From: Terriglobia bacterium
GTDB lineage: Bacteria; Acidobacteriota; Terriglobia; 20CM-2-55-15
Length of the DNA stretch: 64,000 bases
Reading direction: 5' to 3'
NCBI GenBank assembly: GCA_036496425.1
Contig: DASXLG010000202.1
Coordinates: 69 to 64,068, forward strand
In this document: in pieces, positions 1 to 64,000 of the stretch
How the letters are laid out: every line of letters starts with the position of its first letter
Position numbering within the stretch: the stretch's first letter is position 1
Notes under the pieces: model-generated
Told to the model about the DNA's origin: nothing
What the model saw: the letters and a program-made list of their open reading frames with translations, nothing else
The model's database searches: none
Translations under genes and position numbers: made by a program

Positions 1-51
1 AAAGCAATAAAGAAACCTTCAATGATGCAATGATCCAATTCATGTTTACAC

Positions 52-870
52 TCAGCTCTGCACCCACTTCACCGGTTTGCCGGTTCCGTCGTCCGATCCG
101 TTGATGAACCAGTCCTTGCCTTCGGGGTCATTGTCCATCGTACTGGAGAAGTCGAAGGGGCCTTGAAATTCCATGTACCGCAAACCGGTCTTGTCCGCGA
201 CAAGTTGATGCCATTCGCCTGCCGGGATCAGTACGAGATCTCCTGGTCCAAGCGGCGTTGTGCCGGTGTCCTCGATCACTTTGCCTGTCCCTTCGAAAAT
301 CATATAGAAGTGGACGGCGCCACCGGGATTGGTCGGGGTGCCTTCGTGTTTGTGCCGAGGTGAAAAACCGTTGGGTGCGTAGCGCATCAATCCGGCCTGC
401 ATGTCCCACGCACCGGAAAGACCTGTTTCCTTATTGACCCAGAAACTGCGTATTCGCGTCTTCCCGGCAGAGATCAGCGATTGCAACCTGTCTTCGTCAA
501 AGTAGTAGCTGCTTGGCGATGTGTTGGAGGGCTTCGCGGCCTGTTTGGGTACATGGAGATGCAACAGACTGAGCGGATGCGCACCCGCCGAAACCGTGGC
601 CTTCTCTTGCGGCTCCAGGTACAGTCCGGTTCCCTTTTTCGCGCTGTGGTTCTGCCCTTTGAATGAGAACTGGCCTCCCTCGCCTTCGAGGACATACAGC
701 AGATGACTTCGGCTTTCCGAATTGAATTCCTGCGACTTGCCGGGGGCGATATCGTGAATCGCCGCGCGCAGCTCCTTCGCTCTATCGTCCGAAGTGACGA
801 TCTGGCGAACCGTCCCCGCCGGGCTGGGTTCTCTCCGGCGGTTATTTGTGTCTATTACCGTGATGCTCAT
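52..870 (-). CDS. cupin domain protein
   Basis: 272-aa ORF. The C-terminal half has a cupin beta-barrel pattern (G-x-W-H...VLIPAGEWH). GGAGG Shine-Dalgarno sits 7 nt upstream of the ATG at 870. Confidence 0.7.
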   Translation of the reverse strand: MSITVIDTNNRRREPSPAGTVRQIVTSDDRAKELRAAIHDIAPGKSQEFNSESRSHLLYVLEGEGGQFSFKGQNHSAKKGTGLYLEPQEKATVSAGAHPLSLLHLHVPKQAAKPSNTSPSSYYFDEDRLQSLISAGKTRIRSFWVNKETGLSGAWDMQAGLMRYAPNGFSPRHKHEGTPTNPGGAVHFYMIFEGTGKVIEDTGTTPLGPGDLVLIPAGEWHQLVADKTGLRYMEFQGPFDFSSTMDNDPEGKDWFINGSDDGTGKPVKWVQS

Positions 871-906
871 CTCTATTCCTCCGGTCTCATTCCAATGTCC
901 AGTCGA

Positions 907-2280
907 TCAGTGGGGCCGGTACGCGGTGCGCGCAACTTCGGCGAACGGAGCGGGCGCCGTTTTCGCGCGAATCTCGATCTGCGCATGGCGCTCAACCGTC
1001 GGTTTGGTGGATCCTCCATCCTCTTCGCCCCACACCAGCGTGAGTTCGCTGCCGGGCTCGCTGTGCTCGACATTGACCATTGCCAGCGAAATCATCGCTC
1101 GCTCATTGTATGTATAGCCGGTGTAAGTCGACAGGCCGACAATTTTGCCACCCTTCAAGACCTTGTCATACGGCAGCGTCGAATAATTCGCGAGGGGCAA
1201 ATCGACGTACTTCGTAATGTCGGATCCCGGCTGACACATCGAACGGAACCCGCGAGCCAGATCATCACCGTTCCATACCAGCGTGACCTTCTTGCGGCTT
1301 GGATTCCCGGCGATCTTTTCGAGCGCCGGACGCCCGACGAAGTCGTGGTCGAATTTAACGAATGGTCCGTATCCCAGGTCGTAAGGCGTGAGGTAATAGT
1401 CTGCGATGTTGTCGGAATAAAAGCTCCCCCCGAGCGAAGCCATCGCTTCATAGCTCTGGCCGGTGAGCCATTGCCGGTACGGCTTCATTTTTTCACCGGT
1501 ATAGATCGCGGGCATCGGAGAGGGAATCCAGCCGGATTCGAGACAACTGGTCGGATATGTCCTCGCGCCCACCTGGCGGATGCCGTATTCCAGGCCGGCT
1601 TCGACGATAGCATTCCGCACTTCATCGGCATATTCCCAGGGGCCGAAGAGCTCCCAGCCCGGCTGTCCCACCATTCCGTGACGCAAGGCATGGACGTCCC
1701 GCCCTGCAATTTTGAAAACATCCATGTTGAAGAACTTGATGTCCGGTGCGGCCTTGCCGGTCACCTTCTCCATCGTCTTTACGGCGTTCGGACCTTGAAC
1801 CTGAAAACGGAAAACCTTGCGGCGGCCTTGATTGACGGCGGATCTTTCATCCCGTTCGACCTTGGCGTTGTACTTTCCCGCTCCCACGTTGTACTGGACC
1901 CAGCTGGCAGCCGGCGGCCGGCCGACCAGGTTGAACTTGTTTTCGCCAAGGTAAAAGAGGATGGCGTCGCCGATAACGAATCCGTCGTGATTGCAGGCGA
2001 CAAACTGCTTCGCCTGGTTGACTCTGAAATTCTTGAAAGTGTTGACGCCGAGATCCGAAAACACTTTGAGAGCGTCCGGTCCCTCGACATAGAGATCCGT
2101 CATGTGATGCGACTGATCGAAGAGAGCGCAGGTCTCGCGCCAGGAGCGCTGCTCATCTCGCCAATTGGTAAATTCCGAACGCACGACCGGAAAGGCATAT
2201 GGACCGATCTGCGAATTTCGCAGCATGTGAACCGGATTCCCCGCCGCGTGTAACGCGTCCTCCAGGGTTTTGTAACTCAT
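907..2280 (-). CDS. aminomethyltransferase family protein (GcvT / THF-dependent demethylase-like)
   Basis: 457-aa ORF with GcvT-type folate-binding aminomethyltransferase architecture (N-terminal aminomethyltransferase domain plus C-terminal barrel). An SD lies before the ATG at 2280. Confidence 0.75.
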   Translation of the reverse strand: MSYKTLEDALHAAGNPVHMLRNSQIGPYAFPVVRSEFTNWRDEQRSWRETCALFDQSHHMTDLYVEGPDALKVFSDLGVNTFKNFRVNQAKQFVACNHDGFVIGDAILFYLGENKFNLVGRPPAASWVQYNVGAGKYNAKVERDERSAVNQGRRKVFRFQVQGPNAVKTMEKVTGKAAPDIKFFNMDVFKIAGRDVHALRHGMVGQPGWELFGPWEYADEVRNAIVEAGLEYGIRQVGARTYPTSCLESGWIPSPMPAIYTGEKMKPYRQWLTGQSYEAMASLGGSFYSDNIADYYLTPYDLGYGPFVKFDHDFVGRPALEKIAGNPSRKKVTLVWNGDDLARGFRSMCQPGSDITKYVDLPLANYSTLPYDKVLKGGKIVGLSTYTGYTYNERAMISLAMVNVEHSEPGSELTLVWGEEDGGSTKPTVERHAQIEIRAKTAPAPFAEVARTAYRPH

Positions 2281-2299
2281 AAGTGCTCCGTGCCGTTAA

Positions 2300-3751
2300 A
2301 TGTTAGCCCGCGTTCAGGAGCGTATTCAGCCCATCCTGAGAAAGCAACAGGAACTTGATACAATCCCGCCCGTGAAGACCGAAGAGAAAGCAGCCGGGTC
2401 GTGGCTTGCAGCCGTCGGGCTGAATCTTTCGGAATGGTTTGAGCGGTGGTTTCCGGATGCATTCGCGCTGGCAATTGTCGCTGTGATCATCGTGTTTCTG
2501 GCTTGCGTGGGCATCGGCAATTCTCCGGTCCAGACGGCGCAGTGGTTCGGCGCCGGGTTCTGGGACCTCGTGACATTCACGATGCAGATGACGATGATCA
2601 TCATCAGCGGCTATGCGCTCGCGACGGCGCCGCCCGTTTATGCGGTGATTCTTCGAATCGCCCGTATTCCGGCGAACGGCAGAAGTGCCGCGGCGTTTGT
2701 CGGACTATTTTCGATGCTGGCATCGCTGCCGTCCTGGAGCTTCAGCCTCATTTTCAGCGGTTTGCTGGCGCGCGAAGTGGCGTATCGCGTTCGCGGCGCG
2801 GACTATCGCGCGATCGGAGCCGCCGGTTACCTTGGCGTCGGCAGCGTCTGGGCGCTGGGGCTATCATCCTCGGCGGCGCTGATCATGGCTGCTCCCTCAT
2901 CGCTTCCCCAATCCATTCTGCAAATCAGCGGCGTCATCCCACTGTCGCAAACTCTTGGTTTATGGCAAAGCATCGCCATTGCTTGTGTTTTGATTGCGGT
3001 GTCGATGACGATTGCGTTTTACTCTCATCCCTCCCACGGCCGGGCGCGGGACATGGAAGCGATGGGAGTCCGATATGAACGCGTGATGCCGCCGGCCGGC
3101 AAGGCGGAAAGGCCCGGCGAGCTGCTGGAATACAGCCCGGTCCTGACGTTAGTGATCGGCTTTTTCGGCATCGCCTACATGGTTCGAGAGGTCGGCGACA
3201 AAGGCTTCAGCGTTATCCTCGAGCTCAATCACTACATCTTTCTGTTTCTGATCGCCGGCCTTCTGCTTCACTGGCGGCCGCGGTTTTTCGTAGACGCCGT
3301 GACAGCGGCCGTGCCTTCAGTGGCCGGGGTGCTGATCCAATATCCGTTGTATGGCGGAATCGTGAAGATGATGACCGAGTCCGGACTGGCGAAACGGCTC
3401 GCTCACTTTTTCGTAGCCGTATCCACGCAACATACCTTTCCCGTGCTCGTGGGCATCTATTCGGCATTTCTCGGCTTGTTTGTGCCCTCGGCGGGCGGAA
3501 AATGGCTGATCGAAGCGCCATATATATTGGATGCGGCAAAGTCATTGCATGTTCATCCCGGCTGGACGGTTCAAACCTACAATGCGACGGAGGCTTTGGC
3601 CAATCTCATCCATCCGTTCTGGATGCTGCCGCTGCTGGGAATTCTCGGTTTGAAAGCCCGCGACATCGTCGGCTATTCCATGCTGCAATTCGCCGTTCAC
3701 GTGCCGCTGGTACTCGCGCTGGTCTGGCTGCTCAACTACACATTGCGGTGA
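2300..3751 (+). CDS. short-chain fatty acid transporter, AtoE family
   Basis: 483-aa polytopic membrane protein with AtoE-type motifs (ERWFPD..., [16 protein letters not shown]). The true start may instead be the GTG at 2372, about 25 aa before the RWFPD motif. Confidence 0.7.
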
Positions 3752-3755
3752 TGAA

Positions 3756-4754
3756 ATGATTCCGTTGTCAGTCTTGGACCTTTGTCCGGTTCCGCGGAAT
3801 TCGACCGCGGCCGACGCGTTCCATAATTCTCTGGATCTCGCTCAGCATGCCGAGCAGTGGGGTTATCGGCGCTACTGGCTGGCGGAGCATCACAACATGC
3901 CCGGCATCGCAAGCGCCGCGACATCCATTCTCATAGGACACATTGCCGGCGGCACGAAAACGATCCGGGTGGGCTCCGGCGGAGTGATGCTGCCGAATCA
4001 CTCCCCCCTTGTGATTGCCGAGCAATTCGGCACTCTGGCGTCGCTCTACCCGGACCGCATCGATCTTGGACTGGGGCGGGCGCCGGGCACCGATGGGCTG
4101 ACGGCTCGAGCGCTGCGCCGAAGTCATATCGAGAGCGTCGAGGAGTTTCCGCGCGATGTGCAGGAATTGCTCGCTTATTTCAGCCCGGCTGAGCCGGCAC
4201 AGAGAATCCGTGCCGTACCCGGTTCGGGAATGGCTGTTCCGATCTGGCTCCTCGGATCAAGCCTCTTCAGCGCGCAACTGGCCGCGAAGCTCGGATTGCC
4301 GTTCGCCTTTGCCTCACACTTTGCGCCCGCGGAATTGGCACACGCACTGCGCCTTTATCGCGGCGAATTCCAGCCATCGCGGCAGCTGGAGCGGCCCCAT
4401 GTCATGTGCGGATTGACTGTCATAGCCGCCGACACGGATGCGGAAGCGCGACGTCATTTCACGTCGATACAGCAGTCGTTCATCAACCTCCGGCGGGGGA
4501 TGCCGGGCCAGATCCCTCCGCCGATCGACGATATCGACGCGTTTTGTCCGCCCGAGGAACGCGCCGGAGTCGACTATGCGCTTTCGTGCTCTGTCGTCGG
4601 CGGTCCGGATACCGTCGAGCGAGGCCTTGCTTCGTTCATCGAATTCACTGCCGCCGATGAACTGATGATTACGGCGAACCTGTACTCCCACACAGCGCGT
4701 CTGCGCTCATTCGAAATCGCCGCGGAAATCAATCGTGCGATGGACGCCCGCTGA
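3756..4754 (+). CDS. LLM-class flavin-dependent oxidoreductase (luciferase-like monooxygenase)
   Basis: 332 aa. N-terminus [12 protein letters not shown]...[11 protein letters not shown]...LPNHSP is a typical LLM/MsnO8-family signature. Starts 5 nt after the AtoE stop. Confidence 0.8.
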
Positions 4755-4977
4755 TAGCCGCGATTGTCGTATGCCGCCATCTTTTCAGGCACAACCGCGC
4801 TGAGGCGGTTCCGCATGCTGGTCCGCCAGGATCCTTATATATAAGGACGCCAAGATCGGCACGACTCCATCGGGCTGGGCCGAAGCCGGCGGGCACATGG
4901 GAATCAGCGAGTACCTGAAGCAGTTGTAGGCGCAGCCCGAGAAGCGCAAGTGCGATAGTGCGCAGCCGTAAACTCAT

Positions 4978-5877
4978 TTACTTCGGCTTCTTCACCTCGT
5001 AGTTCCAACCGGAAGGAGTGTTCGCGGGCATGATCCGGATAAACGCTTCGACGGCGTGGATTTGTCCGCCATAGACCTTGAATGCCTCAAAACAGGTCAG
5101 GGCATTGCCGGGACCGTAGCTGTTCGTATCGCCGAAATCGAGGTACATGAGAACGATTCCCATTTCCTCATCGACGGCGGCAATCCGATAGCTCACGTCC
5201 GGATGAGCGATCACCCGCTGCGTGAGGATATTTTCGCTGCCCGCCCGCGCCCCCGGCCCGGCCATGATATTTCCGTTCTCGATCCGATAAGCATCGGGAG
5301 CGAACGGCGCATGGACGGCCTCGAAGCTGCCGCCGGCTTTCAGTCCGGCCGGATAGAACTCCGCAATACGGATCAGATCGGCACGCGGCATCTTCTGCGA
5401 AGCATCGGGAACGACGTTCATGCCCGGATGAGATTTGGTGAGCGCCTCGATCGCGAATAGCGCGCCCTCGGTCCGGTTGCGCGTCACCATTGTTTCGATC
5501 TCTGCGATCTTTCTGTCGGCGATCTTCAACCGCAATGCCAGCATGACGGGATTACCGCCTTCTTCGACGATGGCATGCGACGCCGCCTGGCCGTCGCGTA
5601 CATCGAGGAAGTCCTGCCGGTAGGAGCGGAGGCCCGATGCGCCTTTCCAGAGCCCCTCGCCCAGAGTCAAAGTCCTGGTGTCTTCGGTAAAGCGCACGCC
5701 GGACGCAAGCGGAAGCGATTTCGGATCGTGAGCGGCCATCGCGTTCAAATATTGCGTAATGAACCCGCGAAGGCATTCCCGGTCGCAGGTAGTTTGAGGG
5801 GCCGCTGGAGAAGACGCCCCGATCCATGCAAAAGGCGCCAAAAGGGCGAACAGGCAGAGCGCAATAGCGCGTTTCAT
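4978..5877 (-). CDS. secreted hypothetical protein (NTF2/SnoaL-like?)
   Basis: Long ORF trimmed to the internal ATG at 5877, which gives MKRAIALCLFALLAPFAWIGA... with a clear signal peptide. 299 aa. No confident family assignment. Confidence 0.55.
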   Translation of the reverse strand: MKRAIALCLFALLAPFAWIGASSPAAPQTTCDRECLRGFITQYLNAMAAHDPKSLPLASGVRFTEDTRTLTLGEGLWKGASGLRSYRQDFLDVRDGQAASHAIVEEGGNPVMLALRLKIADRKIAEIETMVTRNRTEGALFAIEALTKSHPGMNVVPDASQKMPRADLIRIAEFYPAGLKAGGSFEAVHAPFAPDAYRIENGNIMAGPGARAGSENILTQRVIAHPDVSYRIAAVDEEMGIVLMYLDFGDTNSYGPGNALTCFEAFKVYGGQIHAVEAFIRIMPANTPSGWNYEVKKPK

Positions 5878-5901
5878 AGGGTCCTCCGGTAGAATAGTCT
5901 C

Positions 5902-6519
5902 ATGAGCAAACCGGTAATGCTTGAAGTCTTCACAGACTTTGTCTGACCCTGGTGCTATCTCAGTACCGGGCGTATTGAAAAGCTGAAACAGAATTTCGCA
6001 ATCCACGTGCAATGGGTGTATTTCCCTCTGCACCCCGATACGCCACCCCAGGGACTCCTGCTGAAAGATCTGTTCGCGGGGCGCAATTTCGATCTGGAAG
6101 CCATGCATGCACGGATGAAAAGTCTGATGGATGGCGAAGGCCTGCCGTATGAACGGCGGTCCCACACGTACAACAGCAGGCTGGCGCAGGAATTGGCGAA
6201 GTGGGCGGACTCGAAACCAGGCTTCGAAGCCATCCATCAGGCACTCTACCGGGCGTATTTTGTGGAAGGGCGCAACATTGGCGATATTGACGTGCTCATC
6301 GACATTGCTAAAAAAGTGGGATTGCCGGAAGACGAAGCGAGGACCGTCCTCGTCGAGCGGACGTTCAAAGACCTCATCGATCTGGACTGGCAGAAAGCCG
6401 GCCGGTACGGCATCAGCGGTGTGCCGAGCTTTGTCGCAGGAGGCACGAAAGTCATTGGCGCACAGCCGTACGAAGTTCTTGCCCAGCAGTTGCGCGCTGC
6501 GGGCGCGGCCCCGAAGTAA
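5902..6519 (+). CDS. DsbA/FrnE-like thiol-disulfide oxidoreductase with in-frame TGA (5944-5946) at the first Cys of CxxC: candidate selenoprotein, or recent pseudogene
   Basis: The ATG at 5902 reads MSKPVMLEVFTDFV-TGA-PWCYLSTGRIEKLKQNFAIHVQWVYFPLH... in the same frame as tool ORF 6007..6519 (offsets 105 and 42 are both multiples of 3). The TGA aligns exactly with the first Cys of the canonical DsbA/FrnE N-terminal motif (...SDxxCPWCYxG). The downstream 190 aa are a complete DsbA_FrnE-like domain. Confidence 0.6.
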
Positions 6520-7004
6520 TGGATACGCCGGGTGCGAACGCCTTGAAGTACGGCCGCGTCGAGCGCGAGCGCCGTTTCCTGCTGCGCGCTGTTCCGGAGG
6601 GCAAGTTCATCCGCAGCCGCCGCATCACCGATCGTTATCTACGCGGCACGCGCCTCCGCCTGCGGGAAATCGTCGACCCGGCAACCACCGGCACCGTGTA
6701 CAAGCTGACGCAAAAGATCCCGGCAACAGCCGCCACGCCGCCTCTTGTTACGACGATCTATCTGACGCGCGCGGAGTACGACGCGCTGGCCGCACTGCCG
6801 GCCGACCTCCTGACGAAGACGCGCCACAGCCTGCCGCCGTTCGGTATCGACGTGTTCGATCCGCCTCACGCCGGTCTCGTGCTCGCCGAAGCCGAGTTCG
6901 ATGACGATGCGGCGATGCGTGCGTTGTCGGTGCCGAGCGGCTGGATAGAGGTGACCGACGACGCTCGCTATGCCGGTGCAACCCTCGCGTCCGGCCAGAT
7001 CTGA
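6519..7004 (+). CDS. CYTH domain protein (triphosphate tunnel metalloenzyme-like)
   Basis: 161 aa. The N-terminal VERERRFLL matches the CYTH ExExK-type beta-strand motif with K replaced by R. The ATG overlaps the preceding TAA by 1 nt (TAATG). Confidence 0.55.
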   Translation: MDTPGANALKYGRVERERRFLLRAVPEGKFIRSRRITDRYLRGTRLRLREIVDPATTGTVYKLTQKIPATAATPPLVTTIYLTRAEYDALAALPADLLTKTRHSLPPFGIDVFDPPHAGLVLAEAEFDDDAAMRALSVPSGWIEVTDDARYAGATLASGQI

Positions 7005-7380
7005 TCCTGCGTCTGCTTGTAAAGTACGGGACCGAGGAATCTAGCGGCTCTGGCGAGTTGAGAAAACGGGAGAGACCGTGCGCCTCAAGGGCGCTGTTGG
7101 CCAGTGGGGAAAGGACCCACCCTGAGAAAACCGGTTTCAGGTAGCTGATGAGCGGCGGAAAAGGAATGGCGCCGAAGGCTCATGACAAAGTCCGCGAAAG
7201 GCGTGTCAGCCCATCGATGGCGTGGAGGCCTTTAAGACCGTTCGCTCGTGATCACGTCCCGATCGATAGGCGCTGGCGCCGCTCTGCGGCGCTTTCGGAC
7301 GTGGCACTCCAGTTCCGCCGGTCAGGCAATGAGAATGCGTTATTCATAGAGGGCGGTGAGTTTGCCATCCTTAATAATTC

Positions 7381-7998
7381 GTGTTGTATCGAATGCGATT
7401 CACCACCTGTGCTCTTCTTATGATTCTGGCCGGCCCTCTTTTCGCAGCCGCCCAGCGTCCCGTGGAAATCGAATTCGGTGTTCGGACCGGAACGACTTTT
7501 ACGCTTCCGCTGGAATCGCAACTGACCGGGCCCGCCGCCCTTTTCTCCACTCAGGCGTTTTCAAGACCTTCGATTTCGGTGGGACCCGTAGTCGCGGTTG
7601 TTGTTCAGGATCGAATCTCTATTCAATTCGATGCCTTATATAAGAGGATCCGGTACAACTTCTCTTCCACGGCCGGTAATCCGGTGATTTCCTCGTCGAC
7701 CGAGCTATCGTCATGGGAATTTCCTCTGCTCGCCGATTACATCGTCTTGCATAGGTCCATCCGGCCTTTTGGTGGCGGCGGCATGATCCTGGCTGAAAGT
7801 CTGTCCGGGACGTTTTTGAGCCAGACGCCGGCTTATGTGATCAACGGTGGCCTGGAGTTGCGCATGTCGCGGGTTGTGATCCGCCCGGAATTGCGGTACA
7901 CGCACTGGTCTAGCGTTCTTCAGGAGGTTGACGTTGCGCGGCGTGAAAACCAATTCGAATTTCTGGTTGGATTTTTATTTCGTGGCTTGAAACGTTAA
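7381..7998 (+). CDS. secreted beta-strand-rich protein, paralog 1 (putative OM beta-barrel family)
   Basis: 205 aa with a signal peptide (MLYRMRFTTCALLMILAGPLFAAAQ). Alternating hydrophobic beta-strand pattern. Shares WEFPL..DY and IRPELRYT(H/R)W blocks with the next gene. Confidence 0.6.
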   Translation: MLYRMRFTTCALLMILAGPLFAAAQRPVEIEFGVRTGTTFTLPLESQLTGPAALFSTQAFSRPSISVGPVVAVVVQDRISIQFDALYKRIRYNFSSTAGNPVISSSTELSSWEFPLLADYIVLHRSIRPFGGGGMILAESLSGTFLSQTPAYVINGGLELRMSRVVIRPELRYTHWSSVLQEVDVARRENQFEFLVGFLFRGLKR

Positions 7999-8657
7999 TG
8001 CGCAAAGCCGCCCTGTTTATTATTGCCGGGATTTTCATCTCGCCTGAGATCGCCTTCGGTCAACAACGGGTCGTATTCGAGTTGGGATTCCGCGCCGGAG
8101 TGCCAACCACCAAAGGCCTCGAATCCAGCTTTACGGGAATGCCCGGTGTATTTACGGTTCAACCGTCTTTCGAAAGACCGTCTTTCACGGCGGGTCCATC
8201 ATTTGGGGCTATTTTGTATGATCGGGTTATGGTCCAGCTCGATGCCCTGTACAAGCCGGTCCGTTTCGCGAATAATCAGACGTTTCAATCGGGCACGAGC
8301 AGCACCGTCACAAGAGGCGGTTCCTGGGAGTTTCCGCTCGTATTCGATTACCGTTTCCTCCAGGGCCGTATCCGTCCCTATGCTGGAGGGGGCAGCGTTG
8401 TCGGTCAAACCCTGTGGGGTACCTCCGATTCCTGGACGTACTTCGATTCGGGAGCTGTGGAACATTTCCGCACACAATTTCAAAACTTCGATAATCAGTT
8501 TCCCGCTTACGTGGCCAACGCCGGCCTCGAGTGGGACCGCTCTCGTCTCGCGATTCGCCCGGAACTGCGGTATACGCGTTGGGACAGTAAAACCTTTGAT
8601 GACCCGAAAAGACGTTCGGATCAATTCGAGATCCTGATCGGCCTCTCGGTCCGATGA
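7998..8657 (+). CDS. secreted beta-strand-rich protein, paralog 2
   Basis: 219 aa with a signal peptide. Clear paralog of 7381..7998. Start overlaps the upstream stop by 1 nt (TAATG), indicating a tandem duplication that is co-transcribed. Confidence 0.65.
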   Translation: MRKAALFIIAGIFISPEIAFGQQRVVFELGFRAGVPTTKGLESSFTGMPGVFTVQPSFERPSFTAGPSFGAILYDRVMVQLDALYKPVRFANNQTFQSGTSSTVTRGGSWEFPLVFDYRFLQGRIRPYAGGGSVVGQTLWGTSDSWTYFDSGAVEHFRTQFQNFDNQFPAYVANAGLEWDRSRLAIRPELRYTRWDSKTFDDPKRRSDQFEILIGLSVR

Positions 8658-8724
8658 ACAGGTTCGCGCCGAGTTCTCAAAGCCAAGCATTTCGGGGTTT
8701 AAGTGCAGGAAAAGCAAGCTGCGT

Positions 8725-9300
8725 GGCGGGCGCCACTTATAGAAAACGTTGGCCGCCCGCCATGCTTAAGCCGAAGGCTTAAGCATGCCTGCGCGATATC
8801 GGAATCAACGTGCGCGATCCGGTTCTTTTGGTAGGTGGCATGTTGAATCCGGCATGCGCCCCCTGACTTCAATATGCAGCCCGTTGCCTTAAGTCTGGCG
8901 GATGTTCGATCGCGTATGGCACTCCTTAGCTGCTGACGTCGACCGTCCGATTGTGGTCTGCCACACTTTGAATCCGTGTTCGCGACGTTAGATCGGGCGA
9001 GCGGCCCGTTAGATTACGTATGCGATGCGTTGGACAAGGATGGCAAACGAAGGCTGAGGTATGCGGGGCATTGATTCGATGTGGTGCGTATTGCCTTAAC
9101 GGCCGGACCATCGATTTCATGTGTGGCATGCGTTGAATGGAGACCGCTAACACCAAGCGTGGTTGTGACCCATGCTGCCTTGGGCGTACAGGGCATTAGA
9201 TTCCGTATGGCATTCCCAAGCTTAAGGGTGGCAGGCGTTAGATTAGGGATCCAGGGCGCTGGATCAGGTCTGCCACCCGTTGAATTACGCCTGCAACCGA
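8725..9300. repeat. non-coding region with degenerate repeats and strong hairpins
   Basis: Hairpins at 8725-8761 (GGCGGGCG/CGCCCGCC) and 8761-8787 (12-bp perfect stem CATGCTTAAGCC-gaa-GGCTTAAGCATG). Reshuffled motifs recur: GTTGAAT(CC), CGTTAGAT x3, CTTAAG, TCTGCCAC...TTGAAT, CGTATGGCA(C/T)TCC. Two diverged ~200-bp copies lie at about 8820-9040 and 9120-9300. Confidence 0.5.
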
Positions 9301-9504
9301 TCGATTCACGCATTAAACCCTTACTGCAGATTTGACCCGAAAAAAATTTAACCCGTTTGCTTTGTTTGAGTGAAGTGATTTCTTGCCAGAAATGGTGCAT
9401 TTAGGATGACAGCTTTTTGAGGGTCCCATCGTTGTATATAGTAGGGCTCGCAACCGAGAGCCTGCAGCGATTCCAATAAAAACTCAAAAGAAAGGAGGAC
9501 AAGG

Positions 9505-10155
9505 ATGTCCAAAAGTAACACTGTCCAGCTCATCAAGCCATTGGATGGCTTCGGCAACGTCGCGGACGTGGATGTGATTATACGTGCAACTGCGATCCAG
9601 ACGGCCATGACCGGCAACGCGAACTACCCCGCTCCACCGGTCGATCTGGCGGCCCTGAAGACGAACATCGACGCTTTCGTGGCGCTCGTCGCGCAAGCGG
9701 CCGATGGAAGTAAGAAGGTCATTGCCGAAAAAAACAAGCAACGCGCAACCGTCGTGGAGATGGTGCGGATGCTTGGCCGCTACGTGGAAGGCGCATCGAA
9801 AGGTGATATGTCGATCTTCCAGACGAGCGGCTTCCAGTCTGCTTCAACGACAAAGACGAAATCACCGCCGTTGTCGGAGACGATCCGCAAAATCGCCCAT
9901 GGCCCCAACAGCGGACAGGCCACTATCTGGCTGCGTTCGCTGAAGGACGCGTTGAGCTACACCGTCCGTTATGCGCCCATGGTGAATGGCGCGGCGCCCA
10001 CAACGTGGACCGAGCAACCTATCGGTCTGCTGACGGCGCCCGTGCTGCTCACGGGTCTGACACCGGTCACTACCTATGCGTTTCAAACACGTGCCACGTT
10101 GAAGAACCACACGTACACGGACTGGAGCGACTCGGTAACGTTCATCGTGACGTAG
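9505..10155 (+). CDS. hypothetical protein with C-terminal fibronectin-III-like domain
   Basis: 216 aa with a very strong SD (AAAGGAGGA) 7 nt upstream and an AT-rich promoter-like tract at 9340-9480. The C-terminal ~90 aa show an FN3-like pattern (TVRYAP...W...LTGLTPVTTYAFQTRA). No signal peptide. Confidence 0.65.
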   Translation: MSKSNTVQLIKPLDGFGNVADVDVIIRATAIQTAMTGNANYPAPPVDLAALKTNIDAFVALVAQAADGSKKVIAEKNKQRATVVEMVRMLGRYVEGASKGDMSIFQTSGFQSASTTKTKSPPLSETIRKIAHGPNSGQATIWLRSLKDALSYTVRYAPMVNGAAPTTWTEQPIGLLTAPVLLTGLTPVTTYAFQTRATLKNHTYTDWSDSVTFIVT

Positions 10156-10158
10156 CCG

Positions 10159-10762
10159 TTAGGGGGCGCACACCCGGATTCCCGAATTAATTCGGGAATT
10201 CGGGTCCACCGGGATGTCACCTTTATATGTGGACACGGCGCCGGTCCACCTTCCCAGGAGCACCGGAGATGGTTGGAACGCGGGCGGCCGCGGAGCAGGG
10301 TTGGTTGATGCGGGAGCTGCGCGCCACTTGGGCAAAAGCGTGACCAGGATCTTGTCAACAACCTCTCCTGGCCCGCAATCGATGGAGTTACACAGCACCA
10401 CGACGGCGATTTTCTCTGAAGGGACCAGCCGCAGGAACGAGGCGACTCCTGCCATGCTCCCATCGTGTGCAACGCTGCGATAACCATAGAAAGAATCGTT
10501 GATGAGCCACCCGATTCCATAGCCCGTACCGGCTTCCGGATTGGACGGCGCCGGTTGGCTTTTGCATCTCGTCGATCGAAGCATCCGAAAGGACCGGCGT
10601 CTGGTCGGCAAGATCTGCCTTCAGGTGGTACATCCCGAAGCGCACAAGATCATGCGCACTGGAGAAGATGGCGGATGCGCCGCGATGATCAAAATCGTAA
10701 AGGCGAGCGCGAAGAGGATGGGCATGAGCCATTCTGCCCGGACGCATTCTAAGATGCAACAT
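10159..10762 (-). pseudogene. beta-lactamase/serine-hydrolase family pseudogene (C-terminal fragment, frameshifted)
   Basis: Two overlapping ORFs in different frames (10388..10762 and 10159..10611). Together they cover the C-terminal part of a class-C beta-lactamase-like fold (...ASAIFSSAHDLVRFG..., then GYGIGWLINDSFYGYRSVAHDGSMAGVASFLRLVPSEKIAVVVLCN). The N-terminal S-x-x-K region is missing. Confidence 0.6.
10172..10205. repeat. 34-bp palindrome (ACCCGGATTCCCGAATT|AATTCGGGAATTCGGGT), member of the GC-rich palindromic element family
   Basis: 17-bp arms with one G-U wobble, located in the 10156-10160 gap region after the FN3-like gene. The core CCCGAATT..AATTCGGG also appears inside the elements at 24477 and 34806. 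Confidence 0.6.
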
Positions 10763-10970
10763 CCGGAATGAGTGCCGCGGTATCCAAAGTTATCCCGGGC
10801 GCCGTTGTGAGAGTACGCGCTTTGCCCACTGGATATCCTTTCGTTTGGGCGCGCCGTGTTGTTCGATCAAATCGCGAAGAAGCGCTCGGAGCGATTCGCG
10901 CCGTCCCTGTTCCATACTGCACGCTTGGATTTGGTGGGTTACCGAGGACCGCCGGTGGCGTGTCTGCGAA

Positions 10971-11714
10971 TCAGGCGGCTTTTCGCGCGATCACCTGCAG
11001 TCGCACATAGTCTGCCGTCCATCGTCCCTGTTCGTCGCACAGCGACGGCCGCAGCAGCTCGACGATCTCCCTGACGATCCGCTGGCGCAGATCGCTGCCA
11101 ACGTTCGCCAGCACGGCGCCGCCGAAGGTCTCCAGCCAACCCTCCATGCCGGTGGGCAGCGGCGTCGGCCGCGGGAATAGCCGGATGTCGTCGACGGCGA
11201 GACCGCGCGACTCTAGCACGCGGCGGTAGTCCCCGGGCGCGGGGTAATACCACGGCCAGTCGATGTCGATGTGATACCGCGCGAGCACCGCGCGGATGGC
11301 GACGGAAATCGCCGCGACGTTGGTGTGGCCGCCGAGCTCGGCGACGAAGCGGCCGACCGGTTTCAGCGCGCGAACGATGCCGGCGGCCGCCGCATCGGCG
11401 TTCCGCACCCAGTGCAGCACGGCGTTGGAAAAAACGGCGTCGAACTCCCCGTCAAAGCTCAAGGCGGCGGCGTCCATCACGCGGGCATCGATGCCGAGAC
11501 CGCGCGCGGCGGCGACCATCTCGGCCGATGAATCGACGCCGACGACGGTCGCTCCCGACGCGATGATGTCGCGCGTGAGTGTGCCGTTGCCGCAGCCGAG
11601 ATCCAGGATGCGCTCACCCGCACGCGGCGCGAGTCGCGCCAGGATGTTCGCGCCGAGCGCAGGGACGAAGCCGGCGTTCTCCGCGTACTGTGATGGATTC
11701 CAGGGCTGAGACAT
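10971..11714 (-). CDS. class I SAM-dependent methyltransferase (trans-aconitate methyltransferase Tam-like)
   Basis: ORF trimmed to the internal ATG (11714), giving MSQPWNPSQYAENAGF..., which is the characteristic Tam N-terminus (M-x-W-N-P-x-x-Y). Carries SAM motif I (LDLGCGNG). Confidence 0.75.
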   Translation of the reverse strand: MSQPWNPSQYAENAGFVPALGANILARLAPRAGERILDLGCGNGTLTRDIIASGATVVGVDSSAEMVAAARGLGIDARVMDAAALSFDGEFDAVFSNAVLHWVRNADAAAAGIVRALKPVGRFVAELGGHTNVAAISVAIRAVLARYHIDIDWPWYYPAPGDYRRVLESRGLAVDDIRLFPRPTPLPTGMEGWLETFGGAVLANVGSDLRQRIVREIVELLRPSLCDEQGRWTADYVRLQVIARKAA

Positions 11715-11719
11715 AACGG

Positions 11720-12004
11720 TCAGGCCAGTAACCGCTGCGCGCCGTCCCAGATCTGCGCCACAAGGTCGCCGGCCTTTACCGCTTCCGCGCGCATCGCGGC
11801 ACACTGGGCATCGAAATCAGGCGGGGTCGCATCGGCGGCGGCAGGAACCGCCGCGCCCCAGTTGGCGAGAAAGTCGCGCACTCGCGTTTCGTGTCCGCGG
11901 TCGCGCACGGCCGCCGGATCGCGAGCGCCCCGGTTAACGCTGGGCCGGGCGTTCAACAGCCCCTGAATTCTCTCGACGACTTCATCGCGATGAGCCAGGA
12001 ACAT
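11720..12004 (-). CDS. hypothetical protein
   Basis: 94-aa ORF in the same orientation, packed between the Tam-like and Wzz-like genes. GC3-rich but with no recognisable domain. Confidence 0.35.
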   Translation of the reverse strand: MFLAHRDEVVERIQGLLNARPSVNRGARDPAAVRDRGHETRVRDFLANWGAAVPAAADATPPDFDAQCAAMRAEAVKAGDLVAQIWDGAQRLLA

Positions 12005-12007
12005 ATT

Positions 12008-13135
12008 CTAGGCGAGGGCTCTGCGTCTTCGCCGCGAAAGACCGGCGATCGCGATCAGACCGAAGAGACAACCTCCCGCGCCACCGATACCAGCAATCGC
12101 CATCCGGTCAGGACCGATCGGGGCATCTGGTAAAAAAGGCGGATCCACTATGACAAATTGCGCACCCTTTTGCCGGGTCTCCAGGTATTCGGTCATGCGC
12201 GCTTCTTCTAACCTGGCAAAAACCGACTTATACGTAGATTGAAGCATTTCGTAATCGAGAGCATGAACAATTGCGTCTCCTTTTCCGGTTCTTTCGGGCG
12301 AAAGGAGTTTGCTTTTTTCGGTGAGGCGTTTGCCCAGCTCGTCGAGTTGGACCTGAAGGAACAACACGCTGCCGTACACCTCCTGTTCGCGACTCTGGCT
12401 ACTCTGTTCCAAGAACAGCGTAACCAATTTGCTCGCGATCTTCTGAACCGTTTTAGGATCCCGTCCCACGAAGCGCAATGTGAATGCGATATTCCCGCTC
12501 TTTTCATATCCAGGATCGACGGTGATACTGATGCTATCCCGTATCTGCTGAACGCGTTGGTCGAGTGTTAGCCGGTCTTTCCCGGAATCGACGAGTGAGA
12601 ATTCCCGGATCAAGTTTACAAGGTTGGTGCGGCTCAGTAAGAGCTGCCTTGTCCCATCGAGCTGCTGAATGATGTGTGAACTTGTTGTCAGGCCAGGGGC
12701 GACAACAGCGGGTACATCCGCCGGTTTTGTGATTATCAACGCTTCCGATGCATAACGTACCGGCAAGAAAAAGGACAAACCGTATGCCGCCAACGCAAAG
12801 AGCGTGGTTGTCATAGTCAGCAGGGATTTCCAACCGCTGAACAGTGTGAAGAAGTTGCTCGGATGATCGTGCAATTCGGACATGCTGTCCTCATTAACCG
12901 CGCCAAAGGCGCTTCGGCGCGTAAAAGTTAAAGCAATCGCAAAGGCGAGTTTGCTTGGGCGGCTATGAATGGCCTTCAGTTCTGCCAGCCATTCTTCTTC
13001 CATGCGAAGCACCAGTGCCGGGGGCAGGCGGCGCGCGCGTGCCCGCACCAGCAATTCAGAAATAGCCGTCGCAGCAGCAAGGAGTGCGGCGCCAATAACC
13101 GTGAGTAGAACGATGACGATGACGATATCACTCAT
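12008..13135 (-). CDS. membrane protein with Wzz/PCP (polysaccharide chain-length determinant)-like periplasmic domain
   Basis: 375 aa: an N-terminal TM plus ~80-aa segment, then a Wzz-like domain (...LDQRVQQIRDSISITVDPGYEKSGNIAFTLRFVGRDPKTVQKIASKL...), a coiled region and a C-terminal TM (AIAGIGGAGGCLFGLIAIAGL). ATG at 13135 overlaps the PadR stop (ATGA). Confidence 0.65.
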   Translation of the reverse strand: MSDIVIVIVLLTVIGAALLAAATAISELLVRARARRLPPALVLRMEEEWLAELKAIHSRPSKLAFAIALTFTRRSAFGAVNEDSMSELHDHPSNFFTLFSGWKSLLTMTTTLFALAAYGLSFFLPVRYASEALIITKPADVPAVVAPGLTTSSHIIQQLDGTRQLLLSRTNLVNLIREFSLVDSGKDRLTLDQRVQQIRDSISITVDPGYEKSGNIAFTLRFVGRDPKTVQKIASKLVTLFLEQSSQSREQEVYGSVLFLQVQLDELGKRLTEKSKLLSPERTGKGDAIVHALDYEMLQSTYKSVFARLEEARMTEYLETRQKGAQFVIVDPPFLPDAPIGPDRMAIAGIGGAGGCLFGLIAIAGLSRRRRRALA

Positions 13136-13464
13136 GCGAGGCCCAGCTTGGCCGCAGGATTGACGCGCGGCAAAGAGAGGTCAAGCAAGGCTTCGCGTGC
13201 AACGCGAGCTCCTTCCTGCGTCATTCTGTAAAATCGCCGCCTGGGCCGTCCAAGCGATTCCGGCCTTTCCCTTTCCCAGCGGCTCTCAAGCAGACCGGCC
13301 TGTTCAAATCGGAGCAGAATCGGATACAGCGTGCCCGAAGAAATATGCGCCGCGGCCAGCAGGTCCGTTCCTGCAAGTTCGACACGAACATCTTCCGTGA
13401 ACGCGTCCAGAAAGACTCGAAGCACACGTAAACCTTGCTGTGAGAGACGAAGGGTGGATGGCAT
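13132..13464 (-). CDS. PadR family transcriptional regulator
   Basis: Trimmed to the ATG at 13464, giving MPSTLRLSQQGLRVLRVFLD...GTLYPILLRFEQAGLLESRWE...RRFYRMTQEG, a canonical PadR winged helix. 110 aa. Confidence 0.8.
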   Translation of the reverse strand: MPSTLRLSQQGLRVLRVFLDAFTEDVRVELAGTDLLAAAHISSGTLYPILLRFEQAGLLESRWERERPESLGRPRRRFYRMTQEGARVAREALLDLSLPRVNPAAKLGLA

Positions 13465-13517
13465 GGTCGTAACTCTACATAGGGGTGGCCGGAATGTCAA
13501 ATCACCCGTCTTCTGCG

Positions 13518-14570
13518 CTATTTCGCCGGACGGCGCGACTCCCCGGGTACACGGGACGCCGTATAAGCGGCGATATCCAGCATGTCTTCCGCGCTCAGTT
13601 TCGCGACGACGGGTTTCATAAGGTCTGTCCACACACCTTTGCGGGTGCCGAGCTGCATATCGTGCAACTCACGCACGACATAACTTGGAGAGCGGCCTGC
13701 AATTCCGGGCACCGGGCCGAGGCCTTCGAGATCCGGGCCGTGGCAGACGCCGCACTGCGTTGTCTTGCCGGCTCCGGTTGTGACCAGCGCTTCACCTTTC
13801 TTGATGCTGCCCGGGGGAGCGTACGCGATGAAGCCGGAGCGGGGATTCCGCAGGCTCTCGGTGTCTTCTGTTTTCTCCGGCACTTCGATAATGCGCATGC
13901 CGATCGGCTCCTTGCCCGCCTGGTCGCCTTCGAGCATGAGGAACAGGCCGCCGGCGATGCGCGTTTTCGGCACGGTGTCGGCTTCGACGACGCGTATCCA
14001 TGGCGTCCACTTCATCGATGAGAAATAGGCCGCCGCGGCTTTGATTTCGTCATCCGTCATGGCTTTGGCAAAGGCGATCATCCGATTCGTGTTCGCCTTC
14101 CGAGTGTCGGCGCTCTTACGCAGGTCGTTCTTGAAATCCATCATCGTCTGCACGAAATACGAGTACGGTAAACCGGAGACACCCGCGTTTTCGGCGCGGC
14201 CTTTTCCATTCGGATAGTGGCAAAGGCTGCAGGCGTTGATCTGCGCGTCGCGCCTGCCGTGCGCGACGATGTCGGGCATTGGAGGATGGTCGCCAGGGAA
14301 CCAGTCGGCCGGGCCAAAACCATCGCGGATCTGAGCAAGCGTGAACGATCCTGTGCTCCCCGGGAGCTGATGGAGCGTTGTGTCGGGCGCCGGCGCGGCG
14401 CCGCTGCCACGGCCGCCCTGTCCGCCTCGTCCGCCCGGAGGTACGGCCGGAGCAGCGGTTGCCGCTGCAGGTCCGTCAAAACCGTAAGCCCACGGTGATG
14501 GCGCAGCGGGTTGTTGAGCAGCGAACGTCACTGCCACCAGAACGGACGTCAGAGCGACAAACTTCCACAT
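13518..14570 (-). CDS. di-haem c-type cytochrome
   Basis: 350 aa with a signal peptide and two CxxCH motifs (CSLCHY, CGVCHG). Confidence 0.8.
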   Translation of the reverse strand: MWKFVALTSVLVAVTFAAQQPAAPSPWAYGFDGPAAATAAPAVPPGGRGGQGGRGSGAAPAPDTTLHQLPGSTGSFTLAQIRDGFGPADWFPGDHPPMPDIVAHGRRDAQINACSLCHYPNGKGRAENAGVSGLPYSYFVQTMMDFKNDLRKSADTRKANTNRMIAFAKAMTDDEIKAAAAYFSSMKWTPWIRVVEADTVPKTRIAGGLFLMLEGDQAGKEPIGMRIIEVPEKTEDTESLRNPRSGFIAYAPPGSIKKGEALVTTGAGKTTQCGVCHGPDLEGLGPVPGIAGRSPSYVVRELHDMQLGTRKGVWTDLMKPVVAKLSAEDMLDIAAYTASRVPGESRRPAK

Positions 14571-14627
14571 AGGTTCCTCCCTTGAAACGATGTGGAAGAA
14601 GAAACCACAAAAGGCACAAAAAGCACA

Positions 14628-16412
14628 CTAATTTCGTGTTCCGGACAGACCGAGATAACCGAACCAGAAAACAATCGATGTTGCAAGCACGGCAATGCGT
14701 GCTCCATACCCGATACTGCTCGGGGAGACGAATCCTTCAATCAGACCGGCGAATATGAGCATGACCATCACTCCCAGCTCGATCGTCAGCGCGGAAACGG
14801 CCACGCGTCGCAGAGCCACGGCGCGGCGTACCTCCCCCGGAGCTATCACGGCGCGCGCCAGCATCAAACCGGCAGCGCCCGCAAGGGTGATGGCGAGCAG
14901 CTCTGTTCCGCCGTGCGGCATGATCCAGCCCCACAGCGACGAGCTATTGCCTTTCGACGTCATCCATCCGGCGACTGCTCCGAGTTGAATTCCGTTGGTA
15001 ATCAATACAAACGCCGTGCCGACACCAGCCGTCAATCCGAAAGCAAAAGAAAGCAGAGTGACCTGAATGTTATTCGTAAGAATTGTGGAAGCGACTACCG
15101 GCCGGGCAAGGGTCGGGATGTCATGCATCGATTCGCGGCGCGCGGGTTGAAAATCCAGGAACCCGGCGGGTACAAGGTCGTACCCGAGCTCCGGATGTAC
15201 CTGGACAGCGAAGAAGCTTACGAACGAAGGTCCGAACAGCAATAGGGCCGAAAGACCGACGGATCCAAGATGGCTCCGGACCGCGATCGGAAAGGCTTTC
15301 AGCCAAGAGCTTTTCGGGACCGGCTTGACGTCCAGCATTTTGCGATACAGAACCCCATGGGCCCGGACTGCAATGTTGTTGAGGTGGCGGACAACCGCCG
15401 AACTGCGTCCCATGGAACGCGCGCGCGAAAGGTCGCATCCCAGCGTCCGGTACTCCTCGATAATGCCTGCCAGTTCATCCGGTCTGAGACGCCAAAGGTC
15501 TCGCTTGCCTGCCCCTTCGAATCGCTGTATCCGTTGATTGAATTGCCGCCACTGCCGGCGTTTTGCATCCGCTGCGTCTTCAGTAACACCATCCGATGAA
15601 GCCTTCGGCGCGGAATCCGCAAGTTTCATGATTGTCTGCAGCGCCTGTTCGCAAATGTGAAACCGCTCCGGCCGCTTTTCGATTTCCTTCGGGTCCTCGC
15701 CGACTGCGGAAAGTAACGGGGACGCGATCCTCCATGCGAGCGCCTCGCGCTGCGCAACCGGCAAAGACTCGCGGCGAGCGAGAAACCGTTCAATAACCTG
15801 CATCGAGTTTGCCTCGATCCGCAGGCCGCCGGCCATGATTCCCGTCCGGACCCTGCCGCGCTCTGCTTTCAGAATCCATGTCGTACCCCAGCGCGATACA
15901 CGTTCAGTGGGTTCAAGCCTCGCAATGTCCACAACGACAATTGTTCCGGCCAGCAGGTCGCCAAGCCGCTTCCCCCTCTTCGAAATCAGGATCGCGAGCG
16001 CGCCCACCACGCATGCCGGGGGAGGAAGAGTATCTGCCACTCGAACCAGATTACGCAGAGCCGACTCGCGCCAGCCGACGGGCAGCCCGTCGTCTTTGAC
16101 GACGCGGATCCCGGCCCACTTCTTTCCGGGCGTTTGGCCGTTATTCAAAGCTTCAAAGAAGAGGAAATATCCCCATGTGACGATGAAGTAGGCGATCACA
16201 GCCACTGCAAGAACCCAGGAGCCTGTCGCTTGAGAACGGACGGTCAAGAGACCCGCAATTCCCATGACGACGGCAGCCAAAATCAAGACAATGACGATTC
16301 CCCCAATCAGCATCGAGTCTGCAAGCAGCGCCAAGAACCGTGAGCCGACGCCTGCGATGTCAAAATCGAGTTCAAAGTGATCGGGCGTAACGACAGAGAT
16401 ATGCTCATCCAT
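14628..16412 (-). CDS. RDD domain / stage II sporulation protein M (SpoIIM, DUF95)-like fusion membrane protein
   Basis: 594 aa. The N-terminus is RDD-like (..TPGKKWAGIRVV..) and the C-terminal ~200 aa are a SpoIIM-like multi-TM domain. Start overlaps the DUF58 stop by 1 nt. Confidence 0.7.
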   Translation of the reverse strand: MDEHISVVTPDHFELDFDIAGVGSRFLALLADSMLIGGIVIVLILAAVVMGIAGLLTVRSQATGSWVLAVAVIAYFIVTWGYFLFFEALNNGQTPGKKWAGIRVVKDDGLPVGWRESALRNLVRVADTLPPPACVVGALAILISKRGKRLGDLLAGTIVVVDIARLEPTERVSRWGTTWILKAERGRVRTGIMAGGLRIEANSMQVIERFLARRESLPVAQREALAWRIASPLLSAVGEDPKEIEKRPERFHICEQALQTIMKLADSAPKASSDGVTEDAADAKRRQWRQFNQRIQRFEGAGKRDLWRLRPDELAGIIEEYRTLGCDLSRARSMGRSSAVVRHLNNIAVRAHGVLYRKMLDVKPVPKSSWLKAFPIAVRSHLGSVGLSALLLFGPSFVSFFAVQVHPELGYDLVPAGFLDFQPARRESMHDIPTLARPVVASTILTNNIQVTLLSFAFGLTAGVGTAFVLITNGIQLGAVAGWMTSKGNSSSLWGWIMPHGGTELLAITLAGAAGLMLARAVIAPGEVRRAVALRRVAVSALTIELGVMVMLIFAGLIEGFVSPSSIGYGARIAVLATSIVFWFGYLGLSGTRN

Positions 16413-17719
16413 TACTGTAGATTCGCCTTTCGGATTTCCAGGTAGCGCCGGATCAATTGGACCGTGAGAGCTTCCGGTGCGGCTTCGAGAGTAAGTATTC
16501 CCTTGTTGCGCATCTTTTCGAGCGCGATTTGACGCTGCAACTTCAGGCTGGCAGCGGCGGCCTTGAGATATGTCTCATCCACTGTTCCGGGAGCGGACTC
16601 CGCAATTGCTCCGATCGCCGGCTCGGTCAACACAACGCACAAAACCAGGTGCCGCGAAGTTGCCCGGGTGAGATTCAGGAGAAGACCGGCACTGCCGGCG
16701 GCATCGAGAACATCGGTCATCATAATGAGCAGGCTTCGCCGTTTCAGTTTATCCATCATTTGAGCGACCACCTGCCAGTAGTCGGATTCGACCTGTTTGA
16801 CTTCCACGACTGAGAGCGAATCGAGAACACGCGGCATGATCGATGTACCGCGGCTGGGCGGGACAAAAGACTCGATGCGGTCCGAAAATGTGGATACGGC
16901 GATCGCATCACCGCGCTTCTGAGCAACATAACTGAGCATGACGGTGGCGCTGAGGGCATGCTCGAATCTCGAACGGTCTCCAATTCTGGATGCCATCAAG
17001 CGTCCCGCATCGATCATGACCGAGATCTGCTGGCCGCGCTCGGTCTGCAGGTTTCGCGTGATGAGATAGCCGCGCTTTGCGCTGATCTTCCAGTCGATCA
17101 TTCGGGGATCATCGCCCGAATAGTAAGTGGACAGGCTCTCGAAGTCTGTACCATGGCCGCGCACGCGGCGAGGCCGCCGGACATCGTCATCCAGCCGGCT
17201 GATGCGCGCGATCAGATGAGATTCCCCGGTCGTCGAAAATCGTGGATAGACTCGGACTTCAGCGGCGCTCGCTATCCGCACCTGCTTCTCCATTAGAGCG
17301 CCGCGCCGGCCGATGCGCGCGGCCAGGCTGCTGAGCTGATACCGGCCGCGTTTAAGCGCTTTGATCTGATACGCAAATTCACACTCTGTATTTCCCGCGA
17401 GCTGCAACTCCGGAATGGCAGTGAGCTGCTCCAACCCCGGCGGCAGTTCATCCCGCATGACTACGCGGAGAGAAGCCTTCGAGCGGTTCCGCAGCAGAAT
17501 GCGAACGTCCGTTGCCGCCCCTAAGGAAAAACGGCCGAAGTCCCGGTCGATTTCGAACGCTCCGCCATCCGGAACCGACCGGTAGTCCATGAGAGATACG
17601 ACAGCGAGGGACACTAAATACAATGCTCCGACGACCCATCCCGCCGGAAAAAGAAAGGACAGCAGCCACAGCGGAGATCCGAAAACAACAAGGCGTAGGA
17701 GACGGGTAGTGGGAACCAT
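16412..17719 (-). CDS. DUF58 domain protein (MoxR partner)
   Basis: 435 aa with DUF58 motifs (HGTDFESLSTYYSGDDPRMIDWKISAKRGYLITRNLQTERG). Overlaps the MoxR stop by 1 nt. Confidence 0.85.
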   Translation of the reverse strand: MVPTTRLLRLVVFGSPLWLLSFLFPAGWVVGALYLVSLAVVSLMDYRSVPDGGAFEIDRDFGRFSLGAATDVRILLRNRSKASLRVVMRDELPPGLEQLTAIPELQLAGNTECEFAYQIKALKRGRYQLSSLAARIGRRGALMEKQVRIASAAEVRVYPRFSTTGESHLIARISRLDDDVRRPRRVRGHGTDFESLSTYYSGDDPRMIDWKISAKRGYLITRNLQTERGQQISVMIDAGRLMASRIGDRSRFEHALSATVMLSYVAQKRGDAIAVSTFSDRIESFVPPSRGTSIMPRVLDSLSVVEVKQVESDYWQVVAQMMDKLKRRSLLIMMTDVLDAAGSAGLLLNLTRATSRHLVLCVVLTEPAIGAIAESAPGTVDETYLKAAAASLKLQRQIALEKMRNKGILTLEAAPEALTVQLIRRYLEIRKANLQ

Positions 17720-18681
17720 CAGCGCGGTATCGGGACACGCTTCGTCAGCTCATCCAGACAGGAATCGGCGGTCAACCCTTCGATTTCGGCTTCGGGTGTA
17801 AGCCTTACGCGATGCCGGAGCACGGACAAAACAACATCCCGAACTTCGTCGGGTGTGACGTATGAATTACCGCGCACCAAGGCGCGCGATTTTGCGGCGC
17901 GAAGAAGCATGACGCCGGCTCGCGGGCTGGCGCCGAGCCCGAGGCTCGAAGCCGATCGGGAGTTCCGGATAAGGTCGACAATGTAGTTGACGATCGATTC
18001 GTCGACCTCGACCCGGTTCGATGCGAGGCGGATCTGCAGCAACGTTGCCGGGTCGAGAACCGGTTCCACAGAGGCCTCCGGATGCTGAATGCCTTCGCCA
18101 AGACTGTGCATCCGCGCGATCATCCGGCGCTCCGCTTCGAGAGTGGGATAGTCCACGATGATTTTCATCATGAAGCGGTCCAGCTGAGCTTCGGGCAGCG
18201 GATAGGTTCCTTCATATTCAATCGGATTCTGTGTCGCAAGCACCGTCAGAAGGGGCGATAAACCGTGCGTCACGCCGTCGATGGTAATCTGACCTTCCTG
18301 CATCGCTTCCAGCAGCGCCGCCTGGGTTTTGGCAGGAGCGCGATTGATTTCATCGGCGAGGACAACATCAGCAAACAATGGGCCGGGACGGAAATGAAAC
18401 TCCGACGATCTCGGCTCGAACACGTTAACGCCCGAGACATCCGCCGGCATTAGATCCGGAGTGAATTGGATGCGTGAAAACTTTGCATTGATCGACGCCG
18501 CAAGACAACGCGCAAGAAGCGTTTTTGCGACGCCGGGAACACCTTCAATCAGCGCGTGGCCGCCGGCGACCACAACGACGATCAGGTCATCGATTACAGA
18601 TTCCTGACCTTCAATCAAATTCGCCAGATTTTGTCTGAGCTTAGCCAGCAGTGCCTGAACGTCTGCCCCGGGCAAGTCCAT
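17719..18681 (-). CDS. MoxR-family AAA+ ATPase
   Basis: Trimmed to the ATG at 18681 (MDLPGADVQALLAKL...). Carries Walker A (GVPGVAKT) and MoxR signature blocks. 320 aa. Confidence 0.9.
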   Translation of the reverse strand: MDLPGADVQALLAKLRQNLANLIEGQESVIDDLIVVVVAGGHALIEGVPGVAKTLLARCLAASINAKFSRIQFTPDLMPADVSGVNVFEPRSSEFHFRPGPLFADVVLADEINRAPAKTQAALLEAMQEGQITIDGVTHGLSPLLTVLATQNPIEYEGTYPLPEAQLDRFMMKIIVDYPTLEAERRMIARMHSLGEGIQHPEASVEPVLDPATLLQIRLASNRVEVDESIVNYIVDLIRNSRSASSLGLGASPRAGVMLLRAAKSRALVRGNSYVTPDEVRDVVLSVLRHRVRLTPEAEIEGLTADSCLDELTKRVPIPR

Positions 18682-19753
18682 CAGTGAAGCTCCTCGCGAT
18701 CGTTGCCGCCTTTTGTCCGAACTGAACGAAATCAGTGTCGGATAACACCTGCGTCGAAGCCGCAGCTTTTGCAGCCTGCGCATAGGAATCCAGATCCGCT
18801 CGTTCAATCCCCAGAGGACCCGCTAACCGTTCGCGGACAGCTGCGTCCATCAGATCAATGCGCTGGCGCAGAATCGTTGAAACATGCGCATTCAGATACT
18901 GTTGCATGATTGTCGCAGCCAGGATCCGCGCGCGCGCCGCACTGAATAAGCCGCCGAGAGCCTGTACGGTATCCACGGGATTGGTTCGTTCAACCGGCAA
19001 TTCATCAATCGGTGCTCCGAACCTGCGCCGGCAGCCGAAAATGTAAATCAGACCCGCCAATGAAAGCTGCGCGCACATCAACCCCCATGGGGTGGCGCTG
19101 AACATCGCCATAAGCGAAATCAGGCCACGCTGGGAAGCGAATCCAAGATGATATTCATCGAATAATGCGCCGCCGCCCCATTCCGAGCATCGTTGGGCAA
19201 GCCAGACTGCATTGTCGGTCTTACTCAGACTCGAATTTGAAAACGCATGATCATCCGCCACAAAAACGATTCTGCCCTTACCAACTGAAGTGATGGCCGC
19301 AGACTCCGTACCGCGGCCGGCGCCAGGACCGGCATGTATGGCATGCCGGTCGAGGAAATTCGGTACGGGACTCTTCGCGGAACTCTGGATGATCCAATCC
19401 GTATTGGACGCGAGTATCAATTGGCCGCCGGATCTGATCCATTCATCGAGTGCCCTGGCCTCATCCTGGCCCATGGTGTCGGGATGCATGACAATCAGCG
19501 AAGCGAAACCGGTGCGAGAGGGACGCTTCAGTTCTGTGAGTGGAAGACGCCACTGGCCGACGGAAGGCAATGCCCGCTGGAGGACAAGATAGATGGCCCG
19601 TCCGCCGCTGGCATCGGTGAAGAAAGTCGATGGTCTCCGCAAAACAGTATCGGTGGACGGATTCGCAGAAAGGGCGGAGATCGCCAGAATCAATATGAAA
19701 CAGATACCCGCGGCCAGCACTGCCGTCCATAGGTTCGACCGCGCTTCTTTCAC
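18641..19753 (-). CDS. DUF4350 domain protein
   Basis: A GTG start at 19753 forms a GTGA overlap with the upstream stop. Single N-terminal TM followed by a DUF4350-like periplasmic domain. Choice of start is uncertain. Confidence 0.55.
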   Translation of the reverse strand: MKEARSNLWTAVLAAGICFILILAISALSANPSTDTVLRRPSTFFTDASGGRAIYLVLQRALPSVGQWRLPLTELKRPSRTGFASLIVMHPDTMGQDEARALDEWIRSGGQLILASNTDWIIQSSAKSPVPNFLDRHAIHAGPGAGRGTESAAITSVGKGRIVFVADDHAFSNSSLSKTDNAVWLAQRCSEWGGGALFDEYHLGFASQRGLISLMAMFSATPWGLMCAQLSLAGLIYIFGCRRRFGAPIDELPVERTNPVDTVQALGGLFSAARARILAATIMQQYLNAHVSTILRQRIDLMDAAVRERLAGPLGIERADLDSYAQAAKAAASTQVLSDTDFVQFGQKAATIARSFTDGLARGRRSGTAG

Positions 19754-20370
19754 GAGCCCGCCTTTACCGCAAGCTGCCGGACCTGTGCCAGAAGTTCGCC
19801 GGCGTGGGCACAATCGAAATCACCGTGGGCATAAATGACGCGTTCGTAGGCGTTGGTCAGCTCGCGCAGGGCGGCAGCTCCGTCGGCGCCAATGGCGCAT
19901 TCGCGAATGTAGTCGCTGTTGGTTTTCCACCGCACAAATCGGATCTGGCCTGCTCGATCCAGAATGGATAGGAGAATGCGATGCGTTATCCAGATGGCTC
20001 TGTAGATATCGCCTTTGTTCAGAGCCTCGCCCGCCAGCCTGAAGGCGTCATTCCAACTTTCCGCAATGCCTTCGAGAGCACGAAGGCTCTGGTCACGCCG
20101 CCTGCCGTCATCTTCCTTTCGCAGCGACGCGAATTCTCGAGCGCCCGTAAGCACGATATGCACGATCAATAAAACGAGGATGACGGACAGTATTGCAATG
20201 AGCAGTTTCGATAATTGGGGGTTCCGGCCTGACCAATTCGCTACTTCGCGCAGCCATTGAAGCGCCCGATCCAGCAGGAGTTGAGTCCAGGTGGGTGTAG
20301 AAAGAAACTCCGGCCGTGCCAGAACGTCCTTTGTAATCTGCCGAACCTCTTCCGGAGTCGGAGCAATCAT
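19750..20370 (-). CDS. DUF4129 domain protein
   Basis: 206 aa with one TM. DUF4129-like. ATGA overlap with the upstream gene. Confidence 0.55.
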   Translation of the reverse strand: MIAPTPEEVRQITKDVLARPEFLSTPTWTQLLLDRALQWLREVANWSGRNPQLSKLLIAILSVILVLLIVHIVLTGAREFASLRKEDDGRRRDQSLRALEGIAESWNDAFRLAGEALNKGDIYRAIWITHRILLSILDRAGQIRFVRWKTNSDYIRECAIGADGAAALRELTNAYERVIYAHGDFDCAHAGELLAQVRQLAVKAGS

Positions 20371-21251
20371 GCTTGAACCGATGGGCTGCCGATGGCCTGA
20401 CTCAACATTTCAAGGTCGAATCCCTCCTTACGAATGCGAAAGTCGTAATAGAGCAGAGTGATTGCAATTGTCTGAAGCGGAGAAATCAGAATGCTGACGA
20501 AACTCGCGACAACACTCTGAACCAACGCGTTCAGACTCGATGCGGCATCGAAAACCAGAGATGTAACCCAATTGCCGCCGCTCTGGAGCAGGAGAGTCAT
20601 TACAAAGAACAGGGCGACGACGATGAAAACCTTGCCGCGATTTCCCTTAACCAGGTTCCAGCTGCGGCGGCGAATTTCCGCGCTGTCCATTGTTACAGGC
20701 GCCGTCTTTGGTTCGCCCGTCAGTGAGTAAACCCGGCGGGTTTTTCGATCGGCCGCTTCGACCATCACCACCGGCGCTATAAGTGAATACGAGAGGGCCC
20801 AGAGAATGCCGGGTACGATCAAGAGCATGAAGCCCCCGATAATAATCAGTCCGGCGACAACCTGCGTTACTACGAGAGTACCGACGCTTCCCCATGCCTC
20901 GGCTAATGCGCCTGCCGTCGTCACGGGGTTTCCCAGGTACTTGTCACTTACCGCCTTCGTTATGGCGCCGGTTACAAGCGGATAAACGACCATCAGGGTC
21001 AGCAACGAAATGAGCCCTGATACAAGCACCGCAACGAGAGGGACCGGCGAACCTCTGCGGTTAATCAAAAGCGTCGGTATCGCCTGAATTACAATCAGCG
21101 GCAAGTTAAAGACGGCCGTAATGCCGAACATGAGAGAAAAGTTTTCGGTATAGAGCCGGAATGCCCTGTCTAAAATCATCCCCACAGTCATCGGTTCGAA
21201 GTGATGTTCGCCACTGCCCACGGGGTTTACCTCCGTCATAACCGCTCGCAC
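20367..21251 (-). CDS. integral membrane protein (GPDPase-membrane-domain-like), first gene of the MoxR operon
   Basis: 294 aa with about 6 TM segments. Translationally coupled to the DUF4129 gene. Confidence 0.55.
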   Translation of the reverse strand: MRAVMTEVNPVGSGEHHFEPMTVGMILDRAFRLYTENFSLMFGITAVFNLPLIVIQAIPTLLINRRGSPVPLVAVLVSGLISLLTLMVVYPLVTGAITKAVSDKYLGNPVTTAGALAEAWGSVGTLVVTQVVAGLIIIGGFMLLIVPGILWALSYSLIAPVVMVEAADRKTRRVYSLTGEPKTAPVTMDSAEIRRRSWNLVKGNRGKVFIVVALFFVMTLLLQSGGNWVTSLVFDAASSLNALVQSVVASFVSILISPLQTIAITLLYYDFRIRKEGFDLEMLSQAIGSPSVQA

Positions 21252-21340
21252 GTGAGGCCGGTACTGTAACTGACGCGTCGAGCAGGGTCAATTGTACGAT
21301 TCGCGGCCGTGGTAGACTCGTCCCAAAAAAGGGAGGCCAC

Positions 21341-22210
21341 TTGGCGCAATTATTCAAAGCAGCAGCGGGACTCGTGTTCGCCATTGTCATCGCTGGAACG
21401 TCCGTGGCGGCAGGTGCCCAGTGGTTCAAGTATCCGAGTCCGGGAGCGCCGCGGACGGCGAACGGAGAGGTCGATCTTTCGGCAGCGGCTCCGCGGCTGG
21501 CGAATGGCAAGCCGGATTTGTCGGGTGTCTGGATGACCGGAGATCCGTCCTGCGGAGTTGGAGGTCCGGCGAACCTCAGCGATCTGATCAAGCTGGCTCC
21601 TCCGTCACGCAAGTGTCCGCCTCGTGGGGCAGCGATGTCGCGCGAAGGTATCAACATGGGTGTCGACCTGCCCGGCGGGTTACCTTACCAACCCTGGCTC
21701 GCGGATCTCGTTCAAAAACGCACGGCGAGCCTGGCGATCGACGATCCCCATATCCGGTGCCTGCCCGACACGTTTCTGCGCGCATATGGGCTCCCCCATT
21801 ATCTGAAGTTTATTCAAACGCCGAATATTCTCGCGGTGCTCAATGAAATGAACGGTGTTTACCGCCAGGTGTTCACGGACGGGCGGCCCCTGCCGGACGA
21901 CCCGAATCCGTCCTGGCAAGGATATTCGTCGGCCACCTGGTCCGGCGATACTCTCGTCGTGGAGACGATCGGATTTCGCGACGACCTATGGATCGACTGG
22001 GACGGCAGCGTCATCACACAATCCGCAAAGGTTCGCGAGCGAATCCGGCGGCCGGATTTCGGACACCTCGAAATCGAAGTAACGGTGGATGATCCGAAAG
22101 CATATACGAAGCCATGGAGCGTGACGTTGCACCAGCAGTTCGCACCTGATACGGAGTTGATCGATGAAATCTGCGCCGAGAATGAGAAGTTCTCACGGCA
22201 GCTGAAGTAG
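21341..22210 (+). CDS. secreted hypothetical protein
   Basis: TTG start 6 nt after a GGGAGG SD. Signal peptide MAQLFKAAAGLVFAIVIAGTSVAAGAQ. 289 aa. Confidence 0.6.
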   Translation: MAQLFKAAAGLVFAIVIAGTSVAAGAQWFKYPSPGAPRTANGEVDLSAAAPRLANGKPDLSGVWMTGDPSCGVGGPANLSDLIKLAPPSRKCPPRGAAMSREGINMGVDLPGGLPYQPWLADLVQKRTASLAIDDPHIRCLPDTFLRAYGLPHYLKFIQTPNILAVLNEMNGVYRQVFTDGRPLPDDPNPSWQGYSSATWSGDTLVVETIGFRDDLWIDWDGSVITQSAKVRERIRRPDFGHLEIEVTVDDPKAYTKPWSVTLHQQFAPDTELIDEICAENEKFSRQLK

Positions 22211-22231
22211 GCGCGCGTAATTCGGCATCGT

Positions 22232-22380
22232 GTGTGAGCGACCCCCTGCCCGCGCTTGCGCGGGCTGTCCCCCTGTGTCAGGGGGACAGTCAACAGTCAA
22301 ACCCCAGCAACTATCCTCCTGATGCAGGCCTGATACAGGGGGATAGCCGGCCGCCAGGCCGGCAGGGGGTCGCTCACAAG
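22232..22380. repeat. nested palindromic element (CAGGGGG/CCCCCTG heptamers) filling a convergent intergenic gap
   Basis: Perfect 18-bp terminal inverted repeat (TGTGAGCGACCCCCTGCC ... GGCAGGGGGTCGCTCACA). Internal hairpins CCCGCGC-ttg-GCGCGGG and CTGTCCCCCTG-tgt-CAGGGGGACAG are also present. Confidence 0.6.
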
Positions 22381-22385
22381 GACTG

Positions 22386-23690
22386 TCAGTAGCGGTTCGC
22401 GACGGGGAGTTCTTTAGCCGGATATAACGAAATGATCTTTGCGCCTTCCGGCGTGAGCACGACCATTTCTTCGATGCGCGCGGCGGAGACTCCGTCCGTT
22501 GCGGGACAGAATGTTTCGACGGCGAACACCATACCGGCCTTCAGCTCGTAGGGCTCGACGAAGGAATTCAGCCGCGAAATCAATGGACGCTCGTGCAAGC
22601 CCAATCCCAGACCGTGGCAGAAATTCAGGCCGAACGCGGCCATTTCGGTTTCGAAACCGATGTCCGAAGCCTTGGGTAGCTGCTCGGCGGCTTTGTCCGT
22701 CGTAACGCCCGGCTTGAGCATTTCGATAGTGTCGTCCATCCACTGCCGTGCGCGTTTGTAGGCATCGCGCTGCGGGGCGGTCGAGCTGCCGACCGAAAAG
22801 GTGCGGTAGTAGCAGGTTCGATAGCCGATAAACGAATGGATGATGTCGAAATATGCCTGATCGCCGGGGCGGATCAGACGATCCGTGAAATTGTGCGGGT
22901 GCGGACTGCAGCGTTCTCCGGCAATCGAGTTGATGCCTTCCACGCAATCCGATCCCATTTCATATAGCCGCTTCGAGGCCAGCGCCACGATCTGGCTTTC
23001 CTTCACGCCGGGTTTCAATGCGTCGGCGATGTCGTGATACACGCCGTCGACCATGCTGGACGCGATATTCAAAAGCGTGATTTCGTCGTGGCTCTTCACT
23101 TCGCGCGCATACAGCATCATCTGCTGTCCGTCGCGGACTTCGATTCCTTCTTCCTGAAGCGCGAAGAGCATCGGTGGCTCGCACACGTCCAGACCGAGCG
23201 GCATGTCCGCGACGCCTTCCTTCTTGAGAATCTCTTTGATCTCCTTCGCGGCCGCCTTGAACAGACCCACTTCGGGACCGATCGCGCCTCGCATGCCCGG
23301 ATTTCCCGCACGGACATGGTCCTCGTGCAGCCACGGACAGTAAATACGGTGATGGCGGGCCGCCGAACCGAAATCCCAGACCCACGGATCACCGGTTCCC
23401 GTCAGCAGGCAATAGCGGATCAGCTTGTCGCGAGCCCACTCACCAATAACGGTGCTCGAGATGTATCGGATGTTGTGCTGATCGAAGCAAAGCATGGCGC
23501 CGAGATCGGACTTCCCGAGCGATTCGCGCGTGCGCGCGAGGCGGTATCGATGAAGGCGGCGGAACTCCACCCGCTCTTCAAAATCCACCTGAGTAATTCC
23601 GGGCGCCTGCAGCGGGCGGTGCCAGCGATGCGCGGGCTTGAGATCGTCTTCATTAACGGGCAGAAATTCCGGTCTGTTCGACTTCTTCAT
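22386..23690 (-). CDS. M24 family metallopeptidase (Xaa-Pro peptidase / creatinase-like)
   Basis: 434 aa: a creatinase/prolidase-like N-terminal domain plus a pita-bread M24 C-terminal domain. SD before the ATG. Confidence 0.75.
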   Translation of the reverse strand: MKKSNRPEFLPVNEDDLKPAHRWHRPLQAPGITQVDFEERVEFRRLHRYRLARTRESLGKSDLGAMLCFDQHNIRYISSTVIGEWARDKLIRYCLLTGTGDPWVWDFGSAARHHRIYCPWLHEDHVRAGNPGMRGAIGPEVGLFKAAAKEIKEILKKEGVADMPLGLDVCEPPMLFALQEEGIEVRDGQQMMLYAREVKSHDEITLLNIASSMVDGVYHDIADALKPGVKESQIVALASKRLYEMGSDCVEGINSIAGERCSPHPHNFTDRLIRPGDQAYFDIIHSFIGYRTCYYRTFSVGSSTAPQRDAYKRARQWMDDTIEMLKPGVTTDKAAEQLPKASDIGFETEMAAFGLNFCHGLGLGLHERPLISRLNSFVEPYELKAGMVFAVETFCPATDGVSAARIEEMVVLTPEGAKIISLYPAKELPVANRY

Positions 23691-24853
23691 TAGAGCAACT
23701 CCGCTGGCTTGCGAATCGCTTCGGCCAGATCGTTCAGAAACATTGCGCCTTGAGCGCCATCGATCACACGATGGTCGCCGGATAATGTCAGCGTCATCAT
23801 CGGCCGCACAGCGGGCTTTCCATCCACGGCGACGACGCGGTCGGCGATGCGGCCAACCGCGAGGATTGCCGCCTGGGGCGGCAGAATGATCGCGCTGAAC
23901 GCATCGACGTTATACATGCCGAGATTCGTAATCGTGAACGTTCCGTTCGCCACATCCGAAGGCTTCAGACGGCCGCCGCGCGCTCGCTCGGTGAGATCTT
24001 TCCGCTGCTGCGCGATGCCCGGGAGCGAAGCCGCGTCGGCGTTGGGAATGACTGCTCCGACCACACCGTCCGTCACCGCCATGGCAAGACTGATGTTGAT
24101 GTTCGGGTTGAGGTGGATGCCGTTCCGGACCCAGCTCGCGTTGACCTTGGGATGCTTCTTCAACACGCGCGCGGTGAGTGAAACAAGGAGATCCGTAATG
24201 GTGACTTTATCGCGGCCCTGTTTTTCACGGGTTTCGAGCAGCGCTGTGGCATCGAGATCGCGAACAAGGAAGAAATGAGGAACCTGAGTCCAGCTCTGCG
24301 TCGTGCGCTCGGCCATGAGACGCGCGACGGCGCTGAGCGTGGCGGAGGCTGAAGTGGCGCCCGCGAGGACGTCGTCACTGATAATCGTGCCGGCGGGACC
24401 GGAGCCTTTCAGCGACCCGAGATCGACACCCTGCTCTTTAGCAAGCCGCCGCGCCTTCGGAGAAATCTGGGCGCGCGGGGACGAATCAGGGGTCGCACCC
24501 CCAATTCCTAGGTTTCGGAATTCGGGGTGCGACCCCTGATTCGTCCCCGATTTCGGGCCGGTAATTTTTCTGGCGGAAGGAGCCGCAGTGCCGGAGTCGG
24601 CCGGGGGCGTCTCGCCGGGAGCGACGATCCAGGCGATCGTCACGCCGACCGGAACGACATCACCCTCCTGAGACTTGACGCCGGCGAGCACACCGTCCGC
24701 CGCCGCTTCCACTTCCACGACGGCTTTGTCCGTCTCGATCTCGAGAATCGGCTCGCCCTTACTGATGGCATCGCCTTCTTTCTTGAGCCACGAAACGATC
24801 TTTCCCGTTTCCTGCGCCATTTCCAGCGCAGGCATCACTATGCTGGTTGCCAT
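23690..24853 (-). CDS. 2-oxoacid dehydrogenase complex E2 (dihydrolipoamide acyltransferase)
   Basis: Lipoyl domain (EIETDKAVVEVEA), PSBD (ISPKARRLAKEQGVDLGSLKGSGPAG) and a catalytic domain ending DHRVIDGAQGAMFLNDL. Confidence 0.9.
   Translation of the reverse strand: MATSIVMPALEMAQETGKIVSWLKKEGDAISKGEPILEIETDKAVVEVEAAADGVLAGVKSQEGDVVPVGVTIAWIVAPGETPPADSGTAAPSARKITGPKSGTNQGSHPEFRNLGIGGATPDSSPRAQISPKARRLAKEQGVDLGSLKGSGPAGTIISDDVLAGATSASATLSAVARLMAERTTQSWTQVPHFFLVRDLDATALLETREKQGRDKVTITDLLVSLTARVLKKHPKVNASWVRNGIHLNPNINISLAMAVTDGVVGAVIPNADAASLPGIAQQRKDLTERARGGRLKPSDVANGTFTITNLGMYNVDAFSAIILPPQAAILAVGRIADRVVAVDGKPAVRPMMTLTLSGDHRVIDGAQGAMFLNDLAEAIRKPAELL
24477..24548. repeat. 72-nt perfect palindromic element lying in-frame inside the E2 linker
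   Basis: 25-bp perfect stem (GGGGACGAATCAGGGGTCGCACCCC / GGGGTGCGACCCCTGATTCGTCCCC), a 6-bp inner stem (AATTCC/GGAATT) and an 8-nt loop. Length is 72 nt (24 codons). It encodes the linker segment between the lipoyl domain and the PSBD. Confidence 0.7.
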
Positions 24854-24868
24854 AATCGGTTCAAATGT

Positions 24869-25873
24869 CTACTCGAACATGTTCCGGGCCGCGTCGAAGA
24901 CCATTTGCTCGGTGGGAACCGTCGCATCTTCCAGCGGCGGTGAAAATGGAATCGGAACGTGCATCGCTCCAATACGTTTGACCGGCCAATCCAGATCGAA
25001 GAAACACTTTTCGGCAATCACCGAAGCGATCTCGGCGGTAGCGCCGTACCGGAAGTAGCCTTCGTCGACCACGATCGCACGCGCCGTTTTCTTCACAGAT
25101 TCGAGGATCGTTTCCTCATCGAGCGGCCATAACGTGCGCGGATCGATCACTTCAGCGCTGATGCCCTGGGCATCCAGCATTGTGGCAGCGCCCAAAGCAA
25201 CCTGAACCATGCTGCTTGTAGCAACGATCGTGACATCGTCGCCCTTGCGTTTGACGTCGGCCAGGCCGAGTGGAATCGTGTAATCTTCCGGCGGCACCGG
25301 GCCTTTCAACTTGTACATCATCTTGTCTTCAAAGAAGACGACGGGGTTTTCGTCGCGAATCGCGGTCTTCATCAGACCTTTCGCATCATAAGGCGTCGAA
25401 GGAAGCACGACTTTCAAGCCCGGAATGTGACAGAACCACGCGTGCAACGACTGCGAATGCTGAGCAGCCGAACGGCGGCTGGCGCCGAGCGTGGCGCGCA
25501 TGACCATCGGGACTTTCCATTTTCCGCCGGACATGTAGTGAACCTTCGCAGCCTGATTCACCATCTGGTCCATGACCAGCGTCGAAAAGTCGCCGAACAT
25601 GATGTCCACGACCGGCCGCATGCCGGTCATGGCCGCGCCGACCGCCATTCCGGTAAAGCCGGGTTCTGAGATCGGCGTGTCCAGGACGCGTTCGGGACCG
25701 AATTCATCGACCAGTCCACTGAGGACTTTGAAAACAGTTCCGGCTTCCGCGATGTCCTCTCCGCAGATGAACACCGTGGAATCACGGCGCATCTCTTCGG
25801 CGAGCGCCTCGCGGACCGCTTCTCCTAATGTCAGTTCGCGTGTCTCAGGCATAAATATCGTCATGCACCTCAT
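24869..25873 (-). CDS. 2-oxoacid dehydrogenase E1 component beta subunit
   Basis: Transketolase-like pyrimidine-binding plus C-terminal domains. An alternative start is the ATG at 25852 (MPETRELTLGEA...). Confidence 0.9.
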   Translation of the reverse strand: MRCMTIFMPETRELTLGEAVREALAEEMRRDSTVFICGEDIAEAGTVFKVLSGLVDEFGPERVLDTPISEPGFTGMAVGAAMTGMRPVVDIMFGDFSTLVMDQMVNQAAKVHYMSGGKWKVPMVMRATLGASRRSAAQHSQSLHAWFCHIPGLKVVLPSTPYDAKGLMKTAIRDENPVVFFEDKMMYKLKGPVPPEDYTIPLGLADVKRKGDDVTIVATSSMVQVALGAATMLDAQGISAEVIDPRTLWPLDEETILESVKKTARAIVVDEGYFRYGATAEIASVIAEKCFFDLDWPVKRIGAMHVPIPFSPPLEDATVPTEQMVFDAARNMFE

Positions 25874-26843
25874 CGACGCCGGGATATGGCGCGTCGATCG
25901 CGAATTTCACCGCTTTCTTAACCTCCGCTTCCACCTCGGCATGCATCTTGTCGAGCGCCGCCCGATCCGCCAGTTTTTCCGAGATCAACCAGTCCGCGAG
26001 CATCTTCACCGGATCACGCTGCGTCTTCCACATCGTCTCTTCTTCTTTCGAACGGTAGTAATCGCGCTTGACGTCACCGACGTGATGGCCATGGAACCGG
26101 TATGTATTGCACACCAGAAATGCAGGGCCCGCGCCGCCGCGCACCCGGTTCACGATCTCCTTCGCGGTCGCGTACACCTTGCGCACATCCTGTCCGTCGA
26201 TGGCTTCGCCCGGAATGCCGAAACCGGCAGCCCGGGTGACCATATCGCCGGCCAGCGTTTCTGAATTGTGGGTGTATTCGTTGTAGAGGTTGTTTTCGCA
26301 GACGTAGATGACCGGCAGCTTCCACAGTGCCGCCATGTTCATGACTTCATAGAGCAAGCCCTGTCCCATCGCGCCGTCGCCAAAGAAGCAGACGGCAACC
26401 TGATTCGTCTTCAAACGCTTCGCCGAAAGAGCGGCTCCGGTGGCGATACCGGCGCTTCCGCCCACGATGGCGTTCGCGCCCAGGTTTCCGGTTTCCGGAT
26501 CCGCGATGTGCATCGAACCGCCCTTGCCTTTGCAGTACCCGGCCTTTTTACCGAGCAGCTCGGCGAACATCCGATCGAGTTCCGCTCCCTTGGCCAGGCA
26601 GTGGCCGTGACCGCGGTGCGTGCTCGTGATGTAGTCATTGGGGTTCAGCGACTGGCAGACACCCACAGCGATGGCTTCTTCGCCAATGTAGAGGTGCGCG
26701 AGACCGGGCATGAGAGCGCGCGTGTAAAGGTCATTCGCGCTCTCTTCAAACGATCGGATCATCAGCATTTGGCGGTACATCCGGAGCCACTGTTCAGCTT
26801 CGGCCTGTGCCTGTGTTTTTGAAGGATCAACAGCCGTTGTCAT
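25845..26843 (-). CDS. 2-oxoacid dehydrogenase E1 component alpha subunit (TPP-dependent)
   Basis: TPP-binding motif GDGAMGQGLLYEVMNMAALWKLPVIYVCENN. 332 aa. Confidence 0.9.
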   Translation of the reverse strand: MTTAVDPSKTQAQAEAEQWLRMYRQMLMIRSFEESANDLYTRALMPGLAHLYIGEEAIAVGVCQSLNPNDYITSTHRGHGHCLAKGAELDRMFAELLGKKAGYCKGKGGSMHIADPETGNLGANAIVGGSAGIATGAALSAKRLKTNQVAVCFFGDGAMGQGLLYEVMNMAALWKLPVIYVCENNLYNEYTHNSETLAGDMVTRAAGFGIPGEAIDGQDVRKVYATAKEIVNRVRGGAGPAFLVCNTYRFHGHHVGDVKRDYYRSKEEETMWKTQRDPVKMLADWLISEKLADRAALDKMHAEVEAEVKKAVKFAIDAPYPGVDEVHDDIYA

Positions 26844-27721
26844 TTTGAAACTCCTGAGAGCTTTTCAAGAACTTTGAAAATGATCGCGAAGTCTTTTTCG
26901 GCGAGCCCCATTGCGCGTGCGGCGGTGAGGTATTCATTAGCAAGAGAAGTCGTCGGCAAAGGCACGTCGACCTGGCGGCCCAGTTCGAGCGCCAGCTGCA
27001 TATCTTTCTGCATCATGTTGACGTTGAACCAGGCTTCGTCGGGCATGTTCAGAACGAACGGTCCGCGGTACTGCAACATGGGAGATGCGACAACGCTGTG
27101 GAGAAGGACGTCCACGGCGATGTCGCGCGAAATGCCGGCCTTTTCCGCAAGCAATACGCCTTCGGCGAAAGCGAGAATCTGCGTCGGCAGGCAAAGGTTG
27201 ATGGCGATTTTCATCGAAAGCGCGAGGCCGTTATCGCCGACGTGCGTCGCCTTGGGTCCGAGATCAAGCAGGATCGGCTTGACCCGCTCGAAGGTCTCAG
27301 CGCGGCCGCCGACCATGACCGTAATTTTCCCCTGTTGAACTGTGATCACGCTTCCCGAAACAGGCGCATCCACCATGTCCGCGCCTTTTTCGCGAGCTAG
27401 TGCAGCGTGCTTGCGGCTGGTGGCCGGGCTCACGGTGCTCATATCGACCCAGACTTTTCCGGAGCTGAGGCCCGCAAGGATCCCATTGGGACCTTCCGCC
27501 AGCTCCGAAATGGCCGCGGAATTGGTAACCATCGAAAAGATGATATCGGCGGCGGCACACACCGCTTTGGGAGAGCCGGCCCACTTCATGCCCTTGTCGA
27601 GGAGCCATTGTGCCTTTGATTTCGTGCGGTTATAGCCAGTGACCGTATGTCCCTTTTCGAGGAACTTTTCGACCATATGGCTGCCCATCACACCAAGCCC
27701 GACGTACCCTAAATTCGCCAT
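26840..27721 (-). CDS. NAD(P)-dependent 3-hydroxyisobutyrate dehydrogenase family oxidoreductase
   Basis: MANLGYVGLGVMGSHM... Rossmann fold plus the HIBADH/6PGDH-like C-terminal domain. 4-nt overlap with the E1alpha start. Confidence 0.85.
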   Translation of the reverse strand: MANLGYVGLGVMGSHMVEKFLEKGHTVTGYNRTKSKAQWLLDKGMKWAGSPKAVCAAADIIFSMVTNSAAISELAEGPNGILAGLSSGKVWVDMSTVSPATSRKHAALAREKGADMVDAPVSGSVITVQQGKITVMVGGRAETFERVKPILLDLGPKATHVGDNGLALSMKIAINLCLPTQILAFAEGVLLAEKAGISRDIAVDVLLHSVVASPMLQYRGPFVLNMPDEAWFNVNMMQKDMQLALELGRQVDVPLPTTSLANEYLTAARAMGLAEKDFAIIFKVLEKLSGVSK

Positions 27722-27764
27722 GGACGAAAGATTCTACCGTATTATGTCGAGCCGGGAGGCACAA

Positions 27765-28712
27765 ATGAGCAACTCCAATGACATAGGGGAGCGGAGCGAC
27801 CGTGAGCCCGGCAGGGCGAAACAAGGAATTAACGTCGGATTCATCGGGCTCGGCCGGATGGGCCGGGGAATGGCAGGCCGCATCCTCGACGGAGGCCACG
27901 ATCTGGCCGTCTATGACGTGATGCGCGAACAGACCACCGAACTCGAAAAGGCCGGCGCACGAGTGGCTTCGTCCATCACGGATCTCTGCACAGGACGCGA
28001 CGTCGTCGTCACGATGCTGGTCGAGGACTCGACTGTCCGGGATGTGGTTCTGTCGACGAACGGCATGCGCGACTCGCTCAGCCCGGGAGCGATCCACCTG
28101 GCGATGGGAACGTATGGTGTTGCAACGATTCGGAAGCTGGCTTCCGCGCACGCCGAAGCGAAACAGATTCTGGTCGCGGCCCCGGTTCTGGGAAGGCCGG
28201 ATCTTGCCGCCTCCGGACAACTTGGCATCGTCTCCGCCGGACCCGCTGACGCCGTGGAGCGCTGCGCTCCTTTGTTCAAAGTGATGGGCCGCAGGACCTT
28301 CCATGCCGGCGCGCCGCCCGACGCCGCCACCGCGATCAAACTCGCGAATAACGGCGTTCTCGGCGCGGCCATGATCGCAATGGCTGAAGCATTTTCGCTG
28401 ATACGCAAATATAATGTGGCGCCACAGGTTCTTTACGACGTCATGACGGAAGGCCTGTTCGCCGGCGCTCCCGCTTATACGGGCTACGGCAAAACGATGG
28501 TCGATGAAACATATGACCGCGTCGGGTCGCCCGTTACCGTCGGATTGAAGGACGCCAATCTGATCCTCGCCGCCGCCGACATCGCGCGCGTTCCCATGCC
28601 GAGCCTGAATGTCTACCGCGACCGGCTGCTCGGCGCGATCGCGCACGGCGACGGAGACAGGGATCAGGCGGTGCTGGCGAGAGAGCAGGCAAGAGCGAGT
28701 GGGTTGGAATAA
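27765..28712 (+). CDS. NAD(P)-dependent HIBADH-family dehydrogenase (second, divergent copy)
   Basis: Trimmed to the ATG at 27765, which is preceded by GGGAGG. INVGFIGLGRMGRGMA... Rossmann motif. Confidence 0.8.
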   Translation: MSNSNDIGERSDREPGRAKQGINVGFIGLGRMGRGMAGRILDGGHDLAVYDVMREQTTELEKAGARVASSITDLCTGRDVVVTMLVEDSTVRDVVLSTNGMRDSLSPGAIHLAMGTYGVATIRKLASAHAEAKQILVAAPVLGRPDLAASGQLGIVSAGPADAVERCAPLFKVMGRRTFHAGAPPDAATAIKLANNGVLGAAMIAMAEAFSLIRKYNVAPQVLYDVMTEGLFAGAPAYTGYGKTMVDETYDRVGSPVTVGLKDANLILAAADIARVPMPSLNVYRDRLLGAIAHGDGDRDQAVLAREQARASGLE

Positions 28713-28719
28713 AACCTTT

Positions 28720-28807
28720 ATTGGAGATTCGAGATTGGAGGTTGGAAATTAGAAATTTGCGGCACCGAAAATTTCCAATTTCCAACCTCCAATCTCGAAT
28801 TTCCAAT
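28720..28807. repeat. AT-rich palindromic element, copy 1 (TTGGAAATT family)
   Basis: 38-nt arms with 2 mismatches (ATTGGAGATTCGAGATTGGAGGTTGGAAATTAGAAATT ... AATTTCCAATTTCCAACCTCCAATCTCGAATTTCCAAT) and a 12-nt loop. GC about 33% in a ~60% GC background. Sits between the stop at 28712 and the ATG at 28828. Confidence 0.7.
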
Positions 28808-28827
28808 AAGTTTATAGGAGTTAAAAC

Positions 28828-30024
28828 ATGGATCTAGGTAATGGTCTCGGTCATCTGACGTATTCAACGCTGGTCCACCCGGGCGACACGTGGGAGGACA
28901 TGTGGCACAGCCTGATAACGTATGTGCCAAAGGTGAAGGAACGGATTTCTCCGAAGGAGCCGTTCGGCATTTCCCTTCGCCTTGCAAACGCATCCGCCGA
29001 GCGTCTCGTCAATGACAAGAAGGAACGGGACAAGCTGAAGAAGTTTCTCGCCGACAATGACATGTATCTTTACACGGTGAACGCGTTCCCGTATGGGCCG
29101 TTCAAGGGACGCGTCGTCAAGGAACAGGTTTATGAACCGGATTGGCGGAGCGATGAGCGAACGCAGTACACCATCAATGTCGCCGAAATCCTGGGCGATG
29201 TCGCTCCGGAAGGAAGCTCGCCCTCGATCCAGAGCGCTCCACTTGGTTTCAAGCCCCGCGTGACCGGACCGGACGTAGTCGCAAGCTATACCGAGCACGT
29301 CCTGCGCGTTGCCGCCCGCCTGGTCGATATCCATGCCCGCACCGGCCGCATGGTTGGCCTGGCGCTCGAACCCGAGCCGTTCTGCTTCCTGGAAACCACG
29401 GACGAAGCCGTGGACTACTTCACGAATCATCTGTACTCCGGCGCCGCCGCCGCGCGGGTGGCAAAGCTGGCCGGCATTCCGATCTCCGAAGCGCACATCG
29501 CATTGCGCCGGCACGTGGGTGTCGTGTTCGACATCTGCCATCAGGCGGTCGAATACGAGAACATTTCGGAATCGCTCCAGAAGCTGGTGAACGCCGGCAT
29601 CCCGATTTTCAAACTTCAGGAGGCCGCAGCGCTCTACATGCCGGAAGTGAACCCGGGCGTCATCGATGTGCTGACGCGCTTCGCGGACACGATCTACCTG
29701 ACACAGACGATGGAAAAGAAGGAAGGCCGGTTCAATCGATTCCTCAACCTCGAAGACGCCTTCGCAGCGTGGAAACAGAGTTCGGGTCCGCGGGAGTGGC
29801 GGACCCACATTCACGTGCCGGTTTTTCTCGACGACCTCGGGATGTTCCGGACCACGCGTTTCGCGATCGAAGACGCCTTGCGCTATCACAAGGCGAATCC
29901 GCTCTCACGGCAACTCGAAATCGAGACGTATACGTGGGATGTGCTGCCCGCAAGCTTGAAGACCGGCGATGTGGTGGATTACGTCTGCCGTGAACTGGAG
30001 TGGGTCAAGAGCCAGCTTTTGTAA
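28828..30024 (+). CDS. xylose-isomerase-like TIM-barrel protein (sugar phosphate isomerase/epimerase; EboE-like?)
   Basis: 398 aa. AGGAG SD. Conserved His/Glu-containing blocks of AP-endonuclease-2 / xylose-isomerase-like TIM barrels (HIHVPVF...). The EboE assignment is tentative. Confidence 0.65.
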   Translation: MDLGNGLGHLTYSTLVHPGDTWEDMWHSLITYVPKVKERISPKEPFGISLRLANASAERLVNDKKERDKLKKFLADNDMYLYTVNAFPYGPFKGRVVKEQVYEPDWRSDERTQYTINVAEILGDVAPEGSSPSIQSAPLGFKPRVTGPDVVASYTEHVLRVAARLVDIHARTGRMVGLALEPEPFCFLETTDEAVDYFTNHLYSGAAAARVAKLAGIPISEAHIALRRHVGVVFDICHQAVEYENISESLQKLVNAGIPIFKLQEAAALYMPEVNPGVIDVLTRFADTIYLTQTMEKKEGRFNRFLNLEDAFAAWKQSSGPREWRTHIHVPVFLDDLGMFRTTRFAIEDALRYHKANPLSRQLEIETYTWDVLPASLKTGDVVDYVCRELEWVKSQLL

Positions 30025-30027
30025 CTA

Positions 30028-30104
30028 CTGGAAATTCGAAATTGGAAGTTGGAAATTTCTTATATAAGAAATGAAGCAACCTCCAATTTCGAATTTCCAA
30101 TAAG
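30028..30104. repeat. AT-rich palindromic element, copy 2 (TTGGAAATT family)
   Basis: CTGGAAATTCGAAATTGGAAGTTGGAAATTTC ... GAAATGAAGCAACCTCCAATTTCGAATTTCCAATAAGTT. Shares the arm sequence and the 3' end (CGAATTTCCAATAAGTT) with copy 1, in the same orientation. Confidence 0.7.
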
Positions 30105-30108
30105 TTCT

Positions 30109-31287
30109 TTACGACCGAATAAGCGAATACCTGGGGTCCGCCGCCAGACACTCTGCTTCCGGCAGTCCAAGTTCCTTCTTCACGATATTGGTGCCGCGCA
30201 CCAACGCCACCGTCTTGTAATACGCATGGCGGCGGCTCATACCTTCACGTCCCATGCCGCAGTCCGTCGTTACAGCGAGGCGGTCGGGTGAAATAAACTT
30301 CAACGACTGACGCAGCAGGTCGGCCACTTCTTCGGGACTTTCCACCTGGAGCGTGTGGTGGTCGATGACGCCGATGGCGATTTTCTTTCCCGTGATCCCT
30401 TTGCACACGGCCTCGAGGTCCAGCGCATTCGAGCTCTTCATTTCGAACGTGATGAGATCCGCATCGACTTGATTGAGAACTTCAAGGGCCGGTTTGTAAG
30501 ACTGCACGTGCGCGAACATGCGCTGCTGAGACGGATTGCCCCAGCAGGTATGACACCAGACTTCCGTCTTCGCCCGCAGTCCTTTGACGGTGTTGTTGAA
30601 CACCTTCAACATGAAATCCAGCGTGATGTCCTTGTTTGGAACCGGGCGCGCAGCGAGTAAATGGAGCTGCGGATCCTCGATCTGAATCACCTGGCATCCG
30701 GCGTCCGCGACATCGTGCAATTCCTTATTGAATGCGTCGCTCAAAGCCATGATGCGCGACGGCAGATCCTTATAGTGCTCGTCCTGGACGGCATATGCGA
30801 CCAGCTCCGGCGCCACCGTGCCGAACTTCACCGGACGGTTCGTCAGGCGCTGCGCGGCTTTCCAGACTTCGGGGTACTGCATTTCTCCGGGCGCGACAGG
30901 GCCGACGATCTTCGGCATGACGCGGGCTTCAAGATAGTCATGCAGGATGTGGCCGCGCGGGAATCCGATGCCACCGGCGCCGGCGCGGGCGAGTTGCGGA
31001 TGGCTGGCTTCGAATCCGGCCATGTGGCGCGGAGGATAGCTGGTCCACGTCTGTCCGCCGACGTCCTGATCGAACCGGCAGTCGCCATCCGTAACGATGT
31101 CCAGGCCCGCATTCTCCTGGTCGCGGAGATAGCAGGCCAGCGCATCCGTATATTGTTCGCGGAACTTGTTGTTCGTCATCGCATCAACAAATGATTTCGT
31201 GCCCAGGTTCTCCTGGTACCAGCTCGGACGCGGAAGCGAACCGATGATGGATGTGGGCAAAACCTTACCTGCAGTCGCTTTCAGCAT
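30109..31287 (-). CDS. cobalamin-independent methionine synthase (MetE C-terminal domain)-like protein
   Basis: 392 aa. IGSLPRP N-terminal motif and C-terminal CGMG... blocks typical of the MetE/UroD-like methyltransferase fold. Confidence 0.75.
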   Translation of the reverse strand: MLKATAGKVLPTSIIGSLPRPSWYQENLGTKSFVDAMTNNKFREQYTDALACYLRDQENAGLDIVTDGDCRFDQDVGGQTWTSYPPRHMAGFEASHPQLARAGAGGIGFPRGHILHDYLEARVMPKIVGPVAPGEMQYPEVWKAAQRLTNRPVKFGTVAPELVAYAVQDEHYKDLPSRIMALSDAFNKELHDVADAGCQVIQIEDPQLHLLAARPVPNKDITLDFMLKVFNNTVKGLRAKTEVWCHTCWGNPSQQRMFAHVQSYKPALEVLNQVDADLITFEMKSSNALDLEAVCKGITGKKIAIGVIDHHTLQVESPEEVADLLRQSLKFISPDRLAVTTDCGMGREGMSRRHAYYKTVALVRGTNIVKKELGLPEAECLAADPRYSLIRS

Positions 31288-31299
31288 GATGGCTCCCGA

Positions 31300-32322
31300 T
31301 TACTTTATTTTTTCAACTATGCCGGATGCCGCCGATTTCACGATCGCTTCGGTGACGGCGGCCCCGTGGATCATTTCTTCAACTGGGATAGGAAACGCCG
31401 GACCGCCGCTTGCCGCCTTGCCGAAGGCATCGAGGCATTCGCGGCCGGCGTCCAGCGTGGCGGCCTGCCATATTTCCGGCTCTCCCTTGGCGGGCTGGAA
31501 TTTGCACGTGCCGAACAGACGCGTTCGCCGCTCTTCGGAAGACGCGCCGGCCACGTGGGTCATGCCTTCGAGGCGGACGGACCCTTTGGAACCGAACACC
31601 TGAAAGCTGAATCCCGGGCCTGTAGCCGTCAATGTACCGAGATATCCGGACATTCCATCCTTCATGCGGAACAGTATCGACGTGGTGTCGTCGCTGTCGA
31701 CTTCAACGACCCGCCTGAAGCTCTGACAGTATACGTGGTCGATCGAACCGCACAAATCGATCATTCCGTCGATCGCGTGAACGCCCATCGGCGTCAGGCC
31801 GCCGCACGGCGTTTCATCACGATGAGCGCGCCATTGGGTCGGCTTGAGCAGCAGAGCGTTTGCAAACGTCATGTTCGCTTCGACGTGCATGATGGTACCG
31901 AGACCTCCCGAGCGTATGCGGTCGCGAAGTTTGGTCATTTCCGGATGGAACCGGCGGTTGTAGCCGAGACCCAGCGTAACGCCCGCCTTACGGGTGGCGT
32001 TTACCGCGGCTTCGGCATCACTGGTGGTCAGTGCGAAGGGTTTCTCGCAAAAGACATGCATGCCTGCCTGCGCGGCGGCAACCACCTGCCGCGAGTGCAG
32101 GGAGTGCGGTGTGCAAAGCACCACCGCCTGAACATTCGAATTTTTCAGAAGGGCGTCGTAGTTTTCCGCAAGCTGCAGCTTGTGACTGTCCGCGAACGTT
32201 TTGATTTCCGGAGATATCGTCCGCGTCGTGCCGGCAACGAACCGGATGAAATCACTGCCCTGCGCAGACTCGACGATCGTCTTGCCCCACCAGCCTAATC
32301 CGACAATAGCCGCATTAATCAT
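31300..32322 (-). CDS. Gfo/Idh/MocA family oxidoreductase
   Basis: MINAAIVGLGWWG... Rossmann fold plus EKP motif (VFCEKP). Confidence 0.85.
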   Translation of the reverse strand: MINAAIVGLGWWGKTIVESAQGSDFIRFVAGTTRTISPEIKTFADSHKLQLAENYDALLKNSNVQAVVLCTPHSLHSRQVVAAAQAGMHVFCEKPFALTTSDAEAAVNATRKAGVTLGLGYNRRFHPEMTKLRDRIRSGGLGTIMHVEANMTFANALLLKPTQWRAHRDETPCGGLTPMGVHAIDGMIDLCGSIDHVYCQSFRRVVEVDSDDTTSILFRMKDGMSGYLGTLTATGPGFSFQVFGSKGSVRLEGMTHVAGASSEERRTRLFGTCKFQPAKGEPEIWQAATLDAGRECLDAFGKAASGGPAFPIPVEEMIHGAAVTEAIVKSAASGIVEKIK

Positions 32323-32390
32323 AAGACTCCTCTTGCGATTTGCGGCTATGAACTTACCACAACTGAGCGGCTGCAGGTTTACAGACAGCG

Positions 32391-33476
32391 TTAAGGAAAA
32401 CTTACTCGGATCTCCGACTCTCTGCCGGTCACCCGGTAGGTTTTGCTCGGATAATTCGGATTTTCGAAAAGGAGCATGCTGCCGATCGGAACCTTGACTT
32501 CACCCAACGGAGTCTGCCCCAGCGGCTGGCGCTGCGATCCGTCGATCGAAACCTGGGCCCACGGCTTGGCGTTGATCTGAACCGGGATATCGAACGTGAC
32601 CATTGCAGTCGTTGTCTCGTTCGGTTTGATCACATGGGTGACGACCTTGCGCAGCCCCTGGTGCCGGTATTCCAGGCTCTGATTTCCGGCAGGCAGTGTG
32701 AGAGTCGTGGGGGCGGATCCGACCAGCTGATCGCCGAGATAGATGTCTACAGTTGTAGGAGAGCTGATAGCCAGCGTTCCGGTCTGAATGGGCACAGCAA
32801 CAGGAGAAGCCGATCTGACAATGGTCTGGGGCGGCGGCGGAACAGCAGCCGTCGCAAGTGAAACGTCCGTTGGCGCAGGCAACTCCACGGCTGCCGCGGC
32901 CGTGGGCGGCGGCGGTTGGGATTCAGGTTGAGGACTGAAGGAAACCGGCTCCGTCGCGACGGCCGCGGCCGCGGTCTGAGGAACGTTGCCGCTTTTGGAC
33001 CGCCCGGAAAGAGCCAGAAACCCAACCACTCCGGCAATGGCCACAATCAGGGTAATACCGGCCAAACCTCCTACAGAATTTTTCCGCACCGGGGCGGGCG
33101 GCGGCACGGGCCGTCGCTTGGGAACTTGCGCGACAAATGCCAGGTCCTGGCGCGCCGCGCGCGCCGGCTTGACGACAGGCGCCGGGGCAGGCGATGGAAC
33201 CGGCGGGGACGGTAGCGGCGAAGCTTGAGGCGCCGCGGGTTGAAGCGGCAGCAGCGACGCTGCCTCGGTCATCGGAGCCCGTGCTTTCTCTAGAAGCGCC
33301 TTTGCAGCTTTGTTTTCAGGATCGACAGCCAGAAACCGCAGAATGATTCCCTCCGCGGTCTTCCGGTATTTTTCTGGACTGTCGCACCAGGGTTTTTCTT
33401 CGAGCAAAACCCGCGCATTTTCCAAATCTCGATCTAATCCTTCAATGGACATCGCCTGACTCACTTCCTTGCGCAT
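32391..33476 (-). CDS. proline-rich single-pass membrane protein with C-terminal PEGA domain
   Basis: 361 aa. Central P/A-rich low-complexity region, one TM (LAGITLIVAIAGVVGFLAL) and a PEGA-like C-terminus (VDIYLGDQLVGSAPTTLTLPAGNQSLEYRHQGL). Confidence 0.55.
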   Translation of the reverse strand: MRKEVSQAMSIEGLDRDLENARVLLEEKPWCDSPEKYRKTAEGIILRFLAVDPENKAAKALLEKARAPMTEAASLLPLQPAAPQASPLPSPPVPSPAPAPVVKPARAARQDLAFVAQVPKRRPVPPPAPVRKNSVGGLAGITLIVAIAGVVGFLALSGRSKSGNVPQTAAAAVATEPVSFSPQPESQPPPPTAAAAVELPAPTDVSLATAAVPPPPQTIVRSASPVAVPIQTGTLAISSPTTVDIYLGDQLVGSAPTTLTLPAGNQSLEYRHQGLRKVVTHVIKPNETTTAMVTFDIPVQINAKPWAQVSIDGSQRQPLGQTPLGEVKVPIGSMLLFENPNYPSKTYRVTGRESEIRVSFP

Positions 33477-33623
33477 CCTGCCATGTTCATACGGCCAGTC
33501 CGTGGTCGTGGGAAACCGAAGTCTTATCGGTCTTTACAGCCTACGGAGCTCGCACGTTATCGTGGGGTCATAGCCACGTCTATTTCTTTTGTAATCGAGT
33601 ACGACGAAATCAGGCCTGATTTT

Positions 33624-34793
33624 TCAGCTATTTGGAGAGGACCAGAGACGACGGGAGACAATATCCGCCCCTTCGCGGAGCGCTTTGAGTTTCAACCAGA
33701 CGGCTGGTTCGATGACCCATTCGCGCCCGGTGAACGTCCCAAAACCGCAGTCGGCGCTGGCAATCACCCGTTCGCGGTCACCGACCGCAGTCACGGCTTC
33801 CTCAATGCGGCGAGCGACGACTTCAGGATGCTCGACGATATTACTGGTGGTCTCGACGCATCCCGGAACCAGGACCATCTCCACCGGAAGAGGGTGACGG
33901 CGGAAGGCGGAATACTCATGCTGATGACGCGGGTTGGCGAACTCAATACTCAACGCGCCGACCCTGGCCTGGTAAAGCACAGGCAGCACCAGATCGAGCG
34001 GCACATCGAAAACATGTGGACCGTCCCAATTTCCCCAGCAGCAGTGCAGTCTCACCCGATCGCGCGGAATTCCTTCGATCGCTTTGTTGATGGCGGCGAC
34101 ATGCTTTTCAATTCCCGCGACGAATTGCGCGTCGGTTGCATCGCGGTAGAACATGGACCGATCCATTGCCAGGTCGGGCGAATCGATCTGCACGATAAAG
34201 CCGGCCTCATGAATCGCGCGGTATTCATTGCTTAACTCGCGCGCGAGCGCCATGAGGTACGCCTCGTGCGAATCGTAGTAGGCGTTGAGCATGGTAGTTG
34301 AAACAATGCCGGGCGAAGGCGCAGTGATGAAACAGTCTGAAAATGCCGGCGCCGCCTGAAGGGCCCGCTTGAGCCGGGCAAGTTCCTCGCGGATGGCGCC
34401 CGTTCCCAGATAGTGCAGTTCTTTTTGTGCCTCGGGCGCATTTTGCATGCGGCTGCGCTTCGGGAAGCGCTGTTTCAGAACCTCGATCAGCTCCGGGAAT
34501 TCTTCATAATCGCGGCCGCGGCGGCGCTTCGATTCTCCCGCAAATCCGGACATCCGCTGCGCCACATAGGTCTGAAACCCGACGCGCTGCTGTTCGCCGT
34601 CATTGCCGATATCGACACCGGCCGCCGCCTGCTTTTCGACTACATGTTGCACGGCACGACCCATGGCACGCGCGAGCGCGTCTTTATCGACAGCGGCTCC
34701 CTCTTCGCGGCGGACCAGTAGGTCAGAAAGTTCGTCGTTGCGCGGCAAGCTTCCGACATGAGTTACGAGAATGCGATCGCGGCTGCTGTTCAT
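33624..34793 (-). CDS. MetE-like (cobalamin-independent methionine synthase family) protein, second copy
   Basis: Tool ORF trimmed to the internal ATG (MNSSRDRILVTHVGSLPRNDEL...). The start coordinate is +/-1 nt because the printed text and ORF-track coordinates disagree by one base in this region. Confidence 0.7.
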   Translation of the reverse strand: MNSSRDRILVTHVGSLPRNDELSDLLVRREEGAAVDKDALARAMGRAVQHVVEKQAAAGVDIGNDGEQQRVGFQTYVAQRMSGFAGESKRRRGRDYEEFPELIEVLKQRFPKRSRMQNAPEAQKELHYLGTGAIREELARLKRALQAAPAFSDCFITAPSPGIVSTTMLNAYYDSHEAYLMALARELSNEYRAIHEAGFIVQIDSPDLAMDRSMFYRDATDAQFVAGIEKHVAAINKAIEGIPRDRVRLHCCWGNWDGPHVFDVPLDLVLPVLYQARVGALSIEFANPRHQHEYSAFRRHPLPVEMVLVPGCVETTSNIVEHPEVVARRIEEAVTAVGDRERVIASADCGFGTFTGREWVIEPAVWLKLKALREGADIVSRRLWSSPNS

Positions 34794-34805
34794 CGTCCAC
34801 AGTAT

Positions 34806-34859
34806 AGGGTCGCACACCTGAATTCCCGAATTCGAATTCGGGAGTTCAGGTGTGCGACC
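34806..34859. repeat. 54-bp near-perfect palindrome (GGGTCGCACACCTGAATTCCCGAATTC|GAATTCGGGAGTTCAGGTGTGCGACCC)
   Basis: 27-bp arms with a single G-U wobble and no loop. It overlaps the last codons and stop of the GT2 gene, and ends about 10 nt before the MetE-like start. Coordinates are +/-1. Confidence 0.65.
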
Positions 34860-36279
34860 CCCTCCGCCCCATGCGCCCCACATTCCGCGCGAAGCGGTCC
34901 CAACTCCTATCGCCGCGGAGAAATTGCACGACGCCTTTTGCGTTCGCATACACGAGGATCGGCCGATAAAGCAGCAGATCCAGCGGCGCAATCAGCGCCA
35001 TTCGTGTCAGCGCGCTCACCCGGTAATAGTGGAAGGCCGATTCGTTCAACCACAAACTGATCTCCGACATGATTCCGAGCGCAAGCACCTGAATCCCGAG
35101 CAGGGAAAAGAACTCTTTGAGATCCACCAATCGCAGCCAAAGCCCAAGACCCAGGGAAGCCAGGACGATCAACTGTACGAATGGCCCGAAACACTCGGAA
35201 ATAATCAAATACGGTAACCCGACAAACCCGAGCGCGCCGTAACGTGGCCGGAATAGAACTCTTCGGTAGTGCCACACCGTCTCCAGGATCACGCGCTGCC
35301 AGCGCGCCCGCTGGCTGATAAGCGCTGTAAGCCGCTCAGGGCCTTCGGTCGCCCCCACGATATCGGGAAGCGACAGGACGCGGCCGGGCCTCTTGTCGCG
35401 CTTGTACCTCTCCAGAACCCGGACTGTCATTTCGAGGTCTTCGCAGGTGAAAGCGGGCGAGAAGCCTCCAACCTCGAGCACGACGTCACGGCGCCAGATG
35501 GCAAAAGCCCCGCTGGCGCACAGCATGATGTTCATGCGGCTCCATGCCAGGCGATTGTTGAGAAATGACCGAAGAATCTCCAGGTGCTGGAAGTTGATCC
35601 AGAGATGCCGATCGATGTTCTTGTTTCCGATTTCGCCGGCCTCCTCCTGAAGTTCATGCCGGACGGCAACAATGCTGGTAATACCCAGCACTCCGGCCGG
35701 ATCTTTAATCGCCGGGCGCATCGCAACCAGCAGCGCATCGGGTTCGTATGCCGCATCGCCGTCGACGCAGCAGATATAACGGTCGCGCGCGAAGTTTACT
35801 CCGCAGTTCAACGCGTCGGCTTTGCCGCCGTTGCATTTATCGATGACGATCAGCCGTGGATCGGTCCGGCTGCGATAAATAGCACGCACGGGGCTGGTTT
35901 GCAGGAGCCGCCGCGCTGTCACACTGACCGACTGCAAGACGAATTCCCGGCGAAGTGCTCCAAGCGTTTCGTCTTTTGATCCGTCGTTAACGACGACAAT
36001 TTCAAATTCCGGATACTCAAAGGCCAGGAGCCGGCGCACCACCGCTCCAATCATGCCCTGCTCGTTGTAGACCGGGACAATGACGGAGACGGGGATGGTG
36101 AAGCGCGAATCCGACAACGCATCATAATCGTCCGTATGCGACTCGGCCGTACGTCTCCGGTTTTCCAACATGGCGACAATGGCCATGAACAGAGTGAAGG
36201 CGTAAAGCAGCATCAGGTATGCAAAACTGAGCAGAAAGGTCCAATCGAAGAATGGTCTTAGCGCGAGCCCTGAAATCAT
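34846..36279 (-). CDS. family 2 glycosyltransferase, processive synthase type (PgaC/IcaA/BcsA-like)
   Basis: 477 aa with N- and C-terminal TM segments. Carries the GT2 DxD and QxxRW-type blocks (...VNDGSKDET..., ...QRARWQRV...). Confidence 0.85.
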   Translation of the reverse strand: MISGLALRPFFDWTFLLSFAYLMLLYAFTLFMAIVAMLENRRRTAESHTDDYDALSDSRFTIPVSVIVPVYNEQGMIGAVVRRLLAFEYPEFEIVVVNDGSKDETLGALRREFVLQSVSVTARRLLQTSPVRAIYRSRTDPRLIVIDKCNGGKADALNCGVNFARDRYICCVDGDAAYEPDALLVAMRPAIKDPAGVLGITSIVAVRHELQEEAGEIGNKNIDRHLWINFQHLEILRSFLNNRLAWSRMNIMLCASGAFAIWRRDVVLEVGGFSPAFTCEDLEMTVRVLERYKRDKRPGRVLSLPDIVGATEGPERLTALISQRARWQRVILETVWHYRRVLFRPRYGALGFVGLPYLIISECFGPFVQLIVLASLGLGLWLRLVDLKEFFSLLGIQVLALGIMSEISLWLNESAFHYYRVSALTRMALIAPLDLLLYRPILVYANAKGVVQFLRGDRSWDRFARNVGRMGRRGSHT

Positions 36280-36285
36280 GGCTGT

Positions 36286-37515
36286 TCACGCCGCCTGAAC
36301 GCCGGCTCGCTTCAAGACCCGAAGTAAGCGGGGTTTCATTGCTGGTTCGGCTCGGCCGATGGCCGCCTGGACGAATCCCTCCGCGGCGGCCGTCATTATC
36401 TTTCGTATGAGAAGCATTTCGTCTTTCCTGTCGTTTCGTACCGCTTCCGCGAGCATCTCGTCGAGCACACCGAGATCCTGAAGAATTTCAGCGGCCCCGT
36501 TGCGAGCGAACATATCCCTGGAATCCAGATATGGAATGACGTCGGGCGCAACGGGCGGCCCCATCGCGCGCAGCGCCTGTTTGGCGGCGGCGCGAACCCA
36601 CCATTCTTTGTCGCCCAGTAAGGGCACGACACCGGGGGCAAAGTCGAGTCGTCTTAAATCTCCAAGCGCCTTGACAGCATGAGCGCGGACATACCAAACG
36701 GGATCGTCCAGACGCCGCAAGGCCGACTCCGCAGCCTGCGGACCGCCCGCCTTGCCGAGAGTTTCGATCGCTGCTTTCCGGACTTCCGGATCGCTGTCGT
36801 CCGACGCCAACGCCAGCAAGCGGTTGATTTTCGCGGACCCTGCGTATCGCTGAAGTAGTGTCGCGGCCCAAAACCTTACTTTCGGGTGGCGGTCGGCCAA
36901 TAAGCCCGTCAGAAGGTGGGGTATTGGAATGGAAAGTCGATCGATTTGTGTCGCCGTGCGAGATCGCGAATAGGAGCCAAGCCGAAGGGCCGTGACGAGC
37001 AGACGGGCGCTTCGAAGATCGTTCCTGTGGCCGAGCAGGCTCACTGCTGCACCAACCAGATCATCATCATTCGCAAAGACCGCTTTCTCCAGCAGCTGCT
37101 CTGACGCGGGATGCTCGGCCAGTGCGAGGATCCGCAGCGCTTCGATTCTCAGCCACTTCCCCCCGAGCAACGGCCGCGAGGCTGCTCTTACCAGGCCGCC
37201 TGCGCCCCAGTGTTGCACGACATACATCGCAAAAATGCGAGCCTGCCACGGCAGCGTTCTGCTTTCCACAGCGATTGCTTCGATGGTTTTTCTGGGAAGC
37301 CGCTGCAGAACCGGCAGAATTTCTTCGTGCGTGGCAAGCCTCGACACGAGCTCATGCGTTTCGTTCAGCTGCCGGCGGATGCGCTGCGCCAGGCGTCTCT
37401 GACGGTCGTAGATCAGACGGTTCACAACGAGCGCAAGAGAGATCGCTAACCATATGAGGAACAAAACACCGCATATCCATAGGAAGTAAGGTTCCCAGGC
37501 AGCATAGCGAATCAT
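36286..37515 (-). CDS. HEAT-repeat (PBS-lyase-type) protein with N-terminal TM
   Basis: 409 aa. One N-terminal TM followed by multiple HEAT-like repeats (..DPEVRKAAIETLGKAG.., ..DPVWYVRAHAVKALGDL.., ..KEWWVRAAAKQALRAMG..). ATGA overlap with the YaiO-like gene. Confidence 0.7.
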   Translation of the reverse strand: MIRYAAWEPYFLWICGVLFLIWLAISLALVVNRLIYDRQRRLAQRIRRQLNETHELVSRLATHEEILPVLQRLPRKTIEAIAVESRTLPWQARIFAMYVVQHWGAGGLVRAASRPLLGGKWLRIEALRILALAEHPASEQLLEKAVFANDDDLVGAAVSLLGHRNDLRSARLLVTALRLGSYSRSRTATQIDRLSIPIPHLLTGLLADRHPKVRFWAATLLQRYAGSAKINRLLALASDDSDPEVRKAAIETLGKAGGPQAAESALRRLDDPVWYVRAHAVKALGDLRRLDFAPGVVPLLGDKEWWVRAAAKQALRAMGPPVAPDVIPYLDSRDMFARNGAAEILQDLGVLDEMLAEAVRNDRKDEMLLIRKIMTAAAEGFVQAAIGRAEPAMKPRLLRVLKRAGVQAA

Positions 37516-38294
37516 AGCTTGCGGCGTAGTCCGATGGAGAAACCACGACGGTTATAGAAACGTCCTTCATTCTCTCCCGAAACCGAGAACGATACGGCCC
37601 ATGCCGGCGCAAACCAATGTGTACCGTTGAGATTCATCAGCTTCACGGGAGTCTGCACGACGCCCGCAGGAAAGATGTTATCCAGTTCGCTGCCGGCTGC
37701 GGCATTGAGGCTGATCGAATTGCGGCCGTAGTAGTAGTCTGCCTCCACCCGTGATGTCGAAGAGGCGCCCGCACCTTTGAGGTAGCTCTCGTACAAGGTG
37801 TAAGCCAGGTGGAACGATCGAATGTACTTTTCCACTCCTGCATTCGTGATGTAAACCGACGCACCTTCGTATTTCCGATGCCGGACTCCAGCGTCAGCGC
37901 CCCAGCCGTTGCGAAAGCTGCGGTCGATTTGCCCGAACCCTGACCAGGCAGGCAGGATGTTATGGGTAGGACTGATATCTCCCTCGAAGACTCCGGTCCA
38001 CGAGCGGCCGAGCGGGTAATACAAACCGGCGGTGGCCTGACTATCGAGCATTGAAAAACGGCTCGTCTCGTCAATCGCGCCGTAAAGGACCTTGCGCTCG
38101 CTGAAGTGATGGATGCCCGACACATATGCGTCCCGCCAGGGCGCAAATCCGTTGCTTAGCGTTTCGTAACGGATGCCTGCCTCTGCATCCGTGGTCTGCT
38201 GGAAAGCGGGTGTAGAATCCTGGCCTTCCACCAGGGGCACGGCTGCTAAAAGAGCTGATGCGGCGAGCGGTATAAAGAGCCTAAGCGGAATCAT
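37512..38294 (-). CDS. YaiO-family-like outer-membrane beta-barrel protein
   Basis: 260 aa with a signal peptide. Beta-strand-rich with aromatic girdle residues. Size and pattern are consistent with YaiO-type OMPs. Tentative. Confidence 0.55.
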   Translation of the reverse strand: MIPLRLFIPLAASALLAAVPLVEGQDSTPAFQQTTDAEAGIRYETLSNGFAPWRDAYVSGIHHFSERKVLYGAIDETSRFSMLDSQATAGLYYPLGRSWTGVFEGDISPTHNILPAWSGFGQIDRSFRNGWGADAGVRHRKYEGASVYITNAGVEKYIRSFHLAYTLYESYLKGAGASSTSRVEADYYYGRNSISLNAAAGSELDNIFPAGVVQTPVKLMNLNGTHWFAPAWAVSFSVSGENEGRFYNRRGFSIGLRRKL

Positions 38295-38297
38295 GGT

Positions 38298-39281
38298 TCA
38301 TGCCGCCGGCGTTTGCTCCAACCGGTGCGCCATATCGTTTGCCACTGAACGGATGATCGCGTCGATCGAAGTGGTTGGCCTGTAGCCGGTGATCCGTTCC
38401 AGCTTCTCGAGTGACGGAACACGGCGAAACACGTCTTCGAATCCGGGACCGTAGACCTCTTCGTAAGGAATGTGCGTGATTTCGGACGATGAATTCGTGA
38501 TCTGCTTCACCGCGGCGGCAAGATCATTGATGCTGATTTCCTGATCGTTCCCGATATTGACGACATCACCGACCATTTCGGTGGACCTGGCAACGCGGAC
38601 TAATGCTTCGACGATATCCGCAACGTAGCCGAAACACCGCCGTTGCTCGCCGGATCCATATACCGTCAAGGGATCGCCCAGGAGTGCCTCCCGGACGAGA
38701 TTGGGTACGACCATTCCGTAACGAGCGGTCTGGCGCGGCCCAACCGTGTTAAAGAATCGGACGACGGTCACAGGTACGTTGCGCTCGGTCCAGTAAGCGA
38801 ATCCGAGAAACTCATCCAGCATTTTGGAGCAGGCATAACTCCACCGTCCGTTGTGCGTTTCGCCCATGATGAGGTTCTGGTCTTCACGGAACGGAACCGC
38901 TTCGCTCTTGCCGTAGACCTCTGAAGATGAAGCGATCACCACGCGCTTCTGTTTTTTCGCGGCAGCCCGCAGGACGGTCTCGGTTCCGCCGAAATTCGTT
39001 TCGATCGTCCGGATCAGATTATGGACCACCAGACGCACACCGACGGCAGCCGCGAGATGAAAAATGACGTCCGCGCTATCCACCAGCTCGGCGACGAGTG
39101 GAGCATTGAAAACGGAATCAATATGATAGGAAAAGGATCCGCACGATCGAAGTGAAGCGATGTTCTCAAAAGCTCCCGTCGAAAGGTCATCGATGACAGC
39201 TACGTTCCACCCCTGCTTGACACAACGTTCAGACAGATGTGAGCCAATAAAACCTGCGCCGCCCGTAATCAGTATATTCAC
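38298..39281 (-). CDS. SDR-family NAD-dependent epimerase/dehydratase (nucleotide-sugar)
   Basis: MNILITGGAGFIGSHL... Carries the YxxxK catalytic motif (YACSK). Confidence 0.9.
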   Translation of the reverse strand: MNILITGGAGFIGSHLSERCVKQGWNVAVIDDLSTGAFENIASLRSCGSFSYHIDSVFNAPLVAELVDSADVIFHLAAAVGVRLVVHNLIRTIETNFGGTETVLRAAAKKQKRVVIASSSEVYGKSEAVPFREDQNLIMGETHNGRWSYACSKMLDEFLGFAYWTERNVPVTVVRFFNTVGPRQTARYGMVVPNLVREALLGDPLTVYGSGEQRRCFGYVADIVEALVRVARSTEMVGDVVNIGNDQEISINDLAAAVKQITNSSSEITHIPYEEVYGPGFEDVFRRVPSLEKLERITGYRPTTSIDAIIRSVANDMAHRLEQTPAA

Positions 39282-39339
39282 GGCTCCGTTCCTTGGAATG
39301 GCATCCTGCCGTTGGTAATGTCATTAAAAATGAAGCATG

Positions 39340-39381
39340 TTGCGTTCCACGGGTCACCCGCAGTTATAATGCGCCCGCAGC
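39340..39381 (+). promoter_or_regulatory. candidate sigma70-type promoter for the STAS/Mla-like operon (near-leaderless)
   Basis: TTGCGT - 18/19 nt - TATAAT, with the -10 element only 11 nt upstream of the ATG at 39382. No SD is present. Confidence 0.35.
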
Positions 39382-39732
39382 ATGAGTTCAACACGAACAC
39401 TGAACTTCGTCATCCGCGTTCTGAATCCGCAGACCACTGTTATCGATCTTGAAGGTGGAATCGATCTCCGGAACTCGCACGGTTTGCGGACCACGCTGTT
39501 CGAAAAACTCTCAACCACCTCACGGCTCGCGTTGAATATGTCGGGTATCGGGTACATCGATAGTTCGGGCATCGCAACACTGGTCGAAACGCTGAAAAAA
39601 GCCCAAGGCCTCCAAAAGGATTTCGTCCTGTTCGGATTGGGTCAGCGTGTTTACGATGTCCTGAAACTGACAAACCTTCTTGGAGTCTTCCAGGTTTTCG
39701 ACACCGAAGAACACGCTTTGCAGGGCAAATAG
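39382..39732 (+). CDS. STAS domain protein (anti-sigma-antagonist / MlaB-like)
   Basis: 116 aa. STAS fold pattern (...LNMSGIGYIDSSGIATLVETLKKAQ...). Confidence 0.7.
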   Translation: MSSTRTLNFVIRVLNPQTTVIDLEGGIDLRNSHGLRTTLFEKLSTTSRLALNMSGIGYIDSSGIATLVETLKKAQGLQKDFVLFGLGQRVYDVLKLTNLLGVFQVFDTEEHALQGK

Positions 39733-39736
39733 CCGA

Positions 39737-40531
39737 ATGGAACTTCTGCTGAACCTCGGCGCCGCCACGGAAAGAGCTCTGGCTTATATCGGCGGGCTGG
39801 CCCAACTGCTGGGCCGGGCATTCGCCCATGCTGTCGTTTCGCCGCTGAAACGCAGCATGAGTCTTCGGCGCGCGAACCATCAGGCGATGGCCGTTGGAGT
39901 GAGCGCTATTCCAGTCATTTCCTTCATAGCATTTTTCATCGGCGTCATCATGGCGTTGCAGGGCGCGTACGAGTTAAAGAGGTTCGGGGCCATCCATCTC
40001 ATCGCGGACATGGTTGCGATTTCGATCACCCGCGAACTTGGACCTCTGGTAACCGCTATCGTAGTGGTCGGCCGCTCCGGGTCGGCTTTTGCGGCCGAGA
40101 TCGGCACCATGAAAGTGACCGAAGAACTGGACGCGATCGAAACAATGGCGCTGCATCCGATAGCATTTCTTGTCACGCCCAAGTTGCTTGCCATGCTGGT
40201 CATGATGCCGTGTCTGACGATATGGGCAGATCTTATGGGCGTTCTGGGCGGGAGCGCTTTTGGAATGATCGGGGCGAACTACACGTTCGGAACCTATCTG
40301 GCCGCGACGCGTGATGCCCTATTCATGCGCGACGTCATCACCGGACTGATTAAGAGCGTCGTATTTGGACTTGTCATTACTGGAGTCGGCTGCCAGGAAG
40401 GTTTCTCGACCGGTGCAGGCTCGGAGCAGGTCGGCCGCTCGACGACCTCGGCGGTGGTGACATCCATTTTTCTGGTGGTTTTCGTCGACCTGATCTTCAC
40501 CACAATCTTCTACATCACGAGCGGGACGTAA
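39737..40531 (+). CDS. MlaE-family ABC transporter permease
   Basis: Trimmed to the ATG at 39737, 5 nt after the STAS stop. Conserved MlaE/YrbE blocks (GPLVTAIVVVGRSGSAFAAEIGTMKVTEELDA). Confidence 0.85.
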   Translation: MELLLNLGAATERALAYIGGLAQLLGRAFAHAVVSPLKRSMSLRRANHQAMAVGVSAIPVISFIAFFIGVIMALQGAYELKRFGAIHLIADMVAISITRELGPLVTAIVVVGRSGSAFAAEIGTMKVTEELDAIETMALHPIAFLVTPKLLAMLVMMPCLTIWADLMGVLGGSAFGMIGANYTFGTYLAATRDALFMRDVITGLIKSVVFGLVITGVGCQEGFSTGAGSEQVGRSTTSAVVTSIFLVVFVDLIFTTIFYITSGT

Positions 40532-41328
40532 TGTCATCGAATGAGGAACCGGTCATCTCCGGTCGAGATCTGCGCGTTCAGTACGGCGACCGCGAGATTC
40601 TGCACGGCGTCAATTTCGACGTGAATGCGCGCGAGACAATCGTGATCCTGGGAGGATCGGGGTCGGGCAAAAGCACGCTGCTGAGAACGATGGTGGGGCT
40701 GGAAAGACCCACGTCGGGCAGCGTTTGGGTTCAGGGTACGAATCTCGCCACCGCTTCAGCTGACGAAATGGATGAAGTACGAAAAAAGATCGGACTTTCC
40801 TTTCAGGGAGGCGCCCTCATCGGGTCGATGACGGTGGGGGAAAACGTGGCCCTGCCGCTGCGGGAACATACGGACCTGGAGGAATCCACCATCGAAGTGA
40901 TGGTTCGCATCAAACTTCAGCAGGTCGGCTTGATCAAGTTTCAGCATTTCATGCCATCGCAGCTCAGCGGCGGAATGAAAAAAAGAGCGGCGGTCGCGCG
41001 GGCGATGGCGATGGATCCGGAGATTCTGTTTTTCGATGAGCCCTCGGCCGGCCTGGATCCGGTCATTGCCGCCGGCATCGATCAACTTATTCTGAATTTG
41101 AAGCAGGCCCTCGCTGTTACGATTGTCGTGGTCACTCATGAACTGGCGAGCGCTTTTCTGATCGCGGATCGGATCATTGTCCTGGATGCCGGCCATATTA
41201 TCGCCGCCGTGCCGCCGGATGATCTGAAAAAGAGCAGCCACCCGCGGATTCAGCAGTTTCTGAACCGCGTCGCGGATACGGAGGCGGGAGACGACGTCGA
41301 TCATCTGCGGCAATTGTTTACGGATTAA
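40531..41328 (+). CDS. ABC transporter ATP-binding protein (MlaF-like)
   Basis: Walker A (GGSGSGKST), ABC signature (LSGGMKKR) and Walker B. 1-nt overlap with MlaE. Confidence 0.9.
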   Translation: MSSNEEPVISGRDLRVQYGDREILHGVNFDVNARETIVILGGSGSGKSTLLRTMVGLERPTSGSVWVQGTNLATASADEMDEVRKKIGLSFQGGALIGSMTVGENVALPLREHTDLEESTIEVMVRIKLQQVGLIKFQHFMPSQLSGGMKKRAAVARAMAMDPEILFFDEPSAGLDPVIAAGIDQLILNLKQALAVTIVVVTHELASAFLIADRIIVLDAGHIIAAVPPDDLKKSSHPRIQQFLNRVADTEAGDDVDHLRQLFTD

Positions 41329-41346
41329 TCGGAGTCTGGAGCGAAG

Positions 41347-42372
41347 ATGAGGCCTGAGCGCGAACGTGTACTGGTCGGACTTTTTGTGGTGGTAGCCGCC
41401 GGTGTGCTCGCCGGCACGGCGATTGCGGTCTGGGGCGGAATAGGAGGTTCGCAGGTTTCTCACCGGATGTACCTGAAATTCAGCGGCGGCGTGCAATCGG
41501 GAACACCTGTTCGTTACGGCGGCCTGAAGGTCGGAACCGTTGAACGTGTACAGGTCGATCCCGGCGACTCGACCCGAATCGAGCTTGATCTCAATGTCGA
41601 TCCGAATGCCCCGATCAAGACAGATAGCGTCGCGCGCTTATCCGCGCTCGGCCTGCTGAGTGATTACTACGTTGAAATTTCCACCGGAACGCCGCAGGCG
41701 GGAAGGGCTGCTCCCGGCAGCGTGCTCCGTTCAGTGGAAGCCACGGGAATGGCCAATATCGGGGATACCATCGACAGTCTGGCTCCCCAGATCCACGACG
41801 CGCTGGATAAGTTGACGCGCAATCTCGACGGCCTGCAGACCACGGTCGCGAGTGCGAACGATCTGCTCAATGAGCGCAATCGCGCGAATATCGGACAGGC
41901 CCTCGCACGCACAAACGATTTGCTGAACGACAGTAATCGGGCACACATTGCGGACTCACTCAACAACTTCAATCAACTTCTGGCCGAGACGCGGCCGAAG
42001 ATCTCCGCCAGCCTGGACAATATCAACAGCACGATGGAACACCTGACGCCCTTACTCGAAGATGCGCAGAAAACCTCGGCGCGTGTGGATCAAACACTTT
42101 CGAACGTCAACTCAATGCTGACCGAGGATCGTCCGGACTTGAAGGCTTCGCTCTCGGAGATGCGTGAAGTGCTGGAAACGGCGAAAACGACGGTTGATCA
42201 ACTACAAGGCATTTTGAATCAAAACGACGCCAATATTTACGAAATCCTGGAGAACATGCGTTCGTCGGCAGGAAATATCCGGAGTCTGACCGAAACGATC
42301 AAGACCAGCCCTGCAAGTCTGATTCGCGGAGTTAAAGTGGATGACCGGAAACCAGGGGGAGCCCGCAAATGA
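41347..42372 (+). CDS. MCE-domain protein (MlaD-like) with long C-terminal helical extension
   Basis: N-terminal TM, an MCE domain and then a long repetitive helical region (NDLLNERNRANIGQAL / NDLLNDSNRAHIADSL repeats). Confidence 0.85.
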   Translation: MRPERERVLVGLFVVVAAGVLAGTAIAVWGGIGGSQVSHRMYLKFSGGVQSGTPVRYGGLKVGTVERVQVDPGDSTRIELDLNVDPNAPIKTDSVARLSALGLLSDYYVEISTGTPQAGRAAPGSVLRSVEATGMANIGDTIDSLAPQIHDALDKLTRNLDGLQTTVASANDLLNERNRANIGQALARTNDLLNDSNRAHIADSLNNFNQLLAETRPKISASLDNINSTMEHLTPLLEDAQKTSARVDQTLSNVNSMLTEDRPDLKASLSEMREVLETAKTTVDQLQGILNQNDANIYEILENMRSSAGNIRSLTETIKTSPASLIRGVKVDDRKPGGARK

Positions 42373-42971
42373 GAGCGTCCCGCGTCCTGATGACCGCAAT
42401 CCTGTCTGTTATCGTCACAGCCTGCGGCGCCATGCGGCCGATCAAGTATTATCAGCTCGAAATGCCGCCGCCATCTTCCGCTTCCACGGTTCCGGAATTC
42501 AACGTTGCGCTGCAAGTCGGGAGTATTGATTCTCCCCCGATCATGCGGGATGGCCGGATTCTTTATCAGGTTGGCACTCACGAAGTGGGTACGTACGAAT
42601 ATCATCGCTGGGTGGAGACGCCGGACCGCGTGGTTCAGGATTCACTCGTCCGGCTCCTGCGTTCATCCGGGAAATTCCAGTCGGTGGATACGGCGCGCAA
42701 CAACGTTAAGCCCGACTATGTGGTCCAGGGAAAGATCTACGAATTCTCTGAAATGGATAAACCGCAGGTCTTCGCCCGGGTGTCTCTCGAAATCGAACTC
42801 CATGATGCAAAAACCGGGCGAACGGTCTGGTCCCGGCTTTACACGAACGAAGAATCCGTCGACGGGAAGGAAGTGACGGACGTTGTCCACGCTCTGGATC
42901 AGAACCTTGGCCGCGGACTCTCGGGGATCGTTACAGGGCTGAATCAGTACTTCGCCGGCCGCGCTCGATAA
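42369..42971 (+). CDS. ABC-type transport auxiliary lipoprotein (PqiC/DUF330-like)
   Basis: Lipobox VTAC. 200 aa. 4-nt overlap with the MCE gene. Confidence 0.7.
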   Translation: MRASRVLMTAILSVIVTACGAMRPIKYYQLEMPPPSSASTVPEFNVALQVGSIDSPPIMRDGRILYQVGTHEVGTYEYHRWVETPDRVVQDSLVRLLRSSGKFQSVDTARNNVKPDYVVQGKIYEFSEMDKPQVFARVSLEIELHDAKTGRTVWSRLYTNEESVDGKEVTDVVHALDQNLGRGLSGIVTGLNQYFAGRAR

Positions 42972-43187
42972 GCACGCGAGGGACGTTATGGACTCTGACG
43001 AGAAACCGAACGCGGGAGAAACATCGTCCGCAGACGACGCAACGCTCCAGCTGACGCGCGAGATCAAGCAACAAGCGGATGCCACCATCGTCACAAACGC
43101 TACTTCCATACGCACACCCACCGAAGACCGCCGATCCGTACTCGCAGCGGTTCAATTCTCAGTTAAGAGCTAAAGTTCTTCAGAGAT

Positions 43188-43541
43188 TTGTCGATATCAA
43201 GGTGCATGAGTATCCAGGCACTTTGCGGACTGTCATTGTTAATCGCTTCAATCCTTCCCGTATTTTTGATCGGCATTGCGATACCGCCGCTAAGGGACCG
43301 TAAAGCCTCTGTATTAAGTAAGATTGGCGGATGGGCCTTGATGGCTGCCGGCGTCAGCTGGGCGATAATCGACGGTTTGATCGCGAACCTCTTCTGGGCC
43401 TACAGCCCTCAATATCTGGTGATGACACTCTTTGCGGTCGGCGGATTCATGGTATTTGCCGGCGTGCTCTACCGGCTGATCCACAGAAGCTGGAGCCTGC
43501 CTCAGGCTGAAGTTCGCCACGAGAAAGCTCTGCACATCTGA
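43188..43541 (+). CDS. small membrane protein (hypothetical)
   Basis: 117 aa with 3-4 predicted TM segments. GC is about 48%, lower than the surrounding DNA. Confidence 0.4.
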   Translation: MSISRCMSIQALCGLSLLIASILPVFLIGIAIPPLRDRKASVLSKIGGWALMAAGVSWAIIDGLIANLFWAYSPQYLVMTLFAVGGFMVFAGVLYRLIHRSWSLPQAEVRHEKALHI

Positions 43542-43571
43542 TTGCCCTTAGCGGCATTCGACCGAATGGGA

Positions 43572-43663
43572 TCTGTAGTCGCGGACTTTAGCCCGCGTTC
43601 CGCCCTCGCCCGGCAACATAGTGGTCGAGACTGGAACGCGGGCTGAAGCCCGCGACTACATCT
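43572..43663. repeat. ~92-nt inverted-repeat element (TGTAGTCGCGG...CCGCGACTACA arms)
   Basis: ~29-nt arms with 3 mismatches, separated by ~30 nt. Each arm also contains an internal GCGGGCT..AGCCCGC hairpin. Confidence 0.55.
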
Positions 43664-43723
43664 TTGGCGCGCTGCTCATTCGTATCGGGACTATAAAGGT
43701 CCGCTCCAGAGCGGACGATATGA

Positions 43724-44971
43724 GTGGGCATGGTGGTTTCAACGGGAAAGTTTATCAGGACCCTCGGAGATACGAAGCGAATTCTGTTTGTCGATGATGA
43801 ACCAGCTGTGCTGGATGGTCAGCGGAAAGCTTTCGAACCGTATCATGGCCAGGTGGAGTGCCTGTTCGCTCTGGGCGCGGCTGCCGCTCTCAAGACGCTT
43901 CAGCAGACGCATGTAGACGTCGTCGTCGCCGACATGCACATGCCGGAGATCGACGGTCCCGAACTCCTCCGGATCGTAAAGGCCGAATATCCGGAAATTG
44001 TCCGCTGCATGGCATGTCCGCGCCATGAGATGCACTCCACATATTTCGCTCTCATGACGGTACAGCAGATTCTCGCGAAACCATTGGATCCCGCGGCAGT
44101 CATGGATATGGTCGAACGCGCCTGCCGCCTGCGTGAGCTGATGACGGATTCGCTGCGCAAAAAGATAGGCGGTGTTGGACAACTTCCGCCCATACCGGCA
44201 GTGTATTCGGAATTGTCAGCCGCAATGGCCGGGCCCGAAGTATCGAGTGGGAAAATCGCCGCGATTCTTGAAAAGGACCCGGCGATGGCCGCCAAAGTTC
44301 TCCAGTTGGTCAACTCCGCCTGTTTCGGTACGTTGAAGCACATCGGAAAGCTGGAACATGCCGTCGCGTATCTGGGAATGGATCTCATCAGAGATCTCTC
44401 GCTTACAGCCCAGCTATTCGTGGATCTTCAAACAATCGCCAGACAATCCGGTTTTTCATTCGAGGGTGAACAACAGCACTCTTTGCTTGTTGCGCGCGTG
44501 GCCAAACGACTCCTGACCCGTCCCGCGCAGGCACGAGAGGCGTTCACCGCCGGTTTGCTGCACGATATCGGAAAGCTCGTCCTGGCGGTATGTATACCAA
44601 AGGATTATTCGGAAGCGCACCGCGCGTGGAAGACAACCGGGCGCGCGCTGCACGAAGTGGAATATGAGGTGTTGGGCTTTACTCATTCCGAAGCAGGCGC
44701 TTACCTATTAGGGTTATGGGGACTGCCGGCCGCGATCGTTGAGGCGGTTGCCTTTCATCACAATCCCGGCGCGGCGCTTGAGCAGAGCTTCGGTGTTTCC
44801 AGCGCGGTGAGCCTGGCGAACAGCCTCGTCGACGAAACGGCAATAAACAGTTCTGCCGGCATTATGGAACACTTGCAAGCGCTCGGAGTGGCCGATAATC
44901 TTCCGGTTTGGACGGATGTGGCGCAGGAGGAAGTGCAACAGGTCCGGCCGGAAAGAGTGTTCGTCCAATAA
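43724..44971 (+). CDS. response-regulator receiver + HDOD domain protein
   Basis: REC domain (ILFVDDEPAVLD...VVVADMHMPEIDGPELL) followed by an HDOD domain (GLLHDIGKLVLAV). Confidence 0.8.
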   Translation: MGMVVSTGKFIRTLGDTKRILFVDDEPAVLDGQRKAFEPYHGQVECLFALGAAAALKTLQQTHVDVVVADMHMPEIDGPELLRIVKAEYPEIVRCMACPRHEMHSTYFALMTVQQILAKPLDPAAVMDMVERACRLRELMTDSLRKKIGGVGQLPPIPAVYSELSAAMAGPEVSSGKIAAILEKDPAMAAKVLQLVNSACFGTLKHIGKLEHAVAYLGMDLIRDLSLTAQLFVDLQTIARQSGFSFEGEQQHSLLVARVAKRLLTRPAQAREAFTAGLLHDIGKLVLAVCIPKDYSEAHRAWKTTGRALHEVEYEVLGFTHSEAGAYLLGLWGLPAAIVEAVAFHHNPGAALEQSFGVSSAVSLANSLVDETAINSSAGIMEHLQALGVADNLPVWTDVAQEEVQQVRPERVFVQ

Positions 44972-45078
44972 GCGCGGCAGAACAATACAGTCGATCCCAA
45001 GCTCCGCGAATCGTGGGCGCCGGAGGTCGCGAACTGCGGAAACATGGTGGCATTCGGGCCTCCGATCAATCCATTGCG

Positions 45079-45498
45079 TCAGGAAGTTTTCGATTTCACC
45101 AGCTGCGTCCAATTGAGAGTCTGAAGGGGCGAATGTTCGGCAATGGCCTCGAAATCCGTGTCGCAGTGGACGAGGGTGGCATGATGGGCGATAGCCATGG
45201 TCGCGATGAGACAGTCGGTGGCGGTAGGCGTGACGCCGGCTTTTCGCAATTTAGCGGCGAGTATCCAAGCCTCATGCCACTGCCCATCGCTAAAGCCCGG
45301 CCGCTCCAACGCTTCGAATCGGCGAAGCAGAGTATCCGCCCTTTCGGTCTTTCGAATCCCGCACATTAACTCGAGGATGATCAACTCGGTAATCATGACT
45401 TGACCTGCGAGAATCAGAGGCCGCAGCGCCGCCTGGATGGCAGGCGCTCCGGGCCGCCGCAGCGTTTGAATCCAAACGGAAGTATCAACGAGATGCAT
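45079..45498 (-). CDS. vapC: type II toxin VapC (PIN domain)
   Basis: 139 aa. PIN acidic residues (MHLVDTSVWI..., ...HCDTDF...). Overlaps the antitoxin by 14 nt. Confidence 0.85.
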   Translation of the reverse strand: MHLVDTSVWIQTLRRPGAPAIQAALRPLILAGQVMITELIILELMCGIRKTERADTLLRRFEALERPGFSDGQWHEAWILAAKLRKAGVTPTATDCLIATMAIAHHATLVHCDTDFEAIAEHSPLQTLNWTQLVKSKTS

Positions 45499-45706
45499 TG
45501 TGAGTCCGTTTACGCCGCATCCGCTTGAGTTTTTCTGGAGTCAGATCAAGATCGACTTTTCCGAAGGAATCGACGAGATCCTGCAGCGCCTGCTGACGAA
45601 CAACGCGACGCAGGCTCTCTTCAACCGTATCTTTTATTGTCTCCTTGCCAAGGATGCGTCGCGCTTTGTCGAGCAAGCGCTCGTCCATCTCGACAGTCGT
45701 TTTCAA
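45485..45706 (-). CDS. vapB: type II antitoxin VapB
   Basis: TTG start 6 nt after AGGAGGA, giving (M)KTTVEMDERLLDKARRILGKETIKDTVEESLRRVV..., the classic VapB N-terminus. About 73 aa. Confidence 0.7.
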   Translation of the reverse strand: MKTTVEMDERLLDKARRILGKETIKDTVEESLRRVVRQQALQDLVDSFGKVDLDLTPEKLKRMRRKRTHNASR

Positions 45707-45904
45707 TATATCCTCCTGAACCTGATTATATATCTGGATCATGTAAATTGAGATATACGCCTGAGAACGGTAATCTACAAAGTGTGCTTCGCATTTCCAG
45801 CGGAGGTCCACGCGTTCCTGAAGAGCTAATCATGTCCGCTTGCTCTCTCTCACCGATTTCGTGAAATAATCACAACATCCGATGTCAGGTGCGATATTTC
45901 GAAA

Positions 45905-46363
45905 ATGACAAACCCGTTTCTGGTTTCAGCGCGGTTCAGAGTCCTGGGGCTGCTGCTCGCAATGTTTTCAGGCTGCGCAAATAAAGAATACCGAGTCGAA
46001 CGAATCGATAACGGGCAGGTCGTTCGTATTCCGCTGAAGTTCGAGTCAATGAGTGGAATGCGTGATGGTGAACTGGTCAGAGCTGTCCCGGTATTTACGG
46101 ATGGCATGGATGAAATACGTCTCGACATCCATGTGCGTCTTGGACCGCCGATCTTATTTGCAACGGGTGCTTATAACGCAAAAATCGGGAACCAAACGAG
46201 CGAAGGACCGATTGTCTGCGATTCGTTCTCGTTTCAGGGTGGCCAGGATGCGCTGCCGAGCGTTGGCGGAACCTTCCGGCTCCAGGACAATGCAACCGGC
46301 CGTACGATATTCCGGGTTACGATGCCGGCGACTCCGATCACTCCAAAAAGAATTCCCGAATAG
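45905..46363 (+). CDS. lipoprotein (hypothetical)
   Basis: Lipobox LAMFSGC. 152 aa. Lies in a lower-GC neighbourhood shared with vapBC. Confidence 0.5.
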   Translation: MTNPFLVSARFRVLGLLLAMFSGCANKEYRVERIDNGQVVRIPLKFESMSGMRDGELVRAVPVFTDGMDEIRLDIHVRLGPPILFATGAYNAKIGNQTSEGPIVCDSFSFQGGQDALPSVGGTFRLQDNATGRTIFRVTMPATPITPKRIPE

Positions 46364-46533
46364 ATGTTTAACATGTGGGCTCGATACCACACTGGCCGAG
46401 GCCCGCCGAACACGGAGATCGGAATCCGGATCGCTCTCGTTCGGACTCGTGCCGTTGGACCGGAACGTTCGCTGCAGTGCGGGCCGCATTCGCCGGCGTC
46501 GGTCCGCTGGTGGCGCTGCATTATGAATAGCGG

Positions 46534-46992
46534 CTACGGCCGCTGAAGCATCTCGATACGGTTGCCCGCCGGGTCGATCGCGATGCCGATCACGATACCG
46601 GTGTTCTGGAATGGCCGCGGTTCGCCTGCCATCGAACCGCCGGCGGCTTTGATGGCGGCGACCGTCGCCGCCATATTCTTCACATTGAAAATAATGTGCG
46701 GGATCGGATCCTTGATGTCGTCGGCATCGCGGTGCATGAGCACGACCGGTTCAGCCTTGTTGGCTTTCGCGGCCTCGACCGTCGGGCCGAAGTTCACGAA
46801 AATCTCGGGGCCAGCCTGTCCACCGATTCGATTGACCTCCTGCATTCCGAAGGCGGCCTGATAAAACTTCGCGAGCGCGACAGTGTCTTTCGCGCCGACT
46901 CGCACCGAATTCAGCGAAACTTGGGCATTTGCTGCGCCCGCGAGGAGCAGCGCGGCGAGGACGGATATTGCGGCCGTGTAGATTCTCTTCAT
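46534..46992 (-). CDS. secreted VOC-family (glyoxalase/bleomycin-resistance fold) protein
   Basis: Trimmed to the ATG at 46992 (MKRIYTAAISVLAALLLAGAANAQ, a signal peptide). Glyoxalase-like fold in the remainder. Confidence 0.7.
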   Translation of the reverse strand: MKRIYTAAISVLAALLLAGAANAQVSLNSVRVGAKDTVALAKFYQAAFGMQEVNRIGGQAGPEIFVNFGPTVEAAKANKAEPVVLMHRDADDIKDPIPHIIFNVKNMAATVAAIKAAGGSMAGEPRPFQNTGIVIGIAIDPAGNRIEMLQRP

Positions 46993-47083
46993 TGAAGTCT
47001 CCAGTAGTTTGTTGTGCACTCGTGAATATAAAGCACGCGCCGACTTTGCGCAAAGCGGACACCCCGAAAGAATTACCGGCTTT

Positions 47084-50000
47084 TTATGCTTCCTGTTCTT
47101 GAGACCAGTCCTCACGGGCTGGGGACCTGCGGGTGCTTTCCCACCAGACGCGGAGCCGGTCGAAGTAGAGGTAGACGACGGGAGTGGTGAAGAGCGTCAG
47201 CATCTGGCTGACAATCAGACCGCCGATGATCGTGATGCCGAGCGGACGGCGGAGTTCCGAGCCGGTGCCGGTTCCGAGAGCCAGCGGCAAGGCTCCGAGC
47301 AAGGCCGCCATGGTTGTCATGACGATTGGACGGAAGCGCAGAATGCAGGCCTCGAAGATGGCGTCGCGGGAATTCATGCCTTCGTTTCGTTCGGCGGCAA
47401 TGGCGAAGTCGATCATCATGATCGCGTTTTTCTTGACCAGGCCGATCAGCAGGATGATTCCGATCATGGCAATGACGCTCAAATCCGTGTGCGTGACCAT
47501 CAATGCCAGCAGCGCCCCGCCTCCGGCGGACGGCAGCGTCGACAAAATCGTAATCGGGTGAATGTAGCTCTCGTAGAGCATTCCAAGCACGAGAAACACC
47601 GTAACCAGAGCCGCGGCAATGAGCAGCGGCTCGCTGTTCAGCGAGGATTGGTAGGCCTGAGCCGTCCCGGTGAACGACGTTTGTACGGTGCGCGGCAGTC
47701 CGACTTTCGACGCTGCGGCGCCGATCGCAGCGACCGCGTCACCCAGAGCGACCCCCGGCTGCAGATTGAATGACAACGTCACTGCCGGAAACAGTCCCTG
47801 GTGTGAGATCGTCAACGGCGCCGTGGCGGGAGCGAAGCGAGCAAATGCAGCCAGCGGTACCTGTTGCTTGTTGGAGGAATTGACGTAGAGCTGTTTGAGA
47901 AACTGCGGATCCTGCCAGTATTGCGGCGCCACTTCCATCACGACGAAATATTGATTCAGCGACGTATACATCGTCGAAACCGGGCGCTGGCCGAAAGCAT
48001 CGTAGAGGGTGTTGTCGATCAACTGGGACGAAATGCCGAATCGCGCCGCCGTTTTCCGGTCGTAGGTCACCATGCTCTGCAGCCCGCGATCCTGCTGGTC
48101 GCTGCTCACGTCCGCGATAATCGGAATCTTGAACAGTTCTTCCAGCATCTTCGGAGCGACTTCATCCAGATCCGCCAGGTTGTCGCCTTGAAGCGTGTAT
48201 TGATATTGCGCATTGCTCTGACGGCCGCCGATGCGTAAATCTTGAAATGCCTGCAGATAGAGCGTCGCGCCGGGTATCGCGGCCAGCTTCGGGCGCAGCC
48301 GCTTTATGACGCCATCGACGTTTAATTTCCGCTCTGCAAGCGGCTTGAGCATGATCAGCATGCGCCCGCTATTGACCGTCGAATTGCCGCCGCCGCCGCT
48401 GAACGCCTGCACGGTTTCCACTCCGGGATCGGCAGACACCACGGCCACCATCTTTCGCAGAATCCCGTCCATTGCCTGAAAGGATGTGTCCTGATCCCCG
48501 ACAACGTTGCCGTTCATACGTCCGGTGTCCTGCTGTGGAAAGAAGCCCTTCGGAATCTGAACGAACAGGTACACATTCAAAGCAATCGTTGCAAACAACA
48601 CCATCAGCGTGACAAACGAGTGGCGAAGTACAACGTTGAGAGCACGGCCGTATCCATTCACGATCGAGTTGAAAACGTTCTCGCTGGCCCGATAGAACCT
48701 GCCATGCGCCGCGTGCTCCTTCAGAAAATGCGCGCACATCATGGGCGTCGTCGTCAGAGAGACGACCATCGATACGGCGATAGCAATGGAAAGCGTGATG
48801 GAGAATTCCCGCAACAGCCGCCCGACGATTCCCCCCATAAGCAGCAGGGGAATGAATACCGCGATCAACGAAATACTGATGGTGAGAACAGTGGATCCGA
48901 TTTCGCTCGCTCCCTTCAGGGCGGCATCGAACGGGCGCATTCCCTGCTCCAGATAACGCGAAACGTTCTCGATCACGACGATGGCGTCGTCCACGACGAA
49001 GCCGGTCGAGATCGTGAGCGCCATGAGCGACAGATTGTCCAGACTGAAATGCAGGAGATACATCGCCCCGAACGTGCCCACGAGGGATATCGGGACCGCC
49101 ACGGAGGGAATAAGCGTCGTCCGCCAGTCGCGCAGAAAAATAAAGACGACCAGGATCACCAGCAGCACGGAGAGCGAGAGCGTGCGCTCGACCTCATGGA
49201 CAGAGGCCCGGATCGTCACGGTCTGATCGATCGCGATCCGCATCTGGATGGACTTGGGAATGGAAGCCTGAATCTCGGGCAGCGCGGCGCGAATTCGATC
49301 GACGGTATCAATGATGTTGGCGCCGGGCTGACGGTAAATGATCACCAGAACCGACGGCTTGCCGTTGGCATATCCGCTGTTACGCAGATCCTGCACGGAA
49401 TCGATCACTTCGGCGACGTCGCTGAGCCGCACCGCGGTGCCGTGGCTGTATGTGATGAGAAGCGGCTTGTAATCGATCGCTTTAAACATCTGATCGTTCG
49501 CGCCGATTTCCCACTGCTGCAGGTCGTTCGTGAAGTGACCTTTAGGAGTGTTGGCGTTCGCGCTGGCCAGCGCGGTCCGGACCTGTTCGAGACCGATTCC
49601 ATATTTGCTCAGGACGTTGGGGTTGAGTTCCACGCGGACGGCAGGGAGAGAGCTGCCGCCCACCTGGACCTGGCCGACTCCCTGCATTTGCGACAGCCGC
49701 TGGGCCATGATCGTCGAAGCGGCATCGTAAATCCGGCCTTTGTCCAGGACATCGGACGTCAGGGCCAGCAGCAGAATCGGAGAATCGGCCGGATTCACTT
49801 TCCGGTATGTCGGATTGCTTGGAAGGTTCGCAGGCAGATAGCCGCGGGCCGCGGCAATCGCAGCCTGTACATCTCTTGCGGCCGCGTCGATATTGCGGTC
49901 GAGGTCGAACTGCAGCGTGATTCTGGTGGAGCCGAGCGTGCTCGTAGACGTCATTTCCGTCACCGCCGCGACACGGCCGAATTGCCGCTCCAGCGGCGTC

Positions 50001-50191
50001 GCGACGGAGGAAGCCATCGTTTCCGGACTTGCTCCGGGCAGGCCGGCCTGCACCGAAATCGTCGGAAAATCGACTTGAGGAAGCGGCGATACGGGCAGCA
50101 GCAGGAAGGCGACAGCGCCGGCCAGCGCCACTGCCGCAGACAGCAGCGTTGTTGCAACCGGTCTTCGAACAAATGGCTCGGAAAGATTCAT
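47084..50191 (-). CDS. efflux RND transporter permease (MdtC-like, second of tandem pair)
   Basis: Trimmed to the ATG at 50191 (MNLSEPFVRRPVATTLL...), giving 1035 aa with AcrB/MdtB/MdtC family architecture. Confidence 0.9.
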   Translation of the reverse strand: MNLSEPFVRRPVATTLLSAAVALAGAVAFLLLPVSPLPQVDFPTISVQAGLPGASPETMASSVATPLERQFGRVAAVTEMTSTSTLGSTRITLQFDLDRNIDAAARDVQAAIAAARGYLPANLPSNPTYRKVNPADSPILLLALTSDVLDKGRIYDAASTIMAQRLSQMQGVGQVQVGGSSLPAVRVELNPNVLSKYGIGLEQVRTALASANANTPKGHFTNDLQQWEIGANDQMFKAIDYKPLLITYSHGTAVRLSDVAEVIDSVQDLRNSGYANGKPSVLVIIYRQPGANIIDTVDRIRAALPEIQASIPKSIQMRIAIDQTVTIRASVHEVERTLSLSVLLVILVVFIFLRDWRTTLIPSVAVPISLVGTFGAMYLLHFSLDNLSLMALTISTGFVVDDAIVVIENVSRYLEQGMRPFDAALKGASEIGSTVLTISISLIAVFIPLLLMGGIVGRLLREFSITLSIAIAVSMVVSLTTTPMMCAHFLKEHAAHGRFYRASENVFNSIVNGYGRALNVVLRHSFVTLMVLFATIALNVYLFVQIPKGFFPQQDTGRMNGNVVGDQDTSFQAMDGILRKMVAVVSADPGVETVQAFSGGGGNSTVNSGRMLIMLKPLAERKLNVDGVIKRLRPKLAAIPGATLYLQAFQDLRIGGRQSNAQYQYTLQGDNLADLDEVAPKMLEELFKIPIIADVSSDQQDRGLQSMVTYDRKTAARFGISSQLIDNTLYDAFGQRPVSTMYTSLNQYFVVMEVAPQYWQDPQFLKQLYVNSSNKQQVPLAAFARFAPATAPLTISHQGLFPAVTLSFNLQPGVALGDAVAAIGAAASKVGLPRTVQTSFTGTAQAYQSSLNSEPLLIAAALVTVFLVLGMLYESYIHPITILSTLPSAGGGALLALMVTHTDLSVIAMIGIILLIGLVKKNAIMMIDFAIAAERNEGMNSRDAIFEACILRFRPIVMTTMAALLGALPLALGTGTGSELRRPLGITIIGGLIVSQMLTLFTTPVVYLYFDRLRVWWESTRRSPAREDWSQEQEA

Positions 50192-50196
50192 GATTC

Positions 50197-53100
50197 CTAG
50201 CGGGCCGGCTCCGCGGCCTGCCCGAACGTTTCCATTTCCACGCTTTTGCCCGAGAGGCGGCGCGCCAGCCGCCCGAACCAGAGATAGATCACAGGAGTCG
50301 TGTAGAGCGTCAGCATCTGGCTGAAGATCAGGCCGCCAATGATCGTGATCCCGAGAGGCCGCCGGAGTTCCGCTCCGGTTCCCGTTCCCAGAGCAAGCGG
50401 GACTCCGCCGATCAAAGCGGCAACAGTGGTCATCAGAATCGGGCGGAAGCGCAACAAACATGCCTGATAAATCGCGTCGAGCGGCGCCATGCCCTGCTTT
50501 CTCTCGGCTTCGAGCGCAAAGTCGATCATCATGATCGCGTTTTTCTGCACGATTCCAATCAGCAGCACGATTCCAATCAAGGCGATAACACTGAAATCGT
50601 TGCGCGTGATCATCAGCGCCAGCAGCGCTCCGACGCCCGCGGACGGCAGCGTCGAGAGAATCGTGAGCGGGTGAATGTAGCTTTCGTAAAGAACGCCCAG
50701 CACGATGTATACGGTCACCAGCGCGGCCAGAATGAGGATGGGTTCGTTCGCCAGCGACGCCAGAAATGCCTGGGCCGTTCCCTGAAAGGCGGTCTGCATG
50801 CTCTGCGGCACGCCGATCTGCGCCTTGACTTCATCCACGGCCTTCACGGCATCGCCCAGCGACGCGTTGGGAGCCAGATTGAAAGAGAAAGTCACCACCG
50901 GGAACTGGCCCTGATGGTTGACGGTGATTGGAGACGATGTCAACTCCACGCGGGAAAACGCGCTGAGTGGAACCTGTCCCCCGTTCGGAAAAACAGCTGA
51001 AGCCGCCGAAGTGCTGTTGCCGAACACGGCGCCCGACGCCTGTGACCCGGATGCCGGCGACGTCGCCCCTGTCAGAATGGCGGCCGTCGATGTCGCCGCG
51101 GCATTTTTCGGACCTGTCGAAATACTGGTCGACGATGAGCCGCCTGAAACGATGCCGCTCGAATTGCCTGAGATTCCGGTACGGATGAAAAGCCTGTTCA
51201 GGTCAAGCGGGCTCTGCTGGAACTCCGGTTTCACCTCGAGCACGACGTGATACTGGTTCAACTGCGTGAACATCGTCGAAACCTGGCGCTGCCCGTAGGC
51301 GTCATACAGCGTCTGATCGATCGCCGAGGTTGTTATGCCGAAACGATCGGCGGTGTCGCGGTCATAAACGATGGTTGCCCGCAAGCCCTGCACCTGTTGG
51401 TCCGATGCGACGTCGCGAAGCTCCGGCCGCGATTGCAGCCCTTTCAGCATCTTCGGCACATATGAATTCAGCTCTGTGGCGCTCGGGTCTTCGAGGGTGT
51501 ATTGGAACTGTGTGCGGCTGACGCGGTCCTCGACGCTCAGATCCTGGACCGGCTGCATGAAAAGCGTGATCCCGGAGACCTCCGCCAGCTGAGGCTGAAG
51601 CCGCCGGATGATGCTGGTAGCGCTTATCTTGCGGTCTTCAAGAGGCTTCAGGTTGATCTGAATGCGCCCGCTGTTCATCGTGGTATTTGTACCGTCGATG
51701 CCGATGAACGACGAAAGGCTTTCCACCGCAGGATCTTTCATGATTACTTGCGCCAGCACCTGCTGCTGCCGCGACATCTGCGCAAACGATACGGTCTGGG
51801 CCCCTTCCGAAATACCCTGAATCACGCCGGTGTCCTGAATGGGAAAGAAGCCCTTGGGAATCACGTTGAAGAGGTAAAACGTGAACCCGAGAGTTGCTGC
51901 CGCGACCAGAAGCGTGGTGGTTCGAAAACGGAGCACAACCTGCAGCGTCCGGCCATACAAAGCGATGATGCCGTTAAACACGCGCTCCGATACATGGTAG
52001 AAGCGGCTCTGTTCCTCTTCTCTCTTATAGCGCAGCAGTTTTGAACACATCATCGGCGTCAGCGTCAGCGACACCACGGCGGAGACCAGAATCGTCACGG
52101 CGAGCGTGACGGCGAACTCGCGGAAAAGACGGCCGACGATGTCGCCCATGAACAGCAGGGGGATGAGCACCGCGATCAGCGAGATCGTCAACGAGACGAT
52201 CGTGAACCCGATCTGCTCCGAGCCCTTCAGCGCAGCCTGCATCGGAGTCTCGCCTTCTTCAATGTAGCGGCTGATGTTTTCGATCATCACGATCGCGTCA
52301 TCGACGACGAAACCTGTCGAGATCGTCAGCGCCATCAAGGTCAGGTTGTTCAGGCTGTAGCCCAGCAGGTACATCACGCCGAACGTTCCGACCAGCGAAA
52401 GCGGGACGGCGATACTCGGTATCACCGTGGCAGCAACATTGCGAAGAAACAGAAAAATCACCAATACCACCAGCGCCACCGTGAGCATGAGCTCGAACTG
52501 GACGTCGGAGACCGAGGCGCGGATAGTGTTGGTCCGGTCGGTGAGGATGCTGACCTGCACGGTTTTCGGGAGCGTGTTCGTCAATTGCGGCAGCAACTGC
52601 TTCACACGATCGACGACTGCAATAATATTGGCCGCCGGCTGACGTTGAATATTGACGATGACGGCGGGAGTGCTGTTCATCCACGCGGCCTGCCGCAGGT
52701 TTTCCGTATCGTCTTTGACGGTTGCAACGTTGGACAGCTTGACGGGAGCTCCGTTCCGGTAGGCAACCACCAGACCGGTATAGTCTGCGCTGGAGAGCAA
52801 CTGGTCATTCGAACCGATCTGGAAATCCTGCTGAGAACCGTCGAAGTTTCCTTTAGCCTGATTCACGTTCGCGGCGGCGATGGCGCTGCGCACATCCTCG
52901 AGGTTGATGCCGTACGACGCCAGCATTGTCGGATTCGCCTGAATCCGGACAGCCGGTTTCTGCCCGCCGCTGATGCTCACCAGACCGACGCCCGGGAGTT
53001 GCGAGATTTTCGGAGCAAGACGCGTATCCGCAAGGTCTTCGACGTTCGAGAGCGGAATATCGGCAGAACTCATCGCCAGTGTCAGAATCGGCGTGTCCGC

Positions 53101-53502
53101 AGGGTTGGTCTTGCTGTAGACGGGGGGCGCCGGGAGATCCGGCGGCAGGTACGTTCCGGCGGCGTTGATGGACTGCTGAACCTCCTGCTCCGCCACGTCG
53201 ATGTTCAAACTGAGACTGAATTGAAGGGTGATAACCGAACTGCCGTCGGAACTGGTCGACGTCATCTGCTGCAACCCCGGCACCTGCCCGAACTGGCGCT
53301 CCAGAGGAGCCGTGACCGACGAGGCCATGACATCGGGACTTGCTCCCGGATAGAACGTCACAACCTGGATGATCGGATAATCGACTTCCGGCAATGCCGA
53401 AACCGGAAGCTCTTCGTAGGCGACGGCGCCGGCGAGTAGAATGCCCGCCATCAACAACGACGTTGCAACCGGGCGCAGGATGAACGTCCGGGACGGGCTC
53501 AT
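50197..53502 (-). CDS. efflux RND transporter permease (MdtB-like) with low-complexity periplasmic insert
   Basis: 1101 aa. About 70 aa of S/G/T/A-rich low-complexity sequence (...[61 protein letters not shown]...) is inserted in the periplasmic domain. Confidence 0.9.
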
Positions 53503-54803
53503 GAATTTCCACCCTGCTTGTCTTTCGGGTTTTCTCCCTGGATCTGCGCACGAACCGCGCTGCCTTCGATCAACTTGTCCACACCGGTCAAGACGACGGT
53601 GTCATCCGCATCCAGGCCGGTTGTGATTTCGCTTTGATCGCCCTCGGTCGTTCCGATCGTGACGTTGCGGAGCGTCACCGTTGAATCCGGCTTTACAAGG
53701 AAGACATAGGTGTTCGTTCCGGACCGCTGAATTCCTGCCGAGTTCACCAGCACCACGTTCTGTTTTTGCTGCACCAGCAGCCGGATGTTGACGAACTGGC
53801 TGGGGAACAAGGCGTCGTCCTTGTTGTCGAACGTTGCGCGCAGGCGCAGGGTGCCGGTGGTCTGGTCGATGACGTTGTCCAGAGTCGTCAGGGTCCCCTG
53901 GGCAATCTTCTTTGCCATGTCGTGGGAGAAGGCATCAACTTGAAGCGTCTGTCCGGCGCGCATCCGATTGCGTATATCGGGAAGCTGATCTTCCGGAATC
54001 GTAAAAATCACGCTGATCGGTTGAAACTGAGTGATGACAACCAGTCCATTCGTGTCCGACGCGTGCACGATGTTTCCCGGATCCACCAGGCGAAGTCCGA
54101 CACGGCCGGTGATCGGCGCCGTGATCTTGGAGTAGAGAAGATTCAACTTGGCGCTGTCGATCATGCCCTGATCGGCTTTCACTACGCCTTCGTTCTGGGC
54201 CACCACAGCCCGCTGGGTCGCCAGCTGCTGTTCCGGAATCGCGTTCTGCTGAAGAAGCATTTGATAACGGGTCAGATCCACTCTCGCGTTGTTGAGGATG
54301 GCCTGATCGCGACCCAGTTGCCCTTCATATTGATCCAGCTGTGCCTGATACGGACGCGGGTCCACCTCCATCAGAAGCTGGCCTTTCTGAACGAGATCGC
54401 CTTCATGGTAGAGAATGTTGATCAGTTCCCCATCCACCCGCGTCTTTATCGTGTCGGTGTAGATCGGTGTCACCGCGCCAAGCCCCGTCAGGTATACGCC
54501 GATATTGCCGCGTTTCGCGCGAGTGGCCACCACCGGCACCGCATTGGAATTCGCCTTCTGGTCGGCCGAAGCTTTGTTCGCCGCCTGCGTGCCCTGGGGA
54601 CTGCCGCCTCTGAACCAGTAGAGCCAGGCGCCAACGCCCAGCAAAACGAGGACAAGCAGCCAGCCCCATCGGCCCTTGCCCCCGCTTTTGGGAGGCGGCT
54701 GTGGCGGTAGCGTCGTGTGCCCGGGCGACGGCATCTCCCGGATCGTGGGTTCTTTGATTTCAATAGAAGATTGTTTGATTTCGTTTAATGATTCTGGCGT
54801 CAT
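53499..54803 (-). CDS. efflux RND periplasmic adaptor (membrane fusion protein, MdtA-like)
   Basis: 434 aa. N-terminal TM followed by HlyD-family lipoyl, beta-barrel and MP domains. ATGA overlap with the first RND gene. Confidence 0.85.
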
Positions 54804-54860
54804 CGAGACTCAAGTGTGGGCTCTGTTTGCGGTTAGCGCTACTGCAAAATGACAGATCGG

Positions 54861-54884
54861 TGTATATGTCAAATGACATATACA
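54861..54884. promoter_or_regulatory. 24-bp dyad operator candidate TGTATATGTCA-aa-TGACATATACA upstream of the efflux operon
   Basis: Perfect 11-bp inverted repeat with a 2-nt spacer. AT-rich. Located in the 110-bp gap between the response-regulator stop and the MFP start. Confidence 0.45.
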
Positions 54885-54912
54885 AAGGGCCGTGTTTCCA
54901 GCGCAGCCGCTC

Positions 54913-55548
54913 TTACCCGTCAACCCGGAGGATGCCGCGCTGGAGCGCGATGGAAACGGCGTGCGTCCGGTCGGAGGCCCCGAGTTTGGCCAGGATGTGC
55001 TGGACGTGGATCCGGACGGTGCCGTCCGAGGTGCCGAGTTGATCCGCGACCTCTTTATTGCCGAGGCCCTTGGCAATCAAGGAAAGCACTTCCTCTTCGC
55101 GGGGAGTCAGCGCGGGCTGCGGCAGATATGCCGCGAGGCGTTCGCTGACTTCAGCGGGCATCAGCCGCTTGCCGGAATGGACGGTCCGTATCGCGCGAAC
55201 CACCTCTGTGTGAACCATTTCCTTCAGGAGGTAACCCTGCACGCCGGCCTTCAGCGTCCGGTAGATTTCCTGATCGCCGGCATAGCTGGTGAGCGCGATG
55301 ATTTTCGCATCGGGAAATTCACGAAGGATGGCTTCGGTGGCGGCGATACCGTCCATACCCGGCATCCGCAGATCAATAAGGGTCACATCGGGCACATGGA
55401 TCCGGAAGAGTTCCAGCGCTTCCTGGCCGGTGCCGGCTTCGGCAACCAGATGGATATCGGACTCCGCGGCGAGAATCCAGGCGATTCCCTTGCGAACCAG
55501 CGGATGATCGTCCGCGCACAAAACGTCGATGCGTCCGTCGGCGCCCAT
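54913..55548 (-). CDS. LuxR/NarL-family response regulator
   Basis: REC domain plus a C-terminal LuxR-type HTH (LTPREEEVLSLIAKGLGNKEVADQLGTSDGTVRIHVQHILAKLG). Confidence 0.9.
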   Translation of the reverse strand: MGADGRIDVLCADDHPLVRKGIAWILAAESDIHLVAEAGTGQEALELFRIHVPDVTLIDLRMPGMDGIAATEAILREFPDAKIIALTSYAGDQEIYRTLKAGVQGYLLKEMVHTEVVRAIRTVHSGKRLMPAEVSERLAAYLPQPALTPREEEVLSLIAKGLGNKEVADQLGTSDGTVRIHVQHILAKLGASDRTHAVSIALQRGILRVDG

Positions 55549-55556
55549 AAATAGGT

Positions 55557-58502
55557 TTACGGCGCCGGCACGAGCACGCGAACCGTCGTTCCCTGGACCG
55601 GACCGGTGAGAAGCTCGAACTGTGCTCCGATCTGGCTGGCACGCTCGCGCATGCCTGTCAGACCGTAATGCCCGGCCGCGGGGCCGGCGGCATCGGCCAG
55701 GCCCTTGCCGTCGTCCTGCACCGTTAAGCAGATGGAGTTCTTTGCGAAGCGCAAGCCCACTTCAATCGTGGTGGCGTCCGCGTGCCTGGTGGAATTGGCG
55801 ATCGCTTCCTGAGCAATCCGGAGCAGATGTCCTTCGACACTCGCCGGCAGGTGAGAGGGACCGCGATCGAGCTTGAGTTTGAGCTGAATATCTTTGCTCT
55901 TCGTGATCTGACGGGCAGTCTCCGCGATTGCGGCTTGAAGCTCCGCGTCTCCGCCTTTGACGGCGCGCAGGCCGGCAATGGATTGCCGCGCTTCTCTCAT
56001 GCATTGCGCGGCGTCCCGGATCAACTCATTCAATCGGCTTTGGCCCTGGCCGGCAGACAGACCTGTAGAGATCGCCTGCATTCCCATCGTGATGCCGGAA
56101 AAGCCTTGCAGCAATGTATCGTGAAGCTCTCGGGCAATGCGGCCGCGTTCAGCCAGTACGATCTCGAACTGCTGCCGCAGGCTCCGGACACGCATGTGCC
56201 AGACAAGCCAGGCAACAAATAAGAGGCCGGCGCCGCAAAGTGGAAAGAACCAGGCGCGCTGATAGTAATAAGGAGCGAGGCTGAACGCGACCGCGCTCCC
56301 GGATTCATTGCACAACCCATCGACGTTGCACGCGATCACACGGAACTGGAATTTGCCCGGAGGCAGATTCGTGTAGTAAGCGTCGCGCCGCGTGGAAGCG
56401 TCGGTCCAGTTTGTATCGTATCCTTCGAGCTTGTAGCGGAAGCGGATTCCGGCAGGCGCGAGGAAACTCAACGCCGTGTAGCGAAACTCCAGATCCTTGC
56501 GGCCCGCCGGTGCCGATCCAATAGCAGCCGGGGCTTCCTTCCGGCTATTCACGATGACGTCCTCGATAACGACCGGCGGGGCCGGCGCGTTGCGCTGCAG
56601 CTTCGCCGGATCGAGCACGAGCAGACCGCGAATGGTCGCAAACCAAAGCGTTCCATCCTTCATCTTCCACACGGCAGGCTGCACTCCGGATCTGCTTTCA
56701 ATGGTTCTCAGACCGTCCAGCGGGCTGTACGGCGTGCTGACGAATTTCTGAATTTCGCCCTCGGCAAACTTCCGCAGATCCGATCGATTCACTGAAAAGA
56801 TGCCTTTGCTCGATGCCATCCAGAGCCGGTCCTGGCTGTCCTCCGCAATGCCGTAGATTTCGTTGTCGAACAGGCCGTCCCGCATGAAATAGCTGGAGAC
56901 TTTTCCATCCTTCAACAGGCGCAGGCCGGCGCCCAGCGTTCCCATCCACAGCAGGCCCTCCTGGTCGACGAAGAACGTATCGACCTCGCGCAACGGTATA
57001 TCGGATGGAGCAAACTCGCGGAAGGCGTGGTCCTGATAAATCTTCAGGCCGGCTTCGGTCGCTGCCAGAAAATGTCCGGCCTTGTCCTCGCCTCCCGCCA
57101 CGGCGGACAGCCGTGAAGCATCTTTCGGCTGGATGAATCTGCCGTTCACGAACATGCTGAGGCCTGAAGGCGTTCCAATCCAGAGAGCGCCGGCGTGATC
57201 GTGGAAGAGAAACCGGATGTGATTGTCCGCGAGTCCCTGGTCGCGCGTGTAAGTTTCGACGACGCTGCCGTGTCTGAGCAGATTGAGCCCAGCGTTGGTT
57301 CCGACCCAGAGGTCTCCGGCGGGATCTTCCGCAAGGGCATAGATTTCATTTCCAGCCAAGCCCTGCTTCGTCGTGAGCACGGTGAGGTGCCGGGCATCGT
57401 CAAACCGGCAGAGGCCGGCGCCGATCGTACCGACCCAGACGGTGCCGTCGCGGTCTTGAAGGACCGGACCGACGTCGTTCGTCGGCAGGCCTTCGCTGAC
57501 GGTATAAGGAATGGTCCGGCCCTCAAGAAACTGATTCAGTCCGTGCTTCGTTCCAGCCCAAAGGCTGCCTTCGCGGTCTTCGTACAGCGAATAAACCGTG
57601 CTCTGGGACAGGCCGTCTTCGGTCCGATAACTTTCGAACTTCCCGTTGCGGAACCGGCTGAAGCCGCTTTTGGTGCCAATCCACAGCGTCCCGTCGCGGC
57701 CTTCGATCAGGGAGTAGATCCAGTTATCGGGGAGGCCGTCCTTCACGGTCATCAGATGTTCACGTCCGCCGGCGAAGCGGATCAAGCCGTTCGTGGTGCC
57801 GGCCCACACGGCGCCGTCATCGGAACACAGGAGGGCGCGAATATCCCCATATTCGGGCATCGACGTCAGCGGGTGATTAATAAAGGAGGAACCGTTCCAG
57901 GAACTCAGACGATTGCCGTCTCCGCCCACCCACAATGTGCCGTCCGGAGCCTCACATGCCGAGCGGACATTATTTGAGGGCAACCCTTGAGGCATGCCGT
58001 ACATCGTCAGTTTCCCTTGATTCAAACGAGCGAGGCCGGTAGACGTACAGGCCCAGATGTTTTCATTGCGGTCCTGCAACAAACACTGCACGGTCGAACG
58101 CTGCGGTTCGTCCTTCTGCAGGTATTGCGTCGCCACACCGTTTTCCAGCCGGATGAGGCCGGCCTCGTTTGTGCCGACCCAGAGGTTGTGGTGCTTGTCT
58201 TCCAGAATGTTCCGGACCCATGCGCCTTTCAGCGGCGGCTGGGCCGCCGGCGACGTGCTGGCCATTTCCGAGAAACGGACGCCGTCGAAACGGACAAGGC
58301 CCGCTTCGGTTCCAAGCCACAAATAACCGTCGTGGGTTTGCAGGATCGATGTGATCGTGGCGTCGGGCAACCCCTGCGGCGCCTGCCAGATACGATGCAC
58401 ATATTGCGTCAGTGCGCGGTTGGGATCGAGCGCGAAGGCCGGGATGCAGAGAAAGAGCAACAGCAGGACACCGGCCAGCGAAAGGCATTTTGGACGCAGC
58501 AT
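55557..58502 (-). CDS. sensor histidine kinase with periplasmic two-component-regulator beta-propeller + Y_Y_Y domains
   Basis: Trimmed to the ATG at 58502 (signal/TM MLRPKCLSLAGVLLLLFLCIPAFA). Multiple Reg_prop repeats (..GLW[VI]GT..), then a TM, HisKA_3 and HATPase_c. Confidence 0.85.
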   Translation of the reverse strand: MLRPKCLSLAGVLLLLFLCIPAFALDPNRALTQYVHRIWQAPQGLPDATITSILQTHDGYLWLGTEAGLVRFDGVRFSEMASTSPAAQPPLKGAWVRNILEDKHHNLWVGTNEAGLIRLENGVATQYLQKDEPQRSTVQCLLQDRNENIWACTSTGLARLNQGKLTMYGMPQGLPSNNVRSACEAPDGTLWVGGDGNRLSSWNGSSFINHPLTSMPEYGDIRALLCSDDGAVWAGTTNGLIRFAGGREHLMTVKDGLPDNWIYSLIEGRDGTLWIGTKSGFSRFRNGKFESYRTEDGLSQSTVYSLYEDREGSLWAGTKHGLNQFLEGRTIPYTVSEGLPTNDVGPVLQDRDGTVWVGTIGAGLCRFDDARHLTVLTTKQGLAGNEIYALAEDPAGDLWVGTNAGLNLLRHGSVVETYTRDQGLADNHIRFLFHDHAGALWIGTPSGLSMFVNGRFIQPKDASRLSAVAGGEDKAGHFLAATEAGLKIYQDHAFREFAPSDIPLREVDTFFVDQEGLLWMGTLGAGLRLLKDGKVSSYFMRDGLFDNEIYGIAEDSQDRLWMASSKGIFSVNRSDLRKFAEGEIQKFVSTPYSPLDGLRTIESRSGVQPAVWKMKDGTLWFATIRGLLVLDPAKLQRNAPAPPVVIEDVIVNSRKEAPAAIGSAPAGRKDLEFRYTALSFLAPAGIRFRYKLEGYDTNWTDASTRRDAYYTNLPPGKFQFRVIACNVDGLCNESGSAVAFSLAPYYYQRAWFFPLCGAGLLFVAWLVWHMRVRSLRQQFEIVLAERGRIARELHDTLLQGFSGITMGMQAISTGLSAGQGQSRLNELIRDAAQCMREARQSIAGLRAVKGGDAELQAAIAETARQITKSKDIQLKLKLDRGPSHLPASVEGHLLRIAQEAIANSTRHADATTIEVGLRFAKNSICLTVQDDGKGLADAAGPAAGHYGLTGMRERASQIGAQFELLTGPVQGTTVRVLVPAP

Positions 58503-58538
58503 ATTACGATTCGATCTTACTGCCGTTCGCGAAACACG

Positions 58539-58628
58539 AAAAGGGGAAGGAACGCAAGAAGCACAAAAGGCACAAGAAGGGCGGGTCTTTCTTGTGCCTT
58601 TTGTGCTTCTTGCGTTCCTTCCCCTTTT
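58539..58628. terminator. perfect 40-bp-stem hairpin (purine-rich / pyrimidine-rich arms) immediately after the GspS-like stop codon
   Basis: 58539-58578 (GAAAAGGGGAAGGAACGCAAGAAGCACAAAAGGCACAAGAA region) pairs perfectly with 58589-58628, with a 10-nt loop. On the minus-strand transcript it is followed by CCUUUUCGUGUUUCG. The hairpin ends 36 nt before the HK start codon. Confidence 0.5.
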
Positions 58629-59760
58629 ACCGAAACAAGTGCGGGACAAACCGGCTGAGGTTCGTGGTGATCGGGCCGTCGGACTCGCGAATTCCCATAC
58701 CGCAGGCGCCTTGATCGATCACGTACCAGCTTCCGACAACCGGATAATTCCCCTCAAACGCCGGAATATGTGCAGCGGCCTGATACACGAACGCGCCGTC
58801 GCCGTAGTTCCCGGGCGTGTTCACGCGCGGGCCCGAACTGCCGACGAGCGTGACGTTCGCGCCTTCACGCGAATAGAGCGGCTTGCGGATGTAGTCGACC
58901 ATCAATCCGGGATTGTCGATGTGCGCTTCGAGCAGCAGCGGATGCTGGGGAAACAGTTCCCAGAGAATCGCGAGGATGCCTTTGTTCGACGCAACCATTT
59001 TCCAGATGGGCTCGATCCACTGCATCGCGGAATGCGTGTCGATCAGATGCTGCGCGAAGGCTTCGCCGAGAAGCCACTCCCATGGATACAGCTTGTAAAT
59101 GCTGTGAATGCGATTGCCGGCAAGATCTACGAAACACTCGCCGTTCCATCCGATCTCGGCAACGGTCAGCGCCTCGGTTTTGTAGCCCGATTGCTGAGCG
59201 AGGTCGCGGAGATATGTCACCGTCATCATGTCTTCCGTATCCGCGGCATGCGTGAAATATAGAGGCGAGCCGTCGATGTAGTTCACCAGCTCCGTGAACT
59301 TCGCCAGAAGCTTTTCGTGGATGGAATTGAACTGATCGCAATTCTTGTGCGTGTCCTGCAGCCAATACCATTGAATGATCGAAGCTTCCAGCAGAGCCGT
59401 CGGCGTGTCGGCATTGAATTCGAGCGCTTTGATGGCGCCCTTGCCATCGTAAGCAAGGTCAAAGCGCCCATGCAGCGCCGGAGGCTCCTGGTTCCACGCC
59501 GATATGATGAGCGGCACAGCGGCCGCCGGAATGCGCAGCTCGGCGAAACGGTTTTGATCGATCACGCGCTGAATCGCCGCAAGCCACATGTTCCATAGCT
59601 CATTCGTCGCCGCTTCGAGCGCATCGACTTCTTTCGCAGTGAACTCATAGAACACGGACTCGTCCCAATAGCGCTGGCCGTCAGGCGTGTGATAGATCAG
59701 CCCCTGAGATTCGACGGCGGATCTCCACGACGCGCGCTCGGGTTGTTGTTTCCGGATCAT
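58627..59760 (-). CDS. glutathionylspermidine synthase family protein (YjfC-like ATP-grasp amidoligase)
   Basis: Trimmed to the ATG at 59760 (MIRKQQPERASW...). GspS pre-ATP-grasp and ATP-grasp blocks are present and there is no CHAP amidase domain. 377 aa. Confidence 0.8.
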   Translation of the reverse strand: MIRKQQPERASWRSAVESQGLIYHTPDGQRYWDESVFYEFTAKEVDALEAATNELWNMWLAAIQRVIDQNRFAELRIPAAAVPLIISAWNQEPPALHGRFDLAYDGKGAIKALEFNADTPTALLEASIIQWYWLQDTHKNCDQFNSIHEKLLAKFTELVNYIDGSPLYFTHAADTEDMMTVTYLRDLAQQSGYKTEALTVAEIGWNGECFVDLAGNRIHSIYKLYPWEWLLGEAFAQHLIDTHSAMQWIEPIWKMVASNKGILAILWELFPQHPLLLEAHIDNPGLMVDYIRKPLYSREGANVTLVGSSGPRVNTPGNYGDGAFVYQAAAHIPAFEGNYPVVGSWYVIDQGACGMGIRESDGPITTNLSRFVPHLFR

Positions 59761-60065
59761 TCGCCGCCTCCTCCACCGTGCGCGCTCGCTCCGAATCCGC
59801 CGCGGCTGATGCCGGAGGACGGCGTGGCATGGCCCTCGATCACGGTCTCGCCCGGAGCAAAGGCCCGTGACGAATACCACCAGTGATAGTAGCCACCCGG
59901 ATAGTGCGCTACGTCGTGGCAATACCGCTGGTCGACGACGACATTACTTTGATTCACGCATTGCTGCCAGTCCTGATGGTAGGCGTCACGCGCATTGAAG
60001 CGCGCGAGCGCCGCGGCGGCAACGGCGGAAACAAATGCAATGCGAACGGTCGTCGATTGCTTCAT
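59757..60065 (-). CDS. small secreted protein (hypothetical; YjfM/DUF1190-position)
   Basis: 102 aa with a signal peptide (MKQSTTVRIAFVSAVAAAALA) and a Gly-rich C-terminus. ATGA overlap with the downstream GspS-like gene. Confidence 0.5.
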   Translation of the reverse strand: MKQSTTVRIAFVSAVAAAALARFNARDAYHQDWQQCVNQSNVVVDQRYCHDVAHYPGGYYHWWYSSRAFAPGETVIEGHATPSSGISRGGFGASAHGGGGGE

Positions 60066-60281
60066 TTATCGGATGGCGGTGACGATGATGGCAGCGATTC
60101 CAAGAAGGACGGCCGAAAGCTTCAAAGCAGCGGCCATGTTTCCGTTCTCAATCTGCATTTTGTAATCGATGGGGTCCAATTTGTCGAACAACCACGAGCC
60201 GGCAAAAAAACTGAAAACGCCGACCAATGTCCACCACAGGACATTCAACGTCTCCGCCGGGTAGTGTGCGAGTACTTCCAT
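60066..60281 (-). CDS. DUF350 small membrane protein (YjfL-like)
   Basis: 71 aa with two TM segments and a DUF350 pattern (...ENGNMAAALKLSAVLLGIAAIIVTA...). Its stop abuts the next gene's start. Confidence 0.65.
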   Translation of the reverse strand: MEVLAHYPAETLNVLWWTLVGVFSFFAGSWLFDKLDPIDYKMQIENGNMAAALKLSAVLLGIAAIIVTAIR

Positions 60282-60297
60282 AGTTTGCCCTCCAGGG

Positions 60298-62553
60298 TTG
60301 AGTTTCAGGATGTTCGCTTATTTCTGGATGCCGTACAAGGAAAGAGGAGACAGAATACTGGCGATGACTACGCGTATTTTCGCTCCAACGATCTTTCTGA
60401 GCGCCTTTCTGCTGTTCTGTTTCGAGCCGATGATCGGCAAAATGATGCTGCCACTGCTCGGCGGCGCGGCGGCCGTCTGGATCACGTGCCTTCTGTTTTT
60501 TCAATTGATGCTGCTGGCGGGGTACGGGTACGCGCTGGTGCTGGAGCGTTACCTGCCGGCGCGCGCGCAGATCATCGTGCATGCGGTGATGATGGTCGCG
60601 GTGCTTTTCTTTCTTCCGATCCATTTCGTGACTCGGCCGGACGAAGCGGCCTCCATCAATCCTTCGGGCTGGCTTCTCTGGCAGCTGGTGAAGTCCGCGG
60701 GCATTCCGTTCGGCATCGTATCGACGACGGCGCCGCTGCTTCAGGCCTGGCTCACGAAGACGAAGGCGGCTGCGGCGCGCGACCCTTACTTCCTCTACGC
60801 GATCAGCAACGCGGGAAGCCTGATCGCACTGGTCGCCTATCCGCTCTTGATAGAACCGCGCATCGGCGTGCGGGAACAGACATGGTTGTGGTCGACGGCG
60901 TACGCGCTGCTGGGCGCAATGCTGATTGCGGCGGCAGCGGTCGTCTGGAAGACCGTTTCAAGCCCTTCCCAGGAAGCGACCCCATCGGTGACGGCGGAGA
61001 TACCGTCCTGGCGGCAGCGATTGTTCTGGCTGGCGGCGGCGTTCGTGCCGTCGGGTTTGATGCTGGCCGTAACGAATCACATTCTGCTGAACCTGGCGTC
61101 CGTGCCGTTTCTATGGATTCTTCCGCTTGCCGTTTACCTGATGACGTTCATGGCCGCCTTCGGACGAAAGATCCACATTTCCTCGAAGGCTGTTTCCGCC
61201 GCAGTGCCTGTCGTTCTGCTCCTTCTGTTTCCCTTCGCCGCCACCAGCCGCGCTGTCGACGTTAAATTCCTGCTGCCGCTCATTGCGGTGCACATGTTGA
61301 TTCTGGCCGCAGGCGCGCTGCTGTGTCATACGGCGCTTGCGGCGCGGCGGCCGGATCCGCAGCACTTGACGGAATTCTATTTCTGGATCGCGCTGGGAGG
61401 CGTGCTGGGCGGCGTCTTCACGGCAGTCCTGGCGCCATTCATGTTTCGGACGGTGATCGAATACCCGCTGCTTGTGGCGGCGATCGCATTTTTCCGCGAA
61501 CCGGGGGAACCGAAAACAGAGATCAACGGCGGTGATTTGATTTTTCCCGCGGTGCTGGGCTTCGCGGTGATCGGTGCTTCGAAGCTGTTGCGGTCGCATG
61601 GCGTGAACTTCACCTCGGATCTCTGGACAAGCATCGGCCTGGACATCGTCATCATCCTCTTTGCCTACCTGCTGCGGCATCGGGTGTTCCGCTTCGGCGT
61701 GGCAATGGCGATTCTGATTTTCGCTTACCAGCGTCTGCTGCCTCAGTTCTTCGGAGGATCGGAGTTCATCTACATGGCCCGGGATTTCTTCGGCGTGAAA
61801 GGCGTGAAGTACGACTTCAACACCAACTCACGCCGGTTGCTGCACGGCGACACGCTGCACGGCATCGAGAGCCAGGATCCGGATTTCATCGGGCACCCCG
61901 TCGCTTATTACGATCCGACCGGACCTGTCGGCGATGTCATGGACATGTTGAGCGAGCGTGGGGGTAACCAGCACGTCGGCGTGGTGGGATTGGGAACCGG
62001 CAGCATGGCAGGATGGACCGCTCCCTCGCGCCACATCACGTTCTTCGATATCGACCGGCAGATGATCGACATCGCGATGAACTACTTCACCTTCCTGCCG
62101 AGCTGCGGGAAGAACTGCGATGTGATTGTCGGCGACGGCCGCCTGTCCATCGAGAAAGCCAATGCCGGAGAATTCGATCTCCTGATGCTGGACGCGTTCA
62201 ATTCCGATTCGATTCCCGCGCACCTGGTCTCGCGCGAGGCGATCCGGATGTATCTGACGAAACTCAAGCCGGACGGGTTCCTGTTGTTTCACGTCTCAAA
62301 CCGGTACATGGACGTCGAGGCGCTCATCTCTGCCGTGGTGACGGATGCGAACCTGGAGGCCCTCGTCCGCCACGACGATGAACAGCAAAATGACCTCAAA
62401 GCCAGGTCACACTATATCGTTGCGGGCCGGAATGCCGCGGCTCTCGGCGCCTTGGAGCATGACGCCAACTGGATGAAAGTCAAGAAACCGGACAACGTCG
62501 CCGCCTGGACCGACGACTATTCCAACATGCTGGCCATTCTGCGCTGGCATTGA
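60298..62553 (+). CDS. polytopic membrane protein fused to spermidine-synthase-like (PABS) domain
   Basis: 751 aa. About 450 aa of TM helices, then an aminopropyltransferase-like domain (GVVGLGTGSMAG...DVIVGDGRL...DLLMLDAFNSDSIPAHL). Confidence 0.8.
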   Translation: MSFRMFAYFWMPYKERGDRILAMTTRIFAPTIFLSAFLLFCFEPMIGKMMLPLLGGAAAVWITCLLFFQLMLLAGYGYALVLERYLPARAQIIVHAVMMVAVLFFLPIHFVTRPDEAASINPSGWLLWQLVKSAGIPFGIVSTTAPLLQAWLTKTKAAAARDPYFLYAISNAGSLIALVAYPLLIEPRIGVREQTWLWSTAYALLGAMLIAAAAVVWKTVSSPSQEATPSVTAEIPSWRQRLFWLAAAFVPSGLMLAVTNHILLNLASVPFLWILPLAVYLMTFMAAFGRKIHISSKAVSAAVPVVLLLLFPFAATSRAVDVKFLLPLIAVHMLILAAGALLCHTALAARRPDPQHLTEFYFWIALGGVLGGVFTAVLAPFMFRTVIEYPLLVAAIAFFREPGEPKTEINGGDLIFPAVLGFAVIGASKLLRSHGVNFTSDLWTSIGLDIVIILFAYLLRHRVFRFGVAMAILIFAYQRLLPQFFGGSEFIYMARDFFGVKGVKYDFNTNSRRLLHGDTLHGIESQDPDFIGHPVAYYDPTGPVGDVMDMLSERGGNQHVGVVGLGTGSMAGWTAPSRHITFFDIDRQMIDIAMNYFTFLPSCGKNCDVIVGDGRLSIEKANAGEFDLLMLDAFNSDSIPAHLVSREAIRMYLTKLKPDGFLLFHVSNRYMDVEALISAVVTDANLEALVRHDDEQQNDLKARSHYIVAGRNAAALGALEHDANWMKVKKPDNVAAWTDDYSNMLAILRWH

Positions 62554-62982
62554 CGGGCCGCGCAACGCAGGCTAAAATGTCTTCATCATGACTAGACGTG
62601 CGGAGCAGATCACAACTCTACAGCGCAACGGCAGTCGTGTGCTTTCTCTGCTTCCTGGATCGTTTGGCGATCTAGTTCTAGATCGCCTGGCCCTTGCGGC
62701 TCCGCCCCCGCGGCTACGGGCCTGATCCACCAAGGCCGGCCAGCCGCGAAAAATCTCGAAGCTTCCACATAAAGTGAGCGATGATGAACCCGATGAGAAC
62801 GTTAATCGGCATTCTGTGAATCGAGCGAAGGACGCACGGCGTGCGCCCCTTTGCCGATAAAACGCGCCGGATTCTGCTCGCCTGACTTTGCTGCCGGACG
62901 AGCAATCCCAGCCGTCCGAGCGAGTCCTCAAAAGCCCGCCGTCACGGGGCGCACATAACACTTTATAGAGGAGACGACTGCT

Positions 62983-64000
62983 ATGAATCTCGAGGAAGTC
63001 TGTGCCGTTGCGCGGGAAAACGCTGCGCTCACGGATTCTGAAGCGCGCTGGCCGGAGAAGTCCATAACGGCATTGAGCAGCGCCGGGTTGTTGGGATTAA
63101 CCATCCCCAAAGAGTTCGGCGGCGCCGGAGCCGGAATGCGGGAGTTTGCCCGCGTCACCGAAGAACTCGCAACCGTTTGCGGCTCGACTGCGATGATTTA
63201 CCTGATGCACGTTTGCGGCGCTCAGGTTATAGCCGGCGCCCGCCAGAGATCCGCCCTCGACGGCATTGTGACCGGAAAACTCCTGACCACGCTGGCCTTC
63301 AGCGAGAAAGGCAGCCGCAGTCATTTCTGGGCCCCTGTCAGTCGAGCCGAGCAAAATGGCGGCGGAATCCGGATCCGGGCGGACAAATCTTTCGTCACGA
63401 GCGCCGGACACGCGCAGACGTATGTCGTGGCTTCAGGATCCGTGGGCGGGAGCGCGGCAACGGAATCCACTCTATATCTTGTGGGAGGAAGCAGTGCGGG
63501 TGTCCGGACGCTCGGACCCTGGACGGGCATGGGACTGCGCGGAAATTCCAGCGCTCCCATGGTCTTCGATTGCGTGGTGGGCGAGGACGCCAGGCTGACC
63601 GCCGAAGGTGGCGGCTTCCAGGCGATGATGCAGATCGTCCTGCCCTGGTTTCAAGTCGGCTCCGCCGCCGTCTCACTTGGCATTGCCAAGGCGGCTTTAG
63701 CCGATGCGACGCGTCACGTCTCCTCTGCGCGCCTGGAACACCTCGGGGAAAGCCTGGCCGCGGCGGTTCCGGGAGTACGCGCGAGGATCGCGAAGATGCA
63801 ACTCACGCTCGATGCGGCGCGTGCTTACCTGAATGAGGCCCTGAGCAAAATTGAAAATCAGGCCCCGGATGCGATGCTGGCAGTGCTCGGCGTGAAAGCT
63901 ACAGCGGCCGAAGCCGTCGTATCAGTCACCGATGAAGCCATGCGCGCCTGCGGCGGAGCCGCCTTCAGCCGCCATCTCTCGATCGAACGCAATTTTCGTG
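62983..64000 (+). CDS. acyl-CoA dehydrogenase family protein (3'-truncated by window end)
   Basis: The ATG at 62983 follows AGAGGAG. MNLEEVCAVARENAAL...LTIPKEFGGAGAGMREFARVTEELATVCGSTAMIYLMH... is an ACAD N-terminal/middle-domain pattern. The ORF runs off the window end, so it is absent from the ORF track. Confidence 0.8.
   Translation, partial: MNLEEVCAVARENAALTDSEARWPEKSITALSSAGLLGLTIPKEFGGAGAGMREFARVTEELATVCGSTAMIYLMHVCGAQVIAGARQRSALDGIVTGKLLTTLAFSEKGSRSHFWAPVSRAEQNGGGIRIRADKSFVTSAGHAQTYVVASGSVGGSAATESTLYLVGGSSAGVRTLGPWTGMGLRGNSSAPMVFDCVVGEDARLTAEGGGFQAMMQIVLPWFQVGSAAVSLGIAKAALADATRHVSSARLEHLGESLAAAVPGVRARIAKMQLTLDAARAYLNEALSKIENQAPDAMLAVLGVKATAAEAVVSVTDEAMRACGGAAFSRHLSIERNFR

Follow-up and report, generated by a model that had tools for sequence, protein, structure and literature searches.

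Palindromic elements lying in frame inside protein-coding genes were reportedly described in Rickettsia by Ogata and colleagues in 2000. These Rickettsia palindromic elements (RPEs) are ~100–150 bp long and A+T-rich, form multi-copy families with a clear consensus, and add residues relative to orthologs, in a host that is an obligate intracellular alphaproteobacterium. RPEs have been discussed alongside REPs; intragenic REP dimers encode 20–30 aa, and neutrality has been suggested for those located in flexible linkers (Di Nocera et al. 2013, PMC3733652). REPs of the CGTC families have stems of 8–9 bp that start with A–T pairs (PMC3733652), and REPINs, which are inverted REP doublets, can fold as one long hairpin or into a 'clover' form (Bertels & Rainey 2011, PMC3116915).

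Here, we analysed a palindrome within the gene for an E2 dihydrolipoamide acyltransferase in a 64-kb stretch of Terriglobia DNA, which we call the window. The gene and the palindrome comprise the following features.

23690–24853, minus strand: E2 dihydrolipoamide acyltransferase gene, 387 aa, host of the palindrome (ORF and Pfam)
24629–24841, minus strand: coding region of the lipoyl domain, aa 5–75 (PF00364 Biotin_lipoyl, E = 8.9e-16)
24365–24466, minus strand: coding region of the peripheral-subunit (E3) binding domain, aa 130–163 (PF02817 E3_binding, E = 3.6e-12)
23693–24346, minus strand: coding region of the catalytic acyltransferase domain, aa 170–387 (PF00198 2-oxoacid_dh, E = 1.3e-68)
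24476–24559, minus strand: replaced tract, codons 99–126 (GPKSGTNQGSHPEFRNLGIGGATPDSSP), the hypervariable part of the linker (codon-level comparison with L082)
24476–24508, no strand: palindrome arm 1, 33 nt (inverted-repeat search)
24489–24501, no strand: mini-palindrome GGGGT-CGC-ACCCC within arm 1, a REP-like unit (GGGGTCGCACCCC)
24509–24516, no strand: central 8-nt loop, TAGGTTTC on the plus strand
24517–24549, no strand: palindrome arm 2, 33 nt, with one C/C mismatch to arm 1
24524–24536, no strand: mini-palindrome GGGGT-GCG-ACCCC within arm 2, an inverted copy of the unit (GGGGTGCGACCCC)

The E2 ORF is uninterrupted, with good Pfam scores for each of its three domains. The protein is 100% identical to NCBI HEY2382391.1, encoded on a 614-kb contig of a Terriglobia MAG, and the exact sequence is recorded on three contigs (NCBI, JGI and Logan); in a metagenome scan with the E2 protein, all matches had at most 73% identity. 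The palindrome arms are 97% complementary and span 74 nt in total with the loop, consisting of 25 bp of stem, the C/C mismatch, a 6-bp inner stem and the 8-nt loop, plus one outer C–G pair. An earlier note on this DNA had placed the inverted repeat correctly at 24477–24548 (72 nt, or 24 codons), which the outer C–G pair extends to 74 nt, and the 25-bp stem, 6-bp inner stem and 8-nt loop that it described match the 33-nt arms with the single mismatch between them. The in-frame location that it gave is borne out as well, as the palindrome begins at the third base of codon 102 and ends at the second base of codon 126 of the ORF at 23690–24853 and sits in the inter-domain linker between the lipoyl and E3-binding domains (between aa 75 and 130).

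Among the short-range inverted repeats of the window, the E2 palindrome ranks fourth in length. Its sense RNA folds at −77.7 kcal/mol, compared with −36.8 ± 3.7 kcal/mol for 200 dinucleotide shuffles (z = −11.2, 0/200 as good), and folded as DNA it reaches −45.6 kcal/mol (z = −9.7). Only one of the three frames through the palindrome is free of stop codons, which is the frame used by the E2 gene, and the peptide encoded in it has a high content of Gly, Ser, Thr and Pro. Conserved sequence flanks the replaced tract, with ARKIT upstream and RAQISPKARR downstream.

The units GGGGTCGCACCCC and GGGGTGCGACCCC are inverted copies spaced 22 nt apart; each arm holds its own mini-palindrome, and the whole element is an inverted doublet of a REP-like unit; the short unit of the element may be written GGGGTSSSACCCC. 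Given these mini-palindromes, both a long hairpin and a 'clover' form would be possible, as for REPINs (PMC3116915). The GTAG or CGTC tag is absent beside the unit, where the sequence reads TCAG / CTGA, and neither a direct repeat nor a target-site duplication was found in the flanks (CCCGAAATC / element / GCGCGCCCAG).

Two extragenic relatives were found in the window.

34804–34863, no strand: 60-nt extragenic palindrome related to the E2 one, located in the spacer that follows a gene ending at 34846
10158–10215, no strand: extragenic and partly decayed palindrome related to the 34804 element, starting 3 nt downstream of the stop codon of gene 9505–10155

The former has GGGTCGCAC..CC..AATTCC / GGAATTC..GG..GTGCGACCC in common with the inner part of the E2 palindrome, and the inner ~47 nt (24490–24536) align end to end with 34807–34860 at 40/55 identical positions, a likeness that is confined to the inner part and was recognised after the fact. 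The outer 11–12 bp of each E2 arm have no counterpart in either relative, and the core that the earlier note considered common to the E2 and intergenic palindromes is accordingly narrowed to the inner part. The element at 10158–10215 shares 86% identity over 42 nt with 34820–34861 (blastn), and its clean inverted repeat (10172–10205) begins 17 nt beyond the stop codon of the 9505–10155 gene. The tag positions read ATAG in the 34804 element and TTAG in the 10158 element, and a true GTAG-type REP lies in the same window at 43574–43660. All other long palindromes of the window are located in spacers adjoining gene ends, and REPs likewise sit in spacers against gene ends (PMC3733652).

No second full copy of the E2 palindrome was found by blastn in the 64-kb window. 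A broad pattern, GGGGTCNNACCCCN{10,40}GGGGTNNGACCCC, matched at least 120 stretches of genome contigs, mostly through a GGGGTC[A/T]GACCCC motif in many phyla; among the matches listed, the exact core pair of the window occurred only in L193 (a Gemmatales MAG), and the source MAG was not among them. Searching the element translations against 5.8 billion proteins yielded one unscored candidate and one match at E = 10 with a word index that is low-powered for short queries and did not recover the source proteins themselves, while HMMER against 1.84 billion cluster representatives, which can miss insertion polymorphisms, yielded two weak matches to large proteins. A literature search on the 11- and 13-mer cores returned nothing relevant.

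The nearest ortholog (P0002/L082) shares 93.7% amino acid identity outside the linker, with a divergence at 4-fold sites of 74/196 = 0.38, and its linker is ordinary, with no inverted repeat and a fold z of +1.0. Approximately 12 stem-breaking changes (~0.19 × 66) would be expected if the palindrome dated back to the split from L082, compared with the one mismatch seen, and by our own arithmetic the Poisson probability of so few mismatches is ~5e-5. This shortfall, together with the non-palindromic nearest ortholog, shows that the palindrome is derived and young. The palindromic tract shows no similarity to the linker DNA that it displaced (window versus L082, z = 0.7 against shuffles), the linker DNA of L205 shows none to that of L081, L203 and L204 (z ≤ −0.9), and palindrome-free linkers resemble outgroup linkers (PGAA...EGPRAQ). 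Judged from these sequence comparisons, the palindrome is derived, recent and foreign DNA within a permissive linker.

The linker measures 32 aa with the palindrome and 28 aa in the palindrome-free nearest ortholog (net +4), and the 24-aa indel that the earlier note proposed to look for by ortholog alignment turned out to be a replacement: as palindrome-free linkers are of nearly equal length, the element replaced ~24 codons rather than adding 24. The analogy with in-frame retention in Rickettsia holds in that the element is in frame within an intact ORF, but no segment was added relative to orthologs. In three lineages, acquisition of a palindrome changed the linker length by +1 to +5 aa, and the linker is 24–32 aa long in nearly all of the 120 relatives listed, with two outliers of 40–41 aa. 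Simple transposition predicts a gain of 21–24 aa and thus needs an extra assumption, either a deletion in the same step, with selection as the filter, or a mechanism that overwrites. That linkers have kept nearly the same length through acquisitions of 64–74 nt indicates strong selection on tether length in this E2 or acquisition by overwriting of DNA.

The same linker site carries palindromes in other lineages. A sister clade (P0003, 4, 5, 7, 8, 9 and 10) has a 64-nt palindrome (GGGGCAAAGGGGTCAGACCCC...), which is perfect in L081 and identical to the window palindrome at 47/72 positions (z = 3.4, p = 0.0015), and two proteins nested within this clade, P0006 and P0011, are without it. The linker of P0012 corresponds to the sister-clade palindrome read in other frames, with 9/10 (frame 2) and 8/9 (frame 0) amino acids identical, and the 13-mer core of that palindrome is the end of a hairpin in >100 genomes among the matches listed. 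In addition, a GTAG-tagged REP doublet lies in the linker of L003, L001 and L014 and of proteins P0018, 48, 86, 92, 99, 101 and 113. The sister-clade palindrome is present in different metagenome samples in varying states of decay; across five DNAs and 28 stem pairs, 0 pairs were changed on both sides, 5 were changed on one side and 5 more were broken, and with such one-sided decay and no compensatory change, nothing indicates selection for structure. The occurrence of other palindromes at the same spot in related genes argues for a tolerated selfish repeat rather than a functional device.

Across orthologs, ~85 DNAs were examined and most lacked a palindrome. In the 79 that were scored, the mean fold z was −0.57 for linkers and −0.07 for control windows of the same genes (p = 0.008), and the linker fold z fell below −2 in 7 of them. 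The linker as a general graveyard of palindromes was considered and set aside as weakly supported, most linkers showing no excess folding.

Taking these observations together, we favour, with a probability of about 0.6, the reading that the palindrome is a REPIN-like repeat that recently replaced E2 linker codons and is tolerated, probably without a function of its own. On this reading, the element consists of two inverted copies of a short, G/C-rich stem-loop unit (GGGGT-CGC-ACCCC with its flanks) and belongs broadly with the long palindromes that occupy intergenic spacers of this Terriglobia genome and its soil relatives. It would have entered recently at the hypervariable stretch of the lipoyl-to-E3-binding linker, displacing ~24 ancestral codons, and the allele would have survived through a stop-free frame, a flexible Gly/Ser/Thr/Pro peptide and a linker length within the family range, with the frame serving as a filter in that the other two carry stops. 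By analogy with RAYT or IS200-type enzymes, mobilisation may have occurred in trans via a single-stranded hairpin intermediate, or alternatively the element may have been copied from an ectopic palindrome during repair; that event would also have removed the old linker, and selection on linker length would have served as a filter. The element would be expected to decay by point mutation, as its sister-clade relative does. The earlier note had called it a mobile REP/MITE-like element, of which the mobile, REP-like part fits the likeness to extragenic palindromes, the recurrence and the frame variation, but the MITE label does not, given the lack of a target-site duplication.

An origin in situ, in which a fork stalls in the linker and a nascent-strand template switch builds or perfects the palindrome while keeping the length (PMC8794818), would explain naturally why linker length is nearly unchanged in three lineages, a result that is awkward for insertion. 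The window palindrome also looks unique in sequence, by blastn over 64 kb and by the low-powered protein searches, and its left flank GAAATCGGGG matches, at 9/10 positions, the reverse complement of the conserved native CCCAGATTTC on the opposite side. However, both arms are unlike the ancestral-type linker DNA found in the closest relatives, which leaves no local template, an extragenic palindrome at a distance of 10 kb matches the inner part, and the recurrence of the sister palindrome in other frames, with its core 13-mer at the ends of hairpins in >100 genomes, indicates an imported module, making this origin unlikely. A template switch to an ectopic palindrome, with copying from another site of the genome, would converge on the explanation favoured here. 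We consider it still less likely that the window and sister lineages share one ancient palindrome that arm-to-arm correction has kept symmetrical and which P0002, P0006 and P0011 lack through recombination with other lineages. The two palindromes do begin almost equally far downstream of a conserved Thr codon (11 and 12 nt), have the same reading frame relative to the core (GGG TCN NAC CCC) and have an architecture of 13-nt core, 22-nt centre and 13-nt core in common; every difference between them, a 4-nt indel among these, appears symmetrically in the two arms, and the mixture of bearing and free alleles in the sister-clade tree calls for some recombination in any case. By contrast, the five sister-clade sequences show no arm homogenisation, all ~11 changes being one-sided, a 4-fold divergence of 0.46 between the lineages would, at this rate of decay, predict heavy degradation where the window has a single mismatch, and the outgroup-like appearance of palindrome-free linkers also speaks against common ancestry.

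A functional hairpin, acting as an mRNA stem-loop or DNA cruciform in ribosome pausing, mRNA stability, operon processing or protein binding, would fit the high stability of the fold, its location exactly at a domain boundary, the recurrence of boundary palindromes in several lineages and the slightly better folding of linkers than controls. Nevertheless, we regard it as very improbable: neither the nearest ortholog nor most of the ortholog DNAs have the palindrome, its sister shows 0 compensatory changes in 28 pairs, and perfect Watson–Crick symmetry over 33 bp without G–U pairs is a signature of the DNA level rather than of a selected RNA. A terminator scan of 23600–25000 gave no site at the palindrome on either strand and no T-run after the stem, ruling out an intrinsic transcription terminator, and direct inspection of the sequence upstream of the palindrome revealed no slippery heptamer, ruling out programmed frameshifting. 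A curated RNA family was likewise ruled out, as Rfam 15 returned no family at threshold and only generic long-hairpin miRNA models, at 25–38 bits against cut-offs of 80–268 bits (38 against 268 for one of them). An artefact of assembly or sequencing, for instance a fold-back chimera, would be in keeping with the origin of the sequence from a metagenome-assembled genome and with the uniqueness and perfect symmetry of the element, but the 74-nt element fits within single short reads, keeps the reading frame with no stop codon, occurs in an identical protein from three sources or contigs, and has an analogous sister palindrome in independent samples at different states of decay, which makes an artefact extremely unlikely.

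A replacement by a REPIN-like repeat, as favoured here, would provide a clean, datable example of a selfish palindromic repeat translated within an essential multidomain enzyme, outside Rickettsia and the tagged REP families, and would show the hypervariable tether that joins swinging-arm domains to be a place that tolerates these elements. GSDP, GLTP, GQTP, YERPGRSQTAP and similar peptides in these linkers would then be footprints of DNA repeats rather than protein motifs, and linker alignments of these families would mix non-homologous segments. A wider reading, which we put forward tentatively and hold to be doubtful, sees the lipoyl-to-E3-binding linker of this E2 family as a recurrent, length-preserving 'cassette' site, overwritten by REPIN-like palindromes of several families in at least four independent events; those counted are the window element, the GGGGTCAGACCCC-type palindrome in two lineages and two frame sets, and the GTAG REP doublets. 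If true, it would imply hairpin-directed replacement, for example by break repair from an ectopic palindrome or by HUH-enzyme exchange, and selfish palindromes would regularly supply inter-domain linker sequence.

Compared with the known systems, the E2 element resembles REPINs and REP dimers as an inverted doublet of ~70 nt able to form one long or two small hairpins, with extragenic relatives packed against gene ends. It differs from REPINs in carrying TCAG instead of a GTAG or CGTC tag, in a unit stem of only 5 bp that does not follow the CGTC-family pattern, and in having replaced linker codons rather than added them. REPINs have many copies per genome, most of them extragenic; in the 64 kb covered here, one partial and one decayed relative were found, both extragenic. 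With RPEs it shares an in-frame palindrome translated as a tolerated segment and related copies outside genes, but the E2 element is G+C-rich, 72–74 nt long, located in a free-living soil acidobacterium, apparently single-copy in the 64-kb window, and associated with a net gain of 4 aa. As with MITEs, the element is small, non-coding and probably mobile, has inverted ends and is able to enter genes, in some cases in frame; MITEs, however, have terminal inverted repeats around a non-palindromic core and make target-site duplications, whereas the E2 element is palindromic over its whole length and has no direct repeat at its flanks. The perfect long stems formed in one step, mirrored arm changes and kept length recall template switching (Monttinen & Loytynoja 2022, PMC8794818), but that mechanism copies local sequence, whereas the arms here match no ancestral local sequence and have relatives elsewhere. 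Both in-frame REP dimers and RPEs have been reported before; what is unusual at this locus is the recurrent, length-preserving replacement.

Reading of 24300-24720 and an inverted-repeat search recovered the palindrome described in the earlier note, with one extra base pair at its outer end, and the ORF and Pfam positions place it in frame within the inter-domain linker of the E2 (dihydrolipoamide acyltransferase) gene, as that note had proposed.

24476-24508 and 24517-24549: arms of the E2 palindrome, 33 nt each
23690..24853, minus strand: E2 ORF of 387 aa, enclosing the palindrome
E2 aa 5-75: Biotin_lipoyl domain (Pfam)
E2 aa 130-163: E3_binding domain (Pfam)
E2 aa 170-387: catalytic domain (Pfam)

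The arms pair in an outer stem of 26 bp, then one C/C mismatch, then an inner stem of 6 bp around an 8-nt loop. RNA of the sense strand has a folding energy of −77.7 kcal/mol, compared with −36.8 ± 3.7 in dinucleotide shuffles (z = −11.2; folded as DNA, z = −9.7). The palindrome forms codons 102-126, between the Pfam domains, and therefore lies in the linker; only 1/3 frames through it is stop-free, the one E2 uses. The E2 product is 100% identical to a Terriglobia MAG 'dihydrolipoamide acetyltransferase family protein' recorded in NCBI, JGI and Logan, and these records, together with independent samples of a sister clade, rule out an assembly artefact. A terminator was ruled out by a terminator scan, a frameshift signal by the lack of a slippery site, and a MITE, the label used in the earlier note, by the lack of a flanking direct repeat; the palindrome matches no curated RNA family. 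The 10 nt abutting one palindrome end (GAAATCGGGG in gene orientation) are a 9/10 reverse complement of CCCAGATTTC, the native conserved Q-I-S codons 9 nt past the opposite end (24462-24471 versus 24545-24554), which may be chance or junction microhomology. The surrounding gene order, PF03446 NAD-binding dehydrogenase, E1 alpha, E1 beta, E2 and M24 peptidase, is conserved (window 21341-27721; related loci L081, 1-6593, and L205) and corresponds to a 2-oxoacid/acetoin-type dehydrogenase cluster, with no adjacent E3 gene in these three loci; in the relatives, a cytochrome c-like protein comes next after the M24 peptidase.

A 24-aa indel had been predicted to coincide with the palindrome, and it is absent: the alignment of 32 E2 relatives (72-89% identity) contains no 24-residue gap, and the stretch enclosed by conserved ARKIT and RAQISPKARR is hypervariable, yet among the 120 best relatives almost all have 24-32 aa there, two outliers having 40-41 aa. 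In the nearest relative, P0002 (locus L082; 93.7% identity outside the linker, 4-fold-site divergence 0.38), the linker is 28 aa long versus 32 aa in the window, has no inverted repeat and folds with z = +1.0. Codon by codon, 24 L082 codons correspond to 28 window codons, 24 of them palindrome, with no DNA similarity between the two tracts above chance (z = 0.7), and the orthologs do not carry the same 24 codons, whose presence would have refuted the insertion proposed in the earlier note. Sequence comparison thus indicates that the palindrome overwrote the former linker. Another way in which the linker changes is seen in the related locus L017 (1840-1920), where a tandem duplication encodes AEREPDRAKPQ twice.

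A second palindrome occupies the linker in the sister clade, where P0003, P0004, P0005, P0007, P0008, P0009 and P0010 have linkers of the type SGAKGSDPSSP..RGLTPLPQ. The five DNAs examined (L081, L203, L204, L206 and L207) carry a 64-nt palindrome, GGGGCAAAGGGGTCAGACCCCTCGTCCC-loop-GGGACGAGGGGTCTGACCCCTTTGCCCC, which starts 12 nt after the conserved Thr codon versus 11 nt in the window, one base off, and shares the window element's reading frame with respect to the core. The L081 palindrome is perfect (28-bp stem; DNA fold z = −12.3), and the others have 2-7 mismatches each. Of the 28 stem pairs in these five sequences, none has changed on both sides; 5 differ on a single side only, 5 are broken and the other 18 do not vary. 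The covariation score is not above shuffles, and the sister palindrome thus decays neutrally, without signs that pairing is selected or that the arms are homogenised. In an NJ tree built without the linker, P0006 and P0011 (L205) are nested within this tight clade (pairwise 4-fold divergences 0.19-0.24), and their non-palindromic linker of 29 aa (ASQTSASAKA.PGAARPGEG.R) looks like those of outgroups (P0021 and P0022, PGAA...EGPRAQ), with no similarity to the palindrome occupying the same space in the sisters (z ≤ −0.9). Here too the change is a replacement, of 21 codons by 22. The L205 linker contains an imperfect hairpin at 1799-1836 with 17-nt arms (CGGTTTCGGCGTCGCAG / CTGCTTCGGCGAAAGCG, 13/17; segment fold z = −2.8), possibly left over from an older element.

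Assuming the 4-fold-site rate of ~0.19 per site on the window's branch since the P0002 split, an E2 palindrome as old as that split would be expected to show ~12 changes in 66 paired bases, and the one mismatch observed has a Poisson probability of ~5e-5. A palindrome could in principle look younger than it is through arm-to-arm homogenisation, but no such process is seen in the sister clade. On these two grounds, the mismatch count and the sister clade, the E2 palindrome was acquired recently.

Further elements appear at the same linker site. The P0012 linker (EGHRGQTPRPRIPGDEGSDPYAP) matches two translations of the L081 palindrome in succession, its left arm in frame 2 (GQRGQTPRPR, 9/10 identical) and then its right arm in frame 0 (DEGSDPFAP, 8/9 identical). 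A match of 17/19 residues to alternative frames is not plausibly chance, and this peptide-based comparison indicates a separate occurrence of the L081 element family in the same linker; P0012 groups with palindrome-free P0013 and P0021, its linker being 32 aa versus 27 aa in those two. In L003, the linker contains CTGTAGGGGCGCTCTATGAGCGCCC-AGG-GCGGTCACAGACCGCCCCTACAG, a head-to-head GTAG REP doublet in which an outer stem bearing GTAG encloses two small hairpins; the 114-nt segment holding it folds at −58.6 kcal/mol. Decayed versions occur in L001 and L014, a variant with the same outer stem in L005 and L016, and the doublet's peptide Y[DE]RPGRSQTAP in P0018, P0048, P0086, P0092, P0099, P0101 and P0113; one more hairpin, imperfect, is found in L007. 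Linker windows of 79 orthologs fold slightly better than same-gene control windows (mean z −0.57 versus −0.07; Mann-Whitney p = 0.008; z < −3 in 5% versus 1%), and the palindromes are therefore occasional visitors rather than a constant feature. In ~283 kb of related loci, the other placeable palindromes with arms of ≥20 nt lie in spacers adjoining gene ends, many in the E1beta-E2 spacer or directly after E2. In many relatives a long palindrome, whose family varies, fills this spacer of ~100 nt (about 1380-1500 in each of L004, L006, L014, L015, L034 and L039); in the window, E1beta and E2 are 15 nt apart, without a palindrome between them.

Seven further long palindromes occur in the window (58% G+C), each outside genes and immediately next to a gene end; they include the following.

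28718-28809 (arms 41-45 nt) and 30026-30102 (arms 26 nt): A+T-rich palindromes of one family, 63/90 identical
43574-43660: GTAG-tagged REP palindrome between convergent genes, unit GTAGTCGCGGGCTT[C/T]AGCCCGCGT
58535-58632: perfect palindrome with 40-bp arms, rich in CACAAAAGG motifs

The earlier note held that the E2 core is shared with intergenic palindromes, which is borne out for the inner part, 40/55 identical to 34804-34863 (GGGTCGCAC(A)CC..AATTCC / GGAATTC..GG(T)GTGCGACCCC), itself related to 10158-10215, but not for the outer 11-12 bp of the arms, which have no counterpart within the window; blastn found no second full copy in the 64 kb. The A+T-rich pair fills the spacers flanking gene 28828-30024, its differences largely mirrored in both arms. 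The GTAG unit is 23/24 identical to one in L034 (1394-1469), a metagenome contig whose E2 is only ~61% identical, so that this REP family is common to distant soil lineages. Relatives of 58535-58632, matching at 50-52 of 67-68 nt, occupy, in related contigs, either the spacer between E1beta and E2 or the stretch following the M24 peptidase gene (L014 1413-1490, L013 286-367, L081 5471-5535); the window's palindrome itself lies in the spacer directly after a gene ending at 58627 and is also covered by the next gene's ORF at its maximal extent (55557-58649). Given these related extragenic palindromes, the genome carries several REP/REPIN-like families, and the E2 element is built like one of them.

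The 13-mer GGGGTC[A/T]GACCCC is a palindrome of 6 bp with a single base at its centre. Hairpins with differing centres have it at both ends, often with A/T-tract flanks and sometimes in tandem arrays (for example L088 609-656; L104 3927-3976; L123 6216-6272). Among the matches listed, it occurs in more than 100 genomes, a lower bound (L083-L202), from Pseudomonadota, Actinomycetota, Acidobacteriota, Bacillota, Planctomycetota, Bacteroidales, Omnitrophota and a spirochaete, and ~147/153 matches to a pattern with two free positions had the exact core. The 13-mer seems to be an untagged REP-like unit of very wide distribution, and the literature searched nowhere gives this core in connection with bacterial repeats. 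One other hairpin among the matches listed has the core pair of the window unchanged, in a Gemmatales MAG (Planctomycetota; L193 331-370) with 16 nt identical at each end (GGGGTCGCACCCCGA...TCGGGGTGCGACCCC).

Taking these results together, the best-supported reading is that a REPIN-like palindrome was recently acquired in the linker and is translated as tether, otherwise inert and bound to decay. Such a palindrome would enter the only region of the gene in which nearly any sequence rich in Gly, Pro, Ser and Thr is tolerated and, sitting in its only open frame, would be translated as a tether segment. It may have arrived by single-strand hairpin transposition, with a RAYT (REP-associated transposase) or IS200-type enzyme acting in trans, or during repair, with an ectopic palindrome as the template. 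The linker grew by only 1-5 aa in each of three acquisitions of 64-74 nt, possibly because only rare gain-plus-loss events pass selection on tether length or because DNA is overwritten in the process. Constant length would follow from a template switch confined to the locus (PMC8794818), but no local template was found and the E2 element has relatives elsewhere, both of which contradict that account. The observation in the earlier note is confirmed, and its reading as a mobile, REP-like element inserted in frame is supported in part: the REPIN-like build holds, and the 24-aa indel and the MITE label do not.

In-frame palindromic repeats are established, the Rickettsia palindromic elements being one case. 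GTAG and CGTC REPs lie inside genes in several phyla, more than half of the intragenic inserts being dimers that encode 20-30 aa, and neutrality has been proposed for insertions falling in 'flexible linkers or loops' (PMC3733652); REPINs are ~70-110-nt hairpin-forming REP doublets (PMC3116915). The E2 element resembles REPINs and intragenic REP dimers in structure but lacks the GTAG/CGTC tag, and we class it with the in-frame REP/REPIN elements already described, as a candidate member of the REPIN-like kind. Recurrent, length-preserving linker replacement is possibly a new aspect, and the E2 palindrome is a well-documented case with this one puzzling property rather than a new class of element.

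Follow-up and report, generated by a model that had tools for sequence, protein, structure and literature searches.

Whether a gene that stands between two copies of the same palindromic repeat has been carried there by them, is controlled by them, or was in place before they arrived is the question raised by a short segment of the window, as the whole 64,000-nucleotide stretch of Terriglobia DNA analysed here is called. The enclosed gene, eboE (28828..30024, + strand), encodes a 398-aa EboE-family TIM-barrel protein (NCBIfam NF035939), and an AT-rich hairpin is found on either side of it. Both hairpins are probably dispersed, non-coding palindromic repeats of a REP/MITE-like kind, and later additions around a gene already in place.

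The two hairpins and the gene between them

Copy 1 of the palindromic repeat (28713-28815, 103 nt, an extent set by comparison with relatives) lies between the stop codon of a HIBADH-like gene and the eboE ribosome-binding site, and copy 2 (30025-30108, 84 nt) fills the whole gap from the eboE stop to the stop of a convergent MetE-like gene. The preliminary description located both correctly, with extents (28720-28807 and 30028-30104) that prove slightly short, and its estimate of about 33% GC against a background of about 60% was a fair one, the measured values being 36% (28713-28815) and 31% (30025-30108) against 58.3% for the whole window. The arms of copy 1 (28718-28762 and 28765-28809) are 45 nt each and 93% complementary, and those of copy 2 (30026-30051 and 30077-30102) are 92% complementary and enclose an additional inner 7-bp stem. 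As RNA, copy 1 folds with an energy of -61.7 kcal/mol when read from the + strand and of -62.4 kcal/mol when read from the - strand (z -14.7 and -13.7 relative to shuffled sequences); the corresponding values for copy 2 are -37.2 and -43.2 kcal/mol (z -9.2 and -11.0). The hairpin pair as first reported is thus real: both members were found, both are very stable, their arms have sequence in common, and a single gene lies between them. The 3' end said to be identical in the two, CGAATTTCCAATAAGTT, is present at 28796-28812 and 30090-30106. Their supposed common orientation has little meaning, since the elements are near-perfect palindromes, and the two copies also fall in different subfamilies. 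All four arms are built of tandem degenerate heptamers (TRF, period 7), a feature absent from the earlier account.

Copy 1 belongs to a B-like subfamily, with extra heptamers added and a GC-rich apex, GCGGCACCG, and scores 65 with the nhmmer family profile. Copy 2 is of the A/C subfamily, with an internal loop (GAAA/UGAAG) beneath its 7-bp apical stem; it scores 69 and is 90-94% identical to the metagenome copies L017, L022, L026 and L037. The same profile finds no copy in the 64-kb window other than these two, and another 10 kb of the source genome yields none. Consistent with fixation, both copies recur in identical form in contigs from two JGI metagenomes (L050 and L051), and a contig from a Logan run (L052) carries copy 2 and, where the contig breaks off, the right end of copy 1.

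The eboE product matches the NCBIfam equivalog model TIM_EboE (NF035939) over residues 10-394 at 404.9 bits, the cutoff being 250, and Pfam yields only a faint AP_endonuc_2 match (E 0.12). Its homologues number more than 5000, and the more than 120 clusters at 78% identity or above are all about 398 aa in length. A Pfam scan of the open reading frames of the 64-kb window did not reveal the remaining genes of the canonical ebo cluster. The eboE ribosome-binding site, AGGAG (28817..28821, + strand), follows copy 1 closely on the 3' side and is undamaged; it is also conserved at the element-free junctions of L005, L045, L046, L047 and L048. Upstream stands the HIBADH-like gene (27810..28712, + strand), a beta-hydroxyacid dehydrogenase with the Pfam domains NAD_binding_2 and NAD_binding_11 and NCBIfam matches below cutoffs; its reading frame is open from 27639, and comparison with 300-aa orthologues places the likely start near 27810. 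Orthologues of 294-330 aa are found directly upstream of eboE in L042, L044, L045, L046, L005 and the P0004 contig. The MetE-like gene (30109..31287, - strand; Meth_synt_2, Pfam PF01717), the stop codon of which abuts the right end of copy 2, is convergent with eboE also in the P0004 contig, L005, L046, L047, L048 and L049.

The same junctions in relatives

In all relatives with the same neighbourhood (81-95% protein identity) the HIBADH-like gene is still followed directly by eboE, with an element-free gap of 1-143 nt. The gap measures 1 nt in L042 and L043, 12 nt in L045 and L046, 27 nt in L005, L047 and L048 and 40 nt in the P0004 contig, against 115 nt in the window, and in L045 and L046 the junction reads TGA|AGGAGTAGCAGC|ATG, free of any insert. 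Because the relatives have a short gap without the element, copy 1 is, as far as comparison with 'empty' sites from relatives only ~81-84% identical in nucleotides allows, a 103-nt insertion between the HIBADH-like stop codon and the eboE ribosome-binding site. A clean target-site duplication is not seen: most copies of the repeat have TA on both sides, but conservation and complementarity extend over another 7 bases beyond it, and the empty site of L045 and L046, TGA|AGGAG, contains no TA.

The inter-stop gap between eboE and the MetE-like gene is occupied in relatives by other hairpins. L046, L047 and L048 have a GCCACAAAAGGCACAAAAGG hairpin (-41.6 to -49.6 kcal/mol), L049 has a CACAAGAAG hairpin (-70.6 kcal/mol), and in L005 the hairpin is half deleted. 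A GC-rich hairpin (-35.5 kcal/mol) follows eboE in L044, where the downstream gene is beyond view, and in L042, where the gene after eboE is co-directional, the gap holds no strong hairpin. Since the hairpins in this same gap of the relatives are unrelated to it, copy 2 is, on the same kind of comparison, the replacement of an older, unrelated hairpin. The neighbours of eboE are different ones in L006 and L007, and on the upstream side in L049, and the relatives in which the context differs are likewise element-free.

A dispersed family at gene ends

The arm pattern GGARATTCGARATTGGARGTTG, used to find loci in soil metagenome contigs, recovered 34, among them about 30 full-length hairpins of the same family. 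The family consensus, RRRAACYTATTGGAAATTCGAAATTGGAAGTTG-apex-CAACTTCCAATTTCGAATTTCCAATARGTTYYY, is ~95 nt long; its arm units are the degenerate heptamers TTGGAAA and TTCGAAA, the invariant positions of which keep a strict 7-nt rhythm (TTnGA), and several apex subfamilies can be distinguished. The approximately 30 recovered copies are all intergenic and each folds as one long hairpin, some being perfect palindromes (L020, -70.1 kcal/mol). The core is highly conserved in the family alignment, and conservation drops to background level 11 nt beyond it; the consensus ends are RRRAAC-YTA...TAR-GTTYYY, and just outside the core purines prevail in the left flank and pyrimidines in the right. Copies in L008, L014, L017 and L041 lie inside longer palindromes. 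Either the element has inserted into hairpins that were already there or it is itself longer than the core.

Nearly all of these copies are situated 0-13 nt from stop codons, or 20-50 nt where they are wrapped in outer palindromic modules, and the junctions that they occupy are convergent in 7 cases, co-directional in ~12 and divergent in at most one (0-1). Their neighbours include guaB and genes for acetyl-CoA synthetase, glutamate dehydrogenase and peptidases; a further copy was found between 23S and 5S rRNA, 14 nt upstream of the latter. They occur in both orientations and are mostly single. The earlier proposal of a REP-type element family is therefore supported as to kind, given 34 metagenome loci with about 30 full-length hairpins at the 3' ends of genes with unrelated neighbours. 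A tendency to flank genes, which had also been considered, is not borne out: pairs in adjacent gaps are about as frequent as copy density predicts, and the bracketing of eboE is coincidental, at about chance expectation. Against this it counts that, with only two copies in ~74 kb of source genome, adjacency has a prior of ~3%, and that L036 repeats the arrangement of the window, with a single open reading frame between a B-type copy and, after it, a C-type copy.

Linked, uncompensated asymmetries recur between copies (the T.C mismatch of CC', the TCGCAGG arm variant and the A/C internal loop), which is what copying from master elements produces. Free mixing and matching of arms by recombination was considered and rejected, TCGCAGG being always paired with a C' arm, and discrete subfamilies are preferred because the arm variants are linked.

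A scan of a genome collection gave four matches in four phyla, all heptamer tracts, of which one lies directly upstream of a start codon and only one, in L002 (an Acidobacteria gp5 MAG), is a hairpin of the family, in decayed form. No family match was obtained from the viral contigs and plasmids searched, and a literature search on the element sequence found no description of it. The hairpins gave only sub-threshold matches to plant miRNA precursors in Rfam, which were rejected as chance hits to generic long hairpins.

Likeness to known repeats

On the best reading the family is previously undescribed, and closest in build to the STRR hairpins of cyanobacteria. In filamentous cyanobacteria these consist of 7-bp tandem units and are intergenic, in one case within an operon (hupS-hupL), at a short distance from where the gene before them ends; it has been suggested, though not proven, that they affect transcript stability or translational coupling (PMC2670836). 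The likeness is one of architecture, 7-bp tandem units that pair into intergenic hairpins, and does not show common descent: the host here is a soil bacterium of ~58% GC outside the cyanobacteria, and the unit repeated through the genome is a defined ~95-nt palindrome with conserved ends and subfamilies, whereas that of STRR is a heptamer array. The units themselves are also different, those of STRR being of the CCCCAGT type and those here TTGGAAA/TTCGAAA.

REP, BIME and REPIN elements are multi-copy extragenic hairpins, ~100 nt long as doublets, that are located at stop codons and in operons and form subfamilies (PMC3116915, PMC3733652, PMC3333891). The many extragenic copies and the long hairpin of inverted doublets are found here as well, but the conserved GTAG or CGTC tag at one unit end by which REPs and REPINs are defined (PMC3733652) is not seen in the alignment of 30 copies, the arms are AT-rich heptamer arrays and not short GC-rich palindromes, and a cognate RAYT was not found in the 64-kb window. 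A separate hairpin of the window (43574-43660) has the GTAG...CTAC ends typical of REPINs.

Bacterial MITEs such as Correia, ERIC and RUP are small, non-coding, multi-copy, intergenic elements with terminal inverted repeats, which can be co-transcribed with flanking genes and vary in presence or absence between relatives (PMC3184786). The present elements likewise have terminal inverted repeats, are small, multi-copy and non-coding, and are present or absent among relatives, but here a single near-perfect palindrome, its loop no longer than 4 nt, makes up the entire element, and an insertion sequence with matching ends that could be its parent is not known. In no fetched locus was an arm pair separated by a coding region.

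The most probable course of events is that the family spread, as selfish DNA of the REP/REPIN or MITE type, in a group of soil bacteria with genomes of ~58-60% GC, and that it settles in, or may be tolerated only at, the short spaces that follow stop codons. A Pfam scan of 48 open reading frames of the 64-kb window identified no transposase, RAYT or integrase, and none adjoins the copies checked, so that it is from distribution only that mobility is deduced. Copy 1 split a formerly tight junction between the HIBADH-like gene and eboE, and copy 2 took over the gap of an older hairpin between convergent genes. Each copy, once transcribed, is expected to form a very long AU-rich stem, which may act as a barrier to 3' exonucleases and as a substrate for the double-strand-specific RNase III; translational coupling may have been lost at copy 1, and at copy 2 the stem might insulate the convergent transcripts from one another.

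Alternative explanations

It is possible, if rather less likely, that the hairpins primarily serve the host at gene 3' ends as terminators, insulators or stabilisers, with selection acting on structure and the repeat nature secondary. For copy 2, this and the selfish-repeat account overlap. All of the relatives read with convergent eboE and MetE-like genes, except L005, have a strong hairpin in the gap, and by sequence these hairpins fall into at least three families unrelated to one another; the co-directional L042 has no strong one after eboE; copies avoid divergent promoter regions, and other hairpin families of the window are also at gene ends, one of them with A4/T4 flanks like those of a bidirectional terminator. 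No T-run follows either copy, however, and scans for promoters and for the terminator consensus call nothing at copy 1 or copy 2, where stems of 26-45 bp and 31-39% GC stand in place of the short GC-rich stem and T-run of an intrinsic terminator. An efficient terminator would moreover be harmful upstream of 5S rRNA and inside the conserved two-gene junction of copy 1; the missing T-run and the copy in the 23S-5S spacer together argue against efficient termination. Nor is there arm-to-arm covariation, since alignment columns 30 and 78 combine as AU in 10 copies, GU in 9, AC in 6 and GC in 5, the pattern of independence. The window pair had looked compensated (GAG/CTC in one copy, GAA/TTC in the other), but across 30 copies the arms vary independently, and compensation was therefore dropped as evidence for selection on pairing. 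Strand folding energies, with G:U set against A:C mismatches, reveal no bias towards the transcribed strand (6 cases vs 5). How the asymmetric subfamilies are oriented with respect to the gene before them (4:1, 3:1 and 2:0) was also considered; the splits are not significant given that the orientation labels were assigned post hoc.

It is very unlikely that the heptamer arrays serve to bind a DNA- or RNA-binding protein (a putative regulator, nucleoid protein or RNA chaperone), to which the palindrome would present two arrays. The strict TTnGA rhythm would suit such a role, as would the heptamer tracts of the same type, without a palindrome, that other phyla have, one of them in front of a start codon; AT-rich islands in GC-rich genomes are typical of sites bound by nucleoid proteins, and the elements form such islands. 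Against this, the copies share neither a neighbouring gene function nor a regulator gene, near-perfect self-complementarity over 75-100 bp far exceeds that of known operators, and no candidate binding protein was found. Nor do the positions of the copies support the regulator dyads suggested in the preliminary description: they are found not at promoters but at 3' ends, where they follow the stop codons of housekeeping genes that have nothing in common, and in an rRNA spacer.

That the elements are attC-like recombination sites (CALIN) and eboE a present or past mobile cassette, a version of the cassette-like mobilisation first suggested, is scarcely credible, even with the place of eboE between two imperfect palindromes just past stop codons, ends of AAC...GTT like those of the attC R''/R' boxes, the variable context of eboE in L006, L007 and upstream in L049, and the second single open reading frame between two copies in L036: the bases flanking AAC and GTT are RRR/YYY, of the opposite purine/pyrimidine class to the YYY/RRR of attC (R'' = RYYYAAC, R' = GTTRRRY); the stems pair almost perfectly and lack both conserved extrahelical bases and an unpaired central spacer; there are no arrays of same-orientation sites with variable cassettes and no cassette-like gene variability; the window has no integrase; the GC content of eboE (58.6%) equals that of the window; most copies elsewhere are single intergenic hairpins, in either orientation, beside housekeeping genes; and eboE keeps its position behind the HIBADH-like gene in element-free relatives, those with a different context having no such elements either.

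Wider pattern and implications

Long palindromes of at least four families without relation to one another are present, each with arms of 7-9-nt tandem units, and nesting is evident in L008, L014 and L017, where TTGGAAATT cores lie within CCACAGAG / GGAAC modules. One tandem-unit palindrome sits in frame inside a gene. A more far-reaching proposal, and on balance an unlikely one, is that the lineage has a modular 'hairpin-in-hairpin' system in which palindrome families replace one another at gene ends and are sometimes nested. Were this true, there would be a dedicated insertion or exchange of palindromes at hairpin tips or stop-proximal sites, portable 3'-end structures would be supplied by it, and the host would have to tolerate perfect palindromes of 90-150 bp, such as are cleaved in E. 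coli (PMC4245961).

With respect to annotation, a false lead is removed, eboE here being no cassette, and the repeat family now has a consensus and a profile that allow soil metagenomes to be screened for it or masked. The several palindrome families with arms of short tandem units are relevant to the biology of REPs, REPINs and MITEs and to palindrome stability, and overturn nothing known. The inter-stop gap downstream of eboE provides a clean example of intergenic hairpin turnover, at least three unrelated hairpins occupying the same gap across relatives, and the conserved two-gene junction upstream, split by a 103-nt AU-rich stem, is a natural test case for the effects of such an element on operon expression.

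The hairpin pair and the enclosed eboE gene

It is clear that the hairpins are real: one open reading frame in the window sequence is enclosed by two long AT-rich hairpins, as the preliminary description had it, and the arm sequence and identical 3' end ascribed there to both elements are likewise present (17 nt identical). Copy 1 (28713-28815) has arms of 45 nt each at 28718-28762 and 28765-28809, 93% complementary, and each strand gives a folding energy near -62 kcal/mol, with z about -14 relative to dinucleotide-shuffled sequence. In copy 2 (30025-30108) outer arms of 26 nt, 92% complementary, lead to an internal loop and then an apical stem of 7 bp, with folding energies of -37.2 and -43.2 kcal/mol (z -9 to -11). 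GC content is 36% in copy 1, 31% in copy 2 and 58.3% in the window, and all four arms are made up of degenerate heptamers in tandem, for example ATTGGAG ATTCGAG ATTGGAG GTTGGAA. Searched with a family profile, the window yields no other copy, and 10 kb more of this genome yields none at all.

The enclosed frame (28828-30024, plus strand) encodes an EboE-family TIM-barrel protein (NCBIfam NF035939, 404.9 bits; cutoff 250), of a large, slow-evolving family; the earlier label of xylose-isomerase-like TIM barrel holds broadly, through a faint Pfam match of that type, and the precise family is EboE. The ebo cluster has been described (PMC6282210; PMC5133447). The window eboE is not part of a canonical ebo cluster, and its partners are a HIBADH-like dehydrogenase (27810-28712, plus strand), a GFO/IDH/MocA oxidoreductase and a MetE-like protein (30109-31287, minus strand). 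This association is kept down to relatives of 81% identity, which suggests that the pathway context of this EboE subfamily is a different one. In L042 and L043, contigs of relatives, all four genes point the same way; compared with them (L042 5257-7476), the window lineage has the MetE-like and GFO/IDH/MocA pair (window 30109-32322) in inverted orientation, one breakpoint of the inversion coinciding with the eboE 3' end, where hairpins lie.

A dispersed family of AT-rich repeats

The degenerate arm pattern used for searches, GGARATTCGARATTGGARGTTG, gave 4 matches in species-representative genomes (a set outside which the source genome falls), none in viral contigs and 34 loci in metagenome contigs, two samples supplying most. 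About 30 of these 34 are full-length hairpins built like the window copies, and the recovery of dispersed, multi-copy hairpins supports the earlier suggestion of a REP-type element family. The copies share RRRAACYTA-TTGGAAATTCGAAATTGGAAGTTG-apex-CAACTTCCAATTTCGAATTTCCAA-TARGTTYYY as their consensus. Core positions are almost fully conserved; past TGGA/TCCA, conservation remains clear over some 10 nt and by position 11 has dropped to background, which puts the element unit at about 95 nt. There are four apex subfamilies: A/C, with an internal loop GAAA/UGAAG (12 copies, window copy 2 among them); CC', whose 7 copies conserve a T.C mismatch; AA, with 2 copies that are perfect palindromes (e.g. 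L020 at -70.1 kcal/mol); and B, with apex GAAATCGGATTTC (about 9 copies), of which window copy 1 is an expanded relative. The asymmetries are linked, the TCGCAGG arm variant being invariably paired with the C' arm, and such co-inheritance is the signature of master-element copying rather than of independent decay.

REP superfamilies are defined by GTAG/CGTC tags (PMC3733652), which, unlike the canonical REPIN, the AT-rich family lacks; it has the features of a MITE, except that no target-site duplication could be demonstrated and no parent element is known. In architecture it comes closest, among described elements, to the heptamer STRR hairpins of filamentous cyanobacteria, which have been found close to the 3' ends of genes and between hupS and hupL (PMC2670836). 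The AT-rich family is previously undescribed, and the kind of element is already known. Tracts of GGAGATT / GGAAATT heptamers without a palindrome occur in MAGs labelled Anaerolineales, Chloroflexia and Verrucomicrobiales (L001 3525-3580, L003 5895-6010, L004 5120-5170); the L003 tract abuts a minus-strand start codon and so has the look of 5' UTR sequence.

Flanking genes were called by codon-position GC, and at the loci where this was possible copies lie 0-13 nt from a stop codon, or 20-50 nt where extra palindromic modules wrap the core. Junctions are convergent in 7 cases, co-directional in about 12 and divergent in at most 1, and the adjoining genes are ordinary ones (guaB, acetyl-CoA synthetase, glutamate dehydrogenase, peptidases). 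Much of the position right after stop codons arises because intergenic gaps are tiny and the element is the whole gap; tiny gaps do not explain why divergent promoter regions have so few copies. One copy (L034 490-573) occupies a 23S-5S rRNA spacer, with 85 nt separating it from the end of 23S and 14 nt from the start of 5S, and is therefore part of the rRNA precursor. In a post hoc comparison, 0/7 B-type copies and 7/15 copies of the A/C types were at convergent junctions (p ~0.04). At L032 2534-2581 a B-type right arm stands alone, spanning apex to CCAATAAG terminus, with an ATG 12 nt downstream.

Insertion and replacement around eboE

Where eboE directly follows the HIBADH-like gene in relatives, the gap is 1 nt in L042/L043 (81% protein identity), 12 nt in L045/L046 (94%; TGA|AGGAGTAGCAGC|ATG), 27 nt in L005, L047 and L048 (95%; ACACAGAG present twice), 40 nt in the P0004 contig (93%) and 143 nt, GC-rich and without the element, in L044 (86%). 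The window gap is 115 nt, and its additional 103 nt (28713-28815) lie precisely in between the conserved AGGAG and the stop codon of the HIBADH-like gene, which makes copy 1 an insertion into a once-tight junction. Other neighbours adjoin eboE in L006/L007 (90%) and on the upstream side of L049, where no AT-rich copy was found. Both elements recur, identical to those of the window, in contigs L050 and L051, each from a different JGI metagenome; contig L052, from a Logan run, carries copy 2 and, at its edge, the right end of copy 1.

Downstream, eboE and the MetE-like gene converge, and the gap compared was the one separating their stop codons. It holds an unrelated GCCACAAAAGGCACAAAAGG hairpin in L046, L047 and L048 (-41.6 to -49.6 kcal/mol), a CACAAGAAG hairpin in L049 (-70.6 kcal/mol) and just the right half of a GCCACAAAAGGCACAAAAGG-type hairpin in L005. 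Some hairpin is kept in every convergent-arrangement relative whose DNA was read, half-deleted in L005, and because these hairpins are unrelated to it, copy 2 replaced an older hairpin. L042, with a co-directional gene next to eboE, has no strong hairpin after eboE; L044, whose downstream gene is not visible, has a GC-rich one (-35.5 kcal/mol). The deletion in L005 (5820-5871) took the hairpin's left arm and the last eboE codons; EboE there ends in a new C-terminus (…ELEWDLFVPFVANPLTIG), and its gene overlaps the convergent MetE-like one. The event is an example of palindrome-associated deletion extending into a gene. In L044 (5245-5537 and 630-1781) a MITE-like element with 33-nt terminal inverted repeats (TAGTGTCCTGTCTCACAAATAGCTGGATAATTG) comes after the hairpin, and on the upstream side there is an IS110-family transposase gene.

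That the elements bracket a single gene was part of the earlier description. Copy density, estimated from extra copies in ascertained loci, is about 1 per 35-40 kb, at which about 5% of copies are expected to have a second in the neighbouring gap; 2-3 of about 33 do (the window, L036 and L032), so that neighbouring pairs are about as frequent as density predicts. L036 has a 196-aa ORF flanked by B-type and CC'-type copies, and L032 one full copy and the solo right arm. Within the window pair and the L036 pair alike, the two members differ in subfamily, which means that neither arose from the other by a local hop. The proposed regulator dyad, or operator, was not borne out, the copies being at the 3' ends of unrelated genes. 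Cassette-like mobilisation of the enclosed gene is refuted by HIBADH-like/eboE adjacency in relatives without the element, and the elements have no attC box consensus, extrahelical bases or array organisation, with no integrase or transposase among the 48 window ORFs scanned.

Possible functions of the element

No T-run follows either window copy, and a consensus scan at both found no terminator and no promoter; the rRNA-spacer copy and an intra-operon copy argue against efficient termination. Among 30 copies, arm-to-arm covariation was not detected, polymorphic purine positions being independent between arms (columns 30/78: AU 10, GU 9, AC 6, GC 5, the independence expectation). Strand-specific stability and G:U content relative to the transcribed strand gave no bias (6 versus 5 cases), and asymmetric subfamilies showed no significant preference for one orientation with respect to the gene upstream. 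None of these results requires RNA-level selection; a structural role has its sole positive hint in the comparison across relatives at the convergent junction. Function we infer from general behaviour: an AU-rich stem of 26-45 bp in a transcript should, as REP elements indicate, block 3' exonucleases, and should serve as an RNase III substrate, and a stem starting a few nt from a stop codon could disturb terminating ribosomes.

Other palindromes

Further palindromes occur in the window and related loci. A near-perfect one of 74 nt (24476-24549; GGGGACGAATCAGGGGTCGCACCCC...) lies in frame within the E2 acyltransferase gene (23690-24853, minus strand), in the linker between lipoyl and E3-binding domains, and encodes ~SGTNQGSHPEFRNLGIGGATPDSS; the L005 orthologue has an ordinary linker without it. 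It resembles the Rickettsia palindromic elements, which insert into coding regions. A palindrome at 34807-34860, at a gene boundary and overlapping a glycosyltransferase gene's stop codon, has GGGTCGCAC in common with it, and another boundary palindrome (10172-10205) has the 8-nt unit AATTCGGG. The 87-nt hairpin at 43574-43660, unrelated to the AT-rich family, has arms that begin TGTAGTCGCGG and finish CCGCGACTACA; in its GC-rich, REP-like units and its GTAG...CTAC termini it looks like a classical REPIN.

Arm units of 9 nt (CACAAGAAG / CACAAAAGG) characterise a second hairpin family, found at window 58539-58628 and 14602-14627, L049 1283-1383 and L046 2931-3002; its window copy, with perfect 40-nt arms and AAAA/TTTT flanks, directly follows a glutathionylspermidine-synthase-like gene's stop codon. 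In relatives, the eboE 3' gap is filled by members of this family and of a related one. A composite GC-rich hairpin cluster of 146 nt (22233-22378; about -116 kcal/mol including flanks) occupies the gap of convergent genes 21341-22210 (plus) and 22386-23690 (minus).

The TTGGAAATT core is nested in longer palindromes at L008 1692-1833, L014 ~580-740, L017 ~610-720 and L041 ~950-1050; the outer modules are CCACAGAGCCACAGGGAACAAAGAAAAC in L008 (a 146-nt hairpin, -108.6 kcal/mol) and the locus-specific GGTGACG...CGTCACC in L041. Nested cores suggest either insertion at hairpin tips or outward palindrome growth. The pattern of nesting and replacement is documented here without explanation, and the novelty that remains lies in several short-tandem-unit palindrome families that nest in and replace each other at gene ends.

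Follow-up and report, generated by a model that had tools for sequence, protein, structure and literature searches.

Positions of the REP, BIME and REPIN repeats are conserved, their variants are genome-specific, and sites that are filled in one genome are empty in another. Part of this position-and-variant pattern comes from the background given in two studies (PMC3733652, PMC6006769). GTAG and CGTC tags define the REP superfamilies, whose units are imperfect palindromes of 20-40 bp (PMC3733652). Both REP-like repeats with atypical feet and Y1 enzymes are on record for the Acidobacteria, where TIR repeat families and atypical REP-like hairpins (Koribacter, Solibacter) are linked to TIRYT and class 3 HuH-Y1 genes, with about 600 atypical hairpins linked to the class 3 genes in Solibacter (PMC3733652; PMC6006769); the TIR repeats that are associated with TIRYTs contain the motif GGGGWSAS (PMC3733652).

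We analysed a 64-kb stretch of Terriglobia DNA (hereafter the window, meaning the whole stretch) in which a 54-bp palindrome, here called E1, lies at the junction of a family-2 glycosyltransferase (GT2) gene and a MetE-like gene. E1 probably belongs to a family of hairpin palindromes, dispersed and lineage-specific and similar in kind to REP, REPIN and BIME repeats, that inhabits an uncultured soil population of Terriglobia (Acidobacteriota) and its relatives. Repeats of this kind are known, but this family had not been described; E1 is one of its copies rather than a terminator specific to this locus.

The palindrome and the GT2-MetE junction

The two arms of E1 are 27 nt long, meet without a spacer and are complementary at 26 of 27 positions (Table 1). 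A sequence-only reading of the window had recognised a loop-less palindrome with 27-bp arms and one mismatched pair, all of which is seen in the sequence, but had placed it at 34806-34859; its true span is shifted one base to the right. The sole mismatch sets T34823 against G34844, which makes a G.U pair in + strand RNA and an A.C mismatch in - strand RNA. The single G-U wobble of that reading is thus correct for + strand RNA only and does not apply to the sense (-) transcript, in whose fold the mismatch becomes a 1x1 internal loop. Matches to the E1 arm with at most three mismatches numbered zero across 100 dinucleotide-preserving shuffles of the window, and the folding z-scores of E1 were -7.3 (RNA, - strand) and -9.8 (DNA). 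The outer arms found in many family copies are absent from E1, which aligns to positions 15-69 of the 83 in covariance model R1.

Table 1 Positions of E1, its flanking genes and related elements in the window
Feature	Position	Strand	Description
E1	34807..34860	.	54-bp near-perfect palindrome, core of a dispersed hairpin-repeat family
E1 left arm	34807..34833	.	GGGTCGCACACCTGAATTCCCGAATTC; identical to the subfamily consensus
E1 right arm	34834..34860	.	GAATTCGGGAGTTCAGGTGTGCGACCC; one substitution relative to the consensus, G34844 for A
E1 flanks			GT2 tail ends ...GGGGCGGAGG; beyond E1, the MetE-like side is TATACTGTGGACG
PgaC-like GT2 gene	34846..36279	-	477 aa, ends ...GRRGSHT*; closes an epimerase-YaiO-HEAT-GT2 cluster
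GT2 TGA stop	34846..34848	-	derived from the element's conserved CCTGAA motif
TATACT, -10-like box	34801..34806	-	abuts E1, 7 nt before the MetE-like ATG; putative promoter function
MetE-like (Meth_synt_2) gene	33624..34793	-	389 aa; ATG at 34793
Family copy with outer arms	24476..24549	.	in frame (GTNQGSHPEFRNLGIGGATPDSSP) in the linker of a dihydrolipoamide acyltransferase (E2p), between its lipoyl and E3-binding domains
Degenerate family copy	10163..10211	.	perfect part 10172-10205; 7 nt past the stop of ORF 9505-10155

As had been read from the sequence, the right arm of E1 encodes the end of GT2: at 34846-34860 it holds the G-S-H-T codons and the TGA. The family consensus is open in two of its three reading frames; the third reads GSHT* and is the one that GT2 uses. 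Among GT2 homologues, conservation stops at W-[DH]-[RK]-F-x-R-N (also given as W-D-R-F-x-R-N) and the tail beyond varies in sequence and length, so a swap of the last GT2 residues would likely be tolerated. The C-terminus and the stop codon of the synthase derive from a repeat, which also makes up most of the apparent 52-nt intergenic spacer. The left arm, which had been put about 10 nt from the MetE-like ATG, lies 13 nt away.

The sequence-only reading had proposed a comparison with syntenic loci, and in that comparison the GT2-MetE junction is missing from relatives at 73% (GT2) and 85-91% (MetE-like) amino acid identity. After the closest GT2 orthologue (73%) comes a convergent DUF1684 gene. 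Upstream neighbours of the MetE-like orthologues (85-91%) are unrelated, often a divergent Vgb_lyase-like gene, and their downstream neighbours are conserved (PEGA, GFO_IDH, a second MetE-like gene and a 398-aa ORF). By this comparison of neighbourhoods, the adjacency of GT2 and the MetE-like gene is specific to this lineage, with E1 exactly at the junction. We found no empty-site allele of the junction: other contigs of the same population are 99.995-100% identical, one of them a JGI contig at 99.995% in which E1 is present unchanged, and relatives have other upstream neighbours. That a mobile element had landed in a 50-nt gap, as had been suggested, stands in part; a dispersed family is borne out by about 30 unrelated sites, but the gap is not, because E1 overlaps the GT2 frame at a junction found in this lineage only.

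Several further observations concern this neighbourhood. A second MetE-like (Meth_synt_2) paralogue lies at 30109-31287, about 2.3 kb downstream of the first, and the pair is conserved in relatives with PEGA and GFO_IDH between its members. A different hairpin with 19-nt arms (L170 430-478) overlaps the TGA of an unrelated gene upstream of a MetE-like protein that is 91% identical. One metagenome contig of the same population terminates within E1, its position 1 corresponding to window position 34843 (L169); given this contig end, and since assemblers break at the repeat, short contigs will under-report copies.

The -10-like box next to E1 recurs in relatives, where we found GATACT-N7-ATG (L170, L171), TATAAT-N18-ATG (L172) and GATAAG-N5-ATG (L173), compared with TATACT-N7-ATG in the window; the DNA upstream of the box in these four loci is otherwise unrelated to the window. 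Judged from this comparison, the element does not include the 13 nt that separate it from the ATG, and these belong to the native upstream region. No Shine-Dalgarno sequence precedes the MetE-like gene, and GGAGG is present at other genes of the window. The hexamer may therefore be the -10 box of a MetE-like mRNA that is leaderless or has a very short leader; if the box is correctly assigned, E1 would fill the spacer and the -35 region of its promoter. As regards the cis-element for the next gene that had been suggested, what the sequence displays is the contact of E1 with this conserved box.

Copies, pairing and genomic sites

An arm profile and covariance model R1 both match only three loci in the window, at 34807, 24476 and 10163, which upholds the kinship that had been proposed between E1 and the palindromes at 24477 and 10172. 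The gene that precedes the copy at 10163 is fibronectin-type-III-like and has an orthologue in L157/L159 that is about 70% identical (DNA). In L157 a family copy likewise lies 7 nt after the orthologous stop, but it is a different variant from the copy at 10163. Close orthologues of E2p differ in the linker, which contains the GGGTCGCAC element in the window (24476-24549), another palindrome in L176, and none in L175, three states in all. The L176 palindrome (10302-10375) is perfect, has a GGGGTCAGACCCC core and scores 50 bits with model R1; in L175 (1710-1930; E2p at 88% amino acid identity) the linker is an ordinary one. On these sequences, the linker site would be a hot spot, or else elements replace one another there. 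Taken together, conserved positions, genome-specific variants and filled and empty sites make up, in our analysis, the pattern described for REP, BIME and REPIN repeats.

The sequence-only reading had also suggested a genome-wide search with the arm; a scan of metagenomes located about 27 further sites, so the element is dispersed and not unique to this locus. A strict two-arm pattern of 27 bases retrieved 31 loci in metagenome contigs (~27 distinct sites), all of the same architecture. They lie on soil contigs with a GC content of 51-58%, against 58% in the window; forest labels come from separately fetched related contigs (L171, L173, L175). The family core is GGGTCGCAC-(A/C)CC(N)TGAATTCCCGAATTC followed by its mirror image, and the total length is 54-80 bp. 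Outer arms are common and covary, as in GGGAAATCAG/CTGATTTCCC and also GAAAAAGGG/CCCTTTTT. Over 55-57 nt, copies on unrelated contigs share 98% identity with E1, which equals the consensus of the ACCTG subfamily except for A-to-G at 34844. Subfamilies sort by sample, with ACCTG in Ga0070738 and the window and with CCGTG and CCCTG in Ga01820xx. An origin of E1 in place, as a locus-specific hairpin with a chance likeness to the other palindromes of the window, has only its gene-end position in its favour and, given the 98% identity with unrelated contigs and the absence of chance arm matches from the shuffles, has a practically negligible probability.

Pairing is maintained across the family. 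In an alignment of 25 copies, 91% of cells were paired and 77 cells had changed on both sides, compared with 27 +/- 4 in shuffles; when the partner columns were slid, paired cells fell to 29-55%. That the nine terminal pairs never vary merely reflects the search pattern, which demanded them. Ten of the 25 copies are perfect palindromes, and folding energies range from -35 to -78 kcal/mol. Taken singly, the arms of L145, L146 and L140 form more stable folds than shuffles do (z -2.7 to -4.1), and those of L155, L160, L162, the E2p copy of the window and E1 do not. The notion that each arm is a REP unit held in only three of the eight copies tested. The orientation of G.U versus A.C mismatches was considered as a test for selection on RNA; single mismatches are few, and that of E1, an A.C in the sense RNA, speaks against any fine-tuned selection on this copy at the RNA level.

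Broader searches did not extend the family. Among 185,579 species-representative genomes, which do not include the source genome, the one-arm pattern GAATTCGGG-N0-9-GTGCGACCC gave 118 single matches, none palindromic and at chance level, and the exact E1 arm was seen in none of these genomes. In viral contigs, the pattern GGGTCGCAC-N10-40-GTGCGACCC returned 16 hairpins, none of the E1 family. Rfam 15 gave no match at the gathering threshold over the whole window, where a tRNA scan was also empty, and a literature search on the element sequence yielded no relevant paper. A restriction-linked logic found no support either: the window has 36 GAATTC (EcoRI) sites where its base composition predicts about 10, just five of them in the elements, and there is no sign of avoidance.

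Copies are concentrated at gene ends. At 14 of 30 sites, an ORF of 110 aa or more runs towards the element and has its stop codon no more than 15 nt from it, compared with 2.3 +/- 1.5 at random (maximum 9 in 1000 trials); at 12 of the 30 sites the stop codon was wholly outside the element. Several copies separate convergent genes (L141, L156, L164), and two are intragenic and in frame, one in the E2p linker (window 24476) and one in a GT2 domain (L160). In L144, L156, L158 and L164 the copy is preceded by an A-run and followed by a T-run. No target-site duplication of fixed length was consistent among 25 copies.

Other palindromes occur nearby. Two related AT-rich palindromes of the TTGGARATTCGARATTGGARGTTG type (28718-28809 and 30026-30102; arms of 26-45 nt) flank an ORF at 28828-30024 (398 aa) that has no Pfam match and is conserved beside the second MetE-like gene in relatives. 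A perfect palindrome at 58539-58628 (AAAAGGGGAAGGAACGCAAGAAGCACAAAAGGCACAAGAA...) has arms of 40 nt around a loop of 10 nt and shows no sequence relationship to the E1 family. In L155 (3545-3672), an inverted repeat with arms of ~35 nt and a spacer of ~57 nt lies between convergent ORFs. Long perfect hairpins appear common in this genome and in the relative L001 (6074-6164), and the placing of hairpins on or just behind stop codons seems to be typical of these genomes in general.

Transcript ends, mobilisation and competing explanations

In the - strand transcript of GT2, E1 would fold into a 25-bp stem with a UCGA loop and the stop codon inside, at about -45 to -50 kcal/mol, and we consider that the GT2 message probably carries it at its 3' end as a strong RNA stem-loop. 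The sequence-only reading had cast E1 as the terminator of an EPS operon, a role that the sequence does not favour: no U-tract follows the stem on the - strand (UAUACUGUGG) or the + strand (CCUCCGCCCC), and a terminator scan did not call E1, so that a canonical intrinsic terminator is unlikely here. The preference of the family for the 15 nt after stops, together with the A/T tracts of some copies, keeps a role at RNA 3' ends plausible, and the copies with such tracts look, from their flanks, like true bidirectional terminators. E1 itself would more likely block 3' exonucleases and act as a pause or partial-termination element, and would in this way separate expression of the EPS-type cluster from that of the MetE-like gene in the absence of canonical intrinsic termination. 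This raises the question of whether the EPS-type cluster is insulated from a MetE-like gene that seems to keep its own adjacent -10 box.

One may postulate a broader version of this role, in which the whole family consists of selected bidirectional terminators that are not actively mobile and E1 terminates the GT2 cluster. The strong enrichment directly past stops and between convergent genes and the A-run and T-run flanks all fit such a scenario, as do the retention of position between diverged relatives and the presence of other hairpins at the equivalent site upstream of the MetE-like gene in relatives. We nevertheless regard it as unlikely. Besides the missing U-tracts and terminator call at E1, near-identical 54-nt cores at unrelated loci imply copying rather than independent origin, the in-frame copies in the E2p linker and the GT2 domain cannot terminate, and stems of -50 to -78 kcal/mol go far beyond what termination needs.

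Under our preferred reading of E1 as one copy of a dispersed REP-like family, the family would spread or be homogenised through a single-stranded hairpin intermediate that may be handled by an HUH-Y1 (RAYT-like) enzyme, the gene for which would lie in another part of the genome. Four features lead us to this proposal, namely the lack of target-site duplications, the covariation of the hairpins, the lineage-specific variants and a GTAG REP doublet in the window. This doublet, at 43575-43659, is canonical and consists of GTAGTCGCGGACTTTAGCCCGCG and an inverted partner GTAGTCGCGGGCTTCAGCCCGCG 39 nt apart; it is REPIN-like, belongs to a different family, and suggests that a RAYT is encoded elsewhere in the genome. 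Queries with E. coli RayT, six acidobacterial TIRYTs and one from Rhodopirellula (PMC3733652, supplement 5) gave no tblastn match below E = 0.018 in the window and about 110 kb of related loci (L001, L002, L137-L167), and no Y1 gene was found beside family copies in the fetched loci searched. As no RAYT- or TIRYT-like gene was found in this DNA, we only infer the mobilising enzyme. The ORF at 28828-30024, a weak tblastn match, has no Pfam match and is not a credible Y1 candidate.

A more far-reaching possibility, to which we assign a low probability, is that the GGGTCGCAC hairpins form a self-maintaining population that homes to, or replaces, hairpins at gene 3' ends and in linkers. Such a population could donate stop codons and mark or even mediate breakpoints, for example the fusion of the GT2 cluster with the MetE-like gene, and would be driven by an HUH-type enzyme acting on an untagged, fully palindromic substrate. 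Homing or replacement of this kind would explain why each genome has its own variant at orthologous sites, as in the E2p linker and at 10163/L157.

Two further explanations fare poorly. E1 is short, dispersed, non-coding and wholly an inverted repeat, as would be expected of a MITE moved by a DDE transposase through terminal inverted repeats; such an origin is very unlikely, however, since 25 copies lack a fixed-length target-site duplication, the termini are inconsistent with outer arms that vary and covary among copies, no transposase gene was found beside any copy, and an orthologous position can be conserved while the sequence variant differs. We see just as small a chance that E1 is a protein-binding palindrome, whether an operator or a nucleoid-, gyrase- or IHF-type site, that regulates the MetE-like gene or local topology. 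Its dyad symmetry and its place against the -10-like box, over the would-be -35 region, would suit such a site, and binding of gyrase, IHF and Pol I has been reported for BIME/REP repeats (PMC6006769); most copies, however, lie after stops or within genes rather than upstream of promoters, their 27-40-bp arms far exceed known operator half-sites, and the covariation of the outer arms preserves pairing and not a fixed sequence.

Comparison with described repeats and hairpins

The reading of E1 as a member of a REP-like family thus adds a repeat family from uncultured Terriglobia to the REP/REPIN-like elements, one characterised by covariation, in-frame coding copies and lineage-specific variants. 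Its resemblance to Rho-independent terminators is limited to a GC-rich stem base right after the stop codon and, for some copies, to A/T runs between convergent genes; those terminators usually have a stem of 5-12 bp and a U-tract, whereas E1 has a 25-bp stem, no U-tract and the stop codon inside the stem. With Rickettsia palindromic elements (RPE) and intragenic REPs, the family shares in-frame palindromes that are tolerated in proteins, here in the E2p linker and the GT2 domain of L160, and E1 rewrites a C-terminus. RPEs, however, are 100-150 bp long and CGTC-tagged (PMC3733652), and the E1 family has no sequence similarity to them and lies mostly outside genes.

The likeness to the REP, BIME and REPIN repeats of Proteobacteria, with their RAYT/TnpA_REP HUH-Y1 enzymes, is closer. 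Both consist of dispersed hairpins that are mostly just downstream of genes, lack target-site duplications and occasionally lie in frame in linkers or loops, and both have lineage-specific variants at orthologous positions with compensatory pairing; the long hairpin of the E1 family also resembles the inverted doublet of a REPIN. The family differs in having neither GTAG nor CGTC at either end of E1 or of the consensus, the feet in the alignment being ..A(T/A)NNG-GGGTCGCAC. Where REP units are imperfect, 20-40 bp long and provided with a spacer, the hairpins of the E1 family are 54-80 bp long, often perfect, and have a loop of 0-10 nt. Measured as a REP, the family thus has the dispersed sites and the position downstream of genes, and departs from the type in its tag and in its size and perfection. 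Should a mobilising enzyme be found, systems of the REPIN-RAYT type would reach fully palindromic, untagged substrates in Acidobacteria.

The TIR repeats and atypical hairpins of Acidobacteria are the closest published relatives within the phylum and, like the E1 family, are high-copy secondary structures without a GTAG tag, a likeness that we draw from their description only. The class 3 CnGA foot is described at the 5' side; in the E1 family just some copies have CTGA or CGGA, located 3' of the core. The foot GGGGTCGC of the E1 family matches the GGGGWSAS motif of TIRYT-associated repeats at seven of eight positions, and the related palindromes at L155 3545-3672 and L176 10302-10375 carry GGGGTCAG, which matches it at all eight.
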